Origin: Bacteriovoracaceae bacterium
Lineage (GTDB): Bacteria > Bdellovibrionota > UBA2394
DNA length: 45,117 nt
NCBI GenBank assembly: GCA_028287765.1
Contig: JAQBPA010000073.1
Coordinates: forward strand, 1-45,117
Reading direction: 5' to 3'
Shown here: one piece after another, positions 1-45,117 of the stretch
Position numbering within the stretch: the first letter of the stretch is position 1
How the letters are laid out: every line of letters starts with the position of its first letter
Notes under the pieces: generated by a model
Databases searched by the model: none
What the model was told of the DNA's origin: nothing
The model's input: the letters and a program-made list of their open reading frames with translations, nothing else
Program-made: the position numbers and the translations under genes

Positions 1-30
1 CCATTAGAAATTGGGCGCAGATCTTCTGCG

Positions 31-1080
31 ATGGTACGATTCTCTTCTTATATCTTTGTCGGTCTTCTGCTCAGCTTCGCTGCCCGTGGGCAAACCTATG
101 TTTTAAATCCCTATCACGAAAAGAACACGCCTACTTCTATTCCGCTTTCAGAAAAAAATGAAAGACAATGGCTACAAACTTTTTATCAAAAAGTAAAAAT
201 TCAAGTTCCCTTGGATAGAATGCAGATCAAAGACGAGAATGGAGAATCGCTGGATCAAAAGATTAAACTCGCCACTCAAAATTACTTGGAATTAAATCAA
301 GCTCAAGCGCTCGACCTCACTCAAGAAGCCCTAGGACTCTTGAGCCAAAGCCCACCCTATTCCAATATCGCCAACGATTTTATCGATATTGCTGCTTTAA
401 AACTTATGATTCACTCGAGCACAAAAGGCGATGCCATCGGACTCGATGAGATTTCGGAGGAAATTCGGCCGCTTTTAAAAAAGAGGACCTTTGATGAAAA
501 GTTGCCTTTAAAAATTCAAGCTCATATTCGTGCGCTTCAAATGCCACTGACTTCAAAAATATTAAGTTTACCGATCGAGACAGATTCCAATACGAGATTT
601 TTTATTCTGGGAGAGGAAATTCGACTTCCAAAAGATTTGGAGATCGGCCGATATCTTGTTTATCTTTTAAACAAATCGAATTTGGAAGCTTATTGGCTCG
701 ACGTCGAGGTCGCTGGAAAATCGACTGCACAAAAAATCTGGAGCCGGCCCTTATGGAAGTCGATTCCGGCAAAGGAAGTTCGTGAGAGCTTAGAAGCTGC
801 AAAACCGGCGTCACTTCCTCGCGGAGGGATTTCTGTTTTGATCAAAGAAGCAAACGAAGCCAGCATACAACTCGTTTCAGATCCTTACTTTGCAAAGAAG
901 CCAGTTAAAAAAGTCGAGACCTTTAAAGATCCTTTCGAAACGGCAGCCTTAGAAAAAGACGAAACGACTCCGTCCATCTTAAAGTCACCTTGGTTTTGGC
1001 TTGGTGTGGGTGTCGTTACGGGAGGAGCAAGTTACTTTATCTACGATTCAACTCAGACAAAAATTGCACGAACGCCCTAG
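31..1080 (+). CDS. hypothetical exported protein with N-terminal signal peptide and C-terminal membrane anchor
   Basis: 349-aa ORF. The N-terminus MVRFSSYIFVGLLLSFAARGQ looks like a Sec signal. The C-terminal hydrophobic stretch WFWLGVGVVTGGASYFIY looks like an anchor. No family recognised. Confidence 0.55.
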   Translation: MVRFSSYIFVGLLLSFAARGQTYVLNPYHEKNTPTSIPLSEKNERQWLQTFYQKVKIQVPLDRMQIKDENGESLDQKIKLATQNYLELNQAQALDLTQEALGLLSQSPPYSNIANDFIDIAALKLMIHSSTKGDAIGLDEISEEIRPLLKKRTFDEKLPLKIQAHIRALQMPLTSKILSLPIETDSNTRFFILGEEIRLPKDLEIGRYLVYLLNKSNLEAYWLDVEVAGKSTAQKIWSRPLWKSIPAKEVRESLEAAKPASLPRGGISVLIKEANEASIQLVSDPYFAKKPVKKVETFKDPFETAALEKDETTPSILKSPWFWLGVGVVTGGASYFIYDSTQTKIARTP

Positions 1081-1088
1081 TACTAGTC

Positions 1089-3032
1089 TCAATAGTTAAA
1101 TTTATACCCGCGAAGAAAATTATAATAATGATTCTCGTGAAACTGTACTGAAAAGAGTCGATCAAATCCTTCGAATTGTGAGTCTTCAGAGAGAAGCATT
1201 CGTGACCAGGCGAGTTTCATAAATTCTTCCATCGAATACATTGTCCGATTTTGTCCTTGGACGACATCTCGTCTTAAGAATTTCGATACCGGCAGTCCGC
1301 GCAAATGAAATTGAAGCTCAAAAAACTGCCAGTCGTCCGCCAAAATGATATATCGAATTTTTTTCTCTTTAAGCTCCTTTTTAAAATCCCCTTCGGATTC
1401 AATATTACGAAGCTTAAATTCTAAATCAAAACTTTCGGGATGGTAAAAACTATTATCGACCGTTCCTAATCCCGTATAATACATCATCATATGGCCCATA
1501 TTGGGGCTTACCCAAATACCTTCAGACGGCGGAATTTTTCCTGCAAGCCTGTCCCAGGCTTCTTGAGGATCCATTTTTAATTTATCGAGAAAGGCTTTAC
1601 TCGTTCCCAAATCCACCGTGTCTCTCGGAGAGCCATTGGGAGCAAAGTTCGCTTCAAAAACAGGCTCCACCGTGAGTATTCCAAAGAGAAGACAGGCGAG
1701 AAGTTGGAATAAAAATGATGACGAAACAGGAACAGGTAATTTGAATTTAAAATCGTATTCACGAATGAACTCAACTATTCGATTCAAAATCCAAACTAAA
1801 AATATAATGAAAAGTCCCACCATGGTGTGACTAAATCTTTTTTGTGCAATTGCCGGCACAGACATAACTGAAAGCATTAAAAATAAAGTGCGCTCAGCCG
1901 TTGTCAATTTTTTCGGAATGAAATTCAGAATCCATGCGAGAGGAATAACGTAAATGAGATAACCAAAATTAATATGCATGAAGCTTAAAGATATTCCGTT
2001 ATACGAAGAATATATCGGAAATGCTTCCGATATATTCTGTAAGACTCCGGCTTTTCCAAAAACATAGTTAAATGCGGCGGAGAGTGGAAAGACGAGAACC
2101 GGCGGCCAGTTAACAAGATAAAGTAAAAAACAAAATCCCACGAAACCGAACAGAATGGGAATCGACCATTTTCTAAATTTGGCCACTAAAAAACTTAGAA
2201 GAGCCAAAATAACGACAAGCGAGATATGAAAGAAAGACGGATAATTATCAGCAAAGGGTCCCCCTCGGCGAGCAATACTCCAAAGAGCATAAGGAATCAG
2301 GGTCATCAAAAAAACCAGAATCACACCTGAGAAAATTTTAAAATTTTCTCGGTTTCCTAAAATAAGTCCGTAAATTCCAAAAAAAGCCGTGATGACGAAA
2401 ATACTTGATGACGAGATGCTGAGAGAATAGGTCAGAACTAAACCAAGTAAAACGGCAGAAATTTTATTCTTTTCTTCAAACGTTTTCAGCGAGAGATAAA
2501 AAATGAGAGGCGGGAAAATAGCCTCCATGATGTGATGATCGATTTGCCCAAGACAAGAAAAACGGACGAGAAGAAAATTACAGGCCGCGAAAAAGAGAGC
2601 AAACGATCTTATCGAAAAATCCTTTAAAACTCGTCCACTCGCGAGATAAATAATTGAACAACAAGCGAGTCCAATCCCAATCATCAAAATTGAAACACCA
2701 ATCTCTAAACTTCGAAATGAATTCACTCCAAATATTTTTAATGGCACGCCTAGAATGAGCAAAAAACCTTCGGGCCAATCTACCGTGCCACCAGTGGGCC
2801 AATCCATGAGTGGATCGAACACCATAATATGAGGAAAATTTGCAATAAAATGGACGAGACGTCGGAGATAATAATAACAGTCGGTATCAATGAGATTGAA
2901 ATGGCCCGTAAGCGGAACGAAAACGAAGCCTTGATTTGACATTCGAAGAACAACGGCCAAAGCCAAAAAAGAGAAGAAAATAGAAAATTGAAGAAATTTT
3001 CGGCTCACGTGGTCATACGCCCTCGAACTCAT
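1089..3032 (-). CDS. polytopic GT-C fold membrane glycosyltransferase, STT3/AglB/PglB-like; candidate pilin-modifying enzyme
   Basis: 647 aa with at least 10 hydrophobic helices followed by a soluble C-terminal domain. The first-loop motif LIDTDCYYYLRRL...DPLMDWPTGGTVDWPEGF resembles the STT3/AglB DxD loop. The C-terminal segment IWVSPNMGHMMMYYTGLGTVDNSF lines up with the WWDYG region of PglB/STT3, but the WWDYG motif is degenerate. Lies 58 nt downstream of pilA on the same strand. Confidence 0.6.
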   Translation of the reverse strand: MSSRAYDHVSRKFLQFSIFFSFLALAVVLRMSNQGFVFVPLTGHFNLIDTDCYYYLRRLVHFIANFPHIMVFDPLMDWPTGGTVDWPEGFLLILGVPLKIFGVNSFRSLEIGVSILMIGIGLACCSIIYLASGRVLKDFSIRSFALFFAACNFLLVRFSCLGQIDHHIMEAIFPPLIFYLSLKTFEEKNKISAVLLGLVLTYSLSISSSSIFVITAFFGIYGLILGNRENFKIFSGVILVFLMTLIPYALWSIARRGGPFADNYPSFFHISLVVILALLSFLVAKFRKWSIPILFGFVGFCFLLYLVNWPPVLVFPLSAAFNYVFGKAGVLQNISEAFPIYSSYNGISLSFMHINFGYLIYVIPLAWILNFIPKKLTTAERTLFLMLSVMSVPAIAQKRFSHTMVGLFIIFLVWILNRIVEFIREYDFKFKLPVPVSSSFLFQLLACLLFGILTVEPVFEANFAPNGSPRDTVDLGTSKAFLDKLKMDPQEAWDRLAGKIPPSEGIWVSPNMGHMMMYYTGLGTVDNSFYHPESFDLEFKLRNIESEGDFKKELKEKKIRYIILADDWQFFELQFHLRGLPVSKFLRRDVVQGQNRTMYSMEEFMKLAWSRMLLSEDSQFEGFDRLFSVQFHENHYYNFLRGYKFNY

Positions 3033-3090
3033 GATAAGTCCGTTTGGGCGCGCCAGTCCAAGGAAGTCTTAAAATTTTTTATTCGGCAGG

Positions 3091-3702
3091 CTAGTTCAGT
3101 TCGTTACACATGATAATCGCTGAATTATCGATGACCGAAATAATATTCGATCCTTGAGCGGCTCCCGAAAGTTTTCCGCGCGCCACAATCACATACCAAC
3201 TGCTTTGAGTTGGATCAAAAACAGTGTCGGGAATTAGATTAACAACGTTTCCAACGCAATCAAGCGCACCGCTTGCGCCAATATACGTTTTTTGATTGAG
3301 AGTCGTTCCACACGCAGTTGTAGTAGCAACTGCAGAAGCATACGAATTCGAGGCATAAATTTGATATTGAAATCGAACGTTAGCATCTGGACGTACATTC
3401 AGAACTGAAGTCTGCCAAGCAGTAGCCGCAGAACCGGTATCCCAGGATGACGGTTTACCTCCAGTTGGAACAGAGGCGGGGTTTGCCGCAGCATCAATAT
3501 AACATTTATTATTTGTATAATAACTTTCTTCAGCACTCTTAATCGCAGCAAAGGCTGAATTGACTTCATTCAAATAAGATCGCCGGACGGAGTAGATATA
3601 CTGCGGAATAGCCACGGCTGCGAGAATTCCAATAATGGCCACCGTGATCATGAGTTCAATCATCGTAAAACCAAATATATTTGATTCTTTTTTCGTTTTC
3701 AT
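3091..3702 (-). CDS. pilA: type IV major pilin (prepilin)
   Basis: Class III signal MKTKKESNIFG|FTMIELMITVAIIGILAAVAIPQY with Glu at +5. Four Cys in the globular domain. Last gene of the pilB-T-C-S-R-A cluster. Confidence 0.9.
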   Translation of the reverse strand: MKTKKESNIFGFTMIELMITVAIIGILAAVAIPQYIYSVRRSYLNEVNSAFAAIKSAEESYYTNNKCYIDAAANPASVPTGGKPSSWDTGSAATAWQTSVLNVRPDANVRFQYQIYASNSYASAVATTTACGTTLNQKTYIGASGALDCVGNVVNLIPDTVFDPTQSSWYVIVARGKLSGAAQGSNIISVIDNSAIIMCNELN

Positions 3703-5201
3703 TATCGACTGCCCTTCTCCGCCCCGGTTGTTTTTGTCAGCGTATTTAAATTCTGTCGCGATCCAGACTCAGATGCTTCGTCCATTCCTATCAATGTGTC
3801 GTCTTCATCGTCGTAACCTCCAATGCCATGTTTTTTGAGTCGGTATCGCATTGACCTGGAAGAAATTCCTAAAAGACGTGCGGCTCGTGAGCGAGAACCA
3901 TGCGATCTTTCAAGTGCCTTCAAGAGCCACTCCTTCTCAAACGAATCAACCAGTACGTCTAGTGCAAGTTGGCCCTGTTGAAACTTTTGATCAGCTTCTT
4001 GAAGAGAAAATTTGGGAGCGTTCTGTTCAGGGTGAAGAACATTTCCTGGAAGAGAATCGGGTTGAACGGCCTGACCCGTTTCCAAAGCAACGCTTCGTTC
4101 AATAATATTTTCGAGTTCGCGAACATTTCCATAGTACGTATAGGCCATCAAGAGGTCCATCGCCTCCTTGCTGATTCGTCGAATATCTTTCGCCGTTTCT
4201 TTGGCATACTTTCTTAAGAAATGTTCAGCAAGTAGTGGAATATCTTGCTTACGGTCTCGAAGAGGCGGAAGTGGAATTTGAATAACGTTCAATCGATAAA
4301 AAAGATCTTCTCGAAAATTACCTTTTTTAACTTCTTCTTCTAAATTTCTGTTTGTGGCGGCAATCAAACGAACATCCACTTCAATACTTTCGGTTCCACC
4401 CACTCGATGAAAACTTCTCTCTTGAATAACACGAAGAAGTTTCACCTGCATGGGAAGCGGAAGCTCTCCAATCTCATCCAGAAAAATACTGCCTTTATTC
4501 GCAGCTTCAAACAGACCGGGTTTTGTAGCCGTAGCTCCAGTAAAAGAACCCTTCTCATGTCCGAAGAGTTCGCTCTCGATCAAAGTTTCGGGAATGGCTC
4601 CGCAGTTTACCGTCACGATCGGACCGTCTTTTCGCGGAGAGTTGAAATGAATCGCTCGAGCAACGAGTTCTTTTCCTGTGCCCGACTCTCCAACAATCAG
4701 CACGTTCGTTCGAGTCGGAGAAATTTTCTTTAAGAGTTGAAAAACAGTTGCAATGGCTTCGCTTTCTCCGAGAAGACTTGCAAAATCGTATTTGTCTCGA
4801 AGTTCAGATTTAAGAGCATGATTTTCGGCCACAATATTTTTAGTCATCAGAGCCTTTTTCAAAATGACTTTAATTTCCTCAATTTTAAAAGGCTTACTCA
4901 GATAATCGAAAGCCCCTGCCTTCATCGCTTCGACTGCGGTATCAGTCGTTGCAAAAGCAGTAATCATAATCACAGGAACATCCGTAAGAAATTTTTTCGA
5001 TTCTCGAAGGAGCGTCATCCCGTCGCCGTTCTTCATTTGAAGATCTGTGATGATTAAATCGAAAGTCTGTTCACGAATGAGCCGAAGCGCATCTTTGCCA
5101 TCCAAAGCAGTCACAACGTCATAACCCTCTTTTGAAAGTAGAATTTCAAAAAATTCTCTGACGCTGAGCTCGTCATCCACAACTAATATTCGTGCATTCA
5201 T
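3702..5201 (-). CDS. pilR: sigma-54-dependent two-component response regulator
   Basis: Receiver domain (ILVVDDE...DLIITDLQM), AAA+ sigma-54 activator motifs GESGTGKE and GSFTGA, and a C-terminal HTH (AARLLGISSRSMRYRLKK). Sits between pilS and pilA. Confidence 0.88.
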   Translation of the reverse strand: MNARILVVDDELSVREFFEILLSKEGYDVVTALDGKDALRLIREQTFDLIITDLQMKNGDGMTLLRESKKFLTDVPVIMITAFATTDTAVEAMKAGAFDYLSKPFKIEEIKVILKKALMTKNIVAENHALKSELRDKYDFASLLGESEAIATVFQLLKKISPTRTNVLIVGESGTGKELVARAIHFNSPRKDGPIVTVNCGAIPETLIESELFGHEKGSFTGATATKPGLFEAANKGSIFLDEIGELPLPMQVKLLRVIQERSFHRVGGTESIEVDVRLIAATNRNLEEEVKKGNFREDLFYRLNVIQIPLPPLRDRKQDIPLLAEHFLRKYAKETAKDIRRISKEAMDLLMAYTYYGNVRELENIIERSVALETGQAVQPDSLPGNVLHPEQNAPKFSLQEADQKFQQGQLALDVLVDSFEKEWLLKALERSHGSRSRAARLLGISSRSMRYRLKKHGIGGYDDEDDTLIGMDEASESGSRQNLNTLTKTTGAEKGSR

Positions 5202-5239
5202 CTTTACGTCCTTTCACACACAGATCATACAAATTCTAC

Positions 5240-6832
5240 TTAAGCCGCAGAAACAGCCGTCCCTTGTTCCAATAATTTTATCTGCGGCCCATTTTCTAAA
5301 AGCTCAAACCAAAAAATAGTCCCGACGCCTTTTTTCGACTCGACTCCGAGTCGACCATTGTGGGATTTCACCATCTGGTAGACAAGGGATAGACCCAGAC
5401 CTGAGCCAGAGATTTTGGTTGTAAAAAACGGATCAAAAATTTTCTCTTTAATCGCATCTTCCATACCTTCGCCCGTATCTTGAACAATAAAGCGAATCGT
5501 GGAGCGATTTTCATGAGTTCTCTTTTCTACAGAAATATTCACGGCACCATTTTCTGGAATGGATTGAAGGGCATTGATGAGTAAATTCCAAAAAATCTGT
5601 TTAAACTGGCGCAAATCACAAACACAAAAAATATCTTTTGGAATATTCGTATGAAGCTCGACCTTGCCAGAGCCAAACTCTTTTGTGTTTCTGGCTAAAT
5701 CGAGCACTTCTTCGATGACCTGAGAGACCGATATTCGTTCCAGTTGGAGCTCCGAAGGCCGAGCGTAATTCAAAAAACTATTCGCTAAATGATCTAGACG
5801 ATCAGTTTCACGAAGAATGATTCGCATCAGTTTTTCAAATTGCGACTCAAGCTTCAACTCTGTGCTTAACAACTGAATAGATCCGCTTAAACTTGCGAGT
5901 GGATTTCGAATTTCATGGGCTATGCCTGCTGCAAGCTGTCCCACAGAGGCAAGTTTTTCTTTCAGCGCTATTTTTTTCTCCAAATCTTTTAAATCAGTGA
6001 CATCTTGAAAAACGATCACAGATCCTCCGTCAGGAAGGAAGGTGCGGTGATGGCCAATCGATTTTTTTCCAGAATTGAATTCTATTTCAGATTCATATCG
6101 TCCATGTGCCTTTAATAAAATTTCAAGATTTGAATTTTCGAGCGATCGATTTAGGGATTTCTCCCCCACGATTCGAATCGCCGCAGGATTCATTAAGCAT
6201 ACGTTTAACTCGGAATCTAAATAAATAATGCCAGAAGGAATATGATCGACGATGGCCGAATGCAAATGACTGAGATCTTGTAGATTCGCTTCAGTTTGTT
6301 TCAAAGATCTTGCTAATTTTTCACGACTTCGAAAAAACTGAGCGACAGCGCCCCCAAAGAGCATGAGCATGCTTAAAAACAGAGTGGTTCTGCTAAAAAT
6401 TTGTAGTTCACTAAAAGAACGAAGGCCGTTTTGATAGAGAACGATCGTAACAAGGCCCCCCATGGATCCGCCGACAGCGCCGATCGAGCCTGAAGACGAT
6501 AATACTGCGGCAGCGGCAAGAATCTGAAGCGCATACAGCATAACAAAGGCAGAATAGATTCCCCCAGTAAGATAGATGAGCACACTTGTATAAAGAAGAT
6601 CCCAAAAAATTTGGGCCCAAGCCATGGGAGTGACAAACTTCTCTTTCATGAATCGAATGACAAAAAACGAAAGAGCCGAAAAACCACAGCCGCTCACCAG
6701 AAGAACGAGTAGACTCTCCGAAACAGGTTCACTGTAAAAATAGTGCAAGACCGCTCCCGATACAGCCATCGTCATAAGAAACGCTGCTCGAAAAAGCATC
6801 TGCCATTTAATTCTATTTCTAAGTTCTAACAT
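5240..6832 (-). CDS. pilS: membrane sensor histidine kinase
   Basis: Multi-helix hydrophobic N-terminus, PAS-like middle region, H-box AHEIRNPL, and ATPase boxes ([21 protein letters not shown]). Position in the pil cluster supports the call. Confidence 0.8.
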
Positions 6833-6867
6833 TCTGTTTCTTTCTTTTTCTTAGTCCGTTCGTCTGA

Positions 6868-8085
6868 TCAACCTGGTTTCAAATTTCCTGCCATATCGAA
6901 GATCGGCATATACATCGCGACCACAAGCCCCCCAATTAAACCTCCGAGGATCACCATCATGGCGGGCTCCATTAAACTTGTGAGGCCCTTCACTGCGGCA
7001 TCCACCTCTTCATCATAAAAATCTGCAATTTTTGAAAGCATCTGATCGAGCGCACCAGTTTGCTCTCCAACATTAATCATTTGGCAAACCATCGGCGGAA
7101 AAACATTACTCGCAGCGAGCGGCTCAGCCACTGTGCGACCTTCCGAAATACTCGTTCGTGCTCTTAACACTGCCTTTTCGACGGTTTTATTTCCGGCAGC
7201 TCTCGCGGTAATATCGAGCGCTTCTAGAATGGGAACGCCCGAAGTAATCATCGTTCCAAGCGTTCGAGTAAATCTCGCCACGGCAATTTTTCGAATAAGA
7301 GTGCCGATCACGGGAAGTTTTAAAAATAAATCATCCGTTATTTCCAAGGTTCGTGGATTTCGACGAATCCATTTCCAAAGAAAAACTGCACCCACACCCG
7401 CCATAATCAAAAACGGAAAATTATGCTGAGTCCATTTACTCAAGTTGATGACAATTTGGGTTGGAGCTGGAAGTGCATTGCCCCCAAATTCTTTGAACAT
7501 TTTTTCGAAAATGGGAATGACCCAAACAAGGAGAATGGTGACCACGCCTATAGCAACCGACATAATTGCCGTAGGATAAACCATCGCGGATTTTACTTGT
7601 CCTTTAAGCTTCATCGCTTTTTCCAAATAAACGGCGAGCCGCTGTAAGATCACATCTAAAATACCGCCGACTTCTCCAGCGGCGACAAGATTTACATAGA
7701 GAGAATCAAAAACGGTCGGATGTTTTTTGAGCGCATCGGCAAACGTGCTTCCCGATTCCACTTCAAGTTGAACCGCTTTGATCACTTTTCGAAAAGCAGG
7801 GCTTTCAGCTTGATTGCCTAAAATATCTAAACACTGAACAAGAGGAAGGCCTGCATCGATCATCGTGGCAAACTGCCGAGAAAAAATCACAATTTCTTTT
7901 GACCCAACGCCTCCTCCAAAAAGATTGAGAGCTCCCAGAGAAGAACTTTTAGCCATTTTAATTTTTTTAGGGCGAATTTGTTGGCTTCTTAGAAATTGAA
8001 GAACTTGAGCTTCATTCGGAGCTTCTTTTGTGCCCGACTTGATCTGCCCGTTTCTTGAAATTCCTTCCCATTTATAAAGACCCAT
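6868..8085 (-). CDS. pilC: type IV pilus inner-membrane platform protein (GspF family)
   Basis: 405 aa with the duplicated GspF-type architecture. Family-typical segments include FSRQFATMIDAGLPL and FTRTLGTMITSGVPILEAL. Confidence 0.92.
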   Translation of the reverse strand: MGLYKWEGISRNGQIKSGTKEAPNEAQVLQFLRSQQIRPKKIKMAKSSSLGALNLFGGGVGSKEIVIFSRQFATMIDAGLPLVQCLDILGNQAESPAFRKVIKAVQLEVESGSTFADALKKHPTVFDSLYVNLVAAGEVGGILDVILQRLAVYLEKAMKLKGQVKSAMVYPTAIMSVAIGVVTILLVWVIPIFEKMFKEFGGNALPAPTQIVINLSKWTQHNFPFLIMAGVGAVFLWKWIRRNPRTLEITDDLFLKLPVIGTLIRKIAVARFTRTLGTMITSGVPILEALDITARAAGNKTVEKAVLRARTSISEGRTVAEPLAASNVFPPMVCQMINVGEQTGALDQMLSKIADFYDEEVDAAVKGLTSLMEPAMMVILGGLIGGLVVAMYMPIFDMAGNLKPG

Positions 8086-8115
8086 AGATTTCTCCTTTAC
8101 AGAACTCTCTTCGAA

Positions 8116-9285
8116 CTACTCTCTCGATTCCCCTCGTGTAGACGTCCTTTGAATTGGACCGGCCGCTCCTCCCCCGGCAGCAATCATCGCGCGGAGTTCT
8201 TCGGGATCACTACTTGTTTGAAGCGCTTCATCCATAGCAATCACGCGCTTTAAATAAAGACTCGCCAAAGACTGATTCAAAGTCTGCATTCCGTGTTTTC
8301 CTTGGCCGATTTGCATTTGAGAATAAATTTGATGACACTTATCTTCGCGAATCAAATTTCGAACAGCCGAATTGGGAACTAAAATTTCAACCGCGAGAGC
8401 TCGACCCACTCCAGAAGCTTTTGGAATAAGTGCCTGCGAAACAACGCCCTCGAGAGTAAAAGATAATTGAGCTCGAATCTGCGCTTGTTGATGTGGAGGA
8501 AATACATCTACTAACCGGTTAATCGTTTGAACGGCAGAACTTGTATGAAGTGTTGCGAAACAAAGGTGACCTGTTTCGGCGATTGAGAGCGCGGCTTCAA
8601 TCGATTCCAAATCTCTGAGCTCGCCCACCATAACGATATCGGGATCTTGGCGAAGAACATATTTGAGAGCTTTTTTATAACTATCAGTATCCGAAAAAAC
8701 TTCTCTCTGATTAACAATACAACTTTTATGCGGATGTAAAAATTCGATCGGATCTTCGATAGTGAGAATATGCTGCTTGGTCTCGCGATTAATTTTATCA
8801 ATGATCGCTGCGAGCGTCGTTGATTTTCCAGAACCCGTTGGACCGGTCACAAGAATCAGTCCGCGCGGCTTGATGGCCATTTCAGAAATAACGGCCGGAA
8901 GACCCAATTCTTGAAAAGTAGAAATTCTAAAAGGAATTTGTCTAAACGCGCCTGAAACAACTCCACGCTGAACGAAAATATTCGCACGAAATCGAGCCAG
9001 TCCTTTCACTCCGAAAGAAAGATCGAGTTCGTTTTCTTCTTCGAATCGCGATTTTTGACCGTCCGTCAAAACACTATAGCAAAGTCGTTTGCAATCGGTC
9101 GGGCTTAAAGCTTCCATCTTAAGAGGTTGCATGACCCCGTCGATCCGAATCACTGGCGATGTTCCGGCCGTGATATGTAAATCACTGGCACCTTTATCAA
9201 GCATTGTTTTTAGTAACTGATGAAGACTGAGGCTCGGACTTTCGGCTGCAGCGTCTGTAGGATCTTGATTTCCATTTTCTTCCAT
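8116..9285 (-). CDS. pilT: twitching-motility retraction ATPase
   Basis: Walker A GPTGSGKSTT, DPDIVMVGELRD, and His box GHLCFATLHTSSA, with PilT-like overall length plus short terminal extensions. Confidence 0.92.
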   Translation of the reverse strand: MEENGNQDPTDAAAESPSLSLHQLLKTMLDKGASDLHITAGTSPVIRIDGVMQPLKMEALSPTDCKRLCYSVLTDGQKSRFEEENELDLSFGVKGLARFRANIFVQRGVVSGAFRQIPFRISTFQELGLPAVISEMAIKPRGLILVTGPTGSGKSTTLAAIIDKINRETKQHILTIEDPIEFLHPHKSCIVNQREVFSDTDSYKKALKYVLRQDPDIVMVGELRDLESIEAALSIAETGHLCFATLHTSSAVQTINRLVDVFPPHQQAQIRAQLSFTLEGVVSQALIPKASGVGRALAVEILVPNSAVRNLIREDKCHQIYSQMQIGQGKHGMQTLNQSLASLYLKRVIAMDEALQTSSDPEELRAMIAAGGGAAGPIQRTSTRGESRE

Positions 9286-9300
9286 TTTTTTAGTCCTCCC

Positions 9301-11043
9301 TTAATTGACATCACTGGCTGTTACGCGAACGGCTTCTTCAATCGTTGTTACTCCGTCTCGAATTTTATTTATCGCGCTCATTCGAAGCGTTTGCATGCCG
9401 AGACGAACTGCTTCACGCTTCAGCTCGGCAGTACTCGCACCGTTAAGAACAAATTCTTTAAGTTCGTCGCGCATCACCATCACTTCATAAAGAGCGACTC
9501 GACCTTTGTATCCCGTATTGGAACAAGCAGGGCATCCTTTGCCGTGCTTAGGTTTCATACTGCCGGCCACATCAGGATTCACACCGATGTCGAGTAAACT
9601 TTGAACAGGAACTTTTTCGTCTTGAATGCATTCCTGACAAATTTTTCTAGCAAGTCTCTGAGCGACAATTGAATTTAAAGCTGACGAAACTAAAAAGGGT
9701 TCAATCCCCATATTTAATAATCGACTGACGGTGCTGGGGGCATCGTTCGTGTGAAGCGTCGAGAGGACTAAGTGACCTGTGAGTGCAGCTTTGATGGCAA
9801 TTTCTGCTGTTTCAAAATCTCGAATTTCCCCGACCATGATAATATCGGGATCTTGCCGCAAAAAAGATCTAAGGGCGGCCGCAAAGTTAAGCCCGATCGA
9901 TTCATGCATTTGCACTTGATTGATCCCGGCCAAATTGAATTCTACGGGATCTTCGGCCGTCGAAATGTTTTCGGTAATCTGATTGAGTTCAGAAAGCGCT
10001 GAGTAGAGAGACGTGGTTTTTCCGGATCCTGTAGGGCCCGTCACAAGAACCATTCCAAAGGGCTGATGAATGGTTTTTTTAAAGTTCTGAAGCGCGGCAT
10101 CTTCAAAGCCGAGCTTCGTCATATCCAGTTGCAAATTTCCCTTATCTAAAAGACGTAGAACTATTTTTTCACCGAAGAGTGTTGGACAAACAGAAACCCG
10201 AAAGTCCATTTCTTTCCCTTTTGAATATTTCATTTTGATACGTCCGTCTTGTGGAAGGCGGCGTTCTGCAATATCCAGGGAAGACATAATTTTAATACGA
10301 GATGAAATGGCATTTTTAAGTTTGAGGGGCGGCTTCATCTGTTCTTGAAGAACCCCGTCAACACGATACCGAATGCGAAGAGATTTTTCGTAAGGTTCAA
10401 CGTGAATATCGGACGCACCTTTACGAATCGCCTCTATTAAGATGAGATTCACAAGTTTAACGACCGGTGCGTCTTCCGAAGCTTTTTCTAGATCGGCAAG
10501 ATCAAGATCGGAATCGCCAGCGACAAGTTCGACGTCTTCGTCGGCAAAATCTGCCATGACGTCGCTAAATTTCATGGCATCGCTTTCGTAATATTTTTCG
10601 ATGCCTTCTTTAATCGCCTGTTCGGAAGCGACGACGACTTCAATATTGTATCCCGTTAAGAATTTCAGATCGTCGATAGCAAAAATATTACTCGGATCAC
10701 TCATGGCAACAATCAGGTTGCTGCCGACTTTATTGACGGGAAGTACTAAATGCTTTTCTGCGACATCGCGTGGAATCAGACCGATAATTTCGCTATCGAC
10801 TTCGAACGAAGTTAAATCAATGGAAGGAACACCAAATTGTTTACTTAAAAAATTGGTGAGTTCGGTCTCTTTGATGAAACCCAATTTTGTTAGATTAAAA
10901 CTGAGGCGGCCTCCGTTAGTTCGAGACGCTTCTTGTGCCTTCATGAGTTGGGACGCCGAAATAAGATTCTCTTTTACGAGAAGCTCACCTAAGCGATTAG
11001 ATGTACCGCGAGCTGCCATAAATTTTGAATTTTCCTCCCCCAA
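9301..11043 (-). CDS. pilB: type IV pilus assembly (extension) ATPase, GspE family
   Basis: N-terminal GspE-N type domain (LGELLVKENLISASQL), Walker A GPTGSGKTTS, DPDIIMVGEIRD, and a tetracysteine motif CQEC...CPAC. Confidence 0.92.
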   Translation of the reverse strand: MGEENSKFMAARGTSNRLGELLVKENLISASQLMKAQEASRTNGGRLSFNLTKLGFIKETELTNFLSKQFGVPSIDLTSFEVDSEIIGLIPRDVAEKHLVLPVNKVGSNLIVAMSDPSNIFAIDDLKFLTGYNIEVVVASEQAIKEGIEKYYESDAMKFSDVMADFADEDVELVAGDSDLDLADLEKASEDAPVVKLVNLILIEAIRKGASDIHVEPYEKSLRIRYRVDGVLQEQMKPPLKLKNAISSRIKIMSSLDIAERRLPQDGRIKMKYSKGKEMDFRVSVCPTLFGEKIVLRLLDKGNLQLDMTKLGFEDAALQNFKKTIHQPFGMVLVTGPTGSGKTTSLYSALSELNQITENISTAEDPVEFNLAGINQVQMHESIGLNFAAALRSFLRQDPDIIMVGEIRDFETAEIAIKAALTGHLVLSTLHTNDAPSTVSRLLNMGIEPFLVSSALNSIVAQRLARKICQECIQDEKVPVQSLLDIGVNPDVAGSMKPKHGKGCPACSNTGYKGRVALYEVMVMRDELKEFVLNGASTAELKREAVRLGMQTLRMSAINKIRDGVTTIEEAVRVTASDVN

Positions 11044-11172
11044 GAGAATGAACTGAAAAACTGACCCTTGATTAGTTTATCGCAGAACTGACAATTTGTG
11101 ACGAGCTGCGCCAAAAAAGGGCGCAAAGACTTCCACGCACTCGAACTCTATTTTAAGATAAAAAAAGAATTC

Positions 11173-12195
11173 TTAAGGAGTTCCATAGGTTTGGAACCGC
11201 TGTGTCAGAAAATCGACATGACTTAACGAAAGTGAATTATTTTCAGTTGGGGGTCGCAATAAGTTCATACTATGAAAAAAATTTCGAGATTCTTGAATAT
11301 CCTGGGAAATCTGTGCCTTCAAAAGCGAGAGATCCTTGAACTTCATTTCAGAGCGAAGGTGCTTTAAAAAGAAAAGTCTTACACGCCTTTCATAAAGTGA
11401 ATCATTAAAATCAAGCAGATGTGCTTCGATCGATCTCTGTTTGTTTTCAAAACTTGGATTGAAGCCGATATTGGAAGCCGACGTAAAAAATTGAGACGAT
11501 TCTAAGTCTTCTAAAATCGTAATATAGACGCCATCCTTGGGTAGGCACTCACGATCTGTCTTTATATTAGCAGTCGGAAATCCCAATTTTTCTCCGCGCT
11601 CGAATCCTCTCTCGACAGTTCCGGAGAGAAAGTAAGGATGGCCTAGATATCGATTAGCTGCTTCGATTTCACCGAGCGACACCAGCTCGCGAATTCGACT
11701 ACTACTCAAAACAACTCCGTCTTGAATAACGGGTGCGACTTCGATTATTTCAAAATCCGTCTGCTTTTTAAGGAGATCAACGGTTCCTCTTCCTTCAAAA
11801 CCAAATCTAAAATTCGGTCCAATGCTAATCACTTTCGCCTGAAGTTTTTTTCGCAAAATCTCGTCGATAAACTTTTCCGCACTTATTTTTCTGAAATCAG
11901 AATCGAAAGTTTGTTCAAGGATGAATTCAAATCCAAGATGACGAAGCCACTGCCGTTTTTCGTCACGAGAAAAAAGAAGCAGAGGAGCTTTTTCGGGACG
12001 TAAAATTTTTGTGGGATGAGGTTCAAAAGTAAACACGAGCGACGAAAGATTTCGACGCTTTGCGCTGTCCAAGCAAGTCATTAATATTTTCTGATGTCCG
12101 AGGTGAATGCCGTCAAAATTCCCCAAACAAATAGAGGACGGCGTTCCCGAAGGGAAAAGCTTGAAGTCATTGATCACTTGAATCTGCGTCGACAC
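11173..12195 (-). CDS. ribF: bifunctional riboflavin kinase / FMN adenylyltransferase
   Basis: N-terminal FAD synthetase motif GNFDGIHLGHQ. C-terminal riboflavin kinase segments GFPTANI and IEAHLLDF. Confidence 0.9.
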   Translation of the reverse strand: MSTQIQVINDFKLFPSGTPSSICLGNFDGIHLGHQKILMTCLDSAKRRNLSSLVFTFEPHPTKILRPEKAPLLLFSRDEKRQWLRHLGFEFILEQTFDSDFRKISAEKFIDEILRKKLQAKVISIGPNFRFGFEGRGTVDLLKKQTDFEIIEVAPVIQDGVVLSSSRIRELVSLGEIEAANRYLGHPYFLSGTVERGFERGEKLGFPTANIKTDRECLPKDGVYITILEDLESSQFFTSASNIGFNPSFENKQRSIEAHLLDFNDSLYERRVRLFFLKHLRSEMKFKDLSLLKAQISQDIQESRNFFHSMNLLRPPTENNSLSLSHVDFLTQRFQTYGTP

Positions 12196-12271
12196 GAACG
12201 TTTATGTTATTCTTAAAAAGGAGGATTCTGTCCATTTTATAAATGAAAGTTACTTTTTATAAGCCCTAACC

Positions 12272-14026
12272 ATGGAAAAAACACCTACATTTCAGGTTCA
12301 AGCGTTCGGGAGTTACTACCTCCTCGAGCGAATCGCCGTGGGGGGAATGGCCGAAATCTTTAAGGCCAAGCAGATCGGCGTTCGAGGTTTCGAAAAAATT
12401 CTCGTGATCAAAAAAATTCTACACCATTTGAGTGAAGATCCAGAGTTTGTCGAGATGTTTGAGGACGAAGCCAAAATTGCGGCTCAACTTTCTCAAGCAA
12501 ACATAGTCCAAATTTATGAACTGGGTGAAGTCGAAGGCACTCTCTATATCACGATGGAGTATGTCGACGGTAAAAATATGCGCGATGTTACGCGAAGCTG
12601 CGGTCAGCGAAGTATTCATCTGAGTGTCGAGCAATGCGTCTTTTTTATGACCGAAGTTCTCAAAGGACTCGACTACGCTCACCGAAAAACAGATTCGTCT
12701 GGAATTCCGCTCGCGATCGTTCATCGCGATATAAGCCCGCAAAACATTATCGTCTCTTACGAAGGTGAAATTAAAATATTAGATTTTGGAATTGCAAAGG
12801 CAGCGAGCAAAATTTCAAAAACGGAAGCAGGAGTTCTCAAGGGAAAATTTAGTTATATGTCTCCCGAGCAAGCGTCCGGAAAGATGATCACGCAGACAAC
12901 CGATATTTATGCCTGTGGGGTCATTTTTCACGAACTTCTCACATCGGATCGTCTTTTTCGTGCAAAGTCCGATATGGAAACTCTCGAGAAAGTGAAAGAG
13001 GGAATCATTGCGCCGCCTTCCCAAAAAAATTCTCTCATCCCACCAGAACTTGATGTGATCGTCTTGAAATCTCTCGCAAGAGATTCAAACAGTCGCTATC
13101 AAACCGCTGGCGAAATGCTGAATGATTTAAATCGGCTGAGTCTCGCAAAATCTTTTCGATATAGTTCTCAAGATCTTGGTGCTTTTATGAAGGCACTTTT
13201 TTCAAATACAATTTTAGAGGAAAAAGAAAGACTCATCGACGCGCTCGCAAAGATTCCGACAGCTTCAAGTGATCCACTCGTGAATGCTAGAACCCATATT
13301 GCCTTTAAACGCCCCCCCGCATCTTCTGACGGAGCCAGTTCGCAAAATCAAGATGAGCTTACATTTACCGTAAGTCGAAAAGGTTTATTTCTTCGAAGTC
13401 CGAAGAGCCGAAGAATGTTTTTGGGTGCTGCTTTAGTTGTTGCTGTTGCTTTTGTTCTAGCGATTTTGGTCGGACGATCAAAAAATCCTGAGCCAAATTC
13501 TTCAACCGTAAACGCTCCTATTCCTACACCCAAAACCGATGGACCTGATTCGGTTCCCAATCCAAATTCGATTCAAAAAGTAAACCAAGGCCAAGAAGTT
13601 CCCAAAATTCCCGAGGTGAAGCAGCCTTCAAAACGAGACAATGTGGAATCCATTCTTGGGCAAGTCACACCTCCTCCACTCGAAGACTCGCCGCTCCCGA
13701 AACCGATCGCCGAAGATCCTCCAAAGAAAAGACTGGAGAAAAAAGCGAAACCAGAACCCACTCGAAAGCCGGAGCCGACTTCAGTCGCGAAATCAAATGA
13801 AAAAACTTTTGGAACCATGGACGTGATGGCACCGTCTGAAGGATTCGCACAACTTTTTATCGACGGCAAACCCTTCGGAACCGTGCCCGGACCCAAAGCT
13901 CGAGGAATTCGTCTGGAATCTGGAAATCACATCGTCAAATGTGCCACAAGCAAAAATTCTTATAATGGCAAGATTGAAATTAGAGGCGATGAGCTCGCGA
14001 CTATTCGATGCCAAGATTTAAAATAA
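12272..14026 (+). CDS. Hanks-type Ser/Thr protein kinase with one TM helix, a Pro/Lys-rich linker and a C-terminal PEGA-like domain
   Basis: Kinase motifs GGMAEIFKA, HRDISPQN, DFGIAK and YMSPEQ. TM helix FLGAALVVAVAFVLAILV. The C-terminus GFAQLFIDGKPFGTVPG resembles a PEGA domain. Confidence 0.85.
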   Translation: MEKTPTFQVQAFGSYYLLERIAVGGMAEIFKAKQIGVRGFEKILVIKKILHHLSEDPEFVEMFEDEAKIAAQLSQANIVQIYELGEVEGTLYITMEYVDGKNMRDVTRSCGQRSIHLSVEQCVFFMTEVLKGLDYAHRKTDSSGIPLAIVHRDISPQNIIVSYEGEIKILDFGIAKAASKISKTEAGVLKGKFSYMSPEQASGKMITQTTDIYACGVIFHELLTSDRLFRAKSDMETLEKVKEGIIAPPSQKNSLIPPELDVIVLKSLARDSNSRYQTAGEMLNDLNRLSLAKSFRYSSQDLGAFMKALFSNTILEEKERLIDALAKIPTASSDPLVNARTHIAFKRPPASSDGASSQNQDELTFTVSRKGLFLRSPKSRRMFLGAALVVAVAFVLAILVGRSKNPEPNSSTVNAPIPTPKTDGPDSVPNPNSIQKVNQGQEVPKIPEVKQPSKRDNVESILGQVTPPPLEDSPLPKPIAEDPPKKRLEKKAKPEPTRKPEPTSVAKSNEKTFGTMDVMAPSEGFAQLFIDGKPFGTVPGPKARGIRLESGNHIVKCATSKNSYNGKIEIRGDELATIRCQDLK

Positions 14027-14109
14027 AAGACCCCCGTTGCTTTTATTGACAGATCCCTAACAACTGAAAATACTAAAGGCTCTAAAAAGAGTCTTCGGGG
14101 AGGGGTCGG

Positions 14110-15549
14110 GTGTTTAGATTTTTTGTTTTAACTTTGTTATTTGTTACGACAGACGCCCATGCACGTGTTCAGGATTTTGAGAACGCTCTAAAGGCTATTC
14201 GCGTTGCTTCCATTCGAGATCTGCTCGGAAATGTATCCCCCGCCGATGGCGTAAAAGGCACGATTGCTGCCGCCAGTTCTCGTGTACATCCGGATTATGG
14301 ATTATTCGATTGGACGAGAGATAGTGCCATTACAGCGATTGAACTTGTCTTCTTGTATAAGGACGAAAAAAACCCAGCTCTGAAAGACACTTATTTTAAT
14401 ACTTTAGTAGATTATCTTCGAGCCGGGCGAAGAAAACAAATGACTCCTAATCTGAGTGGAAACCCTGGTGATACAGGAAACGGCGAACCCAAATGGAATT
14501 TAAATCTCTCACCCTATTCTTTGAGTTGGGGGCGTCCTCAAAATGATGGCCCAGCTCTTCGCGCAAAAACGCTGACATTCTTTGCTGAAATTCTTATCGA
14601 AGAAGGACAGGAAGATCTCGTCCGAAAACTTTTTTATGATGGACGTATTCCGTCTGAAACGCTTCTGAAGGCCGATCTTGAATTTGTTTCACACCATTGG
14701 AAGGATTTATCTTACGAAATGTGGGAAGAATGTCGAGGCGAGCACTTCTCAAATTTTCATCAACAAAGACGAGCGCTCTGGGTCGGCGCAAAACTCGCAG
14801 ATTTTCTTAACGATCCGAAAGCAGCCGAATGGTATCGAAGCGAAGCCGCTCAGCTCAGAGAAAAAATTCTTAGTCATTGGCGAGACGATCTGGGGTATTT
14901 TGTAGAATCACAGGATCCCGCCCTTTCATACCGAAACCTCGACGCTGCCGTCATTCTCTCAACGCTTGATCAAGATGATGATCCATTTCTTCGAGCCAGT
15001 GATGATCGGATTTTATCGACGGTAGAAAATTTGCGGACTCAAATGCATGATCTCTACAATATTAATAAGCTGACGCGAAATGAACAAGATGAGGAACTCG
15101 GAGACGCCATTGGAAGGTATACGCAAGATACTTATGATGGATATCGGACAGGCTCCCAAGGAAATCCTTGGTTTTTGATCACCGCAGGTTTTGCTGAACA
15201 TAGCTATATCACCGCTCAAGAGATTAAAAAAGCCGAGAGAATCGTCATCACCCAAAGAAATTTAAATTTTCTAAAATACGCTCTTCGTCGAACCAGGATT
15301 CAAATCCATCCGGGTGATATTATTTTTTCTGCGGATCCAAAATTTCAAAAGATCATTGATGGCATTCGAATGAATGGAGATGCCTATATGAGACGCATTC
15401 TTTACCATGCTCACGACGATGGCTCGCTTTCTGAGCAAATGAATAAAGAGAACGGCTATATGCAGGGAGCTGAAAAACTGACGTGGAGCTGTGCGGCCAC
15501 TCTTTCGGCTCTCAGAGAGAGAGATAATCTCCATCAGCTTTTAAAATAG
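14110..15549 (+). CDS. secreted glycoside hydrolase family 15 (glucoamylase-like)
   Basis: GTG start. Signal peptide MFRFFVLTLLFVTTDAHA. GH15-typical segments FDWTRDSAIT, RPQNDGPALRA, and YEMWEE with the catalytic Glu context. Confidence 0.8.
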   Translation: MFRFFVLTLLFVTTDAHARVQDFENALKAIRVASIRDLLGNVSPADGVKGTIAAASSRVHPDYGLFDWTRDSAITAIELVFLYKDEKNPALKDTYFNTLVDYLRAGRRKQMTPNLSGNPGDTGNGEPKWNLNLSPYSLSWGRPQNDGPALRAKTLTFFAEILIEEGQEDLVRKLFYDGRIPSETLLKADLEFVSHHWKDLSYEMWEECRGEHFSNFHQQRRALWVGAKLADFLNDPKAAEWYRSEAAQLREKILSHWRDDLGYFVESQDPALSYRNLDAAVILSTLDQDDDPFLRASDDRILSTVENLRTQMHDLYNINKLTRNEQDEELGDAIGRYTQDTYDGYRTGSQGNPWFLITAGFAEHSYITAQEIKKAERIVITQRNLNFLKYALRRTRIQIHPGDIIFSADPKFQKIIDGIRMNGDAYMRRILYHAHDDGSLSEQMNKENGYMQGAEKLTWSCAATLSALRERDNLHQLLK

Positions 15550-15550
15550 T

Positions 15551-16768
15551 TCAGCGTTTAGGAACAAATCCGTATTGATCATAGGCGTTACGTTTTTCGT
15601 AATTGCTAAGGACCTCGTAGGCTTCGCCCAACTCCTTAAACTTCTCTTCAGCCTCTTTGTCATCGGGGTGAGTATCCGGATGATATTTTACAGCGAGCTT
15701 TCGGAAAGCTCTCTTAATGGCATCTGTCGATGCACCTCGCTCCACTCCAAGAACTTCGTAGTAATCTCTTTTTACAGGGCGTCTCGCTGCAAACGGAGGT
15801 GACTGATGGCTGTAGCTTCCGTTTTCAGCACGGCTGTATTGTCCATTATTACCGCTTTCTCTTGGCGTGCTCTCTTCATAAAGAAGAACCATTTCATCCA
15901 TGGCTTTTCGCGCTTCGTAAGAAAAACGCAGCGATGCACCATGAACAGTTCTTCTTAATTCATCGACGAAAGTTTTGAATTCAGGATTTTTGAAGTTTTC
16001 GGGATGGGATTTAAAAATCTTTTCAATATCACGAATAAATTGAGGTAAGAGAACTTCCGACCAGTTTTTATCAGATGAGCCATTTGTTCGAAATCTTTCG
16101 AAAACAATCGACTGCATCGCACGAGCCACTTTGCCTTTGCCGCCGACTCCATTTCCGCTCTGATGCAAAAAATCCGGAGGAAGATTTGAAACGAGCTTTA
16201 AAAAAACTTCAACAGCTCTTGAAGATTCAATATCCGGCCGCTGAATCTCGTGAACTAAATCCCAGATCGGTCCAATGATGGGTTCTTGAAAAAGTCTGTA
16301 GTCACCTATTCCTTTTGTTCCAAAGTCAAAGTCAGTTCGAATATTATTTATATTTTGAATAACAAAGTGGTTCACACTCTCAAAAACTTTAAAAGCGAGC
16401 TCGCGATCCAAAGTTCCTACCTGCAAACCCATTCGGGTTTCGTTAACTAGTCTCAAAATTTCCATGTGCGTCACCTTTTTAATCGCCTCAGGATCCTCGA
16501 GTGCTTTAAGCCGTGTCTGAATACTTGCCGTGACGGCCTCTTTTTCCTGAGGCCATTGAGACGCTTCAAATAAATGTTCAAGAATTTTTCCGCATTTCCA
16601 TGGCGATACATCATCAGCAAAACGGTAATTTCCATCACCGATTATGCCGTCCGCAAAAATCGGAATACCAAGCGATTGAAACAGCACGAGCAGCAAAATC
16701 CCAAAAGCGACTCGGTGTACAATAAAATGAAACTTTTCAAAAATAGTTCGCCCTAAGTGCCAGCACAT
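15551..16768 (-). CDS. protein with N-terminal signal/anchor helix and C-terminal J-domain
   Basis: The C-terminal ~70 aa [35 protein letters not shown]...[18 protein letters not shown] is a canonical DnaJ J-domain with HPD. The N-terminus has the hydrophobic stretch [20 protein letters not shown]. Confidence 0.8.
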
Positions 16769-17156
16769 ACTTCTCCTTTATAAAGCAAGATTAATGCCAA
16801 AACTAAAAATTTACTCAGTTTCTTAGGTGTTTGATTTTACTATTATTTTCTATTTGTCAAGAACGCCTCTTTGCATTTAGCAGGCCGGGCTGCCCCTTAA
16901 ACGTCCCATTTGAGGGGTCAAACCGGTTAGGAGCCAGGGTATGGAACCTGGCTCCGCCTTCAATATTTATTCCGAAATAATTTTATTTTTCTTAAGCAGT
17001 CGGACATTTTTGCCCGAGTTTTTATAGTTAAAATGAAATTTATCAACAAGTTCGGCGTGTTCTCAAGTATTTAAAACTATGTTAATTCTAAATATAGGAG
17101 TGGTCCTTTTTAAGAGATTTGAGTTTTTGGGGTAAACGAACTCAAAGAAGGTAAAA

Positions 17157-20100
17157 ATGAACTCACTTGACTACTCTTTACCCATAAAAATCTTTTTTAT
17201 TTCAAGTCTGTGTTTTATTTTTTCAGCGTGTAGCTCCTCTCAAACTTCAGTGCCAAGCGAAACGCTAAATCCAAAAGGTTTAATATCTAACCAGGTCACC
17301 TATGTGGATACCATTTGGCTTGATGATTCCATTCCCTCAGGATCTTTGAGCGGCTCTTCGGGTGGAGACTCTTGGAACTGGATTTCTTCAAATCCCACTC
17401 CCATTTCGGGAAGTTTAGCTCACACTTCAAATATCAGCGCGGGTCAGCATCAGCATTACTTCACCTGGCCGACGACTCCATTTTCCATTAACACAGGCGA
17501 TAAAATTTTTACGTATATCTACTTAGATCCAAATAATATTCCATCCGAAGTCATGCTCGAATGGCATGATGGCACTTCGTGGGAACACCGTGCTTACTGG
17601 GGTGCGAATTCAATTGCGAATGGTACGGACGGAACAGCTTCGCGTTATTCAATGGGCGCTCTTCCCGCGGTCGGTCAGTGGGTTCGATTGGAAGTTCCTG
17701 CAAATCTTGTTGGACTTGAAGGAAAATCTCTCATCGGTATGACTTTCACTCTCTTCGGAGGTCGTGCGACTTGGGATAAGACAGGTAAATCTTCTGCTTC
17801 CGCTGCTCAAATTACGCCAGCTCCGCCAACTATTCTCAACGAACTCGTTTGGGTTGATGATTCAATTCCCACAGGATCTCAAGGTGGTGCTGCTGGCGGG
17901 GATTCTTGGAATTGGATTTCTACAAATCCCACTCCCATTTCTGGAAGCTTGGCTCACGTATCAAATATTAGTACAGGTCAGCATCAGCACTACTTCACTT
18001 GGCCGACCACTCCATTTTCGATTAACACCGGCGATAAAATTTTCACTTTCATTTACTTAGATCCAAATAATATTCCATCCGAAGTCATGCTCGAGTGGCA
18101 TGACGGCACTTCGTGGGAACACCGTGCTTACTGGGGTGCGAATTCAATTGCGAATGGTACGGACGGAACAGCTTCGCGTTATTCAATGGGCGCTCTTCCC
18201 GCAGTCGGTCAGTGGGTTCGATTGGAAATTCCTGCAAATCTTGTCGGCCTTGAAGGAAAATCCCTCATCGGCATGACCTTTACTCTCTTCGGTGGTCGTG
18301 CCACTTGGGATAAAACGGGGAAATCTTTTTTTACCAATATCCCAAGCCCCACTCCGCCTGTGCAATCTCAAATGAAGCTCGCCCTTTCTGGACCAAGCAC
18401 GGGAATCGCGGGAACTTGCATTGGTCCCTTCACCGTGACGACAAAAGATTCCAATAATAATTTAGCGAATGTGAGTGCCAATATTTCAATCGCTCTCACC
18501 ATGCCGACAAGTGGAAATACCTATTTAGACACCGCATGCACGACAGCATCTTCTCTCTCGGTTCCATCCGGAACAGCTACGAAATCTTTTTACTTCAAAG
18601 ATACTGGATATAATAAAAACTCGGTTCCCATTTCTGTCTCACTCCTTGCGCAAGCGAGTGGCTATACTTCATCAACGTTTTCTTTTTATGAGGTCGCAGG
18701 AATTCCCACTCAAATTATCTTTTTAACGCAACCCTCTTCAGCTGCTCTAGTTGGCGCTGTTCTCGCGGTGCAACCTTCGGTTCTAATTGAAGACGCACTC
18801 GGCAATAAGGTGAACTCGTCCGCTTTAGTCTCGTTAATCCCTTATTCAAACGCGAGCTGTACTATTCGAGCATCTGGCTCACTCACTGGCTCCAATTCGA
18901 TAACCGGAATTGGTGTTATCCTTCCTAGTAGCCTTCGCATCTCTGACCCCAGCTCGACAGCGGTGAACGGAGTCGCGAGCTTTTCAGGTATATCGTATTC
19001 GAACGCCTCGACCATTTATCTTGGAGCTTCAAGTTCAGGTTTAGTCAGTGCGTGTTCAAACGCCATCACCGTCTCGACCGTTACGCCACCGCCACCACCA
19101 CCTCCTCCTCCAGGTCAGGGCTATTCGATATGGAAAAATACCGTTCAGCCTTTACTCGCGAGTAAATGCAACGATTGCCATATCGGCGAAAGATTTGGTT
19201 ATGCAAGTTTAAGTCGAGCGGGCTCAACCTTTAGCGAAACGGAAAGCCAAAACAATTACGATAAATTTAAGACAATGATTTCTCTCGATTATCCTCAGAA
19301 AAGTCGACTGATTGAAAAAGCTTTACCCGGGGCACATCCGAACTCGATTCAACACGCGGGTGGAAATGGTTTAATTCAAGAAAATGATTCTACTTATACG
19401 ACTTTCTTAAATTGGATCAATCAAGAGAGAACTGAACGATGTCCTCAGTGTGGGATGGCCGCAACAAATCAATTTTTAGCTTATGTGAAGCAACCCAATT
19501 ATTTTTGGAGTATTGCGCGTGATCCCATGCGTAACGACGGAGCACGACAAGGTGCTCGCATTATGCTTCAAAAAATTGATCCAGCAAGTTTTAGTCCCGT
19601 CGGTAGCCCGATTGATTTTCTTGCTGGAATAAATTTCTGCGAGGGAAGTGTTTGCAGCGATTCTTATTGTAACGATACAGGTGACTGTGATTTTGGAAAT
19701 ATGTCGGTTAGCTATTCCGGAACTCAAATGGCTTTTGAATGTAAAAGGCCGATTAACGGAGAAAGCTGGGCGCAACGAGATTGGAATATCTGCATCGCTG
19801 GCATCGACGCTAACGGAAAAGCTGTACAGCCGCATTATTTGAGGCCCGCAAAAGATCGTCACTGGGGATTGGCGCTCGAAAGACATACCCCCTTCGCACG
19901 ATACGCTGCAAACGGATCTGCCCTCACAGGAGTTGACGATCGGCAGTTTGTGTACCGAAGAAGAAACGATATCACGCCCATTTTTTCACCTGGCGACGAT
20001 CGAATTTATTTTGCAAGCGAAAGCCCAGATCCTCGTACGGGAGAAGATTCAGTAGAAACTTATCACGGAGATTTTCACCTCTTTAATATTATTTCAACCG

Positions 20101-22235
20101 CCCTCGATGGATCGGATGCGAAAACGATTTATCGAAGCGAAGGCGGACGAATTGATTCACCTTTCTTTTTGAAGAACGGAAATTTAACTATTCATAGCTG
20201 GAATTTAGATCGAATGGATCGGCATATGTACACGCAAATGTCAGCGGATGGGCAAATGGAAATGCCGATTCTTTTCGGTCGAACTCAAGGTCCAAATCGA
20301 TGGGGAAACGCTTTTCAAATGACGAATGGAATGATTTTTGGAATCACCGGGATTCGCCGAGGATCCATTGACCTCCTCGTGCCCTTTGCAGCAGATCACA
20401 CACTCGGCGGTGTTGATCCAAACTTTGCCGCTCTAAAAATATTGCCGCAGAGTTTGATGGATGAGCTTCAACCCTATTTAAACGGAGTGCACAATGACGA
20501 TTACCCGTATTGTTATACTCAAGACTACGGTCCTAACAGTCGGAACTGTCGGGTTTCACAATTTTTTTCGAATCCTGCATGGTCACCCGACGGTCGCGCG
20601 TTTGTTTCTCACAATCCGGACGTCACTTATCTTGGAAATGGCGGCGAAGGCGAAGATTTTTATCGAGATTTAAAAAACTTTACACCTGATCCCAATCATC
20701 CCGTCTTTGGAAGTTATCTCCCACAAAAAATGGGAATATCGATTATGGACCAAAAGGACGCTTCACATCTTCAGATTTTTTTACATAATGATGCTGGATA
20801 TATGTATCGCTATCCGCAATGGGTCGGAAAAAGAGAAGCTCCAAAAATTCAACCCTGGAAAACAGACGAATCACAAACGGGATCTATTCTTCATATAGCC
20901 GATTTTAAACTTTGGTTAAGTTTTCAAATTTTCCCGCCGGATGCCGCAAACAACGTCTTCGATAAAACAAATCAAATGGCTTATATCAACACGATCACTT
21001 CGGTCCGAGTACTTTCAAAAGAAATGGGTGATCAAGCCTGTATCAGAGATGATGGAGAACGAACGATGCTGAATGACGGTGAACAAGGAAACCATCCCAC
21101 ATCTCTTGGAATGGTCGACTCAACCGGATTTACTCAGTACGTTGTGCCAACTTCGTTGGGCGGGAACGCGCACGGAGATATTGATCTTCAAGCAGATGAT
21201 TCAATTAAATTAAAGATTCCTAAAGGAAAAATTCTTTACTTCCAAGGCATCGACGCCAACGGTCATGCTGCTTTTCAGCACACCCGGCTTTTTGGAATAC
21301 CTCCAGGACAAGTCGTAAACACCTCCGTAAAAAGAAGTCAGTATGATACGCAGTGTGTGGCATGTCACGGCACTCTCAGTCGCGATAATCCTTATATAGA
21401 TCTTGCGGCATTCGGCCATCTCTCGACACAGGCTCTCGATTTTAATACGGCAGCCAATGCGGCTGCCCCCGTTGATCTCACGTCGCCGGCAATCGTTCGA
21501 AGGGAGATGACTTACCTAGGTGTGCTTCGACCGCTGCTAGATAAGCCTAGGGTAATCAATGGAATCGACTACCGATGCACCTCTTGTCATACCGAAAATA
21601 ATGGCAGCCAAATTCCCGCAGCAGAACTGACATTCGATTCGCAATATTCTTTTGTTGGAAATTTTCCAAAGGCAAGTTGGGCATTTGCTGCGTCGGCACC
21701 TTCGAGCTATATCAATTCAGTTCCTCAAAACCTACGAAGACCGAGTTACGATTTTTCGGTGAGTTATAGTTGGCTTTTTAATCTCAATCGAGAAAACGGA
21801 CAGTACCCAGCGCTCTTTCCTGATCAGTTCGCCAATCAAACGGCTCTTTCAAACTTGGCGCCTTATGATCCTGGATATCAAAACTTATGGAGACGCGGGA
21901 AAGATGTTTTCGGCGGGGATACGGCCTACTATCTGAACCAAATTATGGCTTACGTGAACGTCGGCCGCTCATCGGATCTCATGGGCGGAATTTCGTCGCT
22001 CAGTTATCTGATTAGTGTTCTGATTAATCAGCAACTTGATAAGACAAAGCCCCTTCCTAAAGTTGATCATTCTCAATGGCTAACGGAAGATGAAAAAAGA
22101 ATTTTCATGGGAGTCGTCGATCTCGGAATGCCTTATATGGCGACCTGTAATGAAAAAATTGTTCAGTCCGGTCCTTATACGGGCCTCAGTTGGGGAGAAG
22201 CACATCCCCAAGAACACCAAATGATGCCGTACTAA
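17157..22235 (+). CDS. giant (1692 aa) multidomain lipoprotein with three CxxCH motifs
   Basis: Lipobox ...CFIFSAC|SSS. Tandem ~160-aa duplicated N-terminal domain. Ig-like Ser/Thr-rich repeats. PPPPPPPPP linker. Heme-attachment-type motifs CNDCH, CVACH and CTSCH. TolB/PD40-like segments (FSPGDDRIYFAS, AWSPDGRAFVS). Confidence 0.85.
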   Translation: MNSLDYSLPIKIFFISSLCFIFSACSSSQTSVPSETLNPKGLISNQVTYVDTIWLDDSIPSGSLSGSSGGDSWNWISSNPTPISGSLAHTSNISAGQHQHYFTWPTTPFSINTGDKIFTYIYLDPNNIPSEVMLEWHDGTSWEHRAYWGANSIANGTDGTASRYSMGALPAVGQWVRLEVPANLVGLEGKSLIGMTFTLFGGRATWDKTGKSSASAAQITPAPPTILNELVWVDDSIPTGSQGGAAGGDSWNWISTNPTPISGSLAHVSNISTGQHQHYFTWPTTPFSINTGDKIFTFIYLDPNNIPSEVMLEWHDGTSWEHRAYWGANSIANGTDGTASRYSMGALPAVGQWVRLEIPANLVGLEGKSLIGMTFTLFGGRATWDKTGKSFFTNIPSPTPPVQSQMKLALSGPSTGIAGTCIGPFTVTTKDSNNNLANVSANISIALTMPTSGNTYLDTACTTASSLSVPSGTATKSFYFKDTGYNKNSVPISVSLLAQASGYTSSTFSFYEVAGIPTQIIFLTQPSSAALVGAVLAVQPSVLIEDALGNKVNSSALVSLIPYSNASCTIRASGSLTGSNSITGIGVILPSSLRISDPSSTAVNGVASFSGISYSNASTIYLGASSSGLVSACSNAITVSTVTPPPPPPPPPGQGYSIWKNTVQPLLASKCNDCHIGERFGYASLSRAGSTFSETESQNNYDKFKTMISLDYPQKSRLIEKALPGAHPNSIQHAGGNGLIQENDSTYTTFLNWINQERTERCPQCGMAATNQFLAYVKQPNYFWSIARDPMRNDGARQGARIMLQKIDPASFSPVGSPIDFLAGINFCEGSVCSDSYCNDTGDCDFGNMSVSYSGTQMAFECKRPINGESWAQRDWNICIAGIDANGKAVQPHYLRPAKDRHWGLALERHTPFARYAANGSALTGVDDRQFVYRRRNDITPIFSPGDDRIYFASESPDPRTGEDSVETYHGDFHLFNIISTALDGSDAKTIYRSEGGRIDSPFFLKNGNLTIHSWNLDRMDRHMYTQMSADGQMEMPILFGRTQGPNRWGNAFQMTNGMIFGITGIRRGSIDLLVPFAADHTLGGVDPNFAALKILPQSLMDELQPYLNGVHNDDYPYCYTQDYGPNSRNCRVSQFFSNPAWSPDGRAFVSHNPDVTYLGNGGEGEDFYRDLKNFTPDPNHPVFGSYLPQKMGISIMDQKDASHLQIFLHNDAGYMYRYPQWVGKREAPKIQPWKTDESQTGSILHIADFKLWLSFQIFPPDAANNVFDKTNQMAYINTITSVRVLSKEMGDQACIRDDGERTMLNDGEQGNHPTSLGMVDSTGFTQYVVPTSLGGNAHGDIDLQADDSIKLKIPKGKILYFQGIDANGHAAFQHTRLFGIPPGQVVNTSVKRSQYDTQCVACHGTLSRDNPYIDLAAFGHLSTQALDFNTAANAAAPVDLTSPAIVRREMTYLGVLRPLLDKPRVINGIDYRCTSCHTENNGSQIPAAELTFDSQYSFVGNFPKASWAFAASAPSSYINSVPQNLRRPSYDFSVSYSWLFNLNRENGQYPALFPDQFANQTALSNLAPYDPGYQNLWRRGKDVFGGDTAYYLNQIMAYVNVGRSSDLMGGISSLSYLISVLINQQLDKTKPLPKVDHSQWLTEDEKRIFMGVVDLGMPYMATCNEKIVQSGPYTGLSWGEAHPQEHQMMPY
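17316..17792 (+). repeat. intragenic tandem duplication, copy 1 (period 534 nt)
   Basis: Direct alignment by eye with 17850-18326. The core 17521-17692 differs from 18055-18226 at only 3 positions; the flanks are more diverged. Confidence 0.9.
17850..18326 (+). repeat. intragenic tandem duplication, copy 2
   Basis: Same as copy 1. It encodes W(L/V)DDSIP...GDSWNWIS.NPTPISGSLAH...GRATWDKTGKS a second time. Confidence 0.9.
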
Positions 22236-22264
22236 TAAACCTGACCCGAACTACTCAACGATAT

Positions 22265-23338
22265 TCAAAATACGTTGAAATACGCATCCGTGCCGGGAAT
22301 ATGAACCCTCAATGGAAATTTAACATTTTTAAGAAGTTCCATTCTAGAAATAGAATCCGTTTCCATTTCATCCGCCATAAGTAAATTTTTATTTCCGTCA
22401 AACGAGTTCATATCGAGAGTGCCCACCATAAAATCCATCCCGCGAAGAATTCCTTTCTTCCACTCACCATTCGAATATTCCGCCATTCGAATTCCACCTT
22501 TTTGCATCATCTCGCGATCTTGTTTATTTTTAACATAATTTTGATTGTCCCGATGAAGTTGACCAAGCGATTTAAAATCCCAAAAACCCATTCCTTCCGG
22601 CATAGACCAATCCCCTAAACCGAAATTCATTGCCGCTTCTACTTTTGACTTTTCGCCAGAAAAAAGAAGTGCAGCCAATTGAGAAACAAATTTTGATCCC
22701 GCTAAACCGTATCCGACAGTACAAGAAAAAAAGTGAAGCTGCGCGTCCGAAGTAAAAGCGTCTTTAAGAGTAGGAAGCTTCGCGACGACTTTTCTCCAAG
22801 CCTTCACACCAGAGGTACAAGGCGCAGGAACAAAAGGAAGATAAGCAAAAATGCGAAGGGTCACAATGTCTGCCAGAGAAACCTGACTATAATACTGCTC
22901 ATAATTTTTTTCATCCGGCCCGTTTGCCGTGCGAACCCAATCAGAACAAGCAGCAGAATTCTTAGCAGTCTCGTCTACAGGAAACCACATCGCTCCAGGA
23001 AGACCATGTGCCTCAATATTCAGAACCTGAATTTTCTTTTGCGATTGATGAGAAACCTCAATCACCCGAGTAAGCAATTCTTCTAAAGAAGAGAAAAAAA
23101 CAGTAACCGAACCATCCGGATTCCCCCGAGCAAGCGGAGTGGCAATAGTAGCCTCTTCAGGAAGCACATAATCGGTCCAAATATTATCCTTAGCATAAGG
23201 ATGAACCTGATTATCCCGCCGATGAAATTTCCCAATCCCAATCTCCGCCGCATGAATAATCAACCCCTCTTCTGCCAATGCAGAATGCGACACCACAAAA
23301 AAAGATAATAATAAAATAAAATAAAAAACTTTAGACAT
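22265..23338 (-). CDS. hypothetical secreted protein
   Basis: Signal peptide MSKVFYFILLLSFFVVSHSALA. The ATG at 23338 has a GGGGGAG Shine-Dalgarno about 7 nt upstream. The ORF track start at 23353 is a TTG five codons earlier. No family recognised. Confidence 0.7.
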   Translation of the reverse strand: MSKVFYFILLLSFFVVSHSALAEEGLIIHAAEIGIGKFHRRDNQVHPYAKDNIWTDYVLPEEATIATPLARGNPDGSVTVFFSSLEELLTRVIEVSHQSQKKIQVLNIEAHGLPGAMWFPVDETAKNSAACSDWVRTANGPDEKNYEQYYSQVSLADIVTLRIFAYLPFVPAPCTSGVKAWRKVVAKLPTLKDAFTSDAQLHFFSCTVGYGLAGSKFVSQLAALLFSGEKSKVEAAMNFGLGDWSMPEGMGFWDFKSLGQLHRDNQNYVKNKQDREMMQKGGIRMAEYSNGEWKKGILRGMDFMVGTLDMNSFDGNKNLLMADEMETDSISRMELLKNVKFPLRVHIPGTDAYFNVF

Positions 23339-23437
23339 AAAGATCTCCCCCAAAAGAAGTTTAACGATTACAAAAATTCTTTAGAAGAACAAATAACTGA
23401 CGCAAAGAGTCAAAAATTTCCAGCATTCCATAAACCT

Positions 23438-23473
23438 GGTGCCAGGCACGGTGCCAGGTGTGGTGCCAGGCAC
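23438..23473. repeat. three tandem 12-mers GGTGCCAGG(CAC/TGT)
   Basis: GGTGCCAGGCAC GGTGCCAGGTGT GGTGCCAGGCAC read directly. The outer CTGGTGCC (23436-23443) and GGCACCAG (23469-23476) are inverted repeats. Confidence 0.85.
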
Positions 23474-23499
23474 CAGCTATGGCACACACGGAGTTTTGG

Positions 23500-23516
23500 A
23501 TTGGATTTAATCCAAT
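23500..23516. promoter_or_regulatory. perfect 8-1-8 palindrome ATTGGATT-T-AATCCAAT (candidate operator)
   Basis: Read directly. Lies 147-163 nt upstream of the 22265..23338 gene start, in the same intergenic region as the 12-mer repeats. Confidence 0.3.
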
Positions 23517-23530
23517 GAACGGGAAGAAAG

Positions 23531-23713
23531 TTGAAATGACGGAAATGGCGGAGATCTGTCGATACCTTTGAGATCCAGAGCGAGCCCCGACAGCCTTTCG
23601 AAGCTCAGCACGTCTGCGAGCGGTTGAAGGCTTTCAATTCAGGCGGCTGAATATAAATAACCCAGGCCGTATCTCAAAGAATCGGCAGAGCTCCGCCATT
23701 TCCGTCGATTCAA
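23531..23713 (+). ncRNA. candidate structured RNA: ~183-nt long imperfect hairpin with large asymmetric central bubble (6S-RNA-like); strand uncertain; MITE is the alternative
   Basis: Arm 23538-23574 pairs with 23671-23706, with a 16/16 perfect outer segment GACGGAAATGGCGGAG / CTCCGCCATTTCCGTC. Outer TTGAA (23531-35) pairs with TTCAA (23709-13). Apical hairpin at 23592-23632. The unpaired stretches are 17 nt (5' side) and 38 nt (3' side); the 3' side contains the mini-hairpin ATTCAG-GCGG-CTGAAT (23637-23652). Confidence 0.3.
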
Positions 23714-23764
23714 GCTCCGACCCGCCCGGTTGTTAAGCCCTTTTGTTAAGTTTTTAGGAAAAAC

Positions 23765-24715
23765 TTAGGCCCGCCGCCCAGGCGATATCACTCCCCATGC
23801 CTCAAGGGAGACATTCTTCCCTCTCCAACTCACAGAGTTCCCCATCAAGATGTGAATCCACATTGGAAAAGCCGACAACTCCCTAAGAATCCAGGAAAAT
23901 AAAAAAGTGAAATTCGTTTTCGGATCCATTTTCTTAGCCAAAATAAAATCACACAGTCCCCAGCTAAAAAAATGAAAGCAAAGGAATTTAAATACTAAGC
24001 CAGGAGCATAGAAAGACAAAAAAGGAGCTGCAAAAATAATCGAGCCAAGTGAACTTGCAAAAGGCTCTGTCAAAAAAACAAAAGGTGCATGAGCTTTTCT
24101 CATCCGGCCCCAGCGTAAATGTCTTGCCCAAAAGCTTTTAAAATTTATTTTAGAAAGATGCTGAATGACGGGTTTACGTGAAAGGACAATCTTCATTCCA
24201 AGATGTTTCATCGCAACGCCCGTCATATAATCTTCGGCAAGATAGATTCCTAAAGTTTTTAATCCGCCAAAACGATCCGCCATTTTTTTTTGGAACACCA
24301 TCGATTTTCCGATCACAAAGGGATAACCAAAGTTATCTGCCAGCAGCATCCAACGGGCGTAAAAAGTGTTGAGATACGTGGCTTCAAGTTTTGCCGAAAG
24401 ACTGTCAGCATTTCGGCCGCTGATCGCACTCGTCATCACGCCTACGTTCGCATCCAACTGCGATGCTAGCGAAGTGAGATAGTCGGCCTCGACTCTGACA
24501 TTACTATCACTAATCAGAATCCAATTGTGCTTCGCCTCTGCGTAACTCGCTACTAAGTTTTCAACCTTTGGATTCCAATCGTCACGCCGTTTGGAAACGA
24601 TCACTTTCGCTTCTACGCTTGGAAAAAGAGAGATGAGCTCTGTAACGATCGAATGCGCGGGATCTTGTTCGTCGGCAAGAGAAAAAATAATTTCGAAATT
24701 TGGATACTGGAGCAA
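23765..24715 (-). CDS. GT21-family glycosyltransferase (ceramide glucosyltransferase / HpnI-like); true start probably upstream, near 24907
   Basis: Similarity along the whole length to eukaryotic ceramide glucosyltransferase as I recall it: YPNFEI, WNPKVENL, ISDSNV, YLAEDY, RHLRWGRMR and a C-terminal VSWRG. The in-frame upstream 64 codons encode a TM helix plus PLSILKPLKGCDSDLRENLKSFF, which is the family N-terminus. Confidence 0.85.
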   Translation of the reverse strand: MLQYPNFEIIFSLADEQDPAHSIVTELISLFPSVEAKVIVSKRRDDWNPKVENLVASYAEAKHNWILISDSNVRVEADYLTSLASQLDANVGVMTSAISGRNADSLSAKLEATYLNTFYARWMLLADNFGYPFVIGKSMVFQKKMADRFGGLKTLGIYLAEDYMTGVAMKHLGMKIVLSRKPVIQHLSKINFKSFWARHLRWGRMRKAHAPFVFLTEPFASSLGSIIFAAPFLSFYAPGLVFKFLCFHFFSWGLCDFILAKKMDPKTNFTFLFSWILRELSAFPMWIHILMGNSVSWRGKNVSLEAWGVISPGRRA

Positions 24716-24876
24716 AAAGAAACTTTTCAGATTTTCTCTTAGATCACTGTCACAGCCTTTGAGTGGCTTTAAAATCGACAGGGGCGGAAAACCCGATTTC
24801 TTTTCTTCATTTGTCTGAAAGTGTCGAAAACTGAGCCAAGTTCCATAGAGCGTAAGTCCAAAAGGAACTAACCAAG

Positions 24877-25662
24877 TTAAACCGCAAAGGCCAGCGATGG
24901 TGTCCAGTTAATCAGCTCCTCTGTTTTTGGATACGCAAGAAATTGCTCCTCAGTTATAGGATGCGCAAGAGTTTGCTCCTCTTTAAAGTAGGTGAAGTCC
25001 AGTTTTTGCAGTCGAATACTTTCGAGGACGGATTCGACAGTGCGCTCGCAATCAAACGTCGTCTTCCAAGAATGGAAATGTCTCATGCCATGAAAATCAC
25101 TAGAAGCTATCTTCGGCAGATCGCTTTTTACAACATCGTCGAGAAGAGTCTGATGAAGGGTAATTTCCCAGGCATCGAATTCTGATCTCAGCTCCTCTCG
25201 TCGATCCCACAGGAGATAAGGATTTGCGGCCATTCGATTGGGCGAAAGTGGATGCGCAGCGATCGCTAGACCTCCTTGTGCGCGAATGGATCTCGCAATA
25301 TCAACAATATCCCTATCGGCAGAAATATATTCTGAAAGACCCAGTCCAAGAATATGCGACGATCGGTGATTCACGATCGAATTTTGCGTGAACTCGACTC
25401 CAGGAATCACGAGCATTCGATACATCTTCCAAGCACGTTCCGCTTCACTCTTTAAAATTTCTTGATAGAGAGGGAATGTCGCGCGCGTCAGTGTCTTTCC
25501 GAGATAAGCGGCCGCCTTTCCCAGAAAGGCTTTTTCTTCACAGAGATGATCCGTAATCGCTATGGCGCCAAAACCATGTTGGCCGTAGAGATCTATAATT
25601 TCTGGAATAGTAAGTTTGCCGTCGCTGAAGGTGGAGTGAATATGAAAATCTCCAATAATCAC
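24877..25662 (-). CDS. PHP-domain metal-dependent phosphoesterase
   Basis: N-terminal GDFHIHSTFSDGKLTIPEIIDLY...AITDH, with later His/Asp motifs (AAHP, SSDFHG). Confidence 0.85.
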   Translation of the reverse strand: MIIGDFHIHSTFSDGKLTIPEIIDLYGQHGFGAIAITDHLCEEKAFLGKAAAYLGKTLTRATFPLYQEILKSEAERAWKMYRMLVIPGVEFTQNSIVNHRSSHILGLGLSEYISADRDIVDIARSIRAQGGLAIAAHPLSPNRMAANPYLLWDRREELRSEFDAWEITLHQTLLDDVVKSDLPKIASSDFHGMRHFHSWKTTFDCERTVESVLESIRLQKLDFTYFKEEQTLAHPITEEQFLAYPKTEELINWTPSLAFAV

Positions 25663-25781
25663 TCCTTAAGCATAACGGAGAGAAAGCATTACGAAGTTAG
25701 GCTTCAGTTAAGAGATAGCCATCGTTCGTTATACAAATTAGTTCTTAGCTGTTTCTAAACAAAATACTAACGATGACTCGT

Positions 25782-26519
25782 TTAAGAATCGCGGCGGAGT
25801 TCTGAAAAATAATTGTTTTCAAAAGAAGTTCGAATCCACTGCGAAAATTCTTCTGCGTTCGGCTGTTTTTTTAGACGATCAAGAGCTTCTCCTAACGAAG
25901 CTCCGGTTTGAAGGTGGTTTAAAAATTCAAACTCGTTTTCAGAAAGAATTCGAATATCTACAGAAAAATCCTTTCGAAAAATAATGGAATATTCGGGAAC
26001 CAATTCCAATTCTTTAATATCTCGGTTTAGCCAGGCAGCCGCACAATTGAACCCGGAAGAAAATAAAATCGTAGCGGCCTGAAACTTAAAGCGAACGTCC
26101 TCCGAAATTTTGGAAAAATCATCGAGAGTGAGTGTGAATCCCCTCTTCGCATGGAAAGATTTCATGGCCAGCACTTCAAGTTCTGCCATCTCTGCCCATC
26201 TTTCTTCAAATCCTTCATCTCGAATATAATTGGGAAGCTTGAGGCCGACGTCGGCAATATTATGAGAAGTCGAACGATACGCTAAGGTATAAGCTATTCT
26301 TAGTTCTTGCCAAAGTTTATCCCCCATCAGTTTTGGCAAAACTACAAACATCTCCTCCATCGCTTCGCGACTGCGTACACTGTAGCCAGTTCCGTAAATC
26401 GAAAACCGCTCGTCTATATTTCCTTGAGGCGGTTGCTTAAAAAGAGACTCGGGAATTACAGGATATTCCCGAATTCCTTGATCAAACGCTTTGATGGACG
26501 GAAAGTTCCGCTTGTTCAT
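25782..26519 (-). CDS. DUF2063-family partner protein of the MNIO enzyme (BufC-like)
   Basis: The N-terminal region ERFSIYGTGYSVRSREAMEEMFVVLPKLMGDKLWQELRIAY matches the DUF2063 pattern (R..vYrn......aL...fP.l..llG...f..l). Its start overlaps the DUF692 gene end by 38 nt. Confidence 0.75.
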   Translation of the reverse strand: MNKRNFPSIKAFDQGIREYPVIPESLFKQPPQGNIDERFSIYGTGYSVRSREAMEEMFVVLPKLMGDKLWQELRIAYTLAYRSTSHNIADVGLKLPNYIRDEGFEERWAEMAELEVLAMKSFHAKRGFTLTLDDFSKISEDVRFKFQAATILFSSGFNCAAAWLNRDIKELELVPEYSIIFRKDFSVDIRILSENEFEFLNHLQTGASLGEALDRLKKQPNAEEFSQWIRTSFENNYFSELRRDS

Positions 26520-27351
26520 TTCTTCCTCGTGAAGGTTTAATCACCTTCTCTATTATTTGTTCAGCTCGTCTTGCTTCCGCTTCGATGACGTTAAGCTCCG
26601 GGATATGATCATCTCGTTCAATAATAAACGGACGCGGCCCGATTTGATTGACCGTAAATTCAAAAAGCTCCCATACAGGATCGATGATTTCGTGATCATG
26701 AGTGTCGAAAAGAAAAGTCTCAAGATTCGAATGACCCGCTAAATGATATTGCACGACGCGGTAAGCCGGAATTTCTCGAACGAAGTTCTTTGCATCAAAT
26801 CCATGATTAAACGAGTTTACATAAATATTATTCACATCGAGCAGAAGATAACAATCCGCCTCTTCGATAATGCGCTTTGTAAATTCCCATTCCGGCATCT
26901 CGTCTTCTTTAAAAAGCAGATACGTCGAAATATTTTCTAAAGCGATTCTTTGGCCGAGGATGTCTTGAACTTGTTTTATTTTTTGAACGACGTGCTCAAT
27001 TGTGTGTTCGGTCATCGGCAGAGGAAGTAGATCATGCCAATTTTTCCCCTCAGTTCCGCCCCAACAAAGATGATCTGAAACCACATAAGGCTCTATTCGT
27101 TTGATGAGCGCTTTTAATTTTTTGAGATAAGGAAGATTGATCGGATCCGGGCTTCCAATATTAAGAGATACACCATGCGTTCCAATCGGAAAGTTTTCTC
27201 TCACTTTTTCTAAAATATGAAGAGGACGCCCCTCGGTATCCATGAAATTCTCAGAAATCACTTCAAACCAACCCACTTTGGATTCACCAGCAAGCACGGC
27301 AGAATAATGTGGATGTCGAAGTCCGATTCCGGAATAGGATTTCACATTCAA
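26482..27351 (-). CDS. DUF692/UPF0276 multinuclear non-heme iron oxidase (MNIO; BufB/MbnB-like RiPP maturase)
   Basis: Family signature along the whole length: GIGLRHPHY, WFEVISENF, HGVSLNIGS, VSDHLCW, HDLLPLP, ALENISTY, LLLDVNNIYVNSFNHGFD, QYHLAGHS. TTG start with no obvious Shine-Dalgarno. Confidence 0.9.
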   Translation of the reverse strand: MNVKSYSGIGLRHPHYSAVLAGESKVGWFEVISENFMDTEGRPLHILEKVRENFPIGTHGVSLNIGSPDPINLPYLKKLKALIKRIEPYVVSDHLCWGGTEGKNWHDLLPLPMTEHTIEHVVQKIKQVQDILGQRIALENISTYLLFKEDEMPEWEFTKRIIEEADCYLLLDVNNIYVNSFNHGFDAKNFVREIPAYRVVQYHLAGHSNLETFLFDTHDHEIIDPVWELFEFTVNQIGPRPFIIERDDHIPELNVIEAEARRAEQIIEKVIKPSRGRNEQAELSVHQSV

Positions 27352-27383
27352 TTATTTACTGGGGTCGTGACTTTTGGTCACTG

Positions 27384-27421
27384 AAAATAAAAAAGGGGGG
27401 ATCGAATGGATCCCCCCTTTT
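27384..27421 (-). terminator. intrinsic terminator between the precursor gene and the MNIO gene
   Basis: 9-bp GC-rich stem GGGGGGATC / GATCCCCCC (27395-27403 / 27409-27417) with a 5-nt loop. On the minus strand it is followed by TTTTTTATTTT. Starts 20 nt after the precursor stop. Confidence 0.7.
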
Positions 27422-27440
27422 AAACAGAAAAGTAAAAAAA

Positions 27441-27728
27441 TTATTTCGCTTTATGGGCAGTGGCAGCTTTGGCAGCAGTCGCTTTAGCAGCGTCGCAATC
27501 TTTCTGATTTGGGGTATTGATCCAACCTTGCTTAGCGCAGCTATTTTGACCTTTGCAAGAATTTCCGGCTTTACCTGAACAAGCGCCTTGGCCTTTGCAA
27601 GCGTTTCCGCCTTCACATTTAATTCCAGCAGCTTTGTCGGCAGCTTTAGCAGGGGCTTCAGCACGAGCGGTCATAGAAGTTAATGCTAAAACAGCAGTTG
27701 AAATAAGTATTTTTCTTGATGGTGTCAT
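27441..27728 (-). CDS. exported six-Cys RiPP precursor peptide (bufferin BufA2-like)
   Basis: 95 aa. Shine-Dalgarno GAGGAG 6 nt upstream of the ATG. Sec signal MTPSRKILISTAVLALTSMTARA|EAP. Core IKCEGGNACKGQGACSGKAGNSCKGQNSCAKQGWINTPNQKDC has 6 Cys in a reiterated spacing. Directly upstream of the MNIO + DUF2063 genes. Confidence 0.75.
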   Translation of the reverse strand: MTPSRKILISTAVLALTSMTARAEAPAKAADKAAGIKCEGGNACKGQGACSGKAGNSCKGQNSCAKQGWINTPNQKDCDAAKATAAKAATAHKAK

Positions 27729-27816
27729 TTAATTCTCCTCACTTACGTTAAGCTCTGCACCTCTGTATCCCTCATACCTACGCAATCACGCGGCAAATGG
27801 GTGAAGGATCTAAAGT

Positions 27817-27832
27817 TGCAAAGAGATTTCCA
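27817..27832 (-). promoter_or_regulatory. possible sigma-54 type -24/-12 element TGGAAA-TCTCT-TTGCA
   Basis: On the minus strand, GG and GC have exactly the consensus spacing of TGGCAC-N5-TTGC. It sits about 90 nt upstream of the precursor ATG. The -24 hexamer deviates at two positions. Confidence 0.2.
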
Positions 27833-27860
27833 ACTCAAAACCGATTGAGTCTGAAAAAAT

Positions 27861-28526
27861 TTATTTCTTTTCCTTTTTGATTACTTTTTTTGCAGTCCCC
27901 GCCGGAACCTCGGCTAATTTTGGACTGTCTTTTAAATTTCCTTCAACATCTAAGGCAATATCCACGTCATCGCCGACTAAAACTCCGCCGGTTTCAAGCG
28001 TCGTATTCCATGTAAGTCCGTAGTCCTTTCGGTTGATTCGTAATTTTCCGGTAGCACCTGCTTTGAGATGTCCACCAGGACCTGCAGCTTCGCCCAAATA
28101 CTCGACCTCGAAATCCACAGGCTTAGTGACGCCGTGGATGGTGAGTTGGCCCGAAACTTTTGCTGTTGAGCCCGGCTTAATTTTGACTTTATCCGAAACA
28201 AATTTTAGCTCTGAAAATTTCTTCGCATTAAAAAAATCTTCTGAACGAAGGTGCTCATCTCGATGCTTGTTGCTGGTATCGATGCTGGCGGCTTTCACCA
28301 TCGCATCAATCTTCACAAGATTTCCTTTATCATCCGTTTCAAAACCGCCGGCGAAATCTTTAAAATGTCCCTGAACATGAGTGAGGATATGGCGAATGCT
28401 AAATCCAACGTTGGTGTGATCCTTGTCGAGCTCAAAAGTTTTCGCACGAAGCTCGCCTCCTACGAATAGGATTGAGAGAAGACCTAAAATTTTTGTCATT
28501 TGATTCATAAGCTGGATTCCTTTCAA
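27861..28526 (-). CDS. YceI-family periplasmic polyisoprenoid-binding protein
   Basis: ELDKDHTNVGFSIRHILTHVQGHFKDFAGGFE and GQLTIHGVTKPV are typical YceI segments. Signal peptide present. The likely start is the ATG at 28508 (MNQMTKILGLL...) rather than the TTG at 28526. Confidence 0.85.
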   Translation of the reverse strand: MKGIQLMNQMTKILGLLSILFVGGELRAKTFELDKDHTNVGFSIRHILTHVQGHFKDFAGGFETDDKGNLVKIDAMVKAASIDTSNKHRDEHLRSEDFFNAKKFSELKFVSDKVKIKPGSTAKVSGQLTIHGVTKPVDFEVEYLGEAAGPGGHLKAGATGKLRINRKDYGLTWNTTLETGGVLVGDDVDIALDVEGNLKDSPKLAEVPAGTAKKVIKKEKK

Positions 28527-28540
28527 GAGTTTAATTTTCG

Positions 28541-28559
28541 TTCGAAAAACATTTTCGAA
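28541..28559. promoter_or_regulatory. perfect 8-3-8 palindrome TTCGAAAA-ACA-TTTTCGAA upstream of yceI-like gene
   Basis: Read directly. Lies 15-50 nt upstream of the candidate starts of the YceI-family gene. Confidence 0.25.
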
Positions 28560-28818
28560 GCAACAAGATTTAGACGCTCATTTTCAATCGAGAAGAGATA
28601 ATTCGAAACCCTTGACTTCGAGTGAGAGTAGTGACCAGAAATATTTTATACTTTGACTCAATGCGCCATCAAACTCTGATCGACTTTCGAGCTGCGGAGC
28701 AGCAACATTTGAGCTGGGGGGCTCACACATTAAAAAATATTTTTTATTTCAATTCACTCTTTTATTAATTCTTCCAGTCGTCACGACACTCTCGACAGCA
28801 TCCGGCGGCAGCATCTCG

Positions 28819-29805
28819 GTGATGCAATACAATGTAGAAAACTTATTTGATCCTTATCATGAACCCGGAAAATTAGACGAAGACTTCACGCCCGAAGGAA
28901 AAGAACACTGGACTCTGGAGAGTCTAGATCAAAAATTGGAAAATCTTGGGCAAGTGATCAGAAGTGTTGTCAACCCAGACGGCTCACACTGTCCTGACAT
29001 TCTCGTCATGGAAGAAGTAGAAAATCCTTGGGTGGCAAAGCGGCTTAAAGATGGGGCGCTCGAAAGTTGTCAGTACAAAAAAATCATTGTCGATAAAACA
29101 AGTCCCGATATGCGCGGCATTCGAGTGGCCATTATGACTCGACTCGAACAAGCGGGCACTCCGGTTTCCCACATTGTTTATAACGGAGGGCGAACCATTC
29201 AGGAAACGCCCCTTCAAATCGATGGGCATCGAATGATCGTTTTTGCAAATCACTGGAAAAGTCGACTCACTCGTCCACCCGATACGGATGGAGGAATTGC
29301 GAAAAGAGCACTGTCAGCAAAACTCGTTCGAAAAAGACTCGACGAAATTCTGGAAGCCAATTCTAAAGAAGATGTTTTAGTTGTCGGAGATCTGAACGAT
29401 GAACCCGAAGATGATTCGATTGCCAAAATAGTGGGGGCATCAAGTTCGATCGACGATCCGAATGCTCTTCTTTGGGAGCCAAGTTCTGAACTCCTAAAAC
29501 TTCCGCGACTTCAAGATTTAGAAGAAACGGATCGAGATCCAGCATTCAAGGCCTTGAGAGGAACTTTTTTATATCGAAAACAATATTTTCAGCTCGATCA
29601 TATTTTACTTTCGAAGGGACTCTTTGATGAGGAAGGATTTTCGTATCAGCCAGGTTCGTACCAGGTGATTCGTTTTCCAAAATTTATCGATCCACGGACA
29701 CACGGCCCGTTAACATTTAAGAATATGATCGATGCCGACGGAAACGACAGAGGCCCCAAAGGGGCCTCTGATCATTTTCCAATTATGCTTCGTTTGAACT
29801 ATTAA
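28819..29805 (+). CDS. endonuclease/exonuclease/phosphatase (EEP) family protein, probably secreted
   Basis: N-terminal QYNVENLFD, mid GDLNDEPED, and C-terminal SDHFPIMLRL are EEP catalytic motifs. A signal-peptide-like sequence is encoded in frame upstream of the first canonical start. Confidence 0.85.
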   Translation: MMQYNVENLFDPYHEPGKLDEDFTPEGKEHWTLESLDQKLENLGQVIRSVVNPDGSHCPDILVMEEVENPWVAKRLKDGALESCQYKKIIVDKTSPDMRGIRVAIMTRLEQAGTPVSHIVYNGGRTIQETPLQIDGHRMIVFANHWKSRLTRPPDTDGGIAKRALSAKLVRKRLDEILEANSKEDVLVVGDLNDEPEDDSIAKIVGASSSIDDPNALLWEPSSELLKLPRLQDLEETDRDPAFKALRGTFLYRKQYFQLDHILLSKGLFDEEGFSYQPGSYQVIRFPKFIDPRTHGPLTFKNMIDADGNDRGPKGASDHFPIMLRLNY

Positions 29806-29828
29806 GCTCAAACGAGGAAGTAACTTGA

Positions 29829-30164
29829 TTAGGAAAGATGTTTTGAAACGAGCTTGGTCATTTCAAACATCGAAACGCGTTCTTTTCCACCGAATACAGC
29901 TTTTAATTTGTCATCGGCTTTGATGTAACGTCTTTCGGCTTGGTCTTGCAGACCGTTCTTCTTAATATAAGCCCAAAGTTTTTTGGTCACTTCAGTACGA
30001 GGAAGCGGATTGTTTCCGACCACGAATCCTAGAGTAGCAGAAGGAGTCATTGGTTTCATGAAAGCAGCGTTTGGCTTTCGTGTTTTCATCGTTCGTTTAG
30101 CAGCTGGTTTTGCTGCCGCTTTTTTTACAGGTTTTGCGGTTTTTTTTGTTTTCTTTGCAGCCAT
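29829..30164 (-). CDS. SWIB/MDM2-domain protein with Lys/Ala-rich histone-H1-like N-terminal tail
   Basis: The tail is MAAKKTKKTAKPVKKAAAKPAAKRTMKTRKP. It is followed by LPRTEVTKKLWAYIKKNGLQD...IKADDKLKAVFGG...SMFEMTKLVSKHL, which is the SWIB fold pattern. Confidence 0.85.
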   Translation of the reverse strand: MAAKKTKKTAKPVKKAAAKPAAKRTMKTRKPNAAFMKPMTPSATLGFVVGNNPLPRTEVTKKLWAYIKKNGLQDQAERRYIKADDKLKAVFGGKERVSMFEMTKLVSKHLS

Positions 30165-30224
30165 TTTATCACCCCTTTTTGGATTTCGTGGTTTTACTTT
30201 TTCTCATTATTTTTTTCATGAGGC

Positions 30225-30243
30225 GATCAAAACACTTTTGATC
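30225..30243. promoter_or_regulatory. perfect 8-3-8 palindrome GATCAAAA-CAC-TTTTGATC upstream of the SWIB gene
   Basis: Read directly. Lies 61-79 nt upstream of the SWIB gene start and has the same AAAA-N3-TTTT architecture as 28541-28559. Confidence 0.25.
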
Positions 30244-30316
30244 TGAAACTCATAGTAGTCTGCACGATTTTGCCTGAGTGTTCAAACCTTTTTCAAGATA
30301 TCTAGTACATCGTGAC

Positions 30317-30961
30317 CTAAGATTGCGAAGAAACCTTCCACTCCAGCATCTGACCGGTTTCTGGATGTTCAACCGACAGACGTACGGATTTCAGTTGAAT
30401 CGTTGTCTTCTCTAAGCCAGAATTTTCCTTTTTGTTATATTTAGCATCTCCAATAATAGGATGTCCGATCTTCGCAAGCTGCACTCGGATTTGATGAGAA
30501 CGTCCAGTCTTCAGCTCAATAGCCAAGCGCGACCATGATGGCCCTCTCTCAATCACCGTGTAAACAAGCTCAGCTTTCTTAGCACCCTCGGTCGGGCGCG
30601 GATAAACAGTGACATAATTTGTCTTAGGATTCTTTTTCAAATAGTGAATCAGCGTCGCCGAATCTTCTCGAACACGCCCCCAAACCTTGGCTTCATAGCC
30701 TTTTTCGACAATTCGATTTTTAAATTGCTCACTCAAATGTTCAGCGGCTTTTTTAGTTTTCCCAAAGATGATCAGTCCAAGAACATCTCGGTCCAGCCGA
30801 TGAACCGGAAATAGGGGCTCGCCTTTTGCGCGCGAAATAAACTCGTAAAGTCCTTCTCCCTCACCTTCATCCGCTTTTTGAGACAGAAATGGCTTTAATT
30901 TTTCTACGACGAGAAGGCACGAGTCTTCAAAGACAATTCGAAATATTTGTGTTGTCATCAT
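30317..30961 (-). CDS. RluA-family pseudouridine synthase (no S4 domain)
   Basis: Catalytic motif HRLDRDVLG, with a downstream KTGRSHQIRVQLA motif. Confidence 0.85.
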   Translation of the reverse strand: MMTTQIFRIVFEDSCLLVVEKLKPFLSQKADEGEGEGLYEFISRAKGEPLFPVHRLDRDVLGLIIFGKTKKAAEHLSEQFKNRIVEKGYEAKVWGRVREDSATLIHYLKKNPKTNYVTVYPRPTEGAKKAELVYTVIERGPSWSRLAIELKTGRSHQIRVQLAKIGHPIIGDAKYNKKENSGLEKTTIQLKSVRLSVEHPETGQMLEWKVSSQS

Positions 30962-30964
30962 GAG

Positions 30965-31714
30965 ATGTGGCTTTCGCCAAGGGGTTTTATTGTTCTCTTT
31001 GTTATCGTCTTCATATGGGGTTCTTCGTTAATAGCGCAAAATGCTGAAAAAGCGAGCGGCGAGCTTGAGTTAAATATTACCGGAAAAAATCTGCCTATTC
31101 AAAGATCTATGGACGTCGAAATGGACGTGAAGACCTGTGGAAAGAATCGCGCCTCGAAAGCCATTCAAATCAGTCCGCTTGGGGAACTTCAAAACGCAGT
31201 TGTCTGGCTCGAAGCTTCTCCGCCCAGACGTGAGGTAGTTTTCACAAATAAAGAAGAGATGAAGATCACCATACGGGACTGCGAATTTTCACCTCGAATT
31301 ATGGTCGTCTCCGCCGATCAACCTATTCAACTAAACACAGAAGATCCCATCCTCTTTCAAATTCGCTCAGGTGGACACAACAACCCCAGACAAACCCGAC
31401 CGCTGCCTCCGAATCTCGAAGGAGTACAGTTTCGCTTTCGAGAACCCGAGATTGTTCCTCTCTTTTGTGATCTTCACCCATGGATGCAAGCCTTTGTTGT
31501 TGTTGCACCGCACTCGCACTACCGAATCAGTGCTCGAAATGGCCGGGTAAATTTTAAAAAGTTGCTTCCTGGAAATTATTCTATTCATTTATGGCATGAA
31601 ATTCTTGGAAGTAAAACGCTTCCAGATCCCGTGAATATAAAATCAAAACAGATTAAAATGAAATACGAATGGGATTACCTGGATACTGAAGGTCCCGTGG
31701 CCATTGGAAAATGA
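30965..31714 (+). CDS. exported cupredoxin-like (amicyanin/MauL-like) protein with C-terminal carboxypeptidase-regulatory-like domain
   Basis: Signal/anchor MWLSPRGFIVLFVIVFIWGSSLIA. The motif FCDLHPWM has the C-x2-H-x2-M spacing of the amicyanin type-1 copper loop (CTPHPFM), with an upstream His in SGGHNN. The tail GRVNFKKLLPGNYSIHLWHE is regulatory-domain-like. I prefer the ATG at 30965 to the TTG at 30947. Confidence 0.6.
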   Translation: MWLSPRGFIVLFVIVFIWGSSLIAQNAEKASGELELNITGKNLPIQRSMDVEMDVKTCGKNRASKAIQISPLGELQNAVVWLEASPPRREVVFTNKEEMKITIRDCEFSPRIMVVSADQPIQLNTEDPILFQIRSGGHNNPRQTRPLPPNLEGVQFRFREPEIVPLFCDLHPWMQAFVVVAPHSHYRISARNGRVNFKKLLPGNYSIHLWHEILGSKTLPDPVNIKSKQIKMKYEWDYLDTEGPVAIGK

Positions 31715-31715
31715 A

Positions 31716-31940
31716 CTAGCAAACGCGATTGGGTTTACTTTTATCCGAAGATTCTTTTGGAAGAATTCTTTCTTGTGCAAAGGAGAGAGTGACTCGGCCA
31801 GTACATCGAATCTTTTTACAAGGAAAAGTGATTCCTTCTAAGTCGTCGGCTTTCGAAGATGCCTGATAGATTTCTCCACACTTTTCGCAGTGGCCTGAAA
31901 AGTAATTGGGGAGATCGGAAAAGCCAGATTTCTTCTTCAT
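31716..31940 (-). CDS. small hypothetical zinc-ribbon-like protein
   Basis: 74 aa with CEKC...CKKIRC. Convergent with the cupredoxin gene. No family recognised. Confidence 0.4.
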   Translation of the reverse strand: MKKKSGFSDLPNYFSGHCEKCGEIYQASSKADDLEGITFPCKKIRCTGRVTLSFAQERILPKESSDKSKPNRVC

Positions 31941-32046
31941 AAGCCCTCTTCTCTATCATAGAACGATTGCCGAGTTGTGAATAGCCCATCACATTAATAG
32001 CCTCAATCTGCGTTAAAGGTGCCGCGGAGCAAACAGAAATATATTT

Positions 32047-32385
32047 ATGTTCCAGTGTCCTATCACGCCCTCTAGAATAAAGGAGGTGGCTCAGAAGTTC
32101 GTTAAAATTTTATTGAAACCCAAAAACACAGAACTGGTTGCACCTCGCGACACCAACCTGCTTCAATTTCTTCAGAGCAAAGATATTCCTGTCGGTAACG
32201 CGTGTGGAGGGATGGGACTCTGTGCGAGCTGCAAAGTTTCTGTTCTGAAAAATGAAAAAAATATTTCTCGGCCGAATGATCAAGAAATGGGCCTCAAAGA
32301 TCGCAATCATTTACAAAAGAACGAAAGAATATCGTGTCAATGCAGGGTACTTGGAGATATCGAAATTACGACCAATTACTGGTAA
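32047..32385 (+). CDS. [2Fe-2S] ferredoxin-like protein
   Basis: Cys cluster ACGGMGLCASCKV plus a distal ISCQC, on a beta-grasp-sized protein. Confidence 0.7.
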   Translation: MFQCPITPSRIKEVAQKFVKILLKPKNTELVAPRDTNLLQFLQSKDIPVGNACGGMGLCASCKVSVLKNEKNISRPNDQEMGLKDRNHLQKNERISCQCRVLGDIEITTNYW

Positions 32386-32414
32386 ATACAAATGAGAGAT
32401 AAGGAATTCATCCT

Positions 32415-32897
32415 ATGCTAAAAACGCCTAAGTATAAGAAACCTCAAGAGTCTTACGTCGAAACGAATCATCTGGTTCTACCTTCGCATGCAAACGCACT
32501 CGGAACTATTTTTGGCGGTGTGGTGATGAGTTGGATCGATATTGCTGCAGCGATTTCAGCACAAAGATACTCAAAGAGAGTTTCAGTGACGGCCAGCGTA
32601 GATGCGCTTCATTTTATCGCTCCCATGCTTGTTGGAGATTCGGTAAATATAAAAGCAAAGGTGGTCTTTACCGGACGAACTTCGATGATCGTCTTTGTAG
32701 AAGTCACCAGCGAAAAAATTCTGACGGGAGAAAAAAAGCAATGCGTTACTGCCCATTTATCCATGGTGGCTCTCGACCTTAAAAAAGAACCCGCGCCCGT
32801 ACCTAAGCTTTTGTTAACGACGAAGGCCGAAAAAGAAGCATTTAGTCGCGCTGCGGAGCGGCGAGCGTTTTTACTGAGCCAATTGAAAAACCCCTAA
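32415..32897 (+). CDS. acyl-CoA thioesterase (hotdog fold, YciA/BFIT type)
   Basis: The N-terminal segment NHLVLPSHANALGTIFGGVVMSWIDIAAA is the family hallmark. Confidence 0.85.
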   Translation: MLKTPKYKKPQESYVETNHLVLPSHANALGTIFGGVVMSWIDIAAAISAQRYSKRVSVTASVDALHFIAPMLVGDSVNIKAKVVFTGRTSMIVFVEVTSEKILTGEKKQCVTAHLSMVALDLKKEPAPVPKLLLTTKAEKEAFSRAAERRAFLLSQLKNP

Positions 32898-32932
32898 GAA
32901 TTAAAAAAATGCTAAAATAGCAGAGAGTTCTT

Positions 32933-34846
32933 ATGCTTGTCTCATGTCCAAAATGCGAAAGCCGGTACAAATTACCGGACGAAAAAATTCGTGCAACGGG
33001 AACAAAGGTTCGTTGTCCGCGTTGTCAGCATACGTTTAAAGTTTTTTCGGATTCGCCGGCCCCTGCAGAAATTCCCAAGAAGCCAGAAACACCAGCTCAC
33101 GTACAAAAAAGCCCGCCCAGTCTTTCGCAAGACCTTCCACCGCTTCGAGCAGAAAAAAAATCGGCTCCGCCGGTAGATGAAAATTTTGAGGCTGAATCCG
33201 ACTCCACGCGTACAGAAGCAGCCGATTACTTCGAAGGCGCCAAAACGATGGTTTCACCCCCGTCTAAAAAAACGGATTCAAAAGAAAAAGAACCTTCGCC
33301 GTTTAAACGCGGTAGAACATCTTCAGCTCATTTTAAATCCGTTGGTTCTATCAATGAGGCAACAGAGTTAGATAAGCGAATTTTACAAAAGGAATCTTCT
33401 TACAAGGTTGCTGAAGAATCAGAGCCAGGATCAGAGTCGGAGTCAGAAGAAAAAGCGCCGCTTCGTCCGTTTGGCGATGCCACCTTTGCAGAAATTCAAG
33501 TCAGAGGAAGAAACAAGAAAAATAAAAAATGGATAAGCGTCGCTCTTGGAGTAGTCGTCGTTGCTGCCCTATCCTTCCTTATATTCAACAGTTTTAAATC
33601 GCACCGATCTATTGAATCCTCAGCATCCAAAGTCACCCCGGTCATTGCCACCGCCACCGTAAAAAAATCAAACGGATGGTACAAAGATGATCCTTCGTTT
33701 TATCAAGATTTTCTGTCGCAGATGGCCGCTCTTCCGTTAGAAGAACAACAAAAACCCGAAAATCGCGCACTCATTGCAGACGCTTTAATCTCGAACGGAA
33801 TGATGAACGGTGCTGACGATCAAATCATCAGTGGAATTGGCTTCGCCTCAGGACTCATTGCTGCCTATCCCACCGCAAGTTACGGCTTTTTAGGTCTTTC
33901 AAGTTATGCGATTTGGAAAGAAGATCTTTCAACGCTTGGTGATCTTGTCAAACGATGGCCCGCCGATACTCAGTCTTCTTTAGAATATCGATTTTCTAAA
34001 GCGGTCGTTGATTCTCGTTCTCAAACATTTCGTGCGGGACTAGACGAAATGAAAAAAATCATCGACGAGCAGCCGGATTTATTTAGAGCGCAAGCTTGGA
34101 TTTTACTTCTCGCCCTTGATCATACAAAAGATGCGGAACAAGTTTTTGCTGGTCACAAACTACAAGAGTTCTCAAAAATTTATCAAAAACGAAGGGCTGG
34201 CTTTCGAAATGGAAGTCCGGTTCCAACTCTCTTTCAATCCATTGATAAACGCTTGAGTAAAAAGGGAAGTAATTTTGCTGATACACCCGCAGTCAAAAAA
34301 GATGGCGCTCACGAAGAGCTTGTTAAAGAACCTGTAAGTGCTCCGGTTGCCAAAGCCAAAGCCGAACCCAAAACTCAAGTGGCTGATCAGACGGCGGAAC
34401 TCAATAATCGCGCGGCTCAAAAATTTGCTCAAAAAAAGAATGAGCTGAATAAAAACGGCACGGTAAAAGAATCGAAAAAAGAGTTAAGAAAAAAAGCCAA
34501 AGCGGCGGCTTTAGCTGAAAAAGCAAAAAAAGTTCTTCCTAAAGCGGATCCCGAGCTCATCGCACTCAACAAACAGTCGAGCAAGACAAAAGTTGAAGGT
34601 CAAAAGCTCTATGAGCAAGGAAATCAAAAGCAAAAAGAAAATAAAGTAGATGAAGCGATTGCTCTCTATCAAAGTGCGTTGCGATCGGATCCTGATCTAG
34701 CGGAAGTTTATAAACAGCTTGGTATCATTTATATGAACCGCCAAGAGCGAGAGCGCTCGCTAAGAGCTTTTAAAATTTACCTCCAGCTTAAACCTGAAAG
34801 TGAAGACAGACAGGTTGTCCAAGGTTGGATAAGCTCAATGCAGTAA
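32933..34846 (+). CDS. MJ0042-type zinc-ribbon membrane protein with C-terminal TPR
   Basis: N-terminal CPKCESRYKLPDEKIRATGTKVRCPRCQHTFKV. One TM helix (ISVALGVVVVAALSFLIF). Lys-rich region. TPR-like tail (AIALYQSALRSDPDLAEVYKQLGIIY). Confidence 0.8.
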   Translation: MLVSCPKCESRYKLPDEKIRATGTKVRCPRCQHTFKVFSDSPAPAEIPKKPETPAHVQKSPPSLSQDLPPLRAEKKSAPPVDENFEAESDSTRTEAADYFEGAKTMVSPPSKKTDSKEKEPSPFKRGRTSSAHFKSVGSINEATELDKRILQKESSYKVAEESEPGSESESEEKAPLRPFGDATFAEIQVRGRNKKNKKWISVALGVVVVAALSFLIFNSFKSHRSIESSASKVTPVIATATVKKSNGWYKDDPSFYQDFLSQMAALPLEEQQKPENRALIADALISNGMMNGADDQIISGIGFASGLIAAYPTASYGFLGLSSYAIWKEDLSTLGDLVKRWPADTQSSLEYRFSKAVVDSRSQTFRAGLDEMKKIIDEQPDLFRAQAWILLLALDHTKDAEQVFAGHKLQEFSKIYQKRRAGFRNGSPVPTLFQSIDKRLSKKGSNFADTPAVKKDGAHEELVKEPVSAPVAKAKAEPKTQVADQTAELNNRAAQKFAQKKNELNKNGTVKESKKELRKKAKAAALAEKAKKVLPKADPELIALNKQSSKTKVEGQKLYEQGNQKQKENKVDEAIALYQSALRSDPDLAEVYKQLGIIYMNRQERERSLRAFKIYLQLKPESEDRQVVQGWISSMQ

Positions 34847-35943
34847 TGAAGCCCTCTGAGATTATTCCAAGTTTCTTTCTTGTTGGCGTTCGAGACTTTT
34901 CTTTTTCTAAAGAGCTAGAATCCTTTTTGAAAGAGTTTCCTGTTCCTGGTCTCATTCTTTTTAATTCCCCTTTCGATAAGCCCTCCAATATATGGAGCGA
35001 TCGTGAGTCAGCGCTTGAGGGAATCTACGAATTCATTAAGAAGGCCTCTCAAAATATTAATTTTTTTGCAGTGGATCAAGAAGGCGGACGAGTGAGACGT
35101 CTCAGAGCTCCGTTTATTCATTTACCTTCAGCACAAAAAATCAGAGAAGCTTTCGATAACACCGGAAAAATGGATAAGATCGAGGAACTTTATTGCCTGG
35201 CTGCCAAGCAAATGGCGCTCACAAATATCCATCTAAATTTTGCGCCGGTCTGCGATTTCAGAACAAAAGACTCAAGTAATGTGGTCGGCGATCGGAGCTA
35301 TGGCGAAAACTTAAATGAGGTCTTTCCGTTTGTTGAAGCGTTTTGTCGAGTCTTCGAAAATGAGCAAGTTCATACGACGCTTAAACATTTCCCAGGACAC
35401 GGCCCTACTCGATTTGACTCACACGAACGAATCGCTGTCGTCTTCAAAAATAAGAGAGAGCTTTTTAAGGAAGATCGAGAAATTTTTTTAAAGGCGGCAG
35501 CGAATGCCTCCGCCATCCTGACGGCTCATATTGCCTTCGAAGACGATCCTGAAACGATCTTTTCGCTTGATCAAAAACTGCTAAAGGAATTTAAAAAAAA
35601 TATGCCCGCTCATCTTGTTTGGATCACGGATGATCTTTTAAGTATGAAAGCCGTCTCCGAAATAAAGCCCTGGTTAAAAGCATTTGATTGCGAATACGAC
35701 TTCATCTCTCTCTGCGGTGATTTAGAAAATTCGATGAGAGCGATCGAAGATACTATTCGCTATACAGAGACCTCCGTGAAAGACTTTACGCAAGAACTTG
35801 CCATTGAGAAGCGTGCCAAAAGATCGACTCATCTTTTTCGTGAAAAAAAAGAACTCCCAAAATTCAAAGACTGGCGCTCAAAGATTCTAGAACTTGAAGC
35901 ATTAGGAAACGACTGCCTTGAAGCACTCCAAATCAAATTCTAA
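34846..35943 (+). CDS. nagZ: beta-N-acetylhexosaminidase (GH3 N-terminal domain)
   Basis: VDQEGGRVRRL and KHFPGHG motifs. The ATG at 34846 overlaps the upstream stop (TAATG). The ORF track start at 34825 is a TTG. Confidence 0.75.
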   Translation: MKPSEIIPSFFLVGVRDFSFSKELESFLKEFPVPGLILFNSPFDKPSNIWSDRESALEGIYEFIKKASQNINFFAVDQEGGRVRRLRAPFIHLPSAQKIREAFDNTGKMDKIEELYCLAAKQMALTNIHLNFAPVCDFRTKDSSNVVGDRSYGENLNEVFPFVEAFCRVFENEQVHTTLKHFPGHGPTRFDSHERIAVVFKNKRELFKEDREIFLKAAANASAILTAHIAFEDDPETIFSLDQKLLKEFKKNMPAHLVWITDDLLSMKAVSEIKPWLKAFDCEYDFISLCGDLENSMRAIEDTIRYTETSVKDFTQELAIEKRAKRSTHLFREKKELPKFKDWRSKILELEALGNDCLEALQIKF

Positions 35944-36652
35944 AAAACTAAAAATCGCGGTCACCTTCGATTTTTGCGAAACTCACGGATACTTTCTGAA
36001 ACCTGACGTCGTGAAATCGCTCCGGTCGTTAGGAGCTGAAGTCATTCCACTTCTCTACGATGAAAGTCGAATCAGTGAAGTTTTAAAAGACGTCGACGGA
36101 GTGATGATTCCGGGAGGTGTTGGCGACGTCGATCCACAACTTTACGGACAGAAAAAGAAATTTCAAAATGTAAAAATCTCGAGAGAGAGATGTGATTTTG
36201 AATTTCGCCTTCTCGAGAAGTATTTGCCGATGGAAAAGCCTCTGCTCGCCATTTGTTGGGGACTTCAACTCGTGAATGTGTTTTTAGGCGGAAGTCTCAT
36301 CCAAGACATCGAGAGCGAGCGCGAAGCTAAAAAATTAAGTCCATCGAAGATTCGACATGAACAAGAAGAAGCAAAACACCTGCCTACTCATTGGATTGAT
36401 TTCAAACCAAAAAGTTCTGCTATAAAACTCGTAGGGGCTGAAAAGCTATTTGTGAATTCCACTCATCACCAAGCAATCGATCAACTCGCCAAAGGATTAA
36501 AGGCAGAAGCTTACAGTCCCGACGGACTCGTGGAATGTTTTACCATGAACGATCACGCCTTTGCTCTAGGAGTGCAGTGGCACCCCGAGAGACTCTCAGA
36601 TGACGTAATCATCCCAGCGTTTTTAAAAGCCGCTCAGCGCTTACGTTCATGA
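35918..36652 (+). CDS. class I glutamine amidotransferase-like / peptidase C26 gamma-glutamyl hydrolase (PuuD-like)
   Basis: Nucleophile elbow LLAICWGLQLVN and VQWHPE motif. TTG start overlapping the nagZ end. Confidence 0.85.
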   Translation: MKHSKSNSKKLKIAVTFDFCETHGYFLKPDVVKSLRSLGAEVIPLLYDESRISEVLKDVDGVMIPGGVGDVDPQLYGQKKKFQNVKISRERCDFEFRLLEKYLPMEKPLLAICWGLQLVNVFLGGSLIQDIESEREAKKLSPSKIRHEQEEAKHLPTHWIDFKPKSSAIKLVGAEKLFVNSTHHQAIDQLAKGLKAEAYSPDGLVECFTMNDHAFALGVQWHPERLSDDVIIPAFLKAAQRLRS

Positions 36653-36833
36653 AGGACGCGTTTTGATATTCAAGAAGCTTGACTCTATCCTTGAGTCCCT
36701 TGAGTTCCGTCTCAAGCTCCTTCTTTTGTTTTTTTAGAATGAGCACGGCGCTCACTAAAAAATTACTTCCACCGAGAACATCTGATTCTGTTGATTCGAT
36801 ATATTCTTCTGAATTCCAAACTCTTAAACTCAT
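36609..36833 (-). CDS. small hypothetical coiled-coil protein
   Basis: 74 aa with a strong Shine-Dalgarno GGAGGAG 6 nt upstream of the ATG. The 3' end overlaps the convergent C26 gene by 44 nt. No family recognised. Confidence 0.35.
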   Translation of the reverse strand: MSLRVWNSEEYIESTESDVLGGSNFLVSAVLILKKQKKELETELKGLKDRVKLLEYQNASFMNVSAERLLKTLG

Positions 36834-37005
36834 AGCGTCTCCTCCATTACTCTTCTAGATGCCATGTATCTATTTGATGCAAACCTTAGGCCAAGGCTTG
36901 ACGCGGCGCTAACAACGAATCTCCGCGTGTCATGGAGAATTTAACGTCAGAATTTTGATGGATCAACGTCAACGAACTGCAATTGGCATTCAGATTGAAG
37001 AGAAA

Positions 37006-38199
37006 TTAAAGCGGACACGCATCCACGATTAGTCCGATCGAAGCCTCTCTCAGGAGTAAATCGTCGATCGCGCTCCTAAAATGAACGACTGCATTTTCCG
37101 CAGACGTCTGATCGGTGATCGTAATCTGCTCAACAGAGTCCTTCGTTAATTCGACTGTCTGTTTTCCGGTAAAGCCAAGAAATGCATTTTGGCCGACAGT
37201 GAGCTCGAACGACTTTTCAGATAAAAGCCGAATGGGAGCAATAAAAAAATTGTCTTCCTTAAATTGTCCACCGAACACAGGAAGTAATCGGCTACTGATA
37301 TGAAGCCGAATATTGCGACCATCGTATGAAAAAAGCTCAAATTTTGAAATCTCATTACTCAAAAGCCGCGCTTTCACGCCCGTAAGATTGCTAAAGTCGT
37401 TAATGGCAGAAAGAATACTATTCGTCGTTTCTTTTCGCGAACGGCCAATAATCGAGACTCCGTTAATCACGAAATCTTGTTCTGCCCAGGTCTGAAACTG
37501 AGTGGGAATATTTAGTGGAGTCTTTAGAAACTGTGCTGCAGTGTATGTCGTTTTAGCAGTGACTCCGCTTTGTTCGGAAACTGAATTAATCATTTTTTTC
37601 CAAGCGATCGCCGAATAATCATTGTGAATCGTTGAAACTTGATCGTCAGAAGATCGAGGAGACGGAATCGCAACGCCATTAATTGTAAAATTATCTCGAA
37701 TTGAAAGCGCCGACTCATCAAAAATAATTGGAAAGGTCTTCTCAGCAATTTTGCCCAAATTTTTCATACGAAGCGGTTTGATCTCAAAATCTTTTGGAAA
37801 CTCGTCTCCGGCCAATTTTGAGCGCACGATGGTTGTAAATTTAAAACCATCATTGAAATAATAATGAGTATCCCCATAAGAATCTTTATAGGAAACGTTT
37901 TCAACAATGCGATTTGCTTCTGCCAAGAGTTGCTTTGATTCAGAATTCAAATAAGTTCTGTCATTTGCTCCTAAAATCCCATTACTTGAGATTTGAGCGA
38001 GCTCTCTCTCGCGAACAAAAAGTGAAGTCAGAGCCATAATTTCTTGAAGTGCTCGAAAGCCGATCACTCGTACATCCTCACAACTCAAGCGTGGAATTGT
38101 TTGTGCGCTTATTCGACTTTCTGAAATCATCAGAATTAAAAATGCAAAAAATAAAGTCAGTTTAGTAAAATGCATAATCATTCTTCCCTTTATTTTCAT
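37006..38199 (-). CDS. Sec-exported truncated flagellin-like protein, paralog 2 (two Flagellin_IN-type motifs)
   Basis: Signal peptide MKIKGRMIMHFTKLTLFFAFLILMISESRISA. Flagellin ND1-like helix (LAQISSNGILGANDRTYLNSESKQLLAEANRIVENVSY). Two IN motifs (FTINGVAIPSP...SGVTAKT; FVINGVSIIG...AINDFSNLTGVKARL). CD1-like end (AENAVVHFRSAIDDLLLREASIG). The ATG at 38199 forms an ATGA overlap with the upstream stop. The ORF track start is a GTG at 38211. Confidence 0.7.
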   Translation of the reverse strand: MKIKGRMIMHFTKLTLFFAFLILMISESRISAQTIPRLSCEDVRVIGFRALQEIMALTSLFVRERELAQISSNGILGANDRTYLNSESKQLLAEANRIVENVSYKDSYGDTHYYFNDGFKFTTIVRSKLAGDEFPKDFEIKPLRMKNLGKIAEKTFPIIFDESALSIRDNFTINGVAIPSPRSSDDQVSTIHNDYSAIAWKKMINSVSEQSGVTAKTTYTAAQFLKTPLNIPTQFQTWAEQDFVINGVSIIGRSRKETTNSILSAINDFSNLTGVKARLLSNEISKFELFSYDGRNIRLHISSRLLPVFGGQFKEDNFFIAPIRLLSEKSFELTVGQNAFLGFTGKQTVELTKDSVEQITITDQTSAENAVVHFRSAIDDLLLREASIGLIVDACPL

Positions 38200-39386
38200 C
38201 GTTGAACGCACGATCTTGGCATCGAAGCAATTGAGCTACGATATTCATTAATTTGACCGACCGCAGAATCCAAAATCGAAAGAGCATTCGATGCATTCAC
38301 TTGGGTTAGAATATCGCTATGCGGAAAATCACTCTCGGTAACAGCGATTGTATGCTTTCCGCTGAAACCCAAAATGGGGTAACCCGCCGCAATCTCGATG
38401 GATGATGATGATCGGAGTTTAATTTTTCCGACGAACAAGTTTTCGCCAGATTTTATCCTTCCGCCGGTAATCGCAGCAAATGCATCAGAAGCATTCACTT
38501 CAATATTGCGACCGTCCAAAGCTATTAATTTCAGTCCGATAAGCGTTAGATGATCTGAATCCAAAATAGCAGACGCCCGTACACCCGTTTGATTTGCATA
38601 ATTGTTAATCGCGGTGATCAATGCTGAAACAGAGTAAATACGTGTGCCGGCCAATGGGATCCCATTAATTTTAAGATGCGAATAAATATCTGATGGAGCA
38701 TTCGTCATGTCCATTTTGTCAAGATCGACAAAATTCGTTTGCAGATCTGCAAAGACCCCTGTTCGTCCAGATTGATCATCAATGATCCTAGCTATGGCAA
38801 TGGCAGAGTGACTATTGCCAACACTAGACAATGTATCATCAGAATCAGCGGGAACAGCCAGTGCCACTCCGTTCATCACTAAATAATCTTGAGGAAGATC
38901 TTGACGACAATTTGGATCCAACGAAAAAATCTCAGAAGCGAGACCTCCAAAAGATTTGATTTCAAAGGGTTCAACCTTAAAATAAACTGGCAAACTCGTT
39001 TGATCGATCGACGAATAGAGGAGTGTTCGAAACTGAATTCCATCTTTAAAAACTGCATAGTCTTCCCCGTAAGAATCCGTAAAAGCGAAATGATCGACAA
39101 ATTGAAGAAATTCGCTCGTGCGGCTCGCATATTCAGCGTTTAAATAAAGTCGATCATTTCGTCCCAATGTCCAATTACTTGCCTCTATAGCAAGAGAACG
39201 CTGCCTTTGTACAATCTCATTCAGCCGACTCATCGTTGACTCAATCTTATTTGCCAGACCGATTGTCTCTTCGCAGGTAAATCTCAGTTGAATTTTAGGT
39301 TGGACGCTGAAACGCTGTTTCGTATCGCTGGCAGATATCGACGATCCTAAAAGAATCAATGAAATGAATACTAGATAGTTCCTCAT
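38196..39386 (-). CDS. Sec-exported truncated flagellin-like protein, paralog 1 (two Flagellin_IN-type motifs)
   Basis: Signal peptide MRNYLVFISLILLGSSISA. ND1-like helix (MSRLNEIVQRQRSLAIEASNWTLGRNDRLYLNAEYASRTSEF). IN motifs (LVMNGVALAVP...SGRTGVFADL; LKINGIPLAG...AINNYANQTGVRASA). CD1-like end (ALSILDSAVGQINEYRSS). No D0 segments. Confidence 0.7.
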   Translation of the reverse strand: MRNYLVFISLILLGSSISASDTKQRFSVQPKIQLRFTCEETIGLANKIESTMSRLNEIVQRQRSLAIEASNWTLGRNDRLYLNAEYASRTSEFLQFVDHFAFTDSYGEDYAVFKDGIQFRTLLYSSIDQTSLPVYFKVEPFEIKSFGGLASEIFSLDPNCRQDLPQDYLVMNGVALAVPADSDDTLSSVGNSHSAIAIARIIDDQSGRTGVFADLQTNFVDLDKMDMTNAPSDIYSHLKINGIPLAGTRIYSVSALITAINNYANQTGVRASAILDSDHLTLIGLKLIALDGRNIEVNASDAFAAITGGRIKSGENLFVGKIKLRSSSSIEIAAGYPILGFSGKHTIAVTESDFPHSDILTQVNASNALSILDSAVGQINEYRSSIASMPRSCVQR

Positions 39387-41134
39387 TTTTTTTCTCCGTT
39401 ATGATTTAATTTTTGATTCTCTTCAAATTGCTTTTGGTATTGATCCATTATCTGGAGGGAGTCACGTTGGAGGTTCGCAAGCCCCTTCGGAAGTATTCCG
39501 GTCGACGGATCAATCATTGTCGACAGTACCCCAGCAAAATAGGATGAAAAGCCATTCACTTCATTTTTTCCAGCAAAGAACGTCGTGAGGTCTTCAAAAT
39601 AGTTCACAAGCTCATCCATCAACCTACTTTCGTTAGAAAGAATTTGCGTATCATTATCTTGATCCGAATAACTGGAGTAAACCGTTTCGATGCCCAGATC
39701 CACCAGAGAGTGAATCGATAAATTTTCGGGAAGCTTAGGGACGGCATCGGTCACCGTCGTTGTTAATTTTGAGAACATATAAAGAAGACTTAGATCTCCC
39801 GTGGTCGGACCTGAGATGATCGCCTTTCTGAGAGCCGTAATCAGCTGATTGTATTTCTCGATGAACTTTTTTATTTTGATTACCGCGTTTGAAGTATTTT
39901 CCGTAATGGTCAGAGTCTTTTTCACCCCGGGCTGAGCGGAAATCAAATTCAACGTCACGCCAGGAACGACGTCAGCCACTTCATTGGACTCTCTATATAT
40001 ATCTTCAGCCAGCCCCCCCACTTTGATCTTAGCATTTAGACCCTCGGTTACCGGCATGGATCCGAAAGCTTCAGTTGGAAGAAGTGTTAAGCTACTTGTA
40101 ATGGAGAGGTTAAAATTTGCGCCGGGTGTCGGATCACGATTTGCCTTTCCTGGAAGTAGATCGGTAATATCAATCCGTGCCGCGTTTGCAGAACCGTCAC
40201 CCGTATTGTAAACAGACGCACTAACACCCATATTTTCACTATTAATTTGAGCGGCCAAGGACACCAAGGTTGTACCTGCGACTACCATTATCGCACGCTC
40301 CCGCCCACGGAGTTTGAGGGTTAAAGTCCCGCGCTGAGTTGTGACTGCATTGTTAACTCCCGTGAATGCACCCACCCAACTTTCATTTGTAGCAAGACCT
40401 TCAACAGAAAGTGTAACGGAACTGATACGAGCAGAAACACTTGCGACTCCCGTTACCACGGCGGGATCAGAGCTTTGAACAACTTCAGTTTTAAAATCAG
40501 CAGTCTTTCCAAGATCGTTAACAGCGTTGTTGAGCCCTTCCGTTAAACTCGCTAATTGCTGATAAATTTCTTCCTGTAGCATAATGTCGATAGAAATTTG
40601 ATCAAGTGACTCGGGACCCTTTGGTATTGCTTTTCGAATGGATCCTGAAGCTCGAGTAGAAAAATCCTTCTCGATAGCACGGATCTCATTGATTTTTGGA
40701 CTAAAGAGGACGATCTGATAAAGATCTTCTGAATTATAATATTCACCCTCGCCATCCAATTTTAAGAGAACGCAAATCTCATGCGTTACGAGACGGATCT
40801 TTTGGTCAATCGTGTCGTTGTTCCATTTTTTGAAATCGAGAGAGGTCACCTTGGTCGTGGAGTTACTTCGAGCCCCTCGATCCAGATCGCCGGCCGGAAT
40901 ACATCGCACTTGGCGTCTGAGCTCCCAAATATCTTTTACGGATATTTTTTTATTTGTTTGATCTACTCGAGCTTGGCCCATTTCTTGAATCGCTAAAGTA
41001 ATTTTTGAAAAATAAGAATAATACTGAGAGCAATTGGGCTCGCCGCCATTTCCAATTTCGTGTCCTCCAACGGCTAATGCCGTATCGGCTGACAAAACAA
41101 ACATAAGAAATGCAAAGAGCTTAAAATTTTTCAT
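39383..41134 (-). CDS. Sec-exported FliD (flagellar cap)-like protein with a novel Cys-containing N-terminal domain
   Basis: Signal peptide MKNFKLFAFLMFVLSADTALA. The C-terminal ~400 aa align with FliD: SSDPAVVTGVAS...VTLSVEGLA, TLVSLAAQINSENMGVSASVYNTGDG, NAKIKVGGL...SNEVADVVPGVTLNL...TLTITENTSNAVIKIKKFIEKYNQLI, LVDLGIET. The ATG at 41134 has an AAGGA Shine-Dalgarno. The ORF track start is a TTG at 41152. Confidence 0.75.
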   Translation of the reverse strand: MKNFKLFAFLMFVLSADTALAVGGHEIGNGGEPNCSQYYSYFSKITLAIQEMGQARVDQTNKKISVKDIWELRRQVRCIPAGDLDRGARSNSTTKVTSLDFKKWNNDTIDQKIRLVTHEICVLLKLDGEGEYYNSEDLYQIVLFSPKINEIRAIEKDFSTRASGSIRKAIPKGPESLDQISIDIMLQEEIYQQLASLTEGLNNAVNDLGKTADFKTEVVQSSDPAVVTGVASVSARISSVTLSVEGLATNESWVGAFTGVNNAVTTQRGTLTLKLRGRERAIMVVAGTTLVSLAAQINSENMGVSASVYNTGDGSANAARIDITDLLPGKANRDPTPGANFNLSITSSLTLLPTEAFGSMPVTEGLNAKIKVGGLAEDIYRESNEVADVVPGVTLNLISAQPGVKKTLTITENTSNAVIKIKKFIEKYNQLITALRKAIISGPTTGDLSLLYMFSKLTTTVTDAVPKLPENLSIHSLVDLGIETVYSSYSDQDNDTQILSNESRLMDELVNYFEDLTTFFAGKNEVNGFSSYFAGVLSTMIDPSTGILPKGLANLQRDSLQIMDQYQKQFEENQKLNHNGEKK

Positions 41135-41918
41135 ATTTTTCCTTGGTTTCAAGTTGGGTCATCGGGAGAAGTTGAATACTAAGCGAATAAACTTCGGTTG
41201 GTTTTTCTGATTTTAAAAACTTGGCAAGCCGACGCCTAAAATGGCGGATCATCTTTTTAGCTTCGGGGATTTTTTTGAGATCAGCTGCCACCACCATACA
41301 ACTAAAATCTCGCCACTCGACGGAGATATCTTCAAGGGCACTCGCTGCTCGCTCTAAAGTTTTTTGATGCGACAACCGAATCGCTGGCGACGAAATATCG
41401 GTGGTTGTCGCGAGCTGCTTATCTAACGGAAAAAGTTTTCCATTTTTCACGTAAATGAGTTCGAGGCGCTCTAATCTCTCCAGAGCTCCGCGAACTTCAC
41501 TTACAGAAATTTTTAGGCGCTTTGCGATCCAAAGAGGATCAGATTTCGAATTTTCGGTTTCGCTTAACGAGAGAATCGCAAAGTGAATGGGATCCGAAAT
41601 CGAATTAAACTGATCGAGACTGAGCGTTAAATAATTCTCATCAATGGAATCAATTTCACTCTCTGAATGAAATTGCGCAGACTTCAGCAGACGATTTCGT
41701 TTAACAGGATCCAACTGAAGACGTTCTGCAATTTGAATGGCCACCTTCGGCGTTACCCGACGCTTCTGAGAAAAATATTCCGATAAACGTCCGGGAGGTA
41801 TTTTAAGTGAGAGAGCCATCGCTCGCAGTGAATAGCGAGGATTACGCGCTTTTCTTTCCAAAAACGCAGACGTTAAAATAGCGGCTCCCTCCGAACCACT
41901 CGATTGGTTTTGTCTCAA
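41121..41918 (-). CDS. TIGR02147/DUF4423-like HTH transcriptional regulator
   Basis: The N-terminus FLERKARNPRYSLRAMALSLKIPPGRLSEYFSQKRRVTPKVAIQIAERLQL matches the HTH pattern of this family, which is expanded in Bdellovibrio and Fibrobacter. Overlaps the FliD-like gene start. Confidence 0.6.
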   Translation of the reverse strand: MRQNQSSGSEGAAILTSAFLERKARNPRYSLRAMALSLKIPPGRLSEYFSQKRRVTPKVAIQIAERLQLDPVKRNRLLKSAQFHSESEIDSIDENYLTLSLDQFNSISDPIHFAILSLSETENSKSDPLWIAKRLKISVSEVRGALERLERLELIYVKNGKLFPLDKQLATTTDISSPAIRLSHQKTLERAASALEDISVEWRDFSCMVVAADLKKIPEAKKMIRHFRRRLAKFLKSEKPTEVYSLSIQLLPMTQLETKEKYEKF

Positions 41919-41977
41919 TTAAATTTTCCCCTCGTCTTAAAGGTTAACGAGCGGAGTGAATGGGAGTCAACGAACTT

Positions 41978-42007
41978 GGGAACAAAGTGTTCCCATATCT
42001 GGGAACA
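41978..42007. promoter_or_regulatory. three alternating copies of GGGAACA / TGTTCCC (candidate operator)
   Basis: GGGAACA-aag-TGTTCCC-atatct-GGGAACA read directly, in the 96-nt gap between the HIT gene stop and the regulator gene start. Confidence 0.35.
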
Positions 42008-42014
42008 TCCAAAA

Positions 42015-42392
42015 TTATGCCGAGTAGCTTTTTTTTCCAGGAACTACGGCACGAACTCCTCCGCGAGGACTTGGGTCGTCGCCTTTTCGTCTTGGAATCA
42101 AATGAATATGTGAATGCAAAATCGTCTGCCCCGCGTCTTCGCCACAGTTCGCACCAATATTAAATCCCGTCACGCGAGGATCATCCTTCAAAATTTTATC
42201 CTTAAAAAATCTGAGAAGTTCATTCGTCTCTTTTAGTTCTTCAGATGTCAGTTGAAAGAAATCAACTCGATGCGCCTTTGGAATAATAAGAAGATGGCCT
42301 TCGGTAACCGGATATCGATCTTTAATGGCAAAAACTCGCTCAGTGGATTTTACAATATTTTCTTTAGGAATTTCACAAAAGAGACACGACAT
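42015..42392 (-). CDS. HIT (histidine triad) family nucleotide hydrolase/transferase
   Basis: Histidine triad HSHIHLIPR. N-terminal CLFCEI, with a zinc-site-like Cys. Confidence 0.9.
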   Translation of the reverse strand: MSCLFCEIPKENIVKSTERVFAIKDRYPVTEGHLLIIPKAHRVDFFQLTSEELKETNELLRFFKDKILKDDPRVTGFNIGANCGEDAGQTILHSHIHLIPRRKGDDPSPRGGVRAVVPGKKSYSA

Positions 42393-42398
42393 ATTAAT

Positions 42399-42953
42399 TC
42401 ACTGTTCTTCGCAGTGGTTCTGCTCTTGAGATTGAACATCAAATTTAATTTTTATTTTTTGAAGGAGCTTTTCTTCGACCGCCGCGAGACTTTGCAGTTC
42501 GCTGTTCAGAAAATAAACGGCTTTAGATGCGGCTAGTTTTTTAGACTGCTTTTTTGCCTTTTTTTGTAACTGTTCCAGTTCTCTAGAAAATTCTCTCAGA
42601 TCAGCGCTTATTCCTGTTCCTGCGAAAGCAAGAAATACTTTATCTAAAAAGAGTTGATCGATTTCAGATTTTTGAACTTTCAAACCTTTTTCCGGAAGGC
42701 CGAGCGCGAGGTGCTTACCACTCGATAAAATTAAATCCTCTTGTCCAATAGCATAACGGATTACCTTTTGAAGCCACTGAGTTTTTCGCTCACTCAGTAA
42801 CACAGTTGTTGAATCGGAATAATAAACTCTCTCCACACAGTTTTTCTGATCCCGGCCTTCAGCAACAATCACAGCGGCTTCGGGAAGTTCAAAATCAGCG
42901 GCTTCTGCTGAACTACAAAATAAAAGAGATCCTATCATTACCCATCGGAGCAT
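42399..42953 (-). CDS. hypothetical secreted protein
   Basis: Signal peptide MLRWVMIGSLLFCSSAEA. Lys-rich coiled-coil-like C-terminal half. No family recognised. Confidence 0.55.
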   Translation of the reverse strand: MLRWVMIGSLLFCSSAEAADFELPEAAVIVAEGRDQKNCVERVYYSDSTTVLLSERKTQWLQKVIRYAIGQEDLILSSGKHLALGLPEKGLKVQKSEIDQLFLDKVFLAFAGTGISADLREFSRELEQLQKKAKKQSKKLAASKAVYFLNSELQSLAAVEEKLLQKIKIKFDVQSQEQNHCEEQ

Positions 42954-42991
42954 GCTTCTTAGAATATCAGGGTTAAAGAATTTGAAAAATA

Positions 42992-43723
42992 TTAATTCGC
43001 CTGAAGATCCGTGCGGATGTGTCGATTGTAGAGTTCTTCTCTCAGTTGCGGCTCCAGGTCAGGAAATTTGGTTACGAATTGTCGTACAAGAGAATATCTG
43101 ACGCCAGGATCGGCGTGCACCATGACGCCATCTAAAGTGAGGTTAAAAGCATCGGACGGATTTTGTGCGGTCTTGAGTGCAACTTCATGCGCTAAGACCG
43201 GAAGAAAATAAGCGAAACTTGACGACTGCGCACCGTCCGCAACTTCATCCGTCTTTCCTTGCAGGAGTTCATTCATTGCAATTTCATGAACTTCGTCAGC
43301 GCCCCTCTCATCTAAATTTAAATCTGACGCTGAGTGAAGAAGAAGAGTTCTCGCAGGAGCCGATTCAGGACCGGCAGGAAGTTCTGCGAGTTCCTGCTGA
43401 ATTTTTCCAAGTTGAACGGTATCTTTTTGTTGAACTTTTTGAGCTTCTACTGACGGATCGCTATATTCGACAACGGGAGGTGACTCGTTTCGAATCGGCT
43501 CTCTCAGATTTTCTGGCTGCTTAATTTCTTTCGCGGCAACTTCTCGTTTTTCTTCAACAACGACGACGGTCGTCGGGCTAAACGAAGGATCAAATAAAGC
43601 CTCATACGGATCCTGAGCGGAGGGCGGAGAAATAGTGGGCGTCGAAAAGAGTTGAAAGCCTAAATAGCTAATGAGGGACGCCATCGACGTGATGACCAGC
43701 ATCGCCCACAAAGTCTTGCCCAT
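42992..43723 (-). CDS. hypothetical membrane-anchored protein with Pro/Glu-rich linker
   Basis: N-terminal TM helix TLWAMLVITSMASLISYLGF followed by a low-complexity linker. No family recognised. Confidence 0.55.
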   Translation of the reverse strand: MGKTLWAMLVITSMASLISYLGFQLFSTPTISPPSAQDPYEALFDPSFSPTTVVVVEEKREVAAKEIKQPENLREPIRNESPPVVEYSDPSVEAQKVQQKDTVQLGKIQQELAELPAGPESAPARTLLLHSASDLNLDERGADEVHEIAMNELLQGKTDEVADGAQSSSFAYFLPVLAHEVALKTAQNPSDAFNLTLDGVMVHADPGVRYSLVRQFVTKFPDLEPQLREELYNRHIRTDLQAN

Positions 43724-43782
43724 ATTTCATTTTATCACCTAAAAATGCAAGGTGGCGGGGCGTCAAAAAAGTGGAGTATTTC

Positions 43783-44379
43783 TCAGTATTTCGAGGAGAG
43801 TTTAACCTCTCGGGAGCTCTTAAAAAAGGCCCGAAACTTGCTACGACTTTGTTCAAAATTGAGCCCTTCTTCGAGGACAGATCTACAAAAATTGCGGGCG
43901 ATTTGATGAGCATCATAATAGCGTTGTTCGTCTTCGGGCTTCACCCACTCGCCTAGTTTGCAATTTTGAAAAAGCACTTCAAAAACTTTTTCCTTTAAAC
44001 TCTCTTCGTTTCGTTGATGTAAAAAATCTAAGGCCACTCCAAACTTATCTACTTCGCCCTGCACTTCGAGTTCGACTTCCGAAATTTCTCGATCTTGGGC
44101 CGCCGATAGACAGTAGGTGTTAAAGTGACTGAGTTCCTCGATCACCACACTTAAATCTGGAAGTAATTGAAGCTGAAAATCCGCGGGAAAATTTTTATCT
44201 GAAAAACTCGTCAGCAAACTCTCTCTTAAACAGACGAGAAGTTCTGCATCGGTCTCGCCTTCTTTGATAATCAATTGATCGGTACTTTTTGAAGGAACCA
44301 AAAAATCTGCAATCGAAAACGGGAGCTCATAGCCATTCACAGCTCCTAAAGACTGCTGAACTTGGTCTAAAAACTTCAT
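43783..44379 (-). CDS. hypothetical acidic cytoplasmic protein
   Basis: 198-aa ORF, 9 nt downstream of the preceding ORF on the same strand. No family recognised. Confidence 0.5.
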   Translation of the reverse strand: MKFLDQVQQSLGAVNGYELPFSIADFLVPSKSTDQLIIKEGETDAELLVCLRESLLTSFSDKNFPADFQLQLLPDLSVVIEELSHFNTYCLSAAQDREISEVELEVQGEVDKFGVALDFLHQRNEESLKEKVFEVLFQNCKLGEWVKPEDEQRYYDAHQIARNFCRSVLEEGLNFEQSRSKFRAFFKSSREVKLSSKY

Positions 44380-44388
44380 TGTAGTTTT

Positions 44389-44976
44389 CTAATCAAAGCT
44401 TTCGGTTTTTTTTCGTGGAAGCGGGATCACGCCCTGTTTTTTTAGCTGCTCCAAAATATGCTGGGATCCTGAATTGGTGTAAAACTCCATCAGCTTGGTG
44501 ACGGAGTAATTTTTTGCATGGAGCTGTTCAGAAATTTCATTTAAGAGCGAACTTAATTTGATGAACCGTTCACTCAGTTCATCGAAAACATTCAGCTCGG
44601 TCGTAATCGAACTGAGATGGTGATAAGCAATTTCTCCCATTTGTTGGTAATAACTTAAATCAATCGAACGCTTGGAAAGAGCTTCCGGATAAAATCCAGA
44701 AACCATCAGCGACGTATCGCCCATTTGTCTCAGAATCGTAATTCGTCTTCGATGATCAGCATCCATCGCTTCAAGAAGCATATCTGCAAGAACGGGAATA
44801 CGAACTCCGTCTTGAGCAAAAAGTTTTGCACTGTCCTGAAATGCAACGAGAAGATCGGTTACGTACTGAGTTGCGGTGGGCGAAATTTTAACACGATGCT
44901 GCTCCGCAGCTTCAACAAGCAATGAGTTAAAAAACTGATGTAAGTTTCCTTCAACAATGCCGCCCTGATGAGTCAA
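44389..44976 (-). CDS. hypothetical cytoplasmic protein
   Basis: 195-aa ORF. TTG start preceded by the strong Shine-Dalgarno AGGAGGTG (10-nt spacing) and a promoter-like element. No family recognised. Confidence 0.55.
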   Translation of the reverse strand: MTHQGGIVEGNLHQFFNSLLVEAAEQHRVKISPTATQYVTDLLVAFQDSAKLFAQDGVRIPVLADMLLEAMDADHRRRITILRQMGDTSLMVSGFYPEALSKRSIDLSYYQQMGEIAYHHLSSITTELNVFDELSERFIKLSSLLNEISEQLHAKNYSVTKLMEFYTNSGSQHILEQLKKQGVIPLPRKKTESFD

Positions 44977-45003
44977 AATTTGTACTCACCTCCTACATCT
45001 CTC

Positions 45004-45033
45004 ATTATACCAGATCTTCATGGCGCTGAATAA
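45004..45033 (-). promoter_or_regulatory. sigma-70-type promoter with extended -10 (TGgTATAAT) and -35-like TTATTC
   Basis: On the minus strand: TTATTC, an 18-nt spacer, then TGGTATAAT. The -10 hexamer ends 27 nt upstream of the TTG start of 44389..44976 and 9 nt upstream of its Shine-Dalgarno. Confidence 0.4.
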
Positions 45034-45117
45034 CCAGCACCTGCGGCCTAAAGCACAGATAAGACGCGCCTTTGCGCGATGCGTGAAAGGGGGTCAGGCC
45101 TCGAAGGTCTTTATAAG

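Follow-up and report, generated by a model that had tools for sequence, protein, structure and literature searches.

A CTG codon as the probable start of a GT21 glycosyltransferase gene overlapping a PHP phosphoesterase gene in a Bacteriovoracaceae bacterium

Where does translation begin in a gene whose conserved N-terminus lies upstream of every canonical start codon? The question is raised by a gene of the GT21 (ceramide-glucosyltransferase-like) family on contig JAQBPA010000073.1 of a Bacteriovoracaceae bacterium (GCA_028287765.1), the analysed stretch of which, 45,117 nucleotides in length, is referred to here as the window. The host is an uncultured bacterium of the predatory type, and the GT21 product is a membrane sugar transferase. 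The GT21 frame, on the minus strand, extends uninterrupted between the TAA at 24910-24908 and the stop at 23765, and the 64 codons from this TAA to the TTG at 24715-24713 include no in-frame ATG, GTG or TTG. The public gene call for the contig (P0003) employs TTG 24715 and yields a product of 316 residues. A preliminary description of the locus had placed the TTG, the TAA, two candidate start codons (CTG and ATC) and the translation of the 64 codons at positions which were all confirmed on the sequence (Table 1). A start-less stretch of 64 codons occurs in 11 of the 1756 long ORFs of the same genome (G000) and is not rare in itself; the unusual part is homology that reaches the first codon after the stop.

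Table 1. Features of the PHP-GT21 locus in the window (positions are those of the whole stretch; a point marks a feature with no strand).
Feature	Position	Strand	Description
PHP-domain phosphoesterase gene, directly upstream of GT21	24877..25662	-	Last 31 nt overlap the GT frame; GT in the PHP+2 frame
30-nt tandem repeat	24915..24982	.	2.3 copies, 81% matches (Tandem Repeats Finder); each copy begins GAGGAGC
Module 1 / mini-ORF 1	24954..24968	-	GAGGAG + 7 nt + TTG (24968), four codons, then TAA; PHP+1
Module 2 / mini-ORF 2	24912..24938	-	GAGGAG + 7 nt + TTG (24938), eight codons, then TGA 24914-24912; PHP+1
Module 3	CTG 24907	-	GAGGAG + 8 nt + CTG; PHP+2; opens the GT ORF
GAGGAG Shine-Dalgarno motif	24916..24921	-	8 nt before CTG; from sequence
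In-frame TAA closing the GT frame directly before CTG	24908..24910	-	From sequence
CTG, proposed near-cognate start	24905..24907	-	First codon after the in-frame stop; aligned with Met1 of homologues
GT21 (ceramide-glucosyltransferase-like) ORF read from CTG	23765..24907	-	380 codons + stop; from translation, Pfam, HpnI model, alignment and profile match
TTG, first canonical in-frame start	24713..24715	-	Used by the public gene call (316 aa); no Shine-Dalgarno motif upstream

The protein matches the Pfam family Glyco_transf_21 with 146.5 bits (E value 7e-43), well above the gathering cut-off of 21.7, and is accordingly a GT21 member. The best model in NCBIfam is HpnI (TIGR03472), the glycosyltransferase which supplies the glucosamine of bacteriohopanetetrol, and the alignment runs from end to end, with residues 3–373 of the CTG-started protein on model positions 3–369 of 373. 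However, the score of 222.9 bits lies below the equivalog cut-off of 310, and for this reason the protein is, as judged by the model, HpnI-like, and the name HpnI should be avoided; hopanoid genes were not observed next to the window gene. A profile built from 27 homologues matched the solved chains of ceramide glucosyltransferase (26qf and others) over positions 6–378 (E value 2.7e-92), which correspond to chain residues 17–389. This full-length likeness to the animal enzyme UGCG, likewise a GT21 protein, covers the N-terminal helix and the LKPLKG strand, and it extends to the D/D/ED residues and the RxxRW motif. Unlike UGCG, the window gene is paired with, and overlapped by, the gene of a PHP phosphoesterase. 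The catalytic residues D82, D134 and E225/D226, together with R262 and the R265-W266 of RxxRW, are kept in columns that are invariant with the window protein included, and the catalytic aspartates and the (Q/R)xxRW motif align with those of the solved enzyme, as expected for GT21. Within residues 1–64, all seven invariant and three near-invariant columns are retained (leave-one-out count). The preliminary description had read this segment as the N-terminal transmembrane helix followed by LKPLKG, and the HpnI model, the profile match and the conserved columns all bear this out. Judged from these comparisons, the 64 codons upstream of TTG 24715 are real coding sequence of the family and not a chance open frame, and the public product of 316 residues is most likely a truncation in which gene finders have cut off the first 64 residues.

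In approximately 14 of 26 homologues, Met1 falls in the same alignment column as the leucine of CTG 24907. Both the conserved N-terminus, which reaches the first codon after the stop, and this alignment of Met1 favour initiation at the CTG. We consider it probable, at about 0.6, that translation starts at CTG 24907 under the direction of its Shine-Dalgarno motif, weakly but in working order, and provides full-length GT21 enzyme at low yield. The 30S subunit would bind GAGGAG eight bases upstream of the CTG at 24907-24905, the initiator tRNA would pair with CUG via two of its three anticodon bases, and the full enzyme of 380 residues, with its N-terminal membrane helix and LKPLKG strand, would be made at a low rate. 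The anatomy of the locus, the homology of the N-terminus, the place of the orthologous starts, the Shine-Dalgarno motif and the CTG in a second genome are observed; the use of the CTG and its efficiency are what we infer. In the same genome, AGGAG at a distance of 4–11 nt precedes 11% of unambiguous starts versus 0.5% of internal codons, and GAGGAG with its 8-nt spacing fits this usage. The other candidate in the preliminary description, ATC at 24898-24896, is ruled out by a distance of 17 nt from the same motif, and CTG alone was retained.

The position of the start was compared among 80 orthologous loci, mostly from Bdellovibrionota metagenome-assembled genomes (MAGs) at 33–49% identity, together with the locus of genome G025. 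In all of the 80, the start lies within a few codons of the CTG position. A canonical codon (ATG, GTG or TTG) occupies the equivalent position in 78 of them and CTG in the remaining two; the start codon nearest to the window CTG is ATG (60 loci), GTG (11) or TTG (8 to 10). A GGAG-type motif within the PHP coding sequence usually precedes these starts by 6–9 nt, and the CTG position is therefore the start site of the family. The LKPLKG segment is included in the orthologous proteins, and no locus starts at the equivalent of 24715. The two features that typify a near-cognate start, namely a conserved N-terminus upstream of every canonical start and a rare codon where orthologues start, are thus both found, and the 78 canonical starts at the same position, along with GAGGAG at 8 nt, further favour the CTG. 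The PHP-phosphoesterase/GT21 gene pair is itself conserved across the Bdellovibrionota (L012-L091, L002). A PHP gene is directly upstream of GT21 on the same strand in 55 loci; in 53 of these, GT begins in the PHP+1 frame, with an overlap of 80–113 nt (median 86), and the codons for the conserved FYxEE motif, which closes the PHP core, supply the ribosome-binding motif of the GT gene. The window, with its PHP+2 frame and an overlap of 31 nt (an overlap in another frame which had been correctly described beforehand), is an exception. Its PHP protein is 58% identical to that encoded upstream of GT21 in G025.

The two orthologous loci with CTG belong to a single genome, the MAG GFS_4791, in which they form paralogous PHP-GT21 operons (L022:2468 on JAYTRM010000168 and L049:2447 on JAYTRM010000274). 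Both proteins are intact and share 53% identity. The L022 start consists of GGAGG, 6 nt ending in an in-frame TGA, and CTG, which follows the stop directly as in the window; the next canonical codon is 14 codons further on and has no Shine-Dalgarno motif. In L049, AGGAGG and 6 nt precede the CTG, and no canonical codon is found downstream within the N-terminus. The results from tree reconstruction place L022 and L049 in a clade with L023 and L029 (support 95/85) and L061 as sister (87/87), and all three of these relatives start at TTG behind a Shine-Dalgarno motif. Occurrence of CTG at the same position, in genes whose clade-mates use TTG, favours initiation at CTG in the window as well, and suggests that weak starts are tolerated at this site or used for a low dose of a lipid glycosyltransferase. 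The window protein falls in the backbone of the tree with no resolved placement, and grouping all three CTG genes in one clade gains no support but is not rejected either (AU p = 0.106).

Additional near-cognate candidates were found in the window's own genome, where three long ORFs combine a start-less leader, a 5-mer Shine-Dalgarno motif 6–8 nt before a near-cognate codon, and upstream homology: GT21, a nadD-like gene and deoC. In the nadD-like gene (contig C2, 3140-3763, minus strand; L092:141-764:-), the first ATG, GTG or TTG is at codon 140 of the open frame. The match to TIGR00482 begins at residue 13, whereas the first canonical start is residue 134, i.e., 120 codons later. The candidate start is an ATT 6 nt behind GAGGAG, with an ATA one codon earlier, and the gene can only start at one of these two codons. 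The C2 copy is not necessarily essential, since a second nadD-like match is present on C75. For deoC (contig C44, 16271-17155, plus strand; L093:172-1056:+), the first canonical start is preceded, at a distance of 38 codons, by GGAGG + 6 nt + CTG, and the alignment with E. coli DERA begins approximately 10 residues before that start; with homology extending only this far, deoC is no more than suggestive as a second CTG start in the genome. The nadD-like and deoC candidates favour the CTG reading of GT21. It is weakened by CTG codons in start-less leaders genome-wide, among which a low-power test detected no enrichment of Shine-Dalgarno motifs (4 of 167 versus 1.7% overall). A further gene, TamA/BamA-like (contig C119, 98564-100291, plus strand; L094:165-1892:+), has a start-less leader of 91 codons which is coding-like and opens with a segment resembling a signal peptide; AAGG precedes an ATT by 9 nt, and a nearby T7 run could hide a frameshift.

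A CTG start is an already known, uncommon kind of bacterial start. Natural near-cognate starts include AUU in infC and pcnB of E. coli, and ATT in infC and ATC in rnhC of Listeria (10.1101/063800; PMC13068326), and rare start codons are truly used by roughly 0.1–0.3% of genes (PMC13068326). As in the window, in natural cases with CUG, AUU, AUC or AUA the rare codon is located where orthologues have ATG, GTG or TTG, behind a strong Shine-Dalgarno motif, and gene finders truncate the protein. The start of infC has an autoregulatory logic, while no such logic is known for the window gene; its start module is, unlike those of the natural examples, part of a 30-nt tandem repeat with two TTG mini-ORFs upstream. 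The expected output of near-cognate starts is a few per cent of that of AUG (10.1101/063800; PMC13068326), and in E. coli initiation at CUG, AUA, AUC and AUU reaches approximately 1–2% of that at AUG, or 0.02–3% across constructs (bioRxiv 10.1101/063800). That CUG initiation is measurable in E. coli favours the CTG reading; that CUG is a poor initiator weakens it. A fairly well-supported CTG start is added for the Bdellovibrionota, and existing knowledge of initiation is unchanged.

The preliminary description had listed initiation at a near-cognate codon, a sequencing error and loss of the start without ranking them; the tripled Shine-Dalgarno-start module, the altered frame relative to PHP and the second genome with CTG are additions to it. 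The first is now favoured, and recent loss of the start stays as its main rival, unlikely on balance but to be taken seriously. According to this rival, a TTG (or ATG) start has become CTG, leaving the gene silent or almost silent, and the frame has survived the first step of pseudogenisation since little time has passed. The low activity of CUG relative to AUG in E. coli is in keeping with such a loss (10.1101/063800). So is the distribution of the gene in the same taxonomic family, where PHP is present in 7 of 13 genomes and a clear GT21 only in G004. G005 and G010 have PHP without GT21, and G001, of the same genus, has neither gene. The GT21 of G004 (L003:1630-1700) is split at approximately codon 65, where a T-run has five T and the frame needs six, and is otherwise intact; the split may reflect a true frameshift or an error in the homopolymer. 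GT21 therefore seems, from its presence and absence in these genomes, to be dispensable in the family. Moreover, outside the N-terminus the window protein carries substitutions at seven of 62 otherwise-invariant columns (G110D, N116E, D128N, G171S, G252S, G293A and G371W), while most homologues miss 0–2 and two others miss 6 and 8. Dispensability and the seven changes both weaken the CTG reading, as does the distance to any relative by which conservation of the CTG in its own lineage might be judged: in a protein search of 5.8 billion sequences, apart from the truncated call of the window itself, no sequence exceeded about 50% identity.

Against loss of the start stand the intact frame of 380 codons and a divergence relative to PHP that is average among the loci. 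When GT identity was regressed on the PHP identity of the same loci, the residual of the window was -0.003 (rank 25 of 53), and the ratio of N-terminal to remaining identity was 0.94 compared with a median of 0.86 (rank 47 of 53). By these measures the window GT has not diverged unusually, and conservation of its N-terminus matches that of the remainder. The Shine-Dalgarno motif has also been kept at a good spacing, and other genes of the same genome likewise lack canonical starts. Furthermore, all three start-less copies (the window, L022 and L049) carry CTG, the one near-cognate codon of the NTG type, and none has another mutational neighbour of TTG. The lack of decay in frame, divergence rank, N-terminal ratio and catalytic residues favours initiation at CTG.

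The origin of the CTG may be reflected in the tandem repeat. Each copy begins with GAGGAGC, and the Shine-Dalgarno-start module is consequently present three times. The TTG of mini-ORF 1 occupies the position and frame (PHP+1) in which orthologues start GT21, mini-ORF 2 ends 4 nt before CTG 24907, and the third module opens the GT frame. The module was thus multiplied, the PHP overlap was reduced from about 86 nt to 31 nt, and the presumed working copy has CTG where the upstream copies have TTG. Since both upstream copies carry TTG, and the relatives of L022 and L049 use TTG, the window start most likely derives from a TTG by one T-to-C transition. The C-terminal tail of the window PHP (24877-24990, minus strand) is made up of two 10-residue repeats, EEQTLAHPIT and EEQFLAYPKT, followed by a short unrelated end; this tail replaces the one which overlaps the GT N-terminus in relatives. 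We also speculate, with considerable doubt, that the tripled module is a working expression device, in which the TTG mini-ORFs in the PHP tail would load ribosomes, and termination of mini-ORF 2 with re-initiation at the CTG would set a low, PHP-coupled dose of GT. If true, this would fit a conserved PHP/GT21 overlap in Bdellovibrionota that favours weak starts, GTG, TTG or CTG being found in about a quarter of the loci.

An error of base calling or assembly at the first base of the codon (24907), with ATG, TTG or GTG in the real genome, is improbable. The MAG is fragmented (270 contigs, 76% complete), and a single substitution would restore a canonical start. However, consensus substitution errors are rare in comparison with the roughly 0.1–0.3% of genes that truly use rare starts (PMC13068326), there are the further near-cognate candidates of the same genome, and CTG is found twice at the same position in another MAG. 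Nor does any single-base indel link the upstream TTGs to the GT frame, because TGA 24914-24912 and TAA 24910-24908 block both routes. When metagenome contigs were scanned for the exact sequence surrounding the start, the first base being set to N, no match was obtained, and so no second assembly of the window strain was available from this source.

It is somewhat harder still to credit that the N-terminus is reached without a start of its own, by frameshift fusion from the PHP frame or mini-ORF 2, or by re-initiation after the TGA of mini-ORF 2, 4 nt before the CTG, or after the TAA of PHP, 28 nt after it. The PHP and GT21 genes in the operon always overlap, and mini-ORF 2, which ends so close to the CTG, has a good Shine-Dalgarno motif and a TTG. 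Nevertheless, no slippery heptamer is present within the 31-nt overlap (24907-24877), a +1 shift at AGC-TGA runs into TAA, and every orthologue has a start of its own, with no fusion among them. With no slippery site, and with TGA and TAA stopping every single-shift route, frameshift fusion with PHP or the mini-ORFs was ruled out. Re-initiation would still need the CTG as start codon and is a variant of CTG initiation rather than a replacement. Least probable of all is that the product of 316 residues is the real protein, the upstream 64 codons being no longer translated: TTG 24715 is the first canonical start and the choice of the public call, but no Shine-Dalgarno motif precedes it, it corresponds to the start of none of the 80 orthologous loci, the membrane helix and the invariant P42, L46, K47, P48, N59, F63 and F64, conserved as far as the solved animal enzyme, would be lost, and the shorter database calls in three checked loci are artefacts of gene finders that avoid the overlap with PHP.

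For annotation, the public product of 316 residues is without the membrane helix and the first conserved strand, and in many genomes gene finders truncate the GT21 of the PHP-GT21 operon, owing either to a rare start or to the PHP overlap of about 86 nt. Database calls of GT21 are often cut by 36–48 codons despite a normal ATG, as the finder avoids the long overlap. Three short homologues that were checked as further start-less cases were rejected as such, since all have a normal ATG inside PHP and are truncations by the gene caller; the true ATG starts are L102:1066, L103:1093 and L104:1057, where the called starts are at 1201. In L102 and L103, GT21 is followed by a gene for a GH1 glycosidase.

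Follow-up and report, generated by a model that had tools for sequence, protein, structure and literature searches.

A probable Buf2-type bufferin operon preceded by a yceI gene in a Bacteriovoracaceae bacterium

Bufferin 2 of Caulobacter vibrioides (buf2ABC, CCNA_02999-03001; Buf_6/12Cys, NF050166/NF050167) is the closest described system to the locus reported here. In that system the central cysteines of the precursor carry a mass shift of -4.03 Da, CysI and CysVI are unmodified, the product absorbs at 305 nm, and the operon is both induced by copper and protective against it (PMC11626156). This founding buf2ABC operon lacks bufD/DoxX, and DoxX is dispensable for Bufferin 1 (PMC11626156). 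Bufferin 1 itself (BufA1, DUF2282/PF10048; buf1ABCD) has four Cys, two of them modified, usually a DoxX fourth gene and often sigma/anti-sigma genes. To date, all characterised MNIO-PME1 systems install 5-thiooxazoles and generally bind copper, and the bufferin class comprises >20,000 RefSeq clusters, 17 of which are in Bdellovibrionota (PMC13097082).

The window, by which we mean the whole 45,117-nucleotide stretch analysed here (contig JAQBPA010000073.1 of a Bacteriovoracaceae bacterium), contains a locus that, judged by its sequence and by analogy with characterised systems, is very probably a Buf2-type bufferin biosynthetic operon ('captophorin' class, Cys-Lys precursor group). It has in common with C. 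vibrioides buf2ABC a six-Cys precursor with a predicted Sec export signal, a BufB-type MNIO, a DUF2063 partner, the A-B-C gene order and the lack of DoxX (PMC11626156). The two differ in host group, Bdellovibrionota for the window and Alphaproteobacteria for Caulobacter, and, unlike Bufferin 2 of C. vibrioides, the window has a YceI gene that probably heads the operon and has neither a SigF/NrsF regulator nor a SigF-type promoter. A sequence-only reading of this DNA had described four elements on the minus strand, namely an exported six-Cys peptide, an intrinsic terminator, a DUF692/MNIO enzyme and a DUF2063-type partner, and all four were found at the positions stated there. The features of the locus and its flanks are as follows.

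27861..28526, minus strand: YceI ORF (Pfam YceI)
27441..27728, minus strand: precursor ORF of 95 aa, its sequence exactly as quoted in the sequence-only reading
27660..27728, minus strand: Sec-type signal peptide, residues 1-23 (MTPSRKILISTAVLALTSMTARA), recognised by inspection, with a predicted cut at A23/E24
27441..27659, minus strand: core peptide of 72 residues plus the stop codon, BufA2-like, six Cys (NCBIfam Cu_RiPP_BufA2)
27381..27421, minus strand: terminator-like hairpin and T-tract between the precursor and MNIO genes (stem 27391..27421)
26482..27351, minus strand: MNIO ORF of 289 aa with a TTG start, BufB-type MNIO (DUF692)
25782..26519, minus strand: partner ORF of 245 aa, DUF2063
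24877..25662, minus strand: PHP (Pfam match)
23765..24715, minus strand: GT21 (Pfam Glyco_transf_21 match)

Related loci were sampled by an MNIO scan of one genome per GTDB species, which gave 24 loci at 45-54% identity, none belonging to the lineage of the window; nearer homologues came from MAGs labelled Deltaproteobacteria and Bacteriovoracia. The order bufA-bufB-bufC on one strand was seen in the window and in all related loci looked at, and L025, an independent assembly, has an identical precursor and the same gene order. The recurrence of this order in every related locus examined, together with the invariance of the six Cys columns, indicates that the locus is more than a chance arrangement. 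Among the closest relatives, PHP follows bufC in two only and GT21 follows PHP in a single one (L033), so that these two downstream genes look like local synteny. Within the window, the 95-aa ORF is the sole six-Cys ORF and no second precursor copy was found; the whole window gave no Rfam family at gathering thresholds, and no copper genes appeared among the Pfam matches of its 45 kb.

The precursor begins with two positive charges (MTPSRK) followed by a hydrophobic stretch whose best 9-mer has a Kyte-Doolittle mean of 2.54, and A-R-A precedes E24. By inspection, it is therefore predicted to carry a Sec signal peptide, the n-region, hydrophobic core and A-x-A of the claimed textbook signal all being present, and an equivalent N-terminus occurs in 32/32 aligned homologues. 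A GGAG lies 8-11 nt 5' of its ATG. The precursor has exactly six Cys (residues 38, 44, 50, 58, 64 and 78), as had been counted before, and all of them fall in invariant columns of the family; in the 33-sequence alignment A1 the invariant columns include the six Cys, K45, G46 and N62. Its likeness to the characterised Caulobacter BufA2 was judged through the NCBIfam BufA2 model (NF050166), its sole family match (E 6.5e-14), at 51.9 bits against a cutoff of 60, and PF10048 (DUF2282) gave no Pfam match at E <= 0.1, which bears out the earlier preference for the BufA2 over the DUF2282 type. Of the homologues found by searching, the ten tested score 68-155 bits, all above the cutoff; the YceI-clade precursors reach 64-72 bits, apart from an additional short ORF that scores 44.6, and the range for close homologues is 64-83 bits. 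Some YceI-clade precursors have weak PF10048 matches. Within BufA2, the window precursor is set apart by its low score, by a CysIII-CysIV spacing one residue longer than in the 32 aligned homologues, and by C-A-K-Q-G after CysV where most homologues have C-K-G-x-G; Lys follows only two of its four central Cys, and neither CysIII nor CysV. An AF2 model of low confidence (pLDDT 62) puts C38 in a strand (36-39) and C78 in a helix (75-94), in agreement with bufferins, whose first strand holds CysI and whose helix holds CysVI (PMC11626156). A PDB fold search with this low-confidence model gave no match.

The enzyme claimed as DUF692/MNIO is well supported by the profile-HMM check that had been proposed for the 289-aa protein: it matches Pfam PF05114 (MbnB_TglH_ChrH) at E 1e-104 and exceeds the cutoff of NCBIfam MNIO_BufB (NF050167, "MNIO family bufferin maturase"; 348.8 bits, cutoff 310), and it stays below the cutoffs of the NCBIfam HvfB, MbnB, ApyH and ChrH models. 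Gene callers start bufB at a GTG two codons downstream of the TTG, which gives 287 aa. When aligned with MbnB, the protein has equivalents of the nine MNIO iron ligands at H59, H94, E139, D172, N175, H202, D216, H218 and E245, the ligand numbering being that of the MbnB structures. In its ERDD motif, D247 is the equivalent of the catalytic base and D248 occupies the Cys-Lys specificity site, at which 3BWW reads ERDF. Cys-Lys-type MNIOs have Asp instead of Phe at this site (PMC13097082).

The partner is a BufC-type protein of PME-type 1, a type that combines DUF2063 with an RRE-like domain, as judged from its sequence and a predicted structure. It scores 43.2 bits against Pfam DUF2063 (PF09836; gathering score 27.2) and gives a weak full-length match to the NCBIfam HvfC model (E 2.3e-5); its AF2 model (pLDDT 77) finds its best PDB fold match in NGO1945 (3DEE; E 5.6e-6, TM 0.68 on the target, 198 aligned columns), followed by TglI in 8HCI/8HI7. 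Searched by sequence, the PDB contained no match to the partner, and a word-based search for homologues returned only three. At 245 aa it is near the length of the majority of PME-type 1 proteins, 250-260 aa (PMC12452194). The first 38 nt of its gene lie within bufB (26482..26519), and both this overlap and the DUF2063 assignment had been anticipated correctly.

Several other MNIO systems share part of this inventory. Bufferin 1 resembles the locus in enzyme superfamily, partner type, export logic and a predicted strand-to-helix disulfide (PMC11626156, PMC12452194); identity with Buf1 was rejected, as the window precursor has no PF10048 match and six Cys against four. Oxazolin (HvfA), fontiphorin and gonophorin have, like the window, the pair of MNIO and PME-type 1 protein, and they show 5-thiooxazole chemistry and copper binding (PMC13097082), two traits that the product of the window may share by analogy. 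These 'Lys-Cys' captophorins are marked by EGKCG repeats and an MNIO with Phe after the catalytic Asp, whereas no such repeat occurs in the window, whose MNIO reads ERDD rather than ERDF; with an HvfB score of 271.4, below the cutoff of 360, identity with oxazolin/HvfA was likewise discarded. Methanobactin (MbnABC) was rejected on the MbnB score (65.7, cutoff 325), a DUF2063 partner in place of MbnC, and the signal peptide on the precursor, which MbnA lacks.

In the mechanism that we propose, the 95-aa precursor would be made in excess of the enzymes. In the cytoplasm, the MNIO BufB, complexed with the DUF2063/RRE partner BufC, would use its multi-iron site and O2 to oxidise C44, C50, C58 and C64 to 5-thiooxazoles at -4 Da each, as predicted by homology. 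The Sec signal peptide would then direct the modified peptide to the periplasm and be cleaved after A23, and a predicted C38-C78 disulfide, suggested by the Caulobacter data and the model, would close a small fold. The mature 72-residue product may chelate copper and buffer copper stress, a copper role that we infer by homology.

An alternative in which the MNIO does modify the peptide, but the product or role is unlike that in Caulobacter, with another number of modified Cys or another metal, seems improbable to us. It draws on the precursor's score below the BufA2 cutoff, its longer CysIII-CysIV loop and the missing Lys after CysIII and CysV, on the lack of a copper regulator nearby within the 45-kb window, and on fusions of bufferin domains with MerC, which suggest other metals for some bufferins (PMC12452194). 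The loop, however, also varies from 6 to 8 residues among relatives above the BufA2 cutoff, the MNIO is typical of BufB and keeps every catalytic residue, and the uniform 5-thiooxazole and generally copper-binding outcome of the characterised MNIO-PME1 systems (PMC13097082) argues for the Caulobacter-like product. It is far harder to regard the small ORF as an unmodified, secreted, disulfide-rich mini-protein, or the cluster as decaying, with the MNIO and its partner idle or acting on another substrate. A strong terminator does separate the precursor from the enzyme genes, and many bufferin precursor genes are genetically unlinked to an MNIO gene (PMC12452194), but here the window's only six-Cys ORF stands in the canonical place ahead of the MNIO gene, the three genes are all intact with conserved residues, the same precursor and gene order recur in the independent assembly, and the hairpin is conserved across phyla in operons that look functional. 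We consider this reading very improbable.

The hairpin itself (stem 27421..27391) has 13 bp with seven G-C pairs, a 5-nt loop and a following TTATTTT, and folds at -25.9 kcal/mol (z = -5.7), with 0/200 shuffles as stable; stem, T-tract and folding energy all agree with the strong intrinsic terminator described earlier. An equivalent hairpin is present in 9/9 other YceI-clade relatives with DNA, both Omnitrophota loci included, and most of the more distant loci have a hairpin after bufA; as hairpins are widespread in related operons, the idea of the terminator as a peculiarity of the window was rejected. The hairpin is probably an attenuator that sets a high precursor:enzyme ratio: only ~30 nt lie between it and the MNIO start, from which we infer that it is read through, and the proposed excess of precursor would follow if it passes only some transcripts into bufB and bufC.

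The sequence-only reading had listed three departures from the usual operon: no DoxX-type gene, a YceI gene immediately upstream, and PHP and GT21 genes downstream. YceI alone stands as a departure, the downstream pair looking like local synteny. The absence of DoxX is genuine, as Pfam matched none among the window ORFs >= 110 aa and a small DoxX HMM matched none of the open frames >= 70 aa in the window, but it is no departure, given that buf2ABC of Caulobacter also lacks it. DoxX was detectable in at least 4/24 related loci, a lower bound given the poor sensitivity of the two methods used, tblastn and a four-sequence HMM. With buf2ABC lacking DoxX, a family thousands strong that includes Bdellovibrionota, and a common hairpin, the novelty first claimed for the locus was overstated.

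The YceI protein matches its Pfam family over its full length (E 3.3e-44), and the gene caller places its ATG start codon at 28508, for a product of 215 aa. Its position immediately upstream of the precursor is real and recurs: yceI is directly upstream of the precursor in 9/9 of the closest MNIO relatives looked up (58-70% identity), and also in two Omnitrophota loci, with a gap of ~21 nt. The sole sigma-70-like site detected near yceI lies upstream of it (28672..28643). The operon probably begins with yceI, whose product, probably co-transcribed with bufABC, would be a clade-specific periplasmic accessory. YceI and DoxX never occurred together in one locus of the sample. In the searchable literature, YceI is mentioned in a bufferin context only once, in a Legionella supplementary figure legend that places it inside a bufferin cluster of Legionella pneumophila subsp. 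fraseri (CA927_RS07990; PMC12452194 supplement). That single case has YceI with a cytochrome b gene, whereas in the window YceI stands alone before the precursor in an arrangement conserved in the clade; the nine Pfam-annotated loci contained no cytochrome b gene.

Whether this neighbour belongs to the functional unit can be argued both ways. It is quite conceivable, though we stop short of calling it probable, that YceI is a mere syntenic neighbour, carried along within one lineage with no functional link, and that the three genes of buf2ABC make up the functional unit, as in Caulobacter. In an NJ tree of the MNIO, the window and L026-L031 (those six of the nine closest relatives that the tree included) formed one clade, so a vertically inherited ancestral arrangement could explain most of the co-occurrence of yceI and buf; moreover, yceI and bufA of the window are 132 nt apart with a small hairpin between them, and YceI is missing from 22/24 GTDB loci and from one relative at 55% identity. 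Against this, yceI always keeps its place beside bufA across the clade, 21-132 nt away, even where the upstream flanks differ completely between sub-groups (MreB, ECF sigma/NrsF or SWIB), and the adjacency is repeated in the two Omnitrophota loci, which occupy a separate deep branch of the same tree. In addition, a divergent ECF sigma/NrsF pair occurs in three YceI-clade loci, where a GTAACT-N16-CGAA motif precedes yceI and not bufA. The motif agrees with the Caulobacter sigma-F promoter consensus, a regulatory link that also speaks for the Buf2 reading. The 45-kb window itself offers no sign of copper: GTAACY-N15-17-CGAA has no match anywhere in it and no sigma-F/NrsF pair is present. The stronger proposal, that throughout the YceI clade (the window lineage, the nine relatives and the two Omnitrophota loci) YceI is a dedicated fourth component that is expressed from a stress promoter belonging to the operon and fills a DoxX-like accessory role, strikes us as rather unlikely. 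Should YceI nevertheless act with the bufferin, one possibility is that of a periplasmic lipid- or quinone-binding partner that acts on the thiooxazole peptide, be it on its redox state, its delivery or its turnover.

The locus is a real yet ordinary member of the described bufferin (Buf2/"captophorin") family, and it contributes little as one more bufferin locus, the class being large and NCBI-curated models existing for both precursor and enzyme. It does mark the lower edge of the BufA2 model, as the curated cutoff leaves this precursor a 'hypothetical protein' although its similarity to BufA2 is significant. The related loci with ECF sigma/NrsF genes contradict the published claim that Buf2 clusters lack sigma/anti-sigma genes. 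The only feature that we would call even mildly new is YceI consistently heading the operon in the window's lineage. This layout hints at a bufferin accessory component missing from published surveys, and the order yceI-bufA-bufB-bufC offers a testable hint at a function for YceI, a widespread family without a settled role.

The locus comprises four consecutive genes on the minus strand of the window (25782-28526), with a hairpin between the second and third genes and a glycosyltransferase gene further downstream:

27861..28526, minus strand: YceI gene, first of the four
27441..27728, minus strand: 95-aa ORF (precursor), second of the four
27421..27381, minus strand: hairpin with a 13-bp G+C-rich stem and a T-tract, between the 95-aa and MNIO genes
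26482..27351, minus strand: 289-aa ORF (MNIO), third of the four
25782..26519, minus strand: 245-aa ORF (DUF2063 partner), fourth, overlapping the 289-aa ORF by 38 nt in a different frame
23765..24910, minus strand: GT21/HpnI-like gene, listed as a 316-aa ORF with a TTG start at 24715

Translation of the second gene reproduces exactly the 95-aa product quoted in the sequence-only reading. By inspection, its N-terminus shows the features expected of a Sec signal peptide (positively charged residues, a hydrophobic stretch and A-R-A ahead of E24) and is consistent with cleavage by signal peptidase I, leaving 72 residues (computed mass ~7.03 kDa prior to modification) with six Cys (CysI-CysVI; precursor positions 38, 44, 50, 58, 64 and 78) and an Ala/Lys-rich C-terminal tail. 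The precursor had no match in Pfam, and its sole NCBIfam match was 'BufA2 family periplasmic bufferin-type metallophore' (E 6.5e-14, 51.9 bits; curated cutoff 60). Of 32 homologues recovered by a database search, with 37-68% identity in local alignments, all ten that were tested reach this cutoff (68-155 bits), and the resulting 33-sequence alignment shows no variation at the six Cys, K45, G46 or N62. The window precursor has one additional residue in the CysIII-CysIV spacing and reads C-A-K-Q-G at CysV, whereas most homologues read C-K-G-x-G; judged by these comparisons, it is a slightly divergent BufA2 member. In a low-confidence structure model (pLDDT 62), the first strand holds CysI and the C-terminal helix CysVI, and the same disulfide geometry has been given for BufA1, with the BufA2 model called very similar (PMC11626156). 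Across the window, no second six-Cys BufA2-like ORF was found.

Profile searches agree with the assignment of the 289-aa protein to the DUF692/MNIO enzymes: it matches Pfam MbnB_TglH_ChrH (E 1e-104), exceeds the cutoff of the NCBI curated equivalog 'MNIO family bufferin maturase' (348.8 bits against 310), and falls under the cutoffs of the NCBIfam HvfB, MbnB, ApyH and ChrH models. In an alignment to MbnB structures, using the MbnB ligand numbering, all nine metal-ligand positions are kept (H59, H94, E139, D172, N175, H202, D216, H218 and E245). An E-R-D-D motif places D247 at the proposed catalytic-base position and D248 at the substrate-specificity site, which is Asp for Cys-Lys-type substrates and Phe for EGKCG substrates (PMC13097082); the Histophilus enzyme 3BWW, in contrast, has ERDF here. 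The 245-aa protein carries the DUF2063 signature above the Pfam threshold, as had been proposed, and the top PDB match of its AlphaFold model (pLDDT 77) is NGO1945 (3DEE), followed by TglI; NGO1945 is the archetype of the 'PME-type 1' partners, which combine a DUF2063 domain with an RRE-like domain (PMC12452194). Among the related loci compared with the window (L-numbered), MNIO and DUF2063 partner appear to share one frame in L002 (5968..7641) and in similar long ORFs of L001, L005, L006, L009, L015 and L022 (557-655 aa across these loci), the fusion being backed by Pfam in L002 alone.

With a BufB model passed, BufA2 as the precursor's only match and a DUF2063/NGO1945-like partner, the proposal of a BufA2-type bufferin-like cluster holds. 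Bufferins were first described in 2024, when the six-Cys Buf2 product of Caulobacter vibrioides was found to lose 4.03 Da per central Cys, with CysI and CysVI unmodified and probably joined by a disulfide; copper induces both the buf1 and buf2 operons (PMC11626156). Most likely, cytoplasmic oxidation of C44, C50, C58 and C64 by BufB and BufC would give 5-thiooxazoles, the peptide would be exported through the Sec machinery and lose residues 1-23, a C38-C78 disulfide would form, and the 72-residue product would buffer periplasmic copper. We counted against a Buf2 reading the sub-cutoff score of the precursor, the altered residues following two of its central Cys, and the fact that the 45-kb window shows no copper-related regulator or gene. 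Nevertheless, we hold with considerable confidence that the locus is a functional Buf2-type bufferin operon.

The absence of DoxX and the downstream PHP and GT21 genes had been regarded as departures from the usual operon. DoxX is indeed absent; however, the type Buf2 operon, buf2ABC of C. vibrioides, also 'lacks a bufD1-like gene', and DoxX is dispensable for Buf1 modification and function (PMC11626156). We detected DoxX after bufC in only 4 of 24 related loci, which is a lower bound. The PHP and GT21 genes are likewise present, but among the closest relatives PHP follows bufC only in L033 and a JGI contig, and GT21 follows PHP only in L033; we treat both as local synteny. Upstream of 24715 the GT21 frame runs on as far as a TAA at 24910 without meeting an ATG, GTG or TTG, and translation of this extension gives a membrane-helix-like stretch as well as the conserved 'PLSILKPLKG' N-terminus; the 366-aa L033 orthologue starts 4 nt ahead of the PHP stop. 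The true start in the window is probably a rare codon (CTG at 24907 or ATC at 24898) overlapping the PHP end at 24877, or the gene carries a frameshift.

Elsewhere, the plus strand encodes a secreted-looking 1692-aa protein (17157..22235) with no Pfam match, in which two ~175-aa modules (17322..17847 and 17856..18381) share 85% identity, together with a poly-Pro stretch and three motifs of the CxxCH haem-binding type (residue 671, then 1400 and 1474 in the C-terminal part). The regions 3091..11043 and 37006..41152 hold a type IV pilus block (a PilS/PilR-like two-component pair, PilC, PilT-like and PilB-like ATPases, and pilin) and three adjacent FliD/flagellin-IN-motif genes. Together with a SWIB-domain protein (29829..30164) and a DUF4423 protein (41121..41918), this content fits a Bdellovibrionota-like organism, without proving it.

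The hairpin between the precursor and MNIO genes, noted as a strong intrinsic terminator, is confirmed (-25.9 kcal/mol, z = -5.7 against shuffles). Since a G+C-rich hairpin, usually with a T-run, occurs at this place in the window, in all nine relatives with DNA in which yceI directly precedes the precursor gene (two Omnitrophota included) and in the majority of more distant loci, which come from other phyla, it is a common feature of these operons. Most likely it is an attenuator yielding more precursor than enzyme transcript. In the window the MNIO start lies only ~30 nt beyond it, so that bufB and bufC expression there probably relies on read-through. A small hairpin (ACTCAA-TCGGTT-TTGAGT; 27833..27850, minus strand) lies just past the yceI stop, ahead of the precursor gene, and may serve in transcript processing or as a weak terminator; L033, whose MNIO is 68% identical, carries the identical core, CAATCGGTTTTGAGTT, at the corresponding position.

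The upstream, same-strand YceI gene was confirmed, and the order YceI, one or two BufA2-type precursors, MNIO and DUF2063 recurs in all nine closest MNIO relatives sampled (58-70% identity). Precursors were scored for seven of these nine, all with DNA, and pass the BufA2 cutoff, bar one extra short ORF. Tandem precursor pairs precede one MNIO in L027 (4362..4891), L029 (3309..3932) and L005 (about 5215..5775); the extra precursor of L029, a short one with 'GGCCAKDEHKGKK' at its end, reaches only 44.6 bits on the BufA2 model. The upstream flank is MreB and an ABC transporter in L026, L027 and L029, SWIB and a pseudouridine synthase in the window, L030 and the JGI contig, and a divergent ECF sigma/NrsF pair in L028, L031 and L034. 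In these last three, whose MNIOs are 58-60% identical to that of the window, a DsbH-like thioredoxin gene (700-785 aa) directly follows the partner gene. A GTAACT-N16-CGAA motif, which matches the Caulobacter sigma-F promoter consensus, is found there ahead of yceI rather than ahead of the precursor gene. These BufA2-type clusters differ from those in a survey that found sigma/anti-sigma genes in Buf1 clusters and none in Buf2 clusters (PMC12452194).

In two Candidatus Omnitrophota genomes (L002 and L005), yceI lies ~21 nt ahead of the precursor gene, and MNIO and DUF2063 appear fused in one protein. An unbootstrapped neighbour-joining tree of MNIOs, representing the window's YceI group by the window and L026-L031, joins these seven in one clade and sets the Omnitrophota pair on a separate deep branch. 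No YceI was found in a 55%-identity relative or the other 22 GTDB loci, and no DoxX or cytochrome b gene in the YceI loci. Our literature searches for YceI in a bufferin context returned one mention, a supplementary legend on a Legionella cluster, where, unlike here, cytochrome b accompanies it (PMC12452194 supplement).

Buf2 (Buf_6/12Cys) members number in the thousands, with a strictly conserved bufABC order (2025 survey; PMC12452194), and all MNIO-PME1 products have since been grouped as 5-thiooxazole 'captophorins', with more than 20,000 clusters, 17 of them in Bdellovibrionota, and a 'Cys-Lys' precursor group that takes in BufA2 (2026; PMC13097082). The window locus is real and belongs to this well-populated known family, and its YceI-headed layout is the sole mildly new element. 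The conserved adjacency suggests a functional role for YceI in the bufferin system, probably as a clade-specific, co-expressed accessory.
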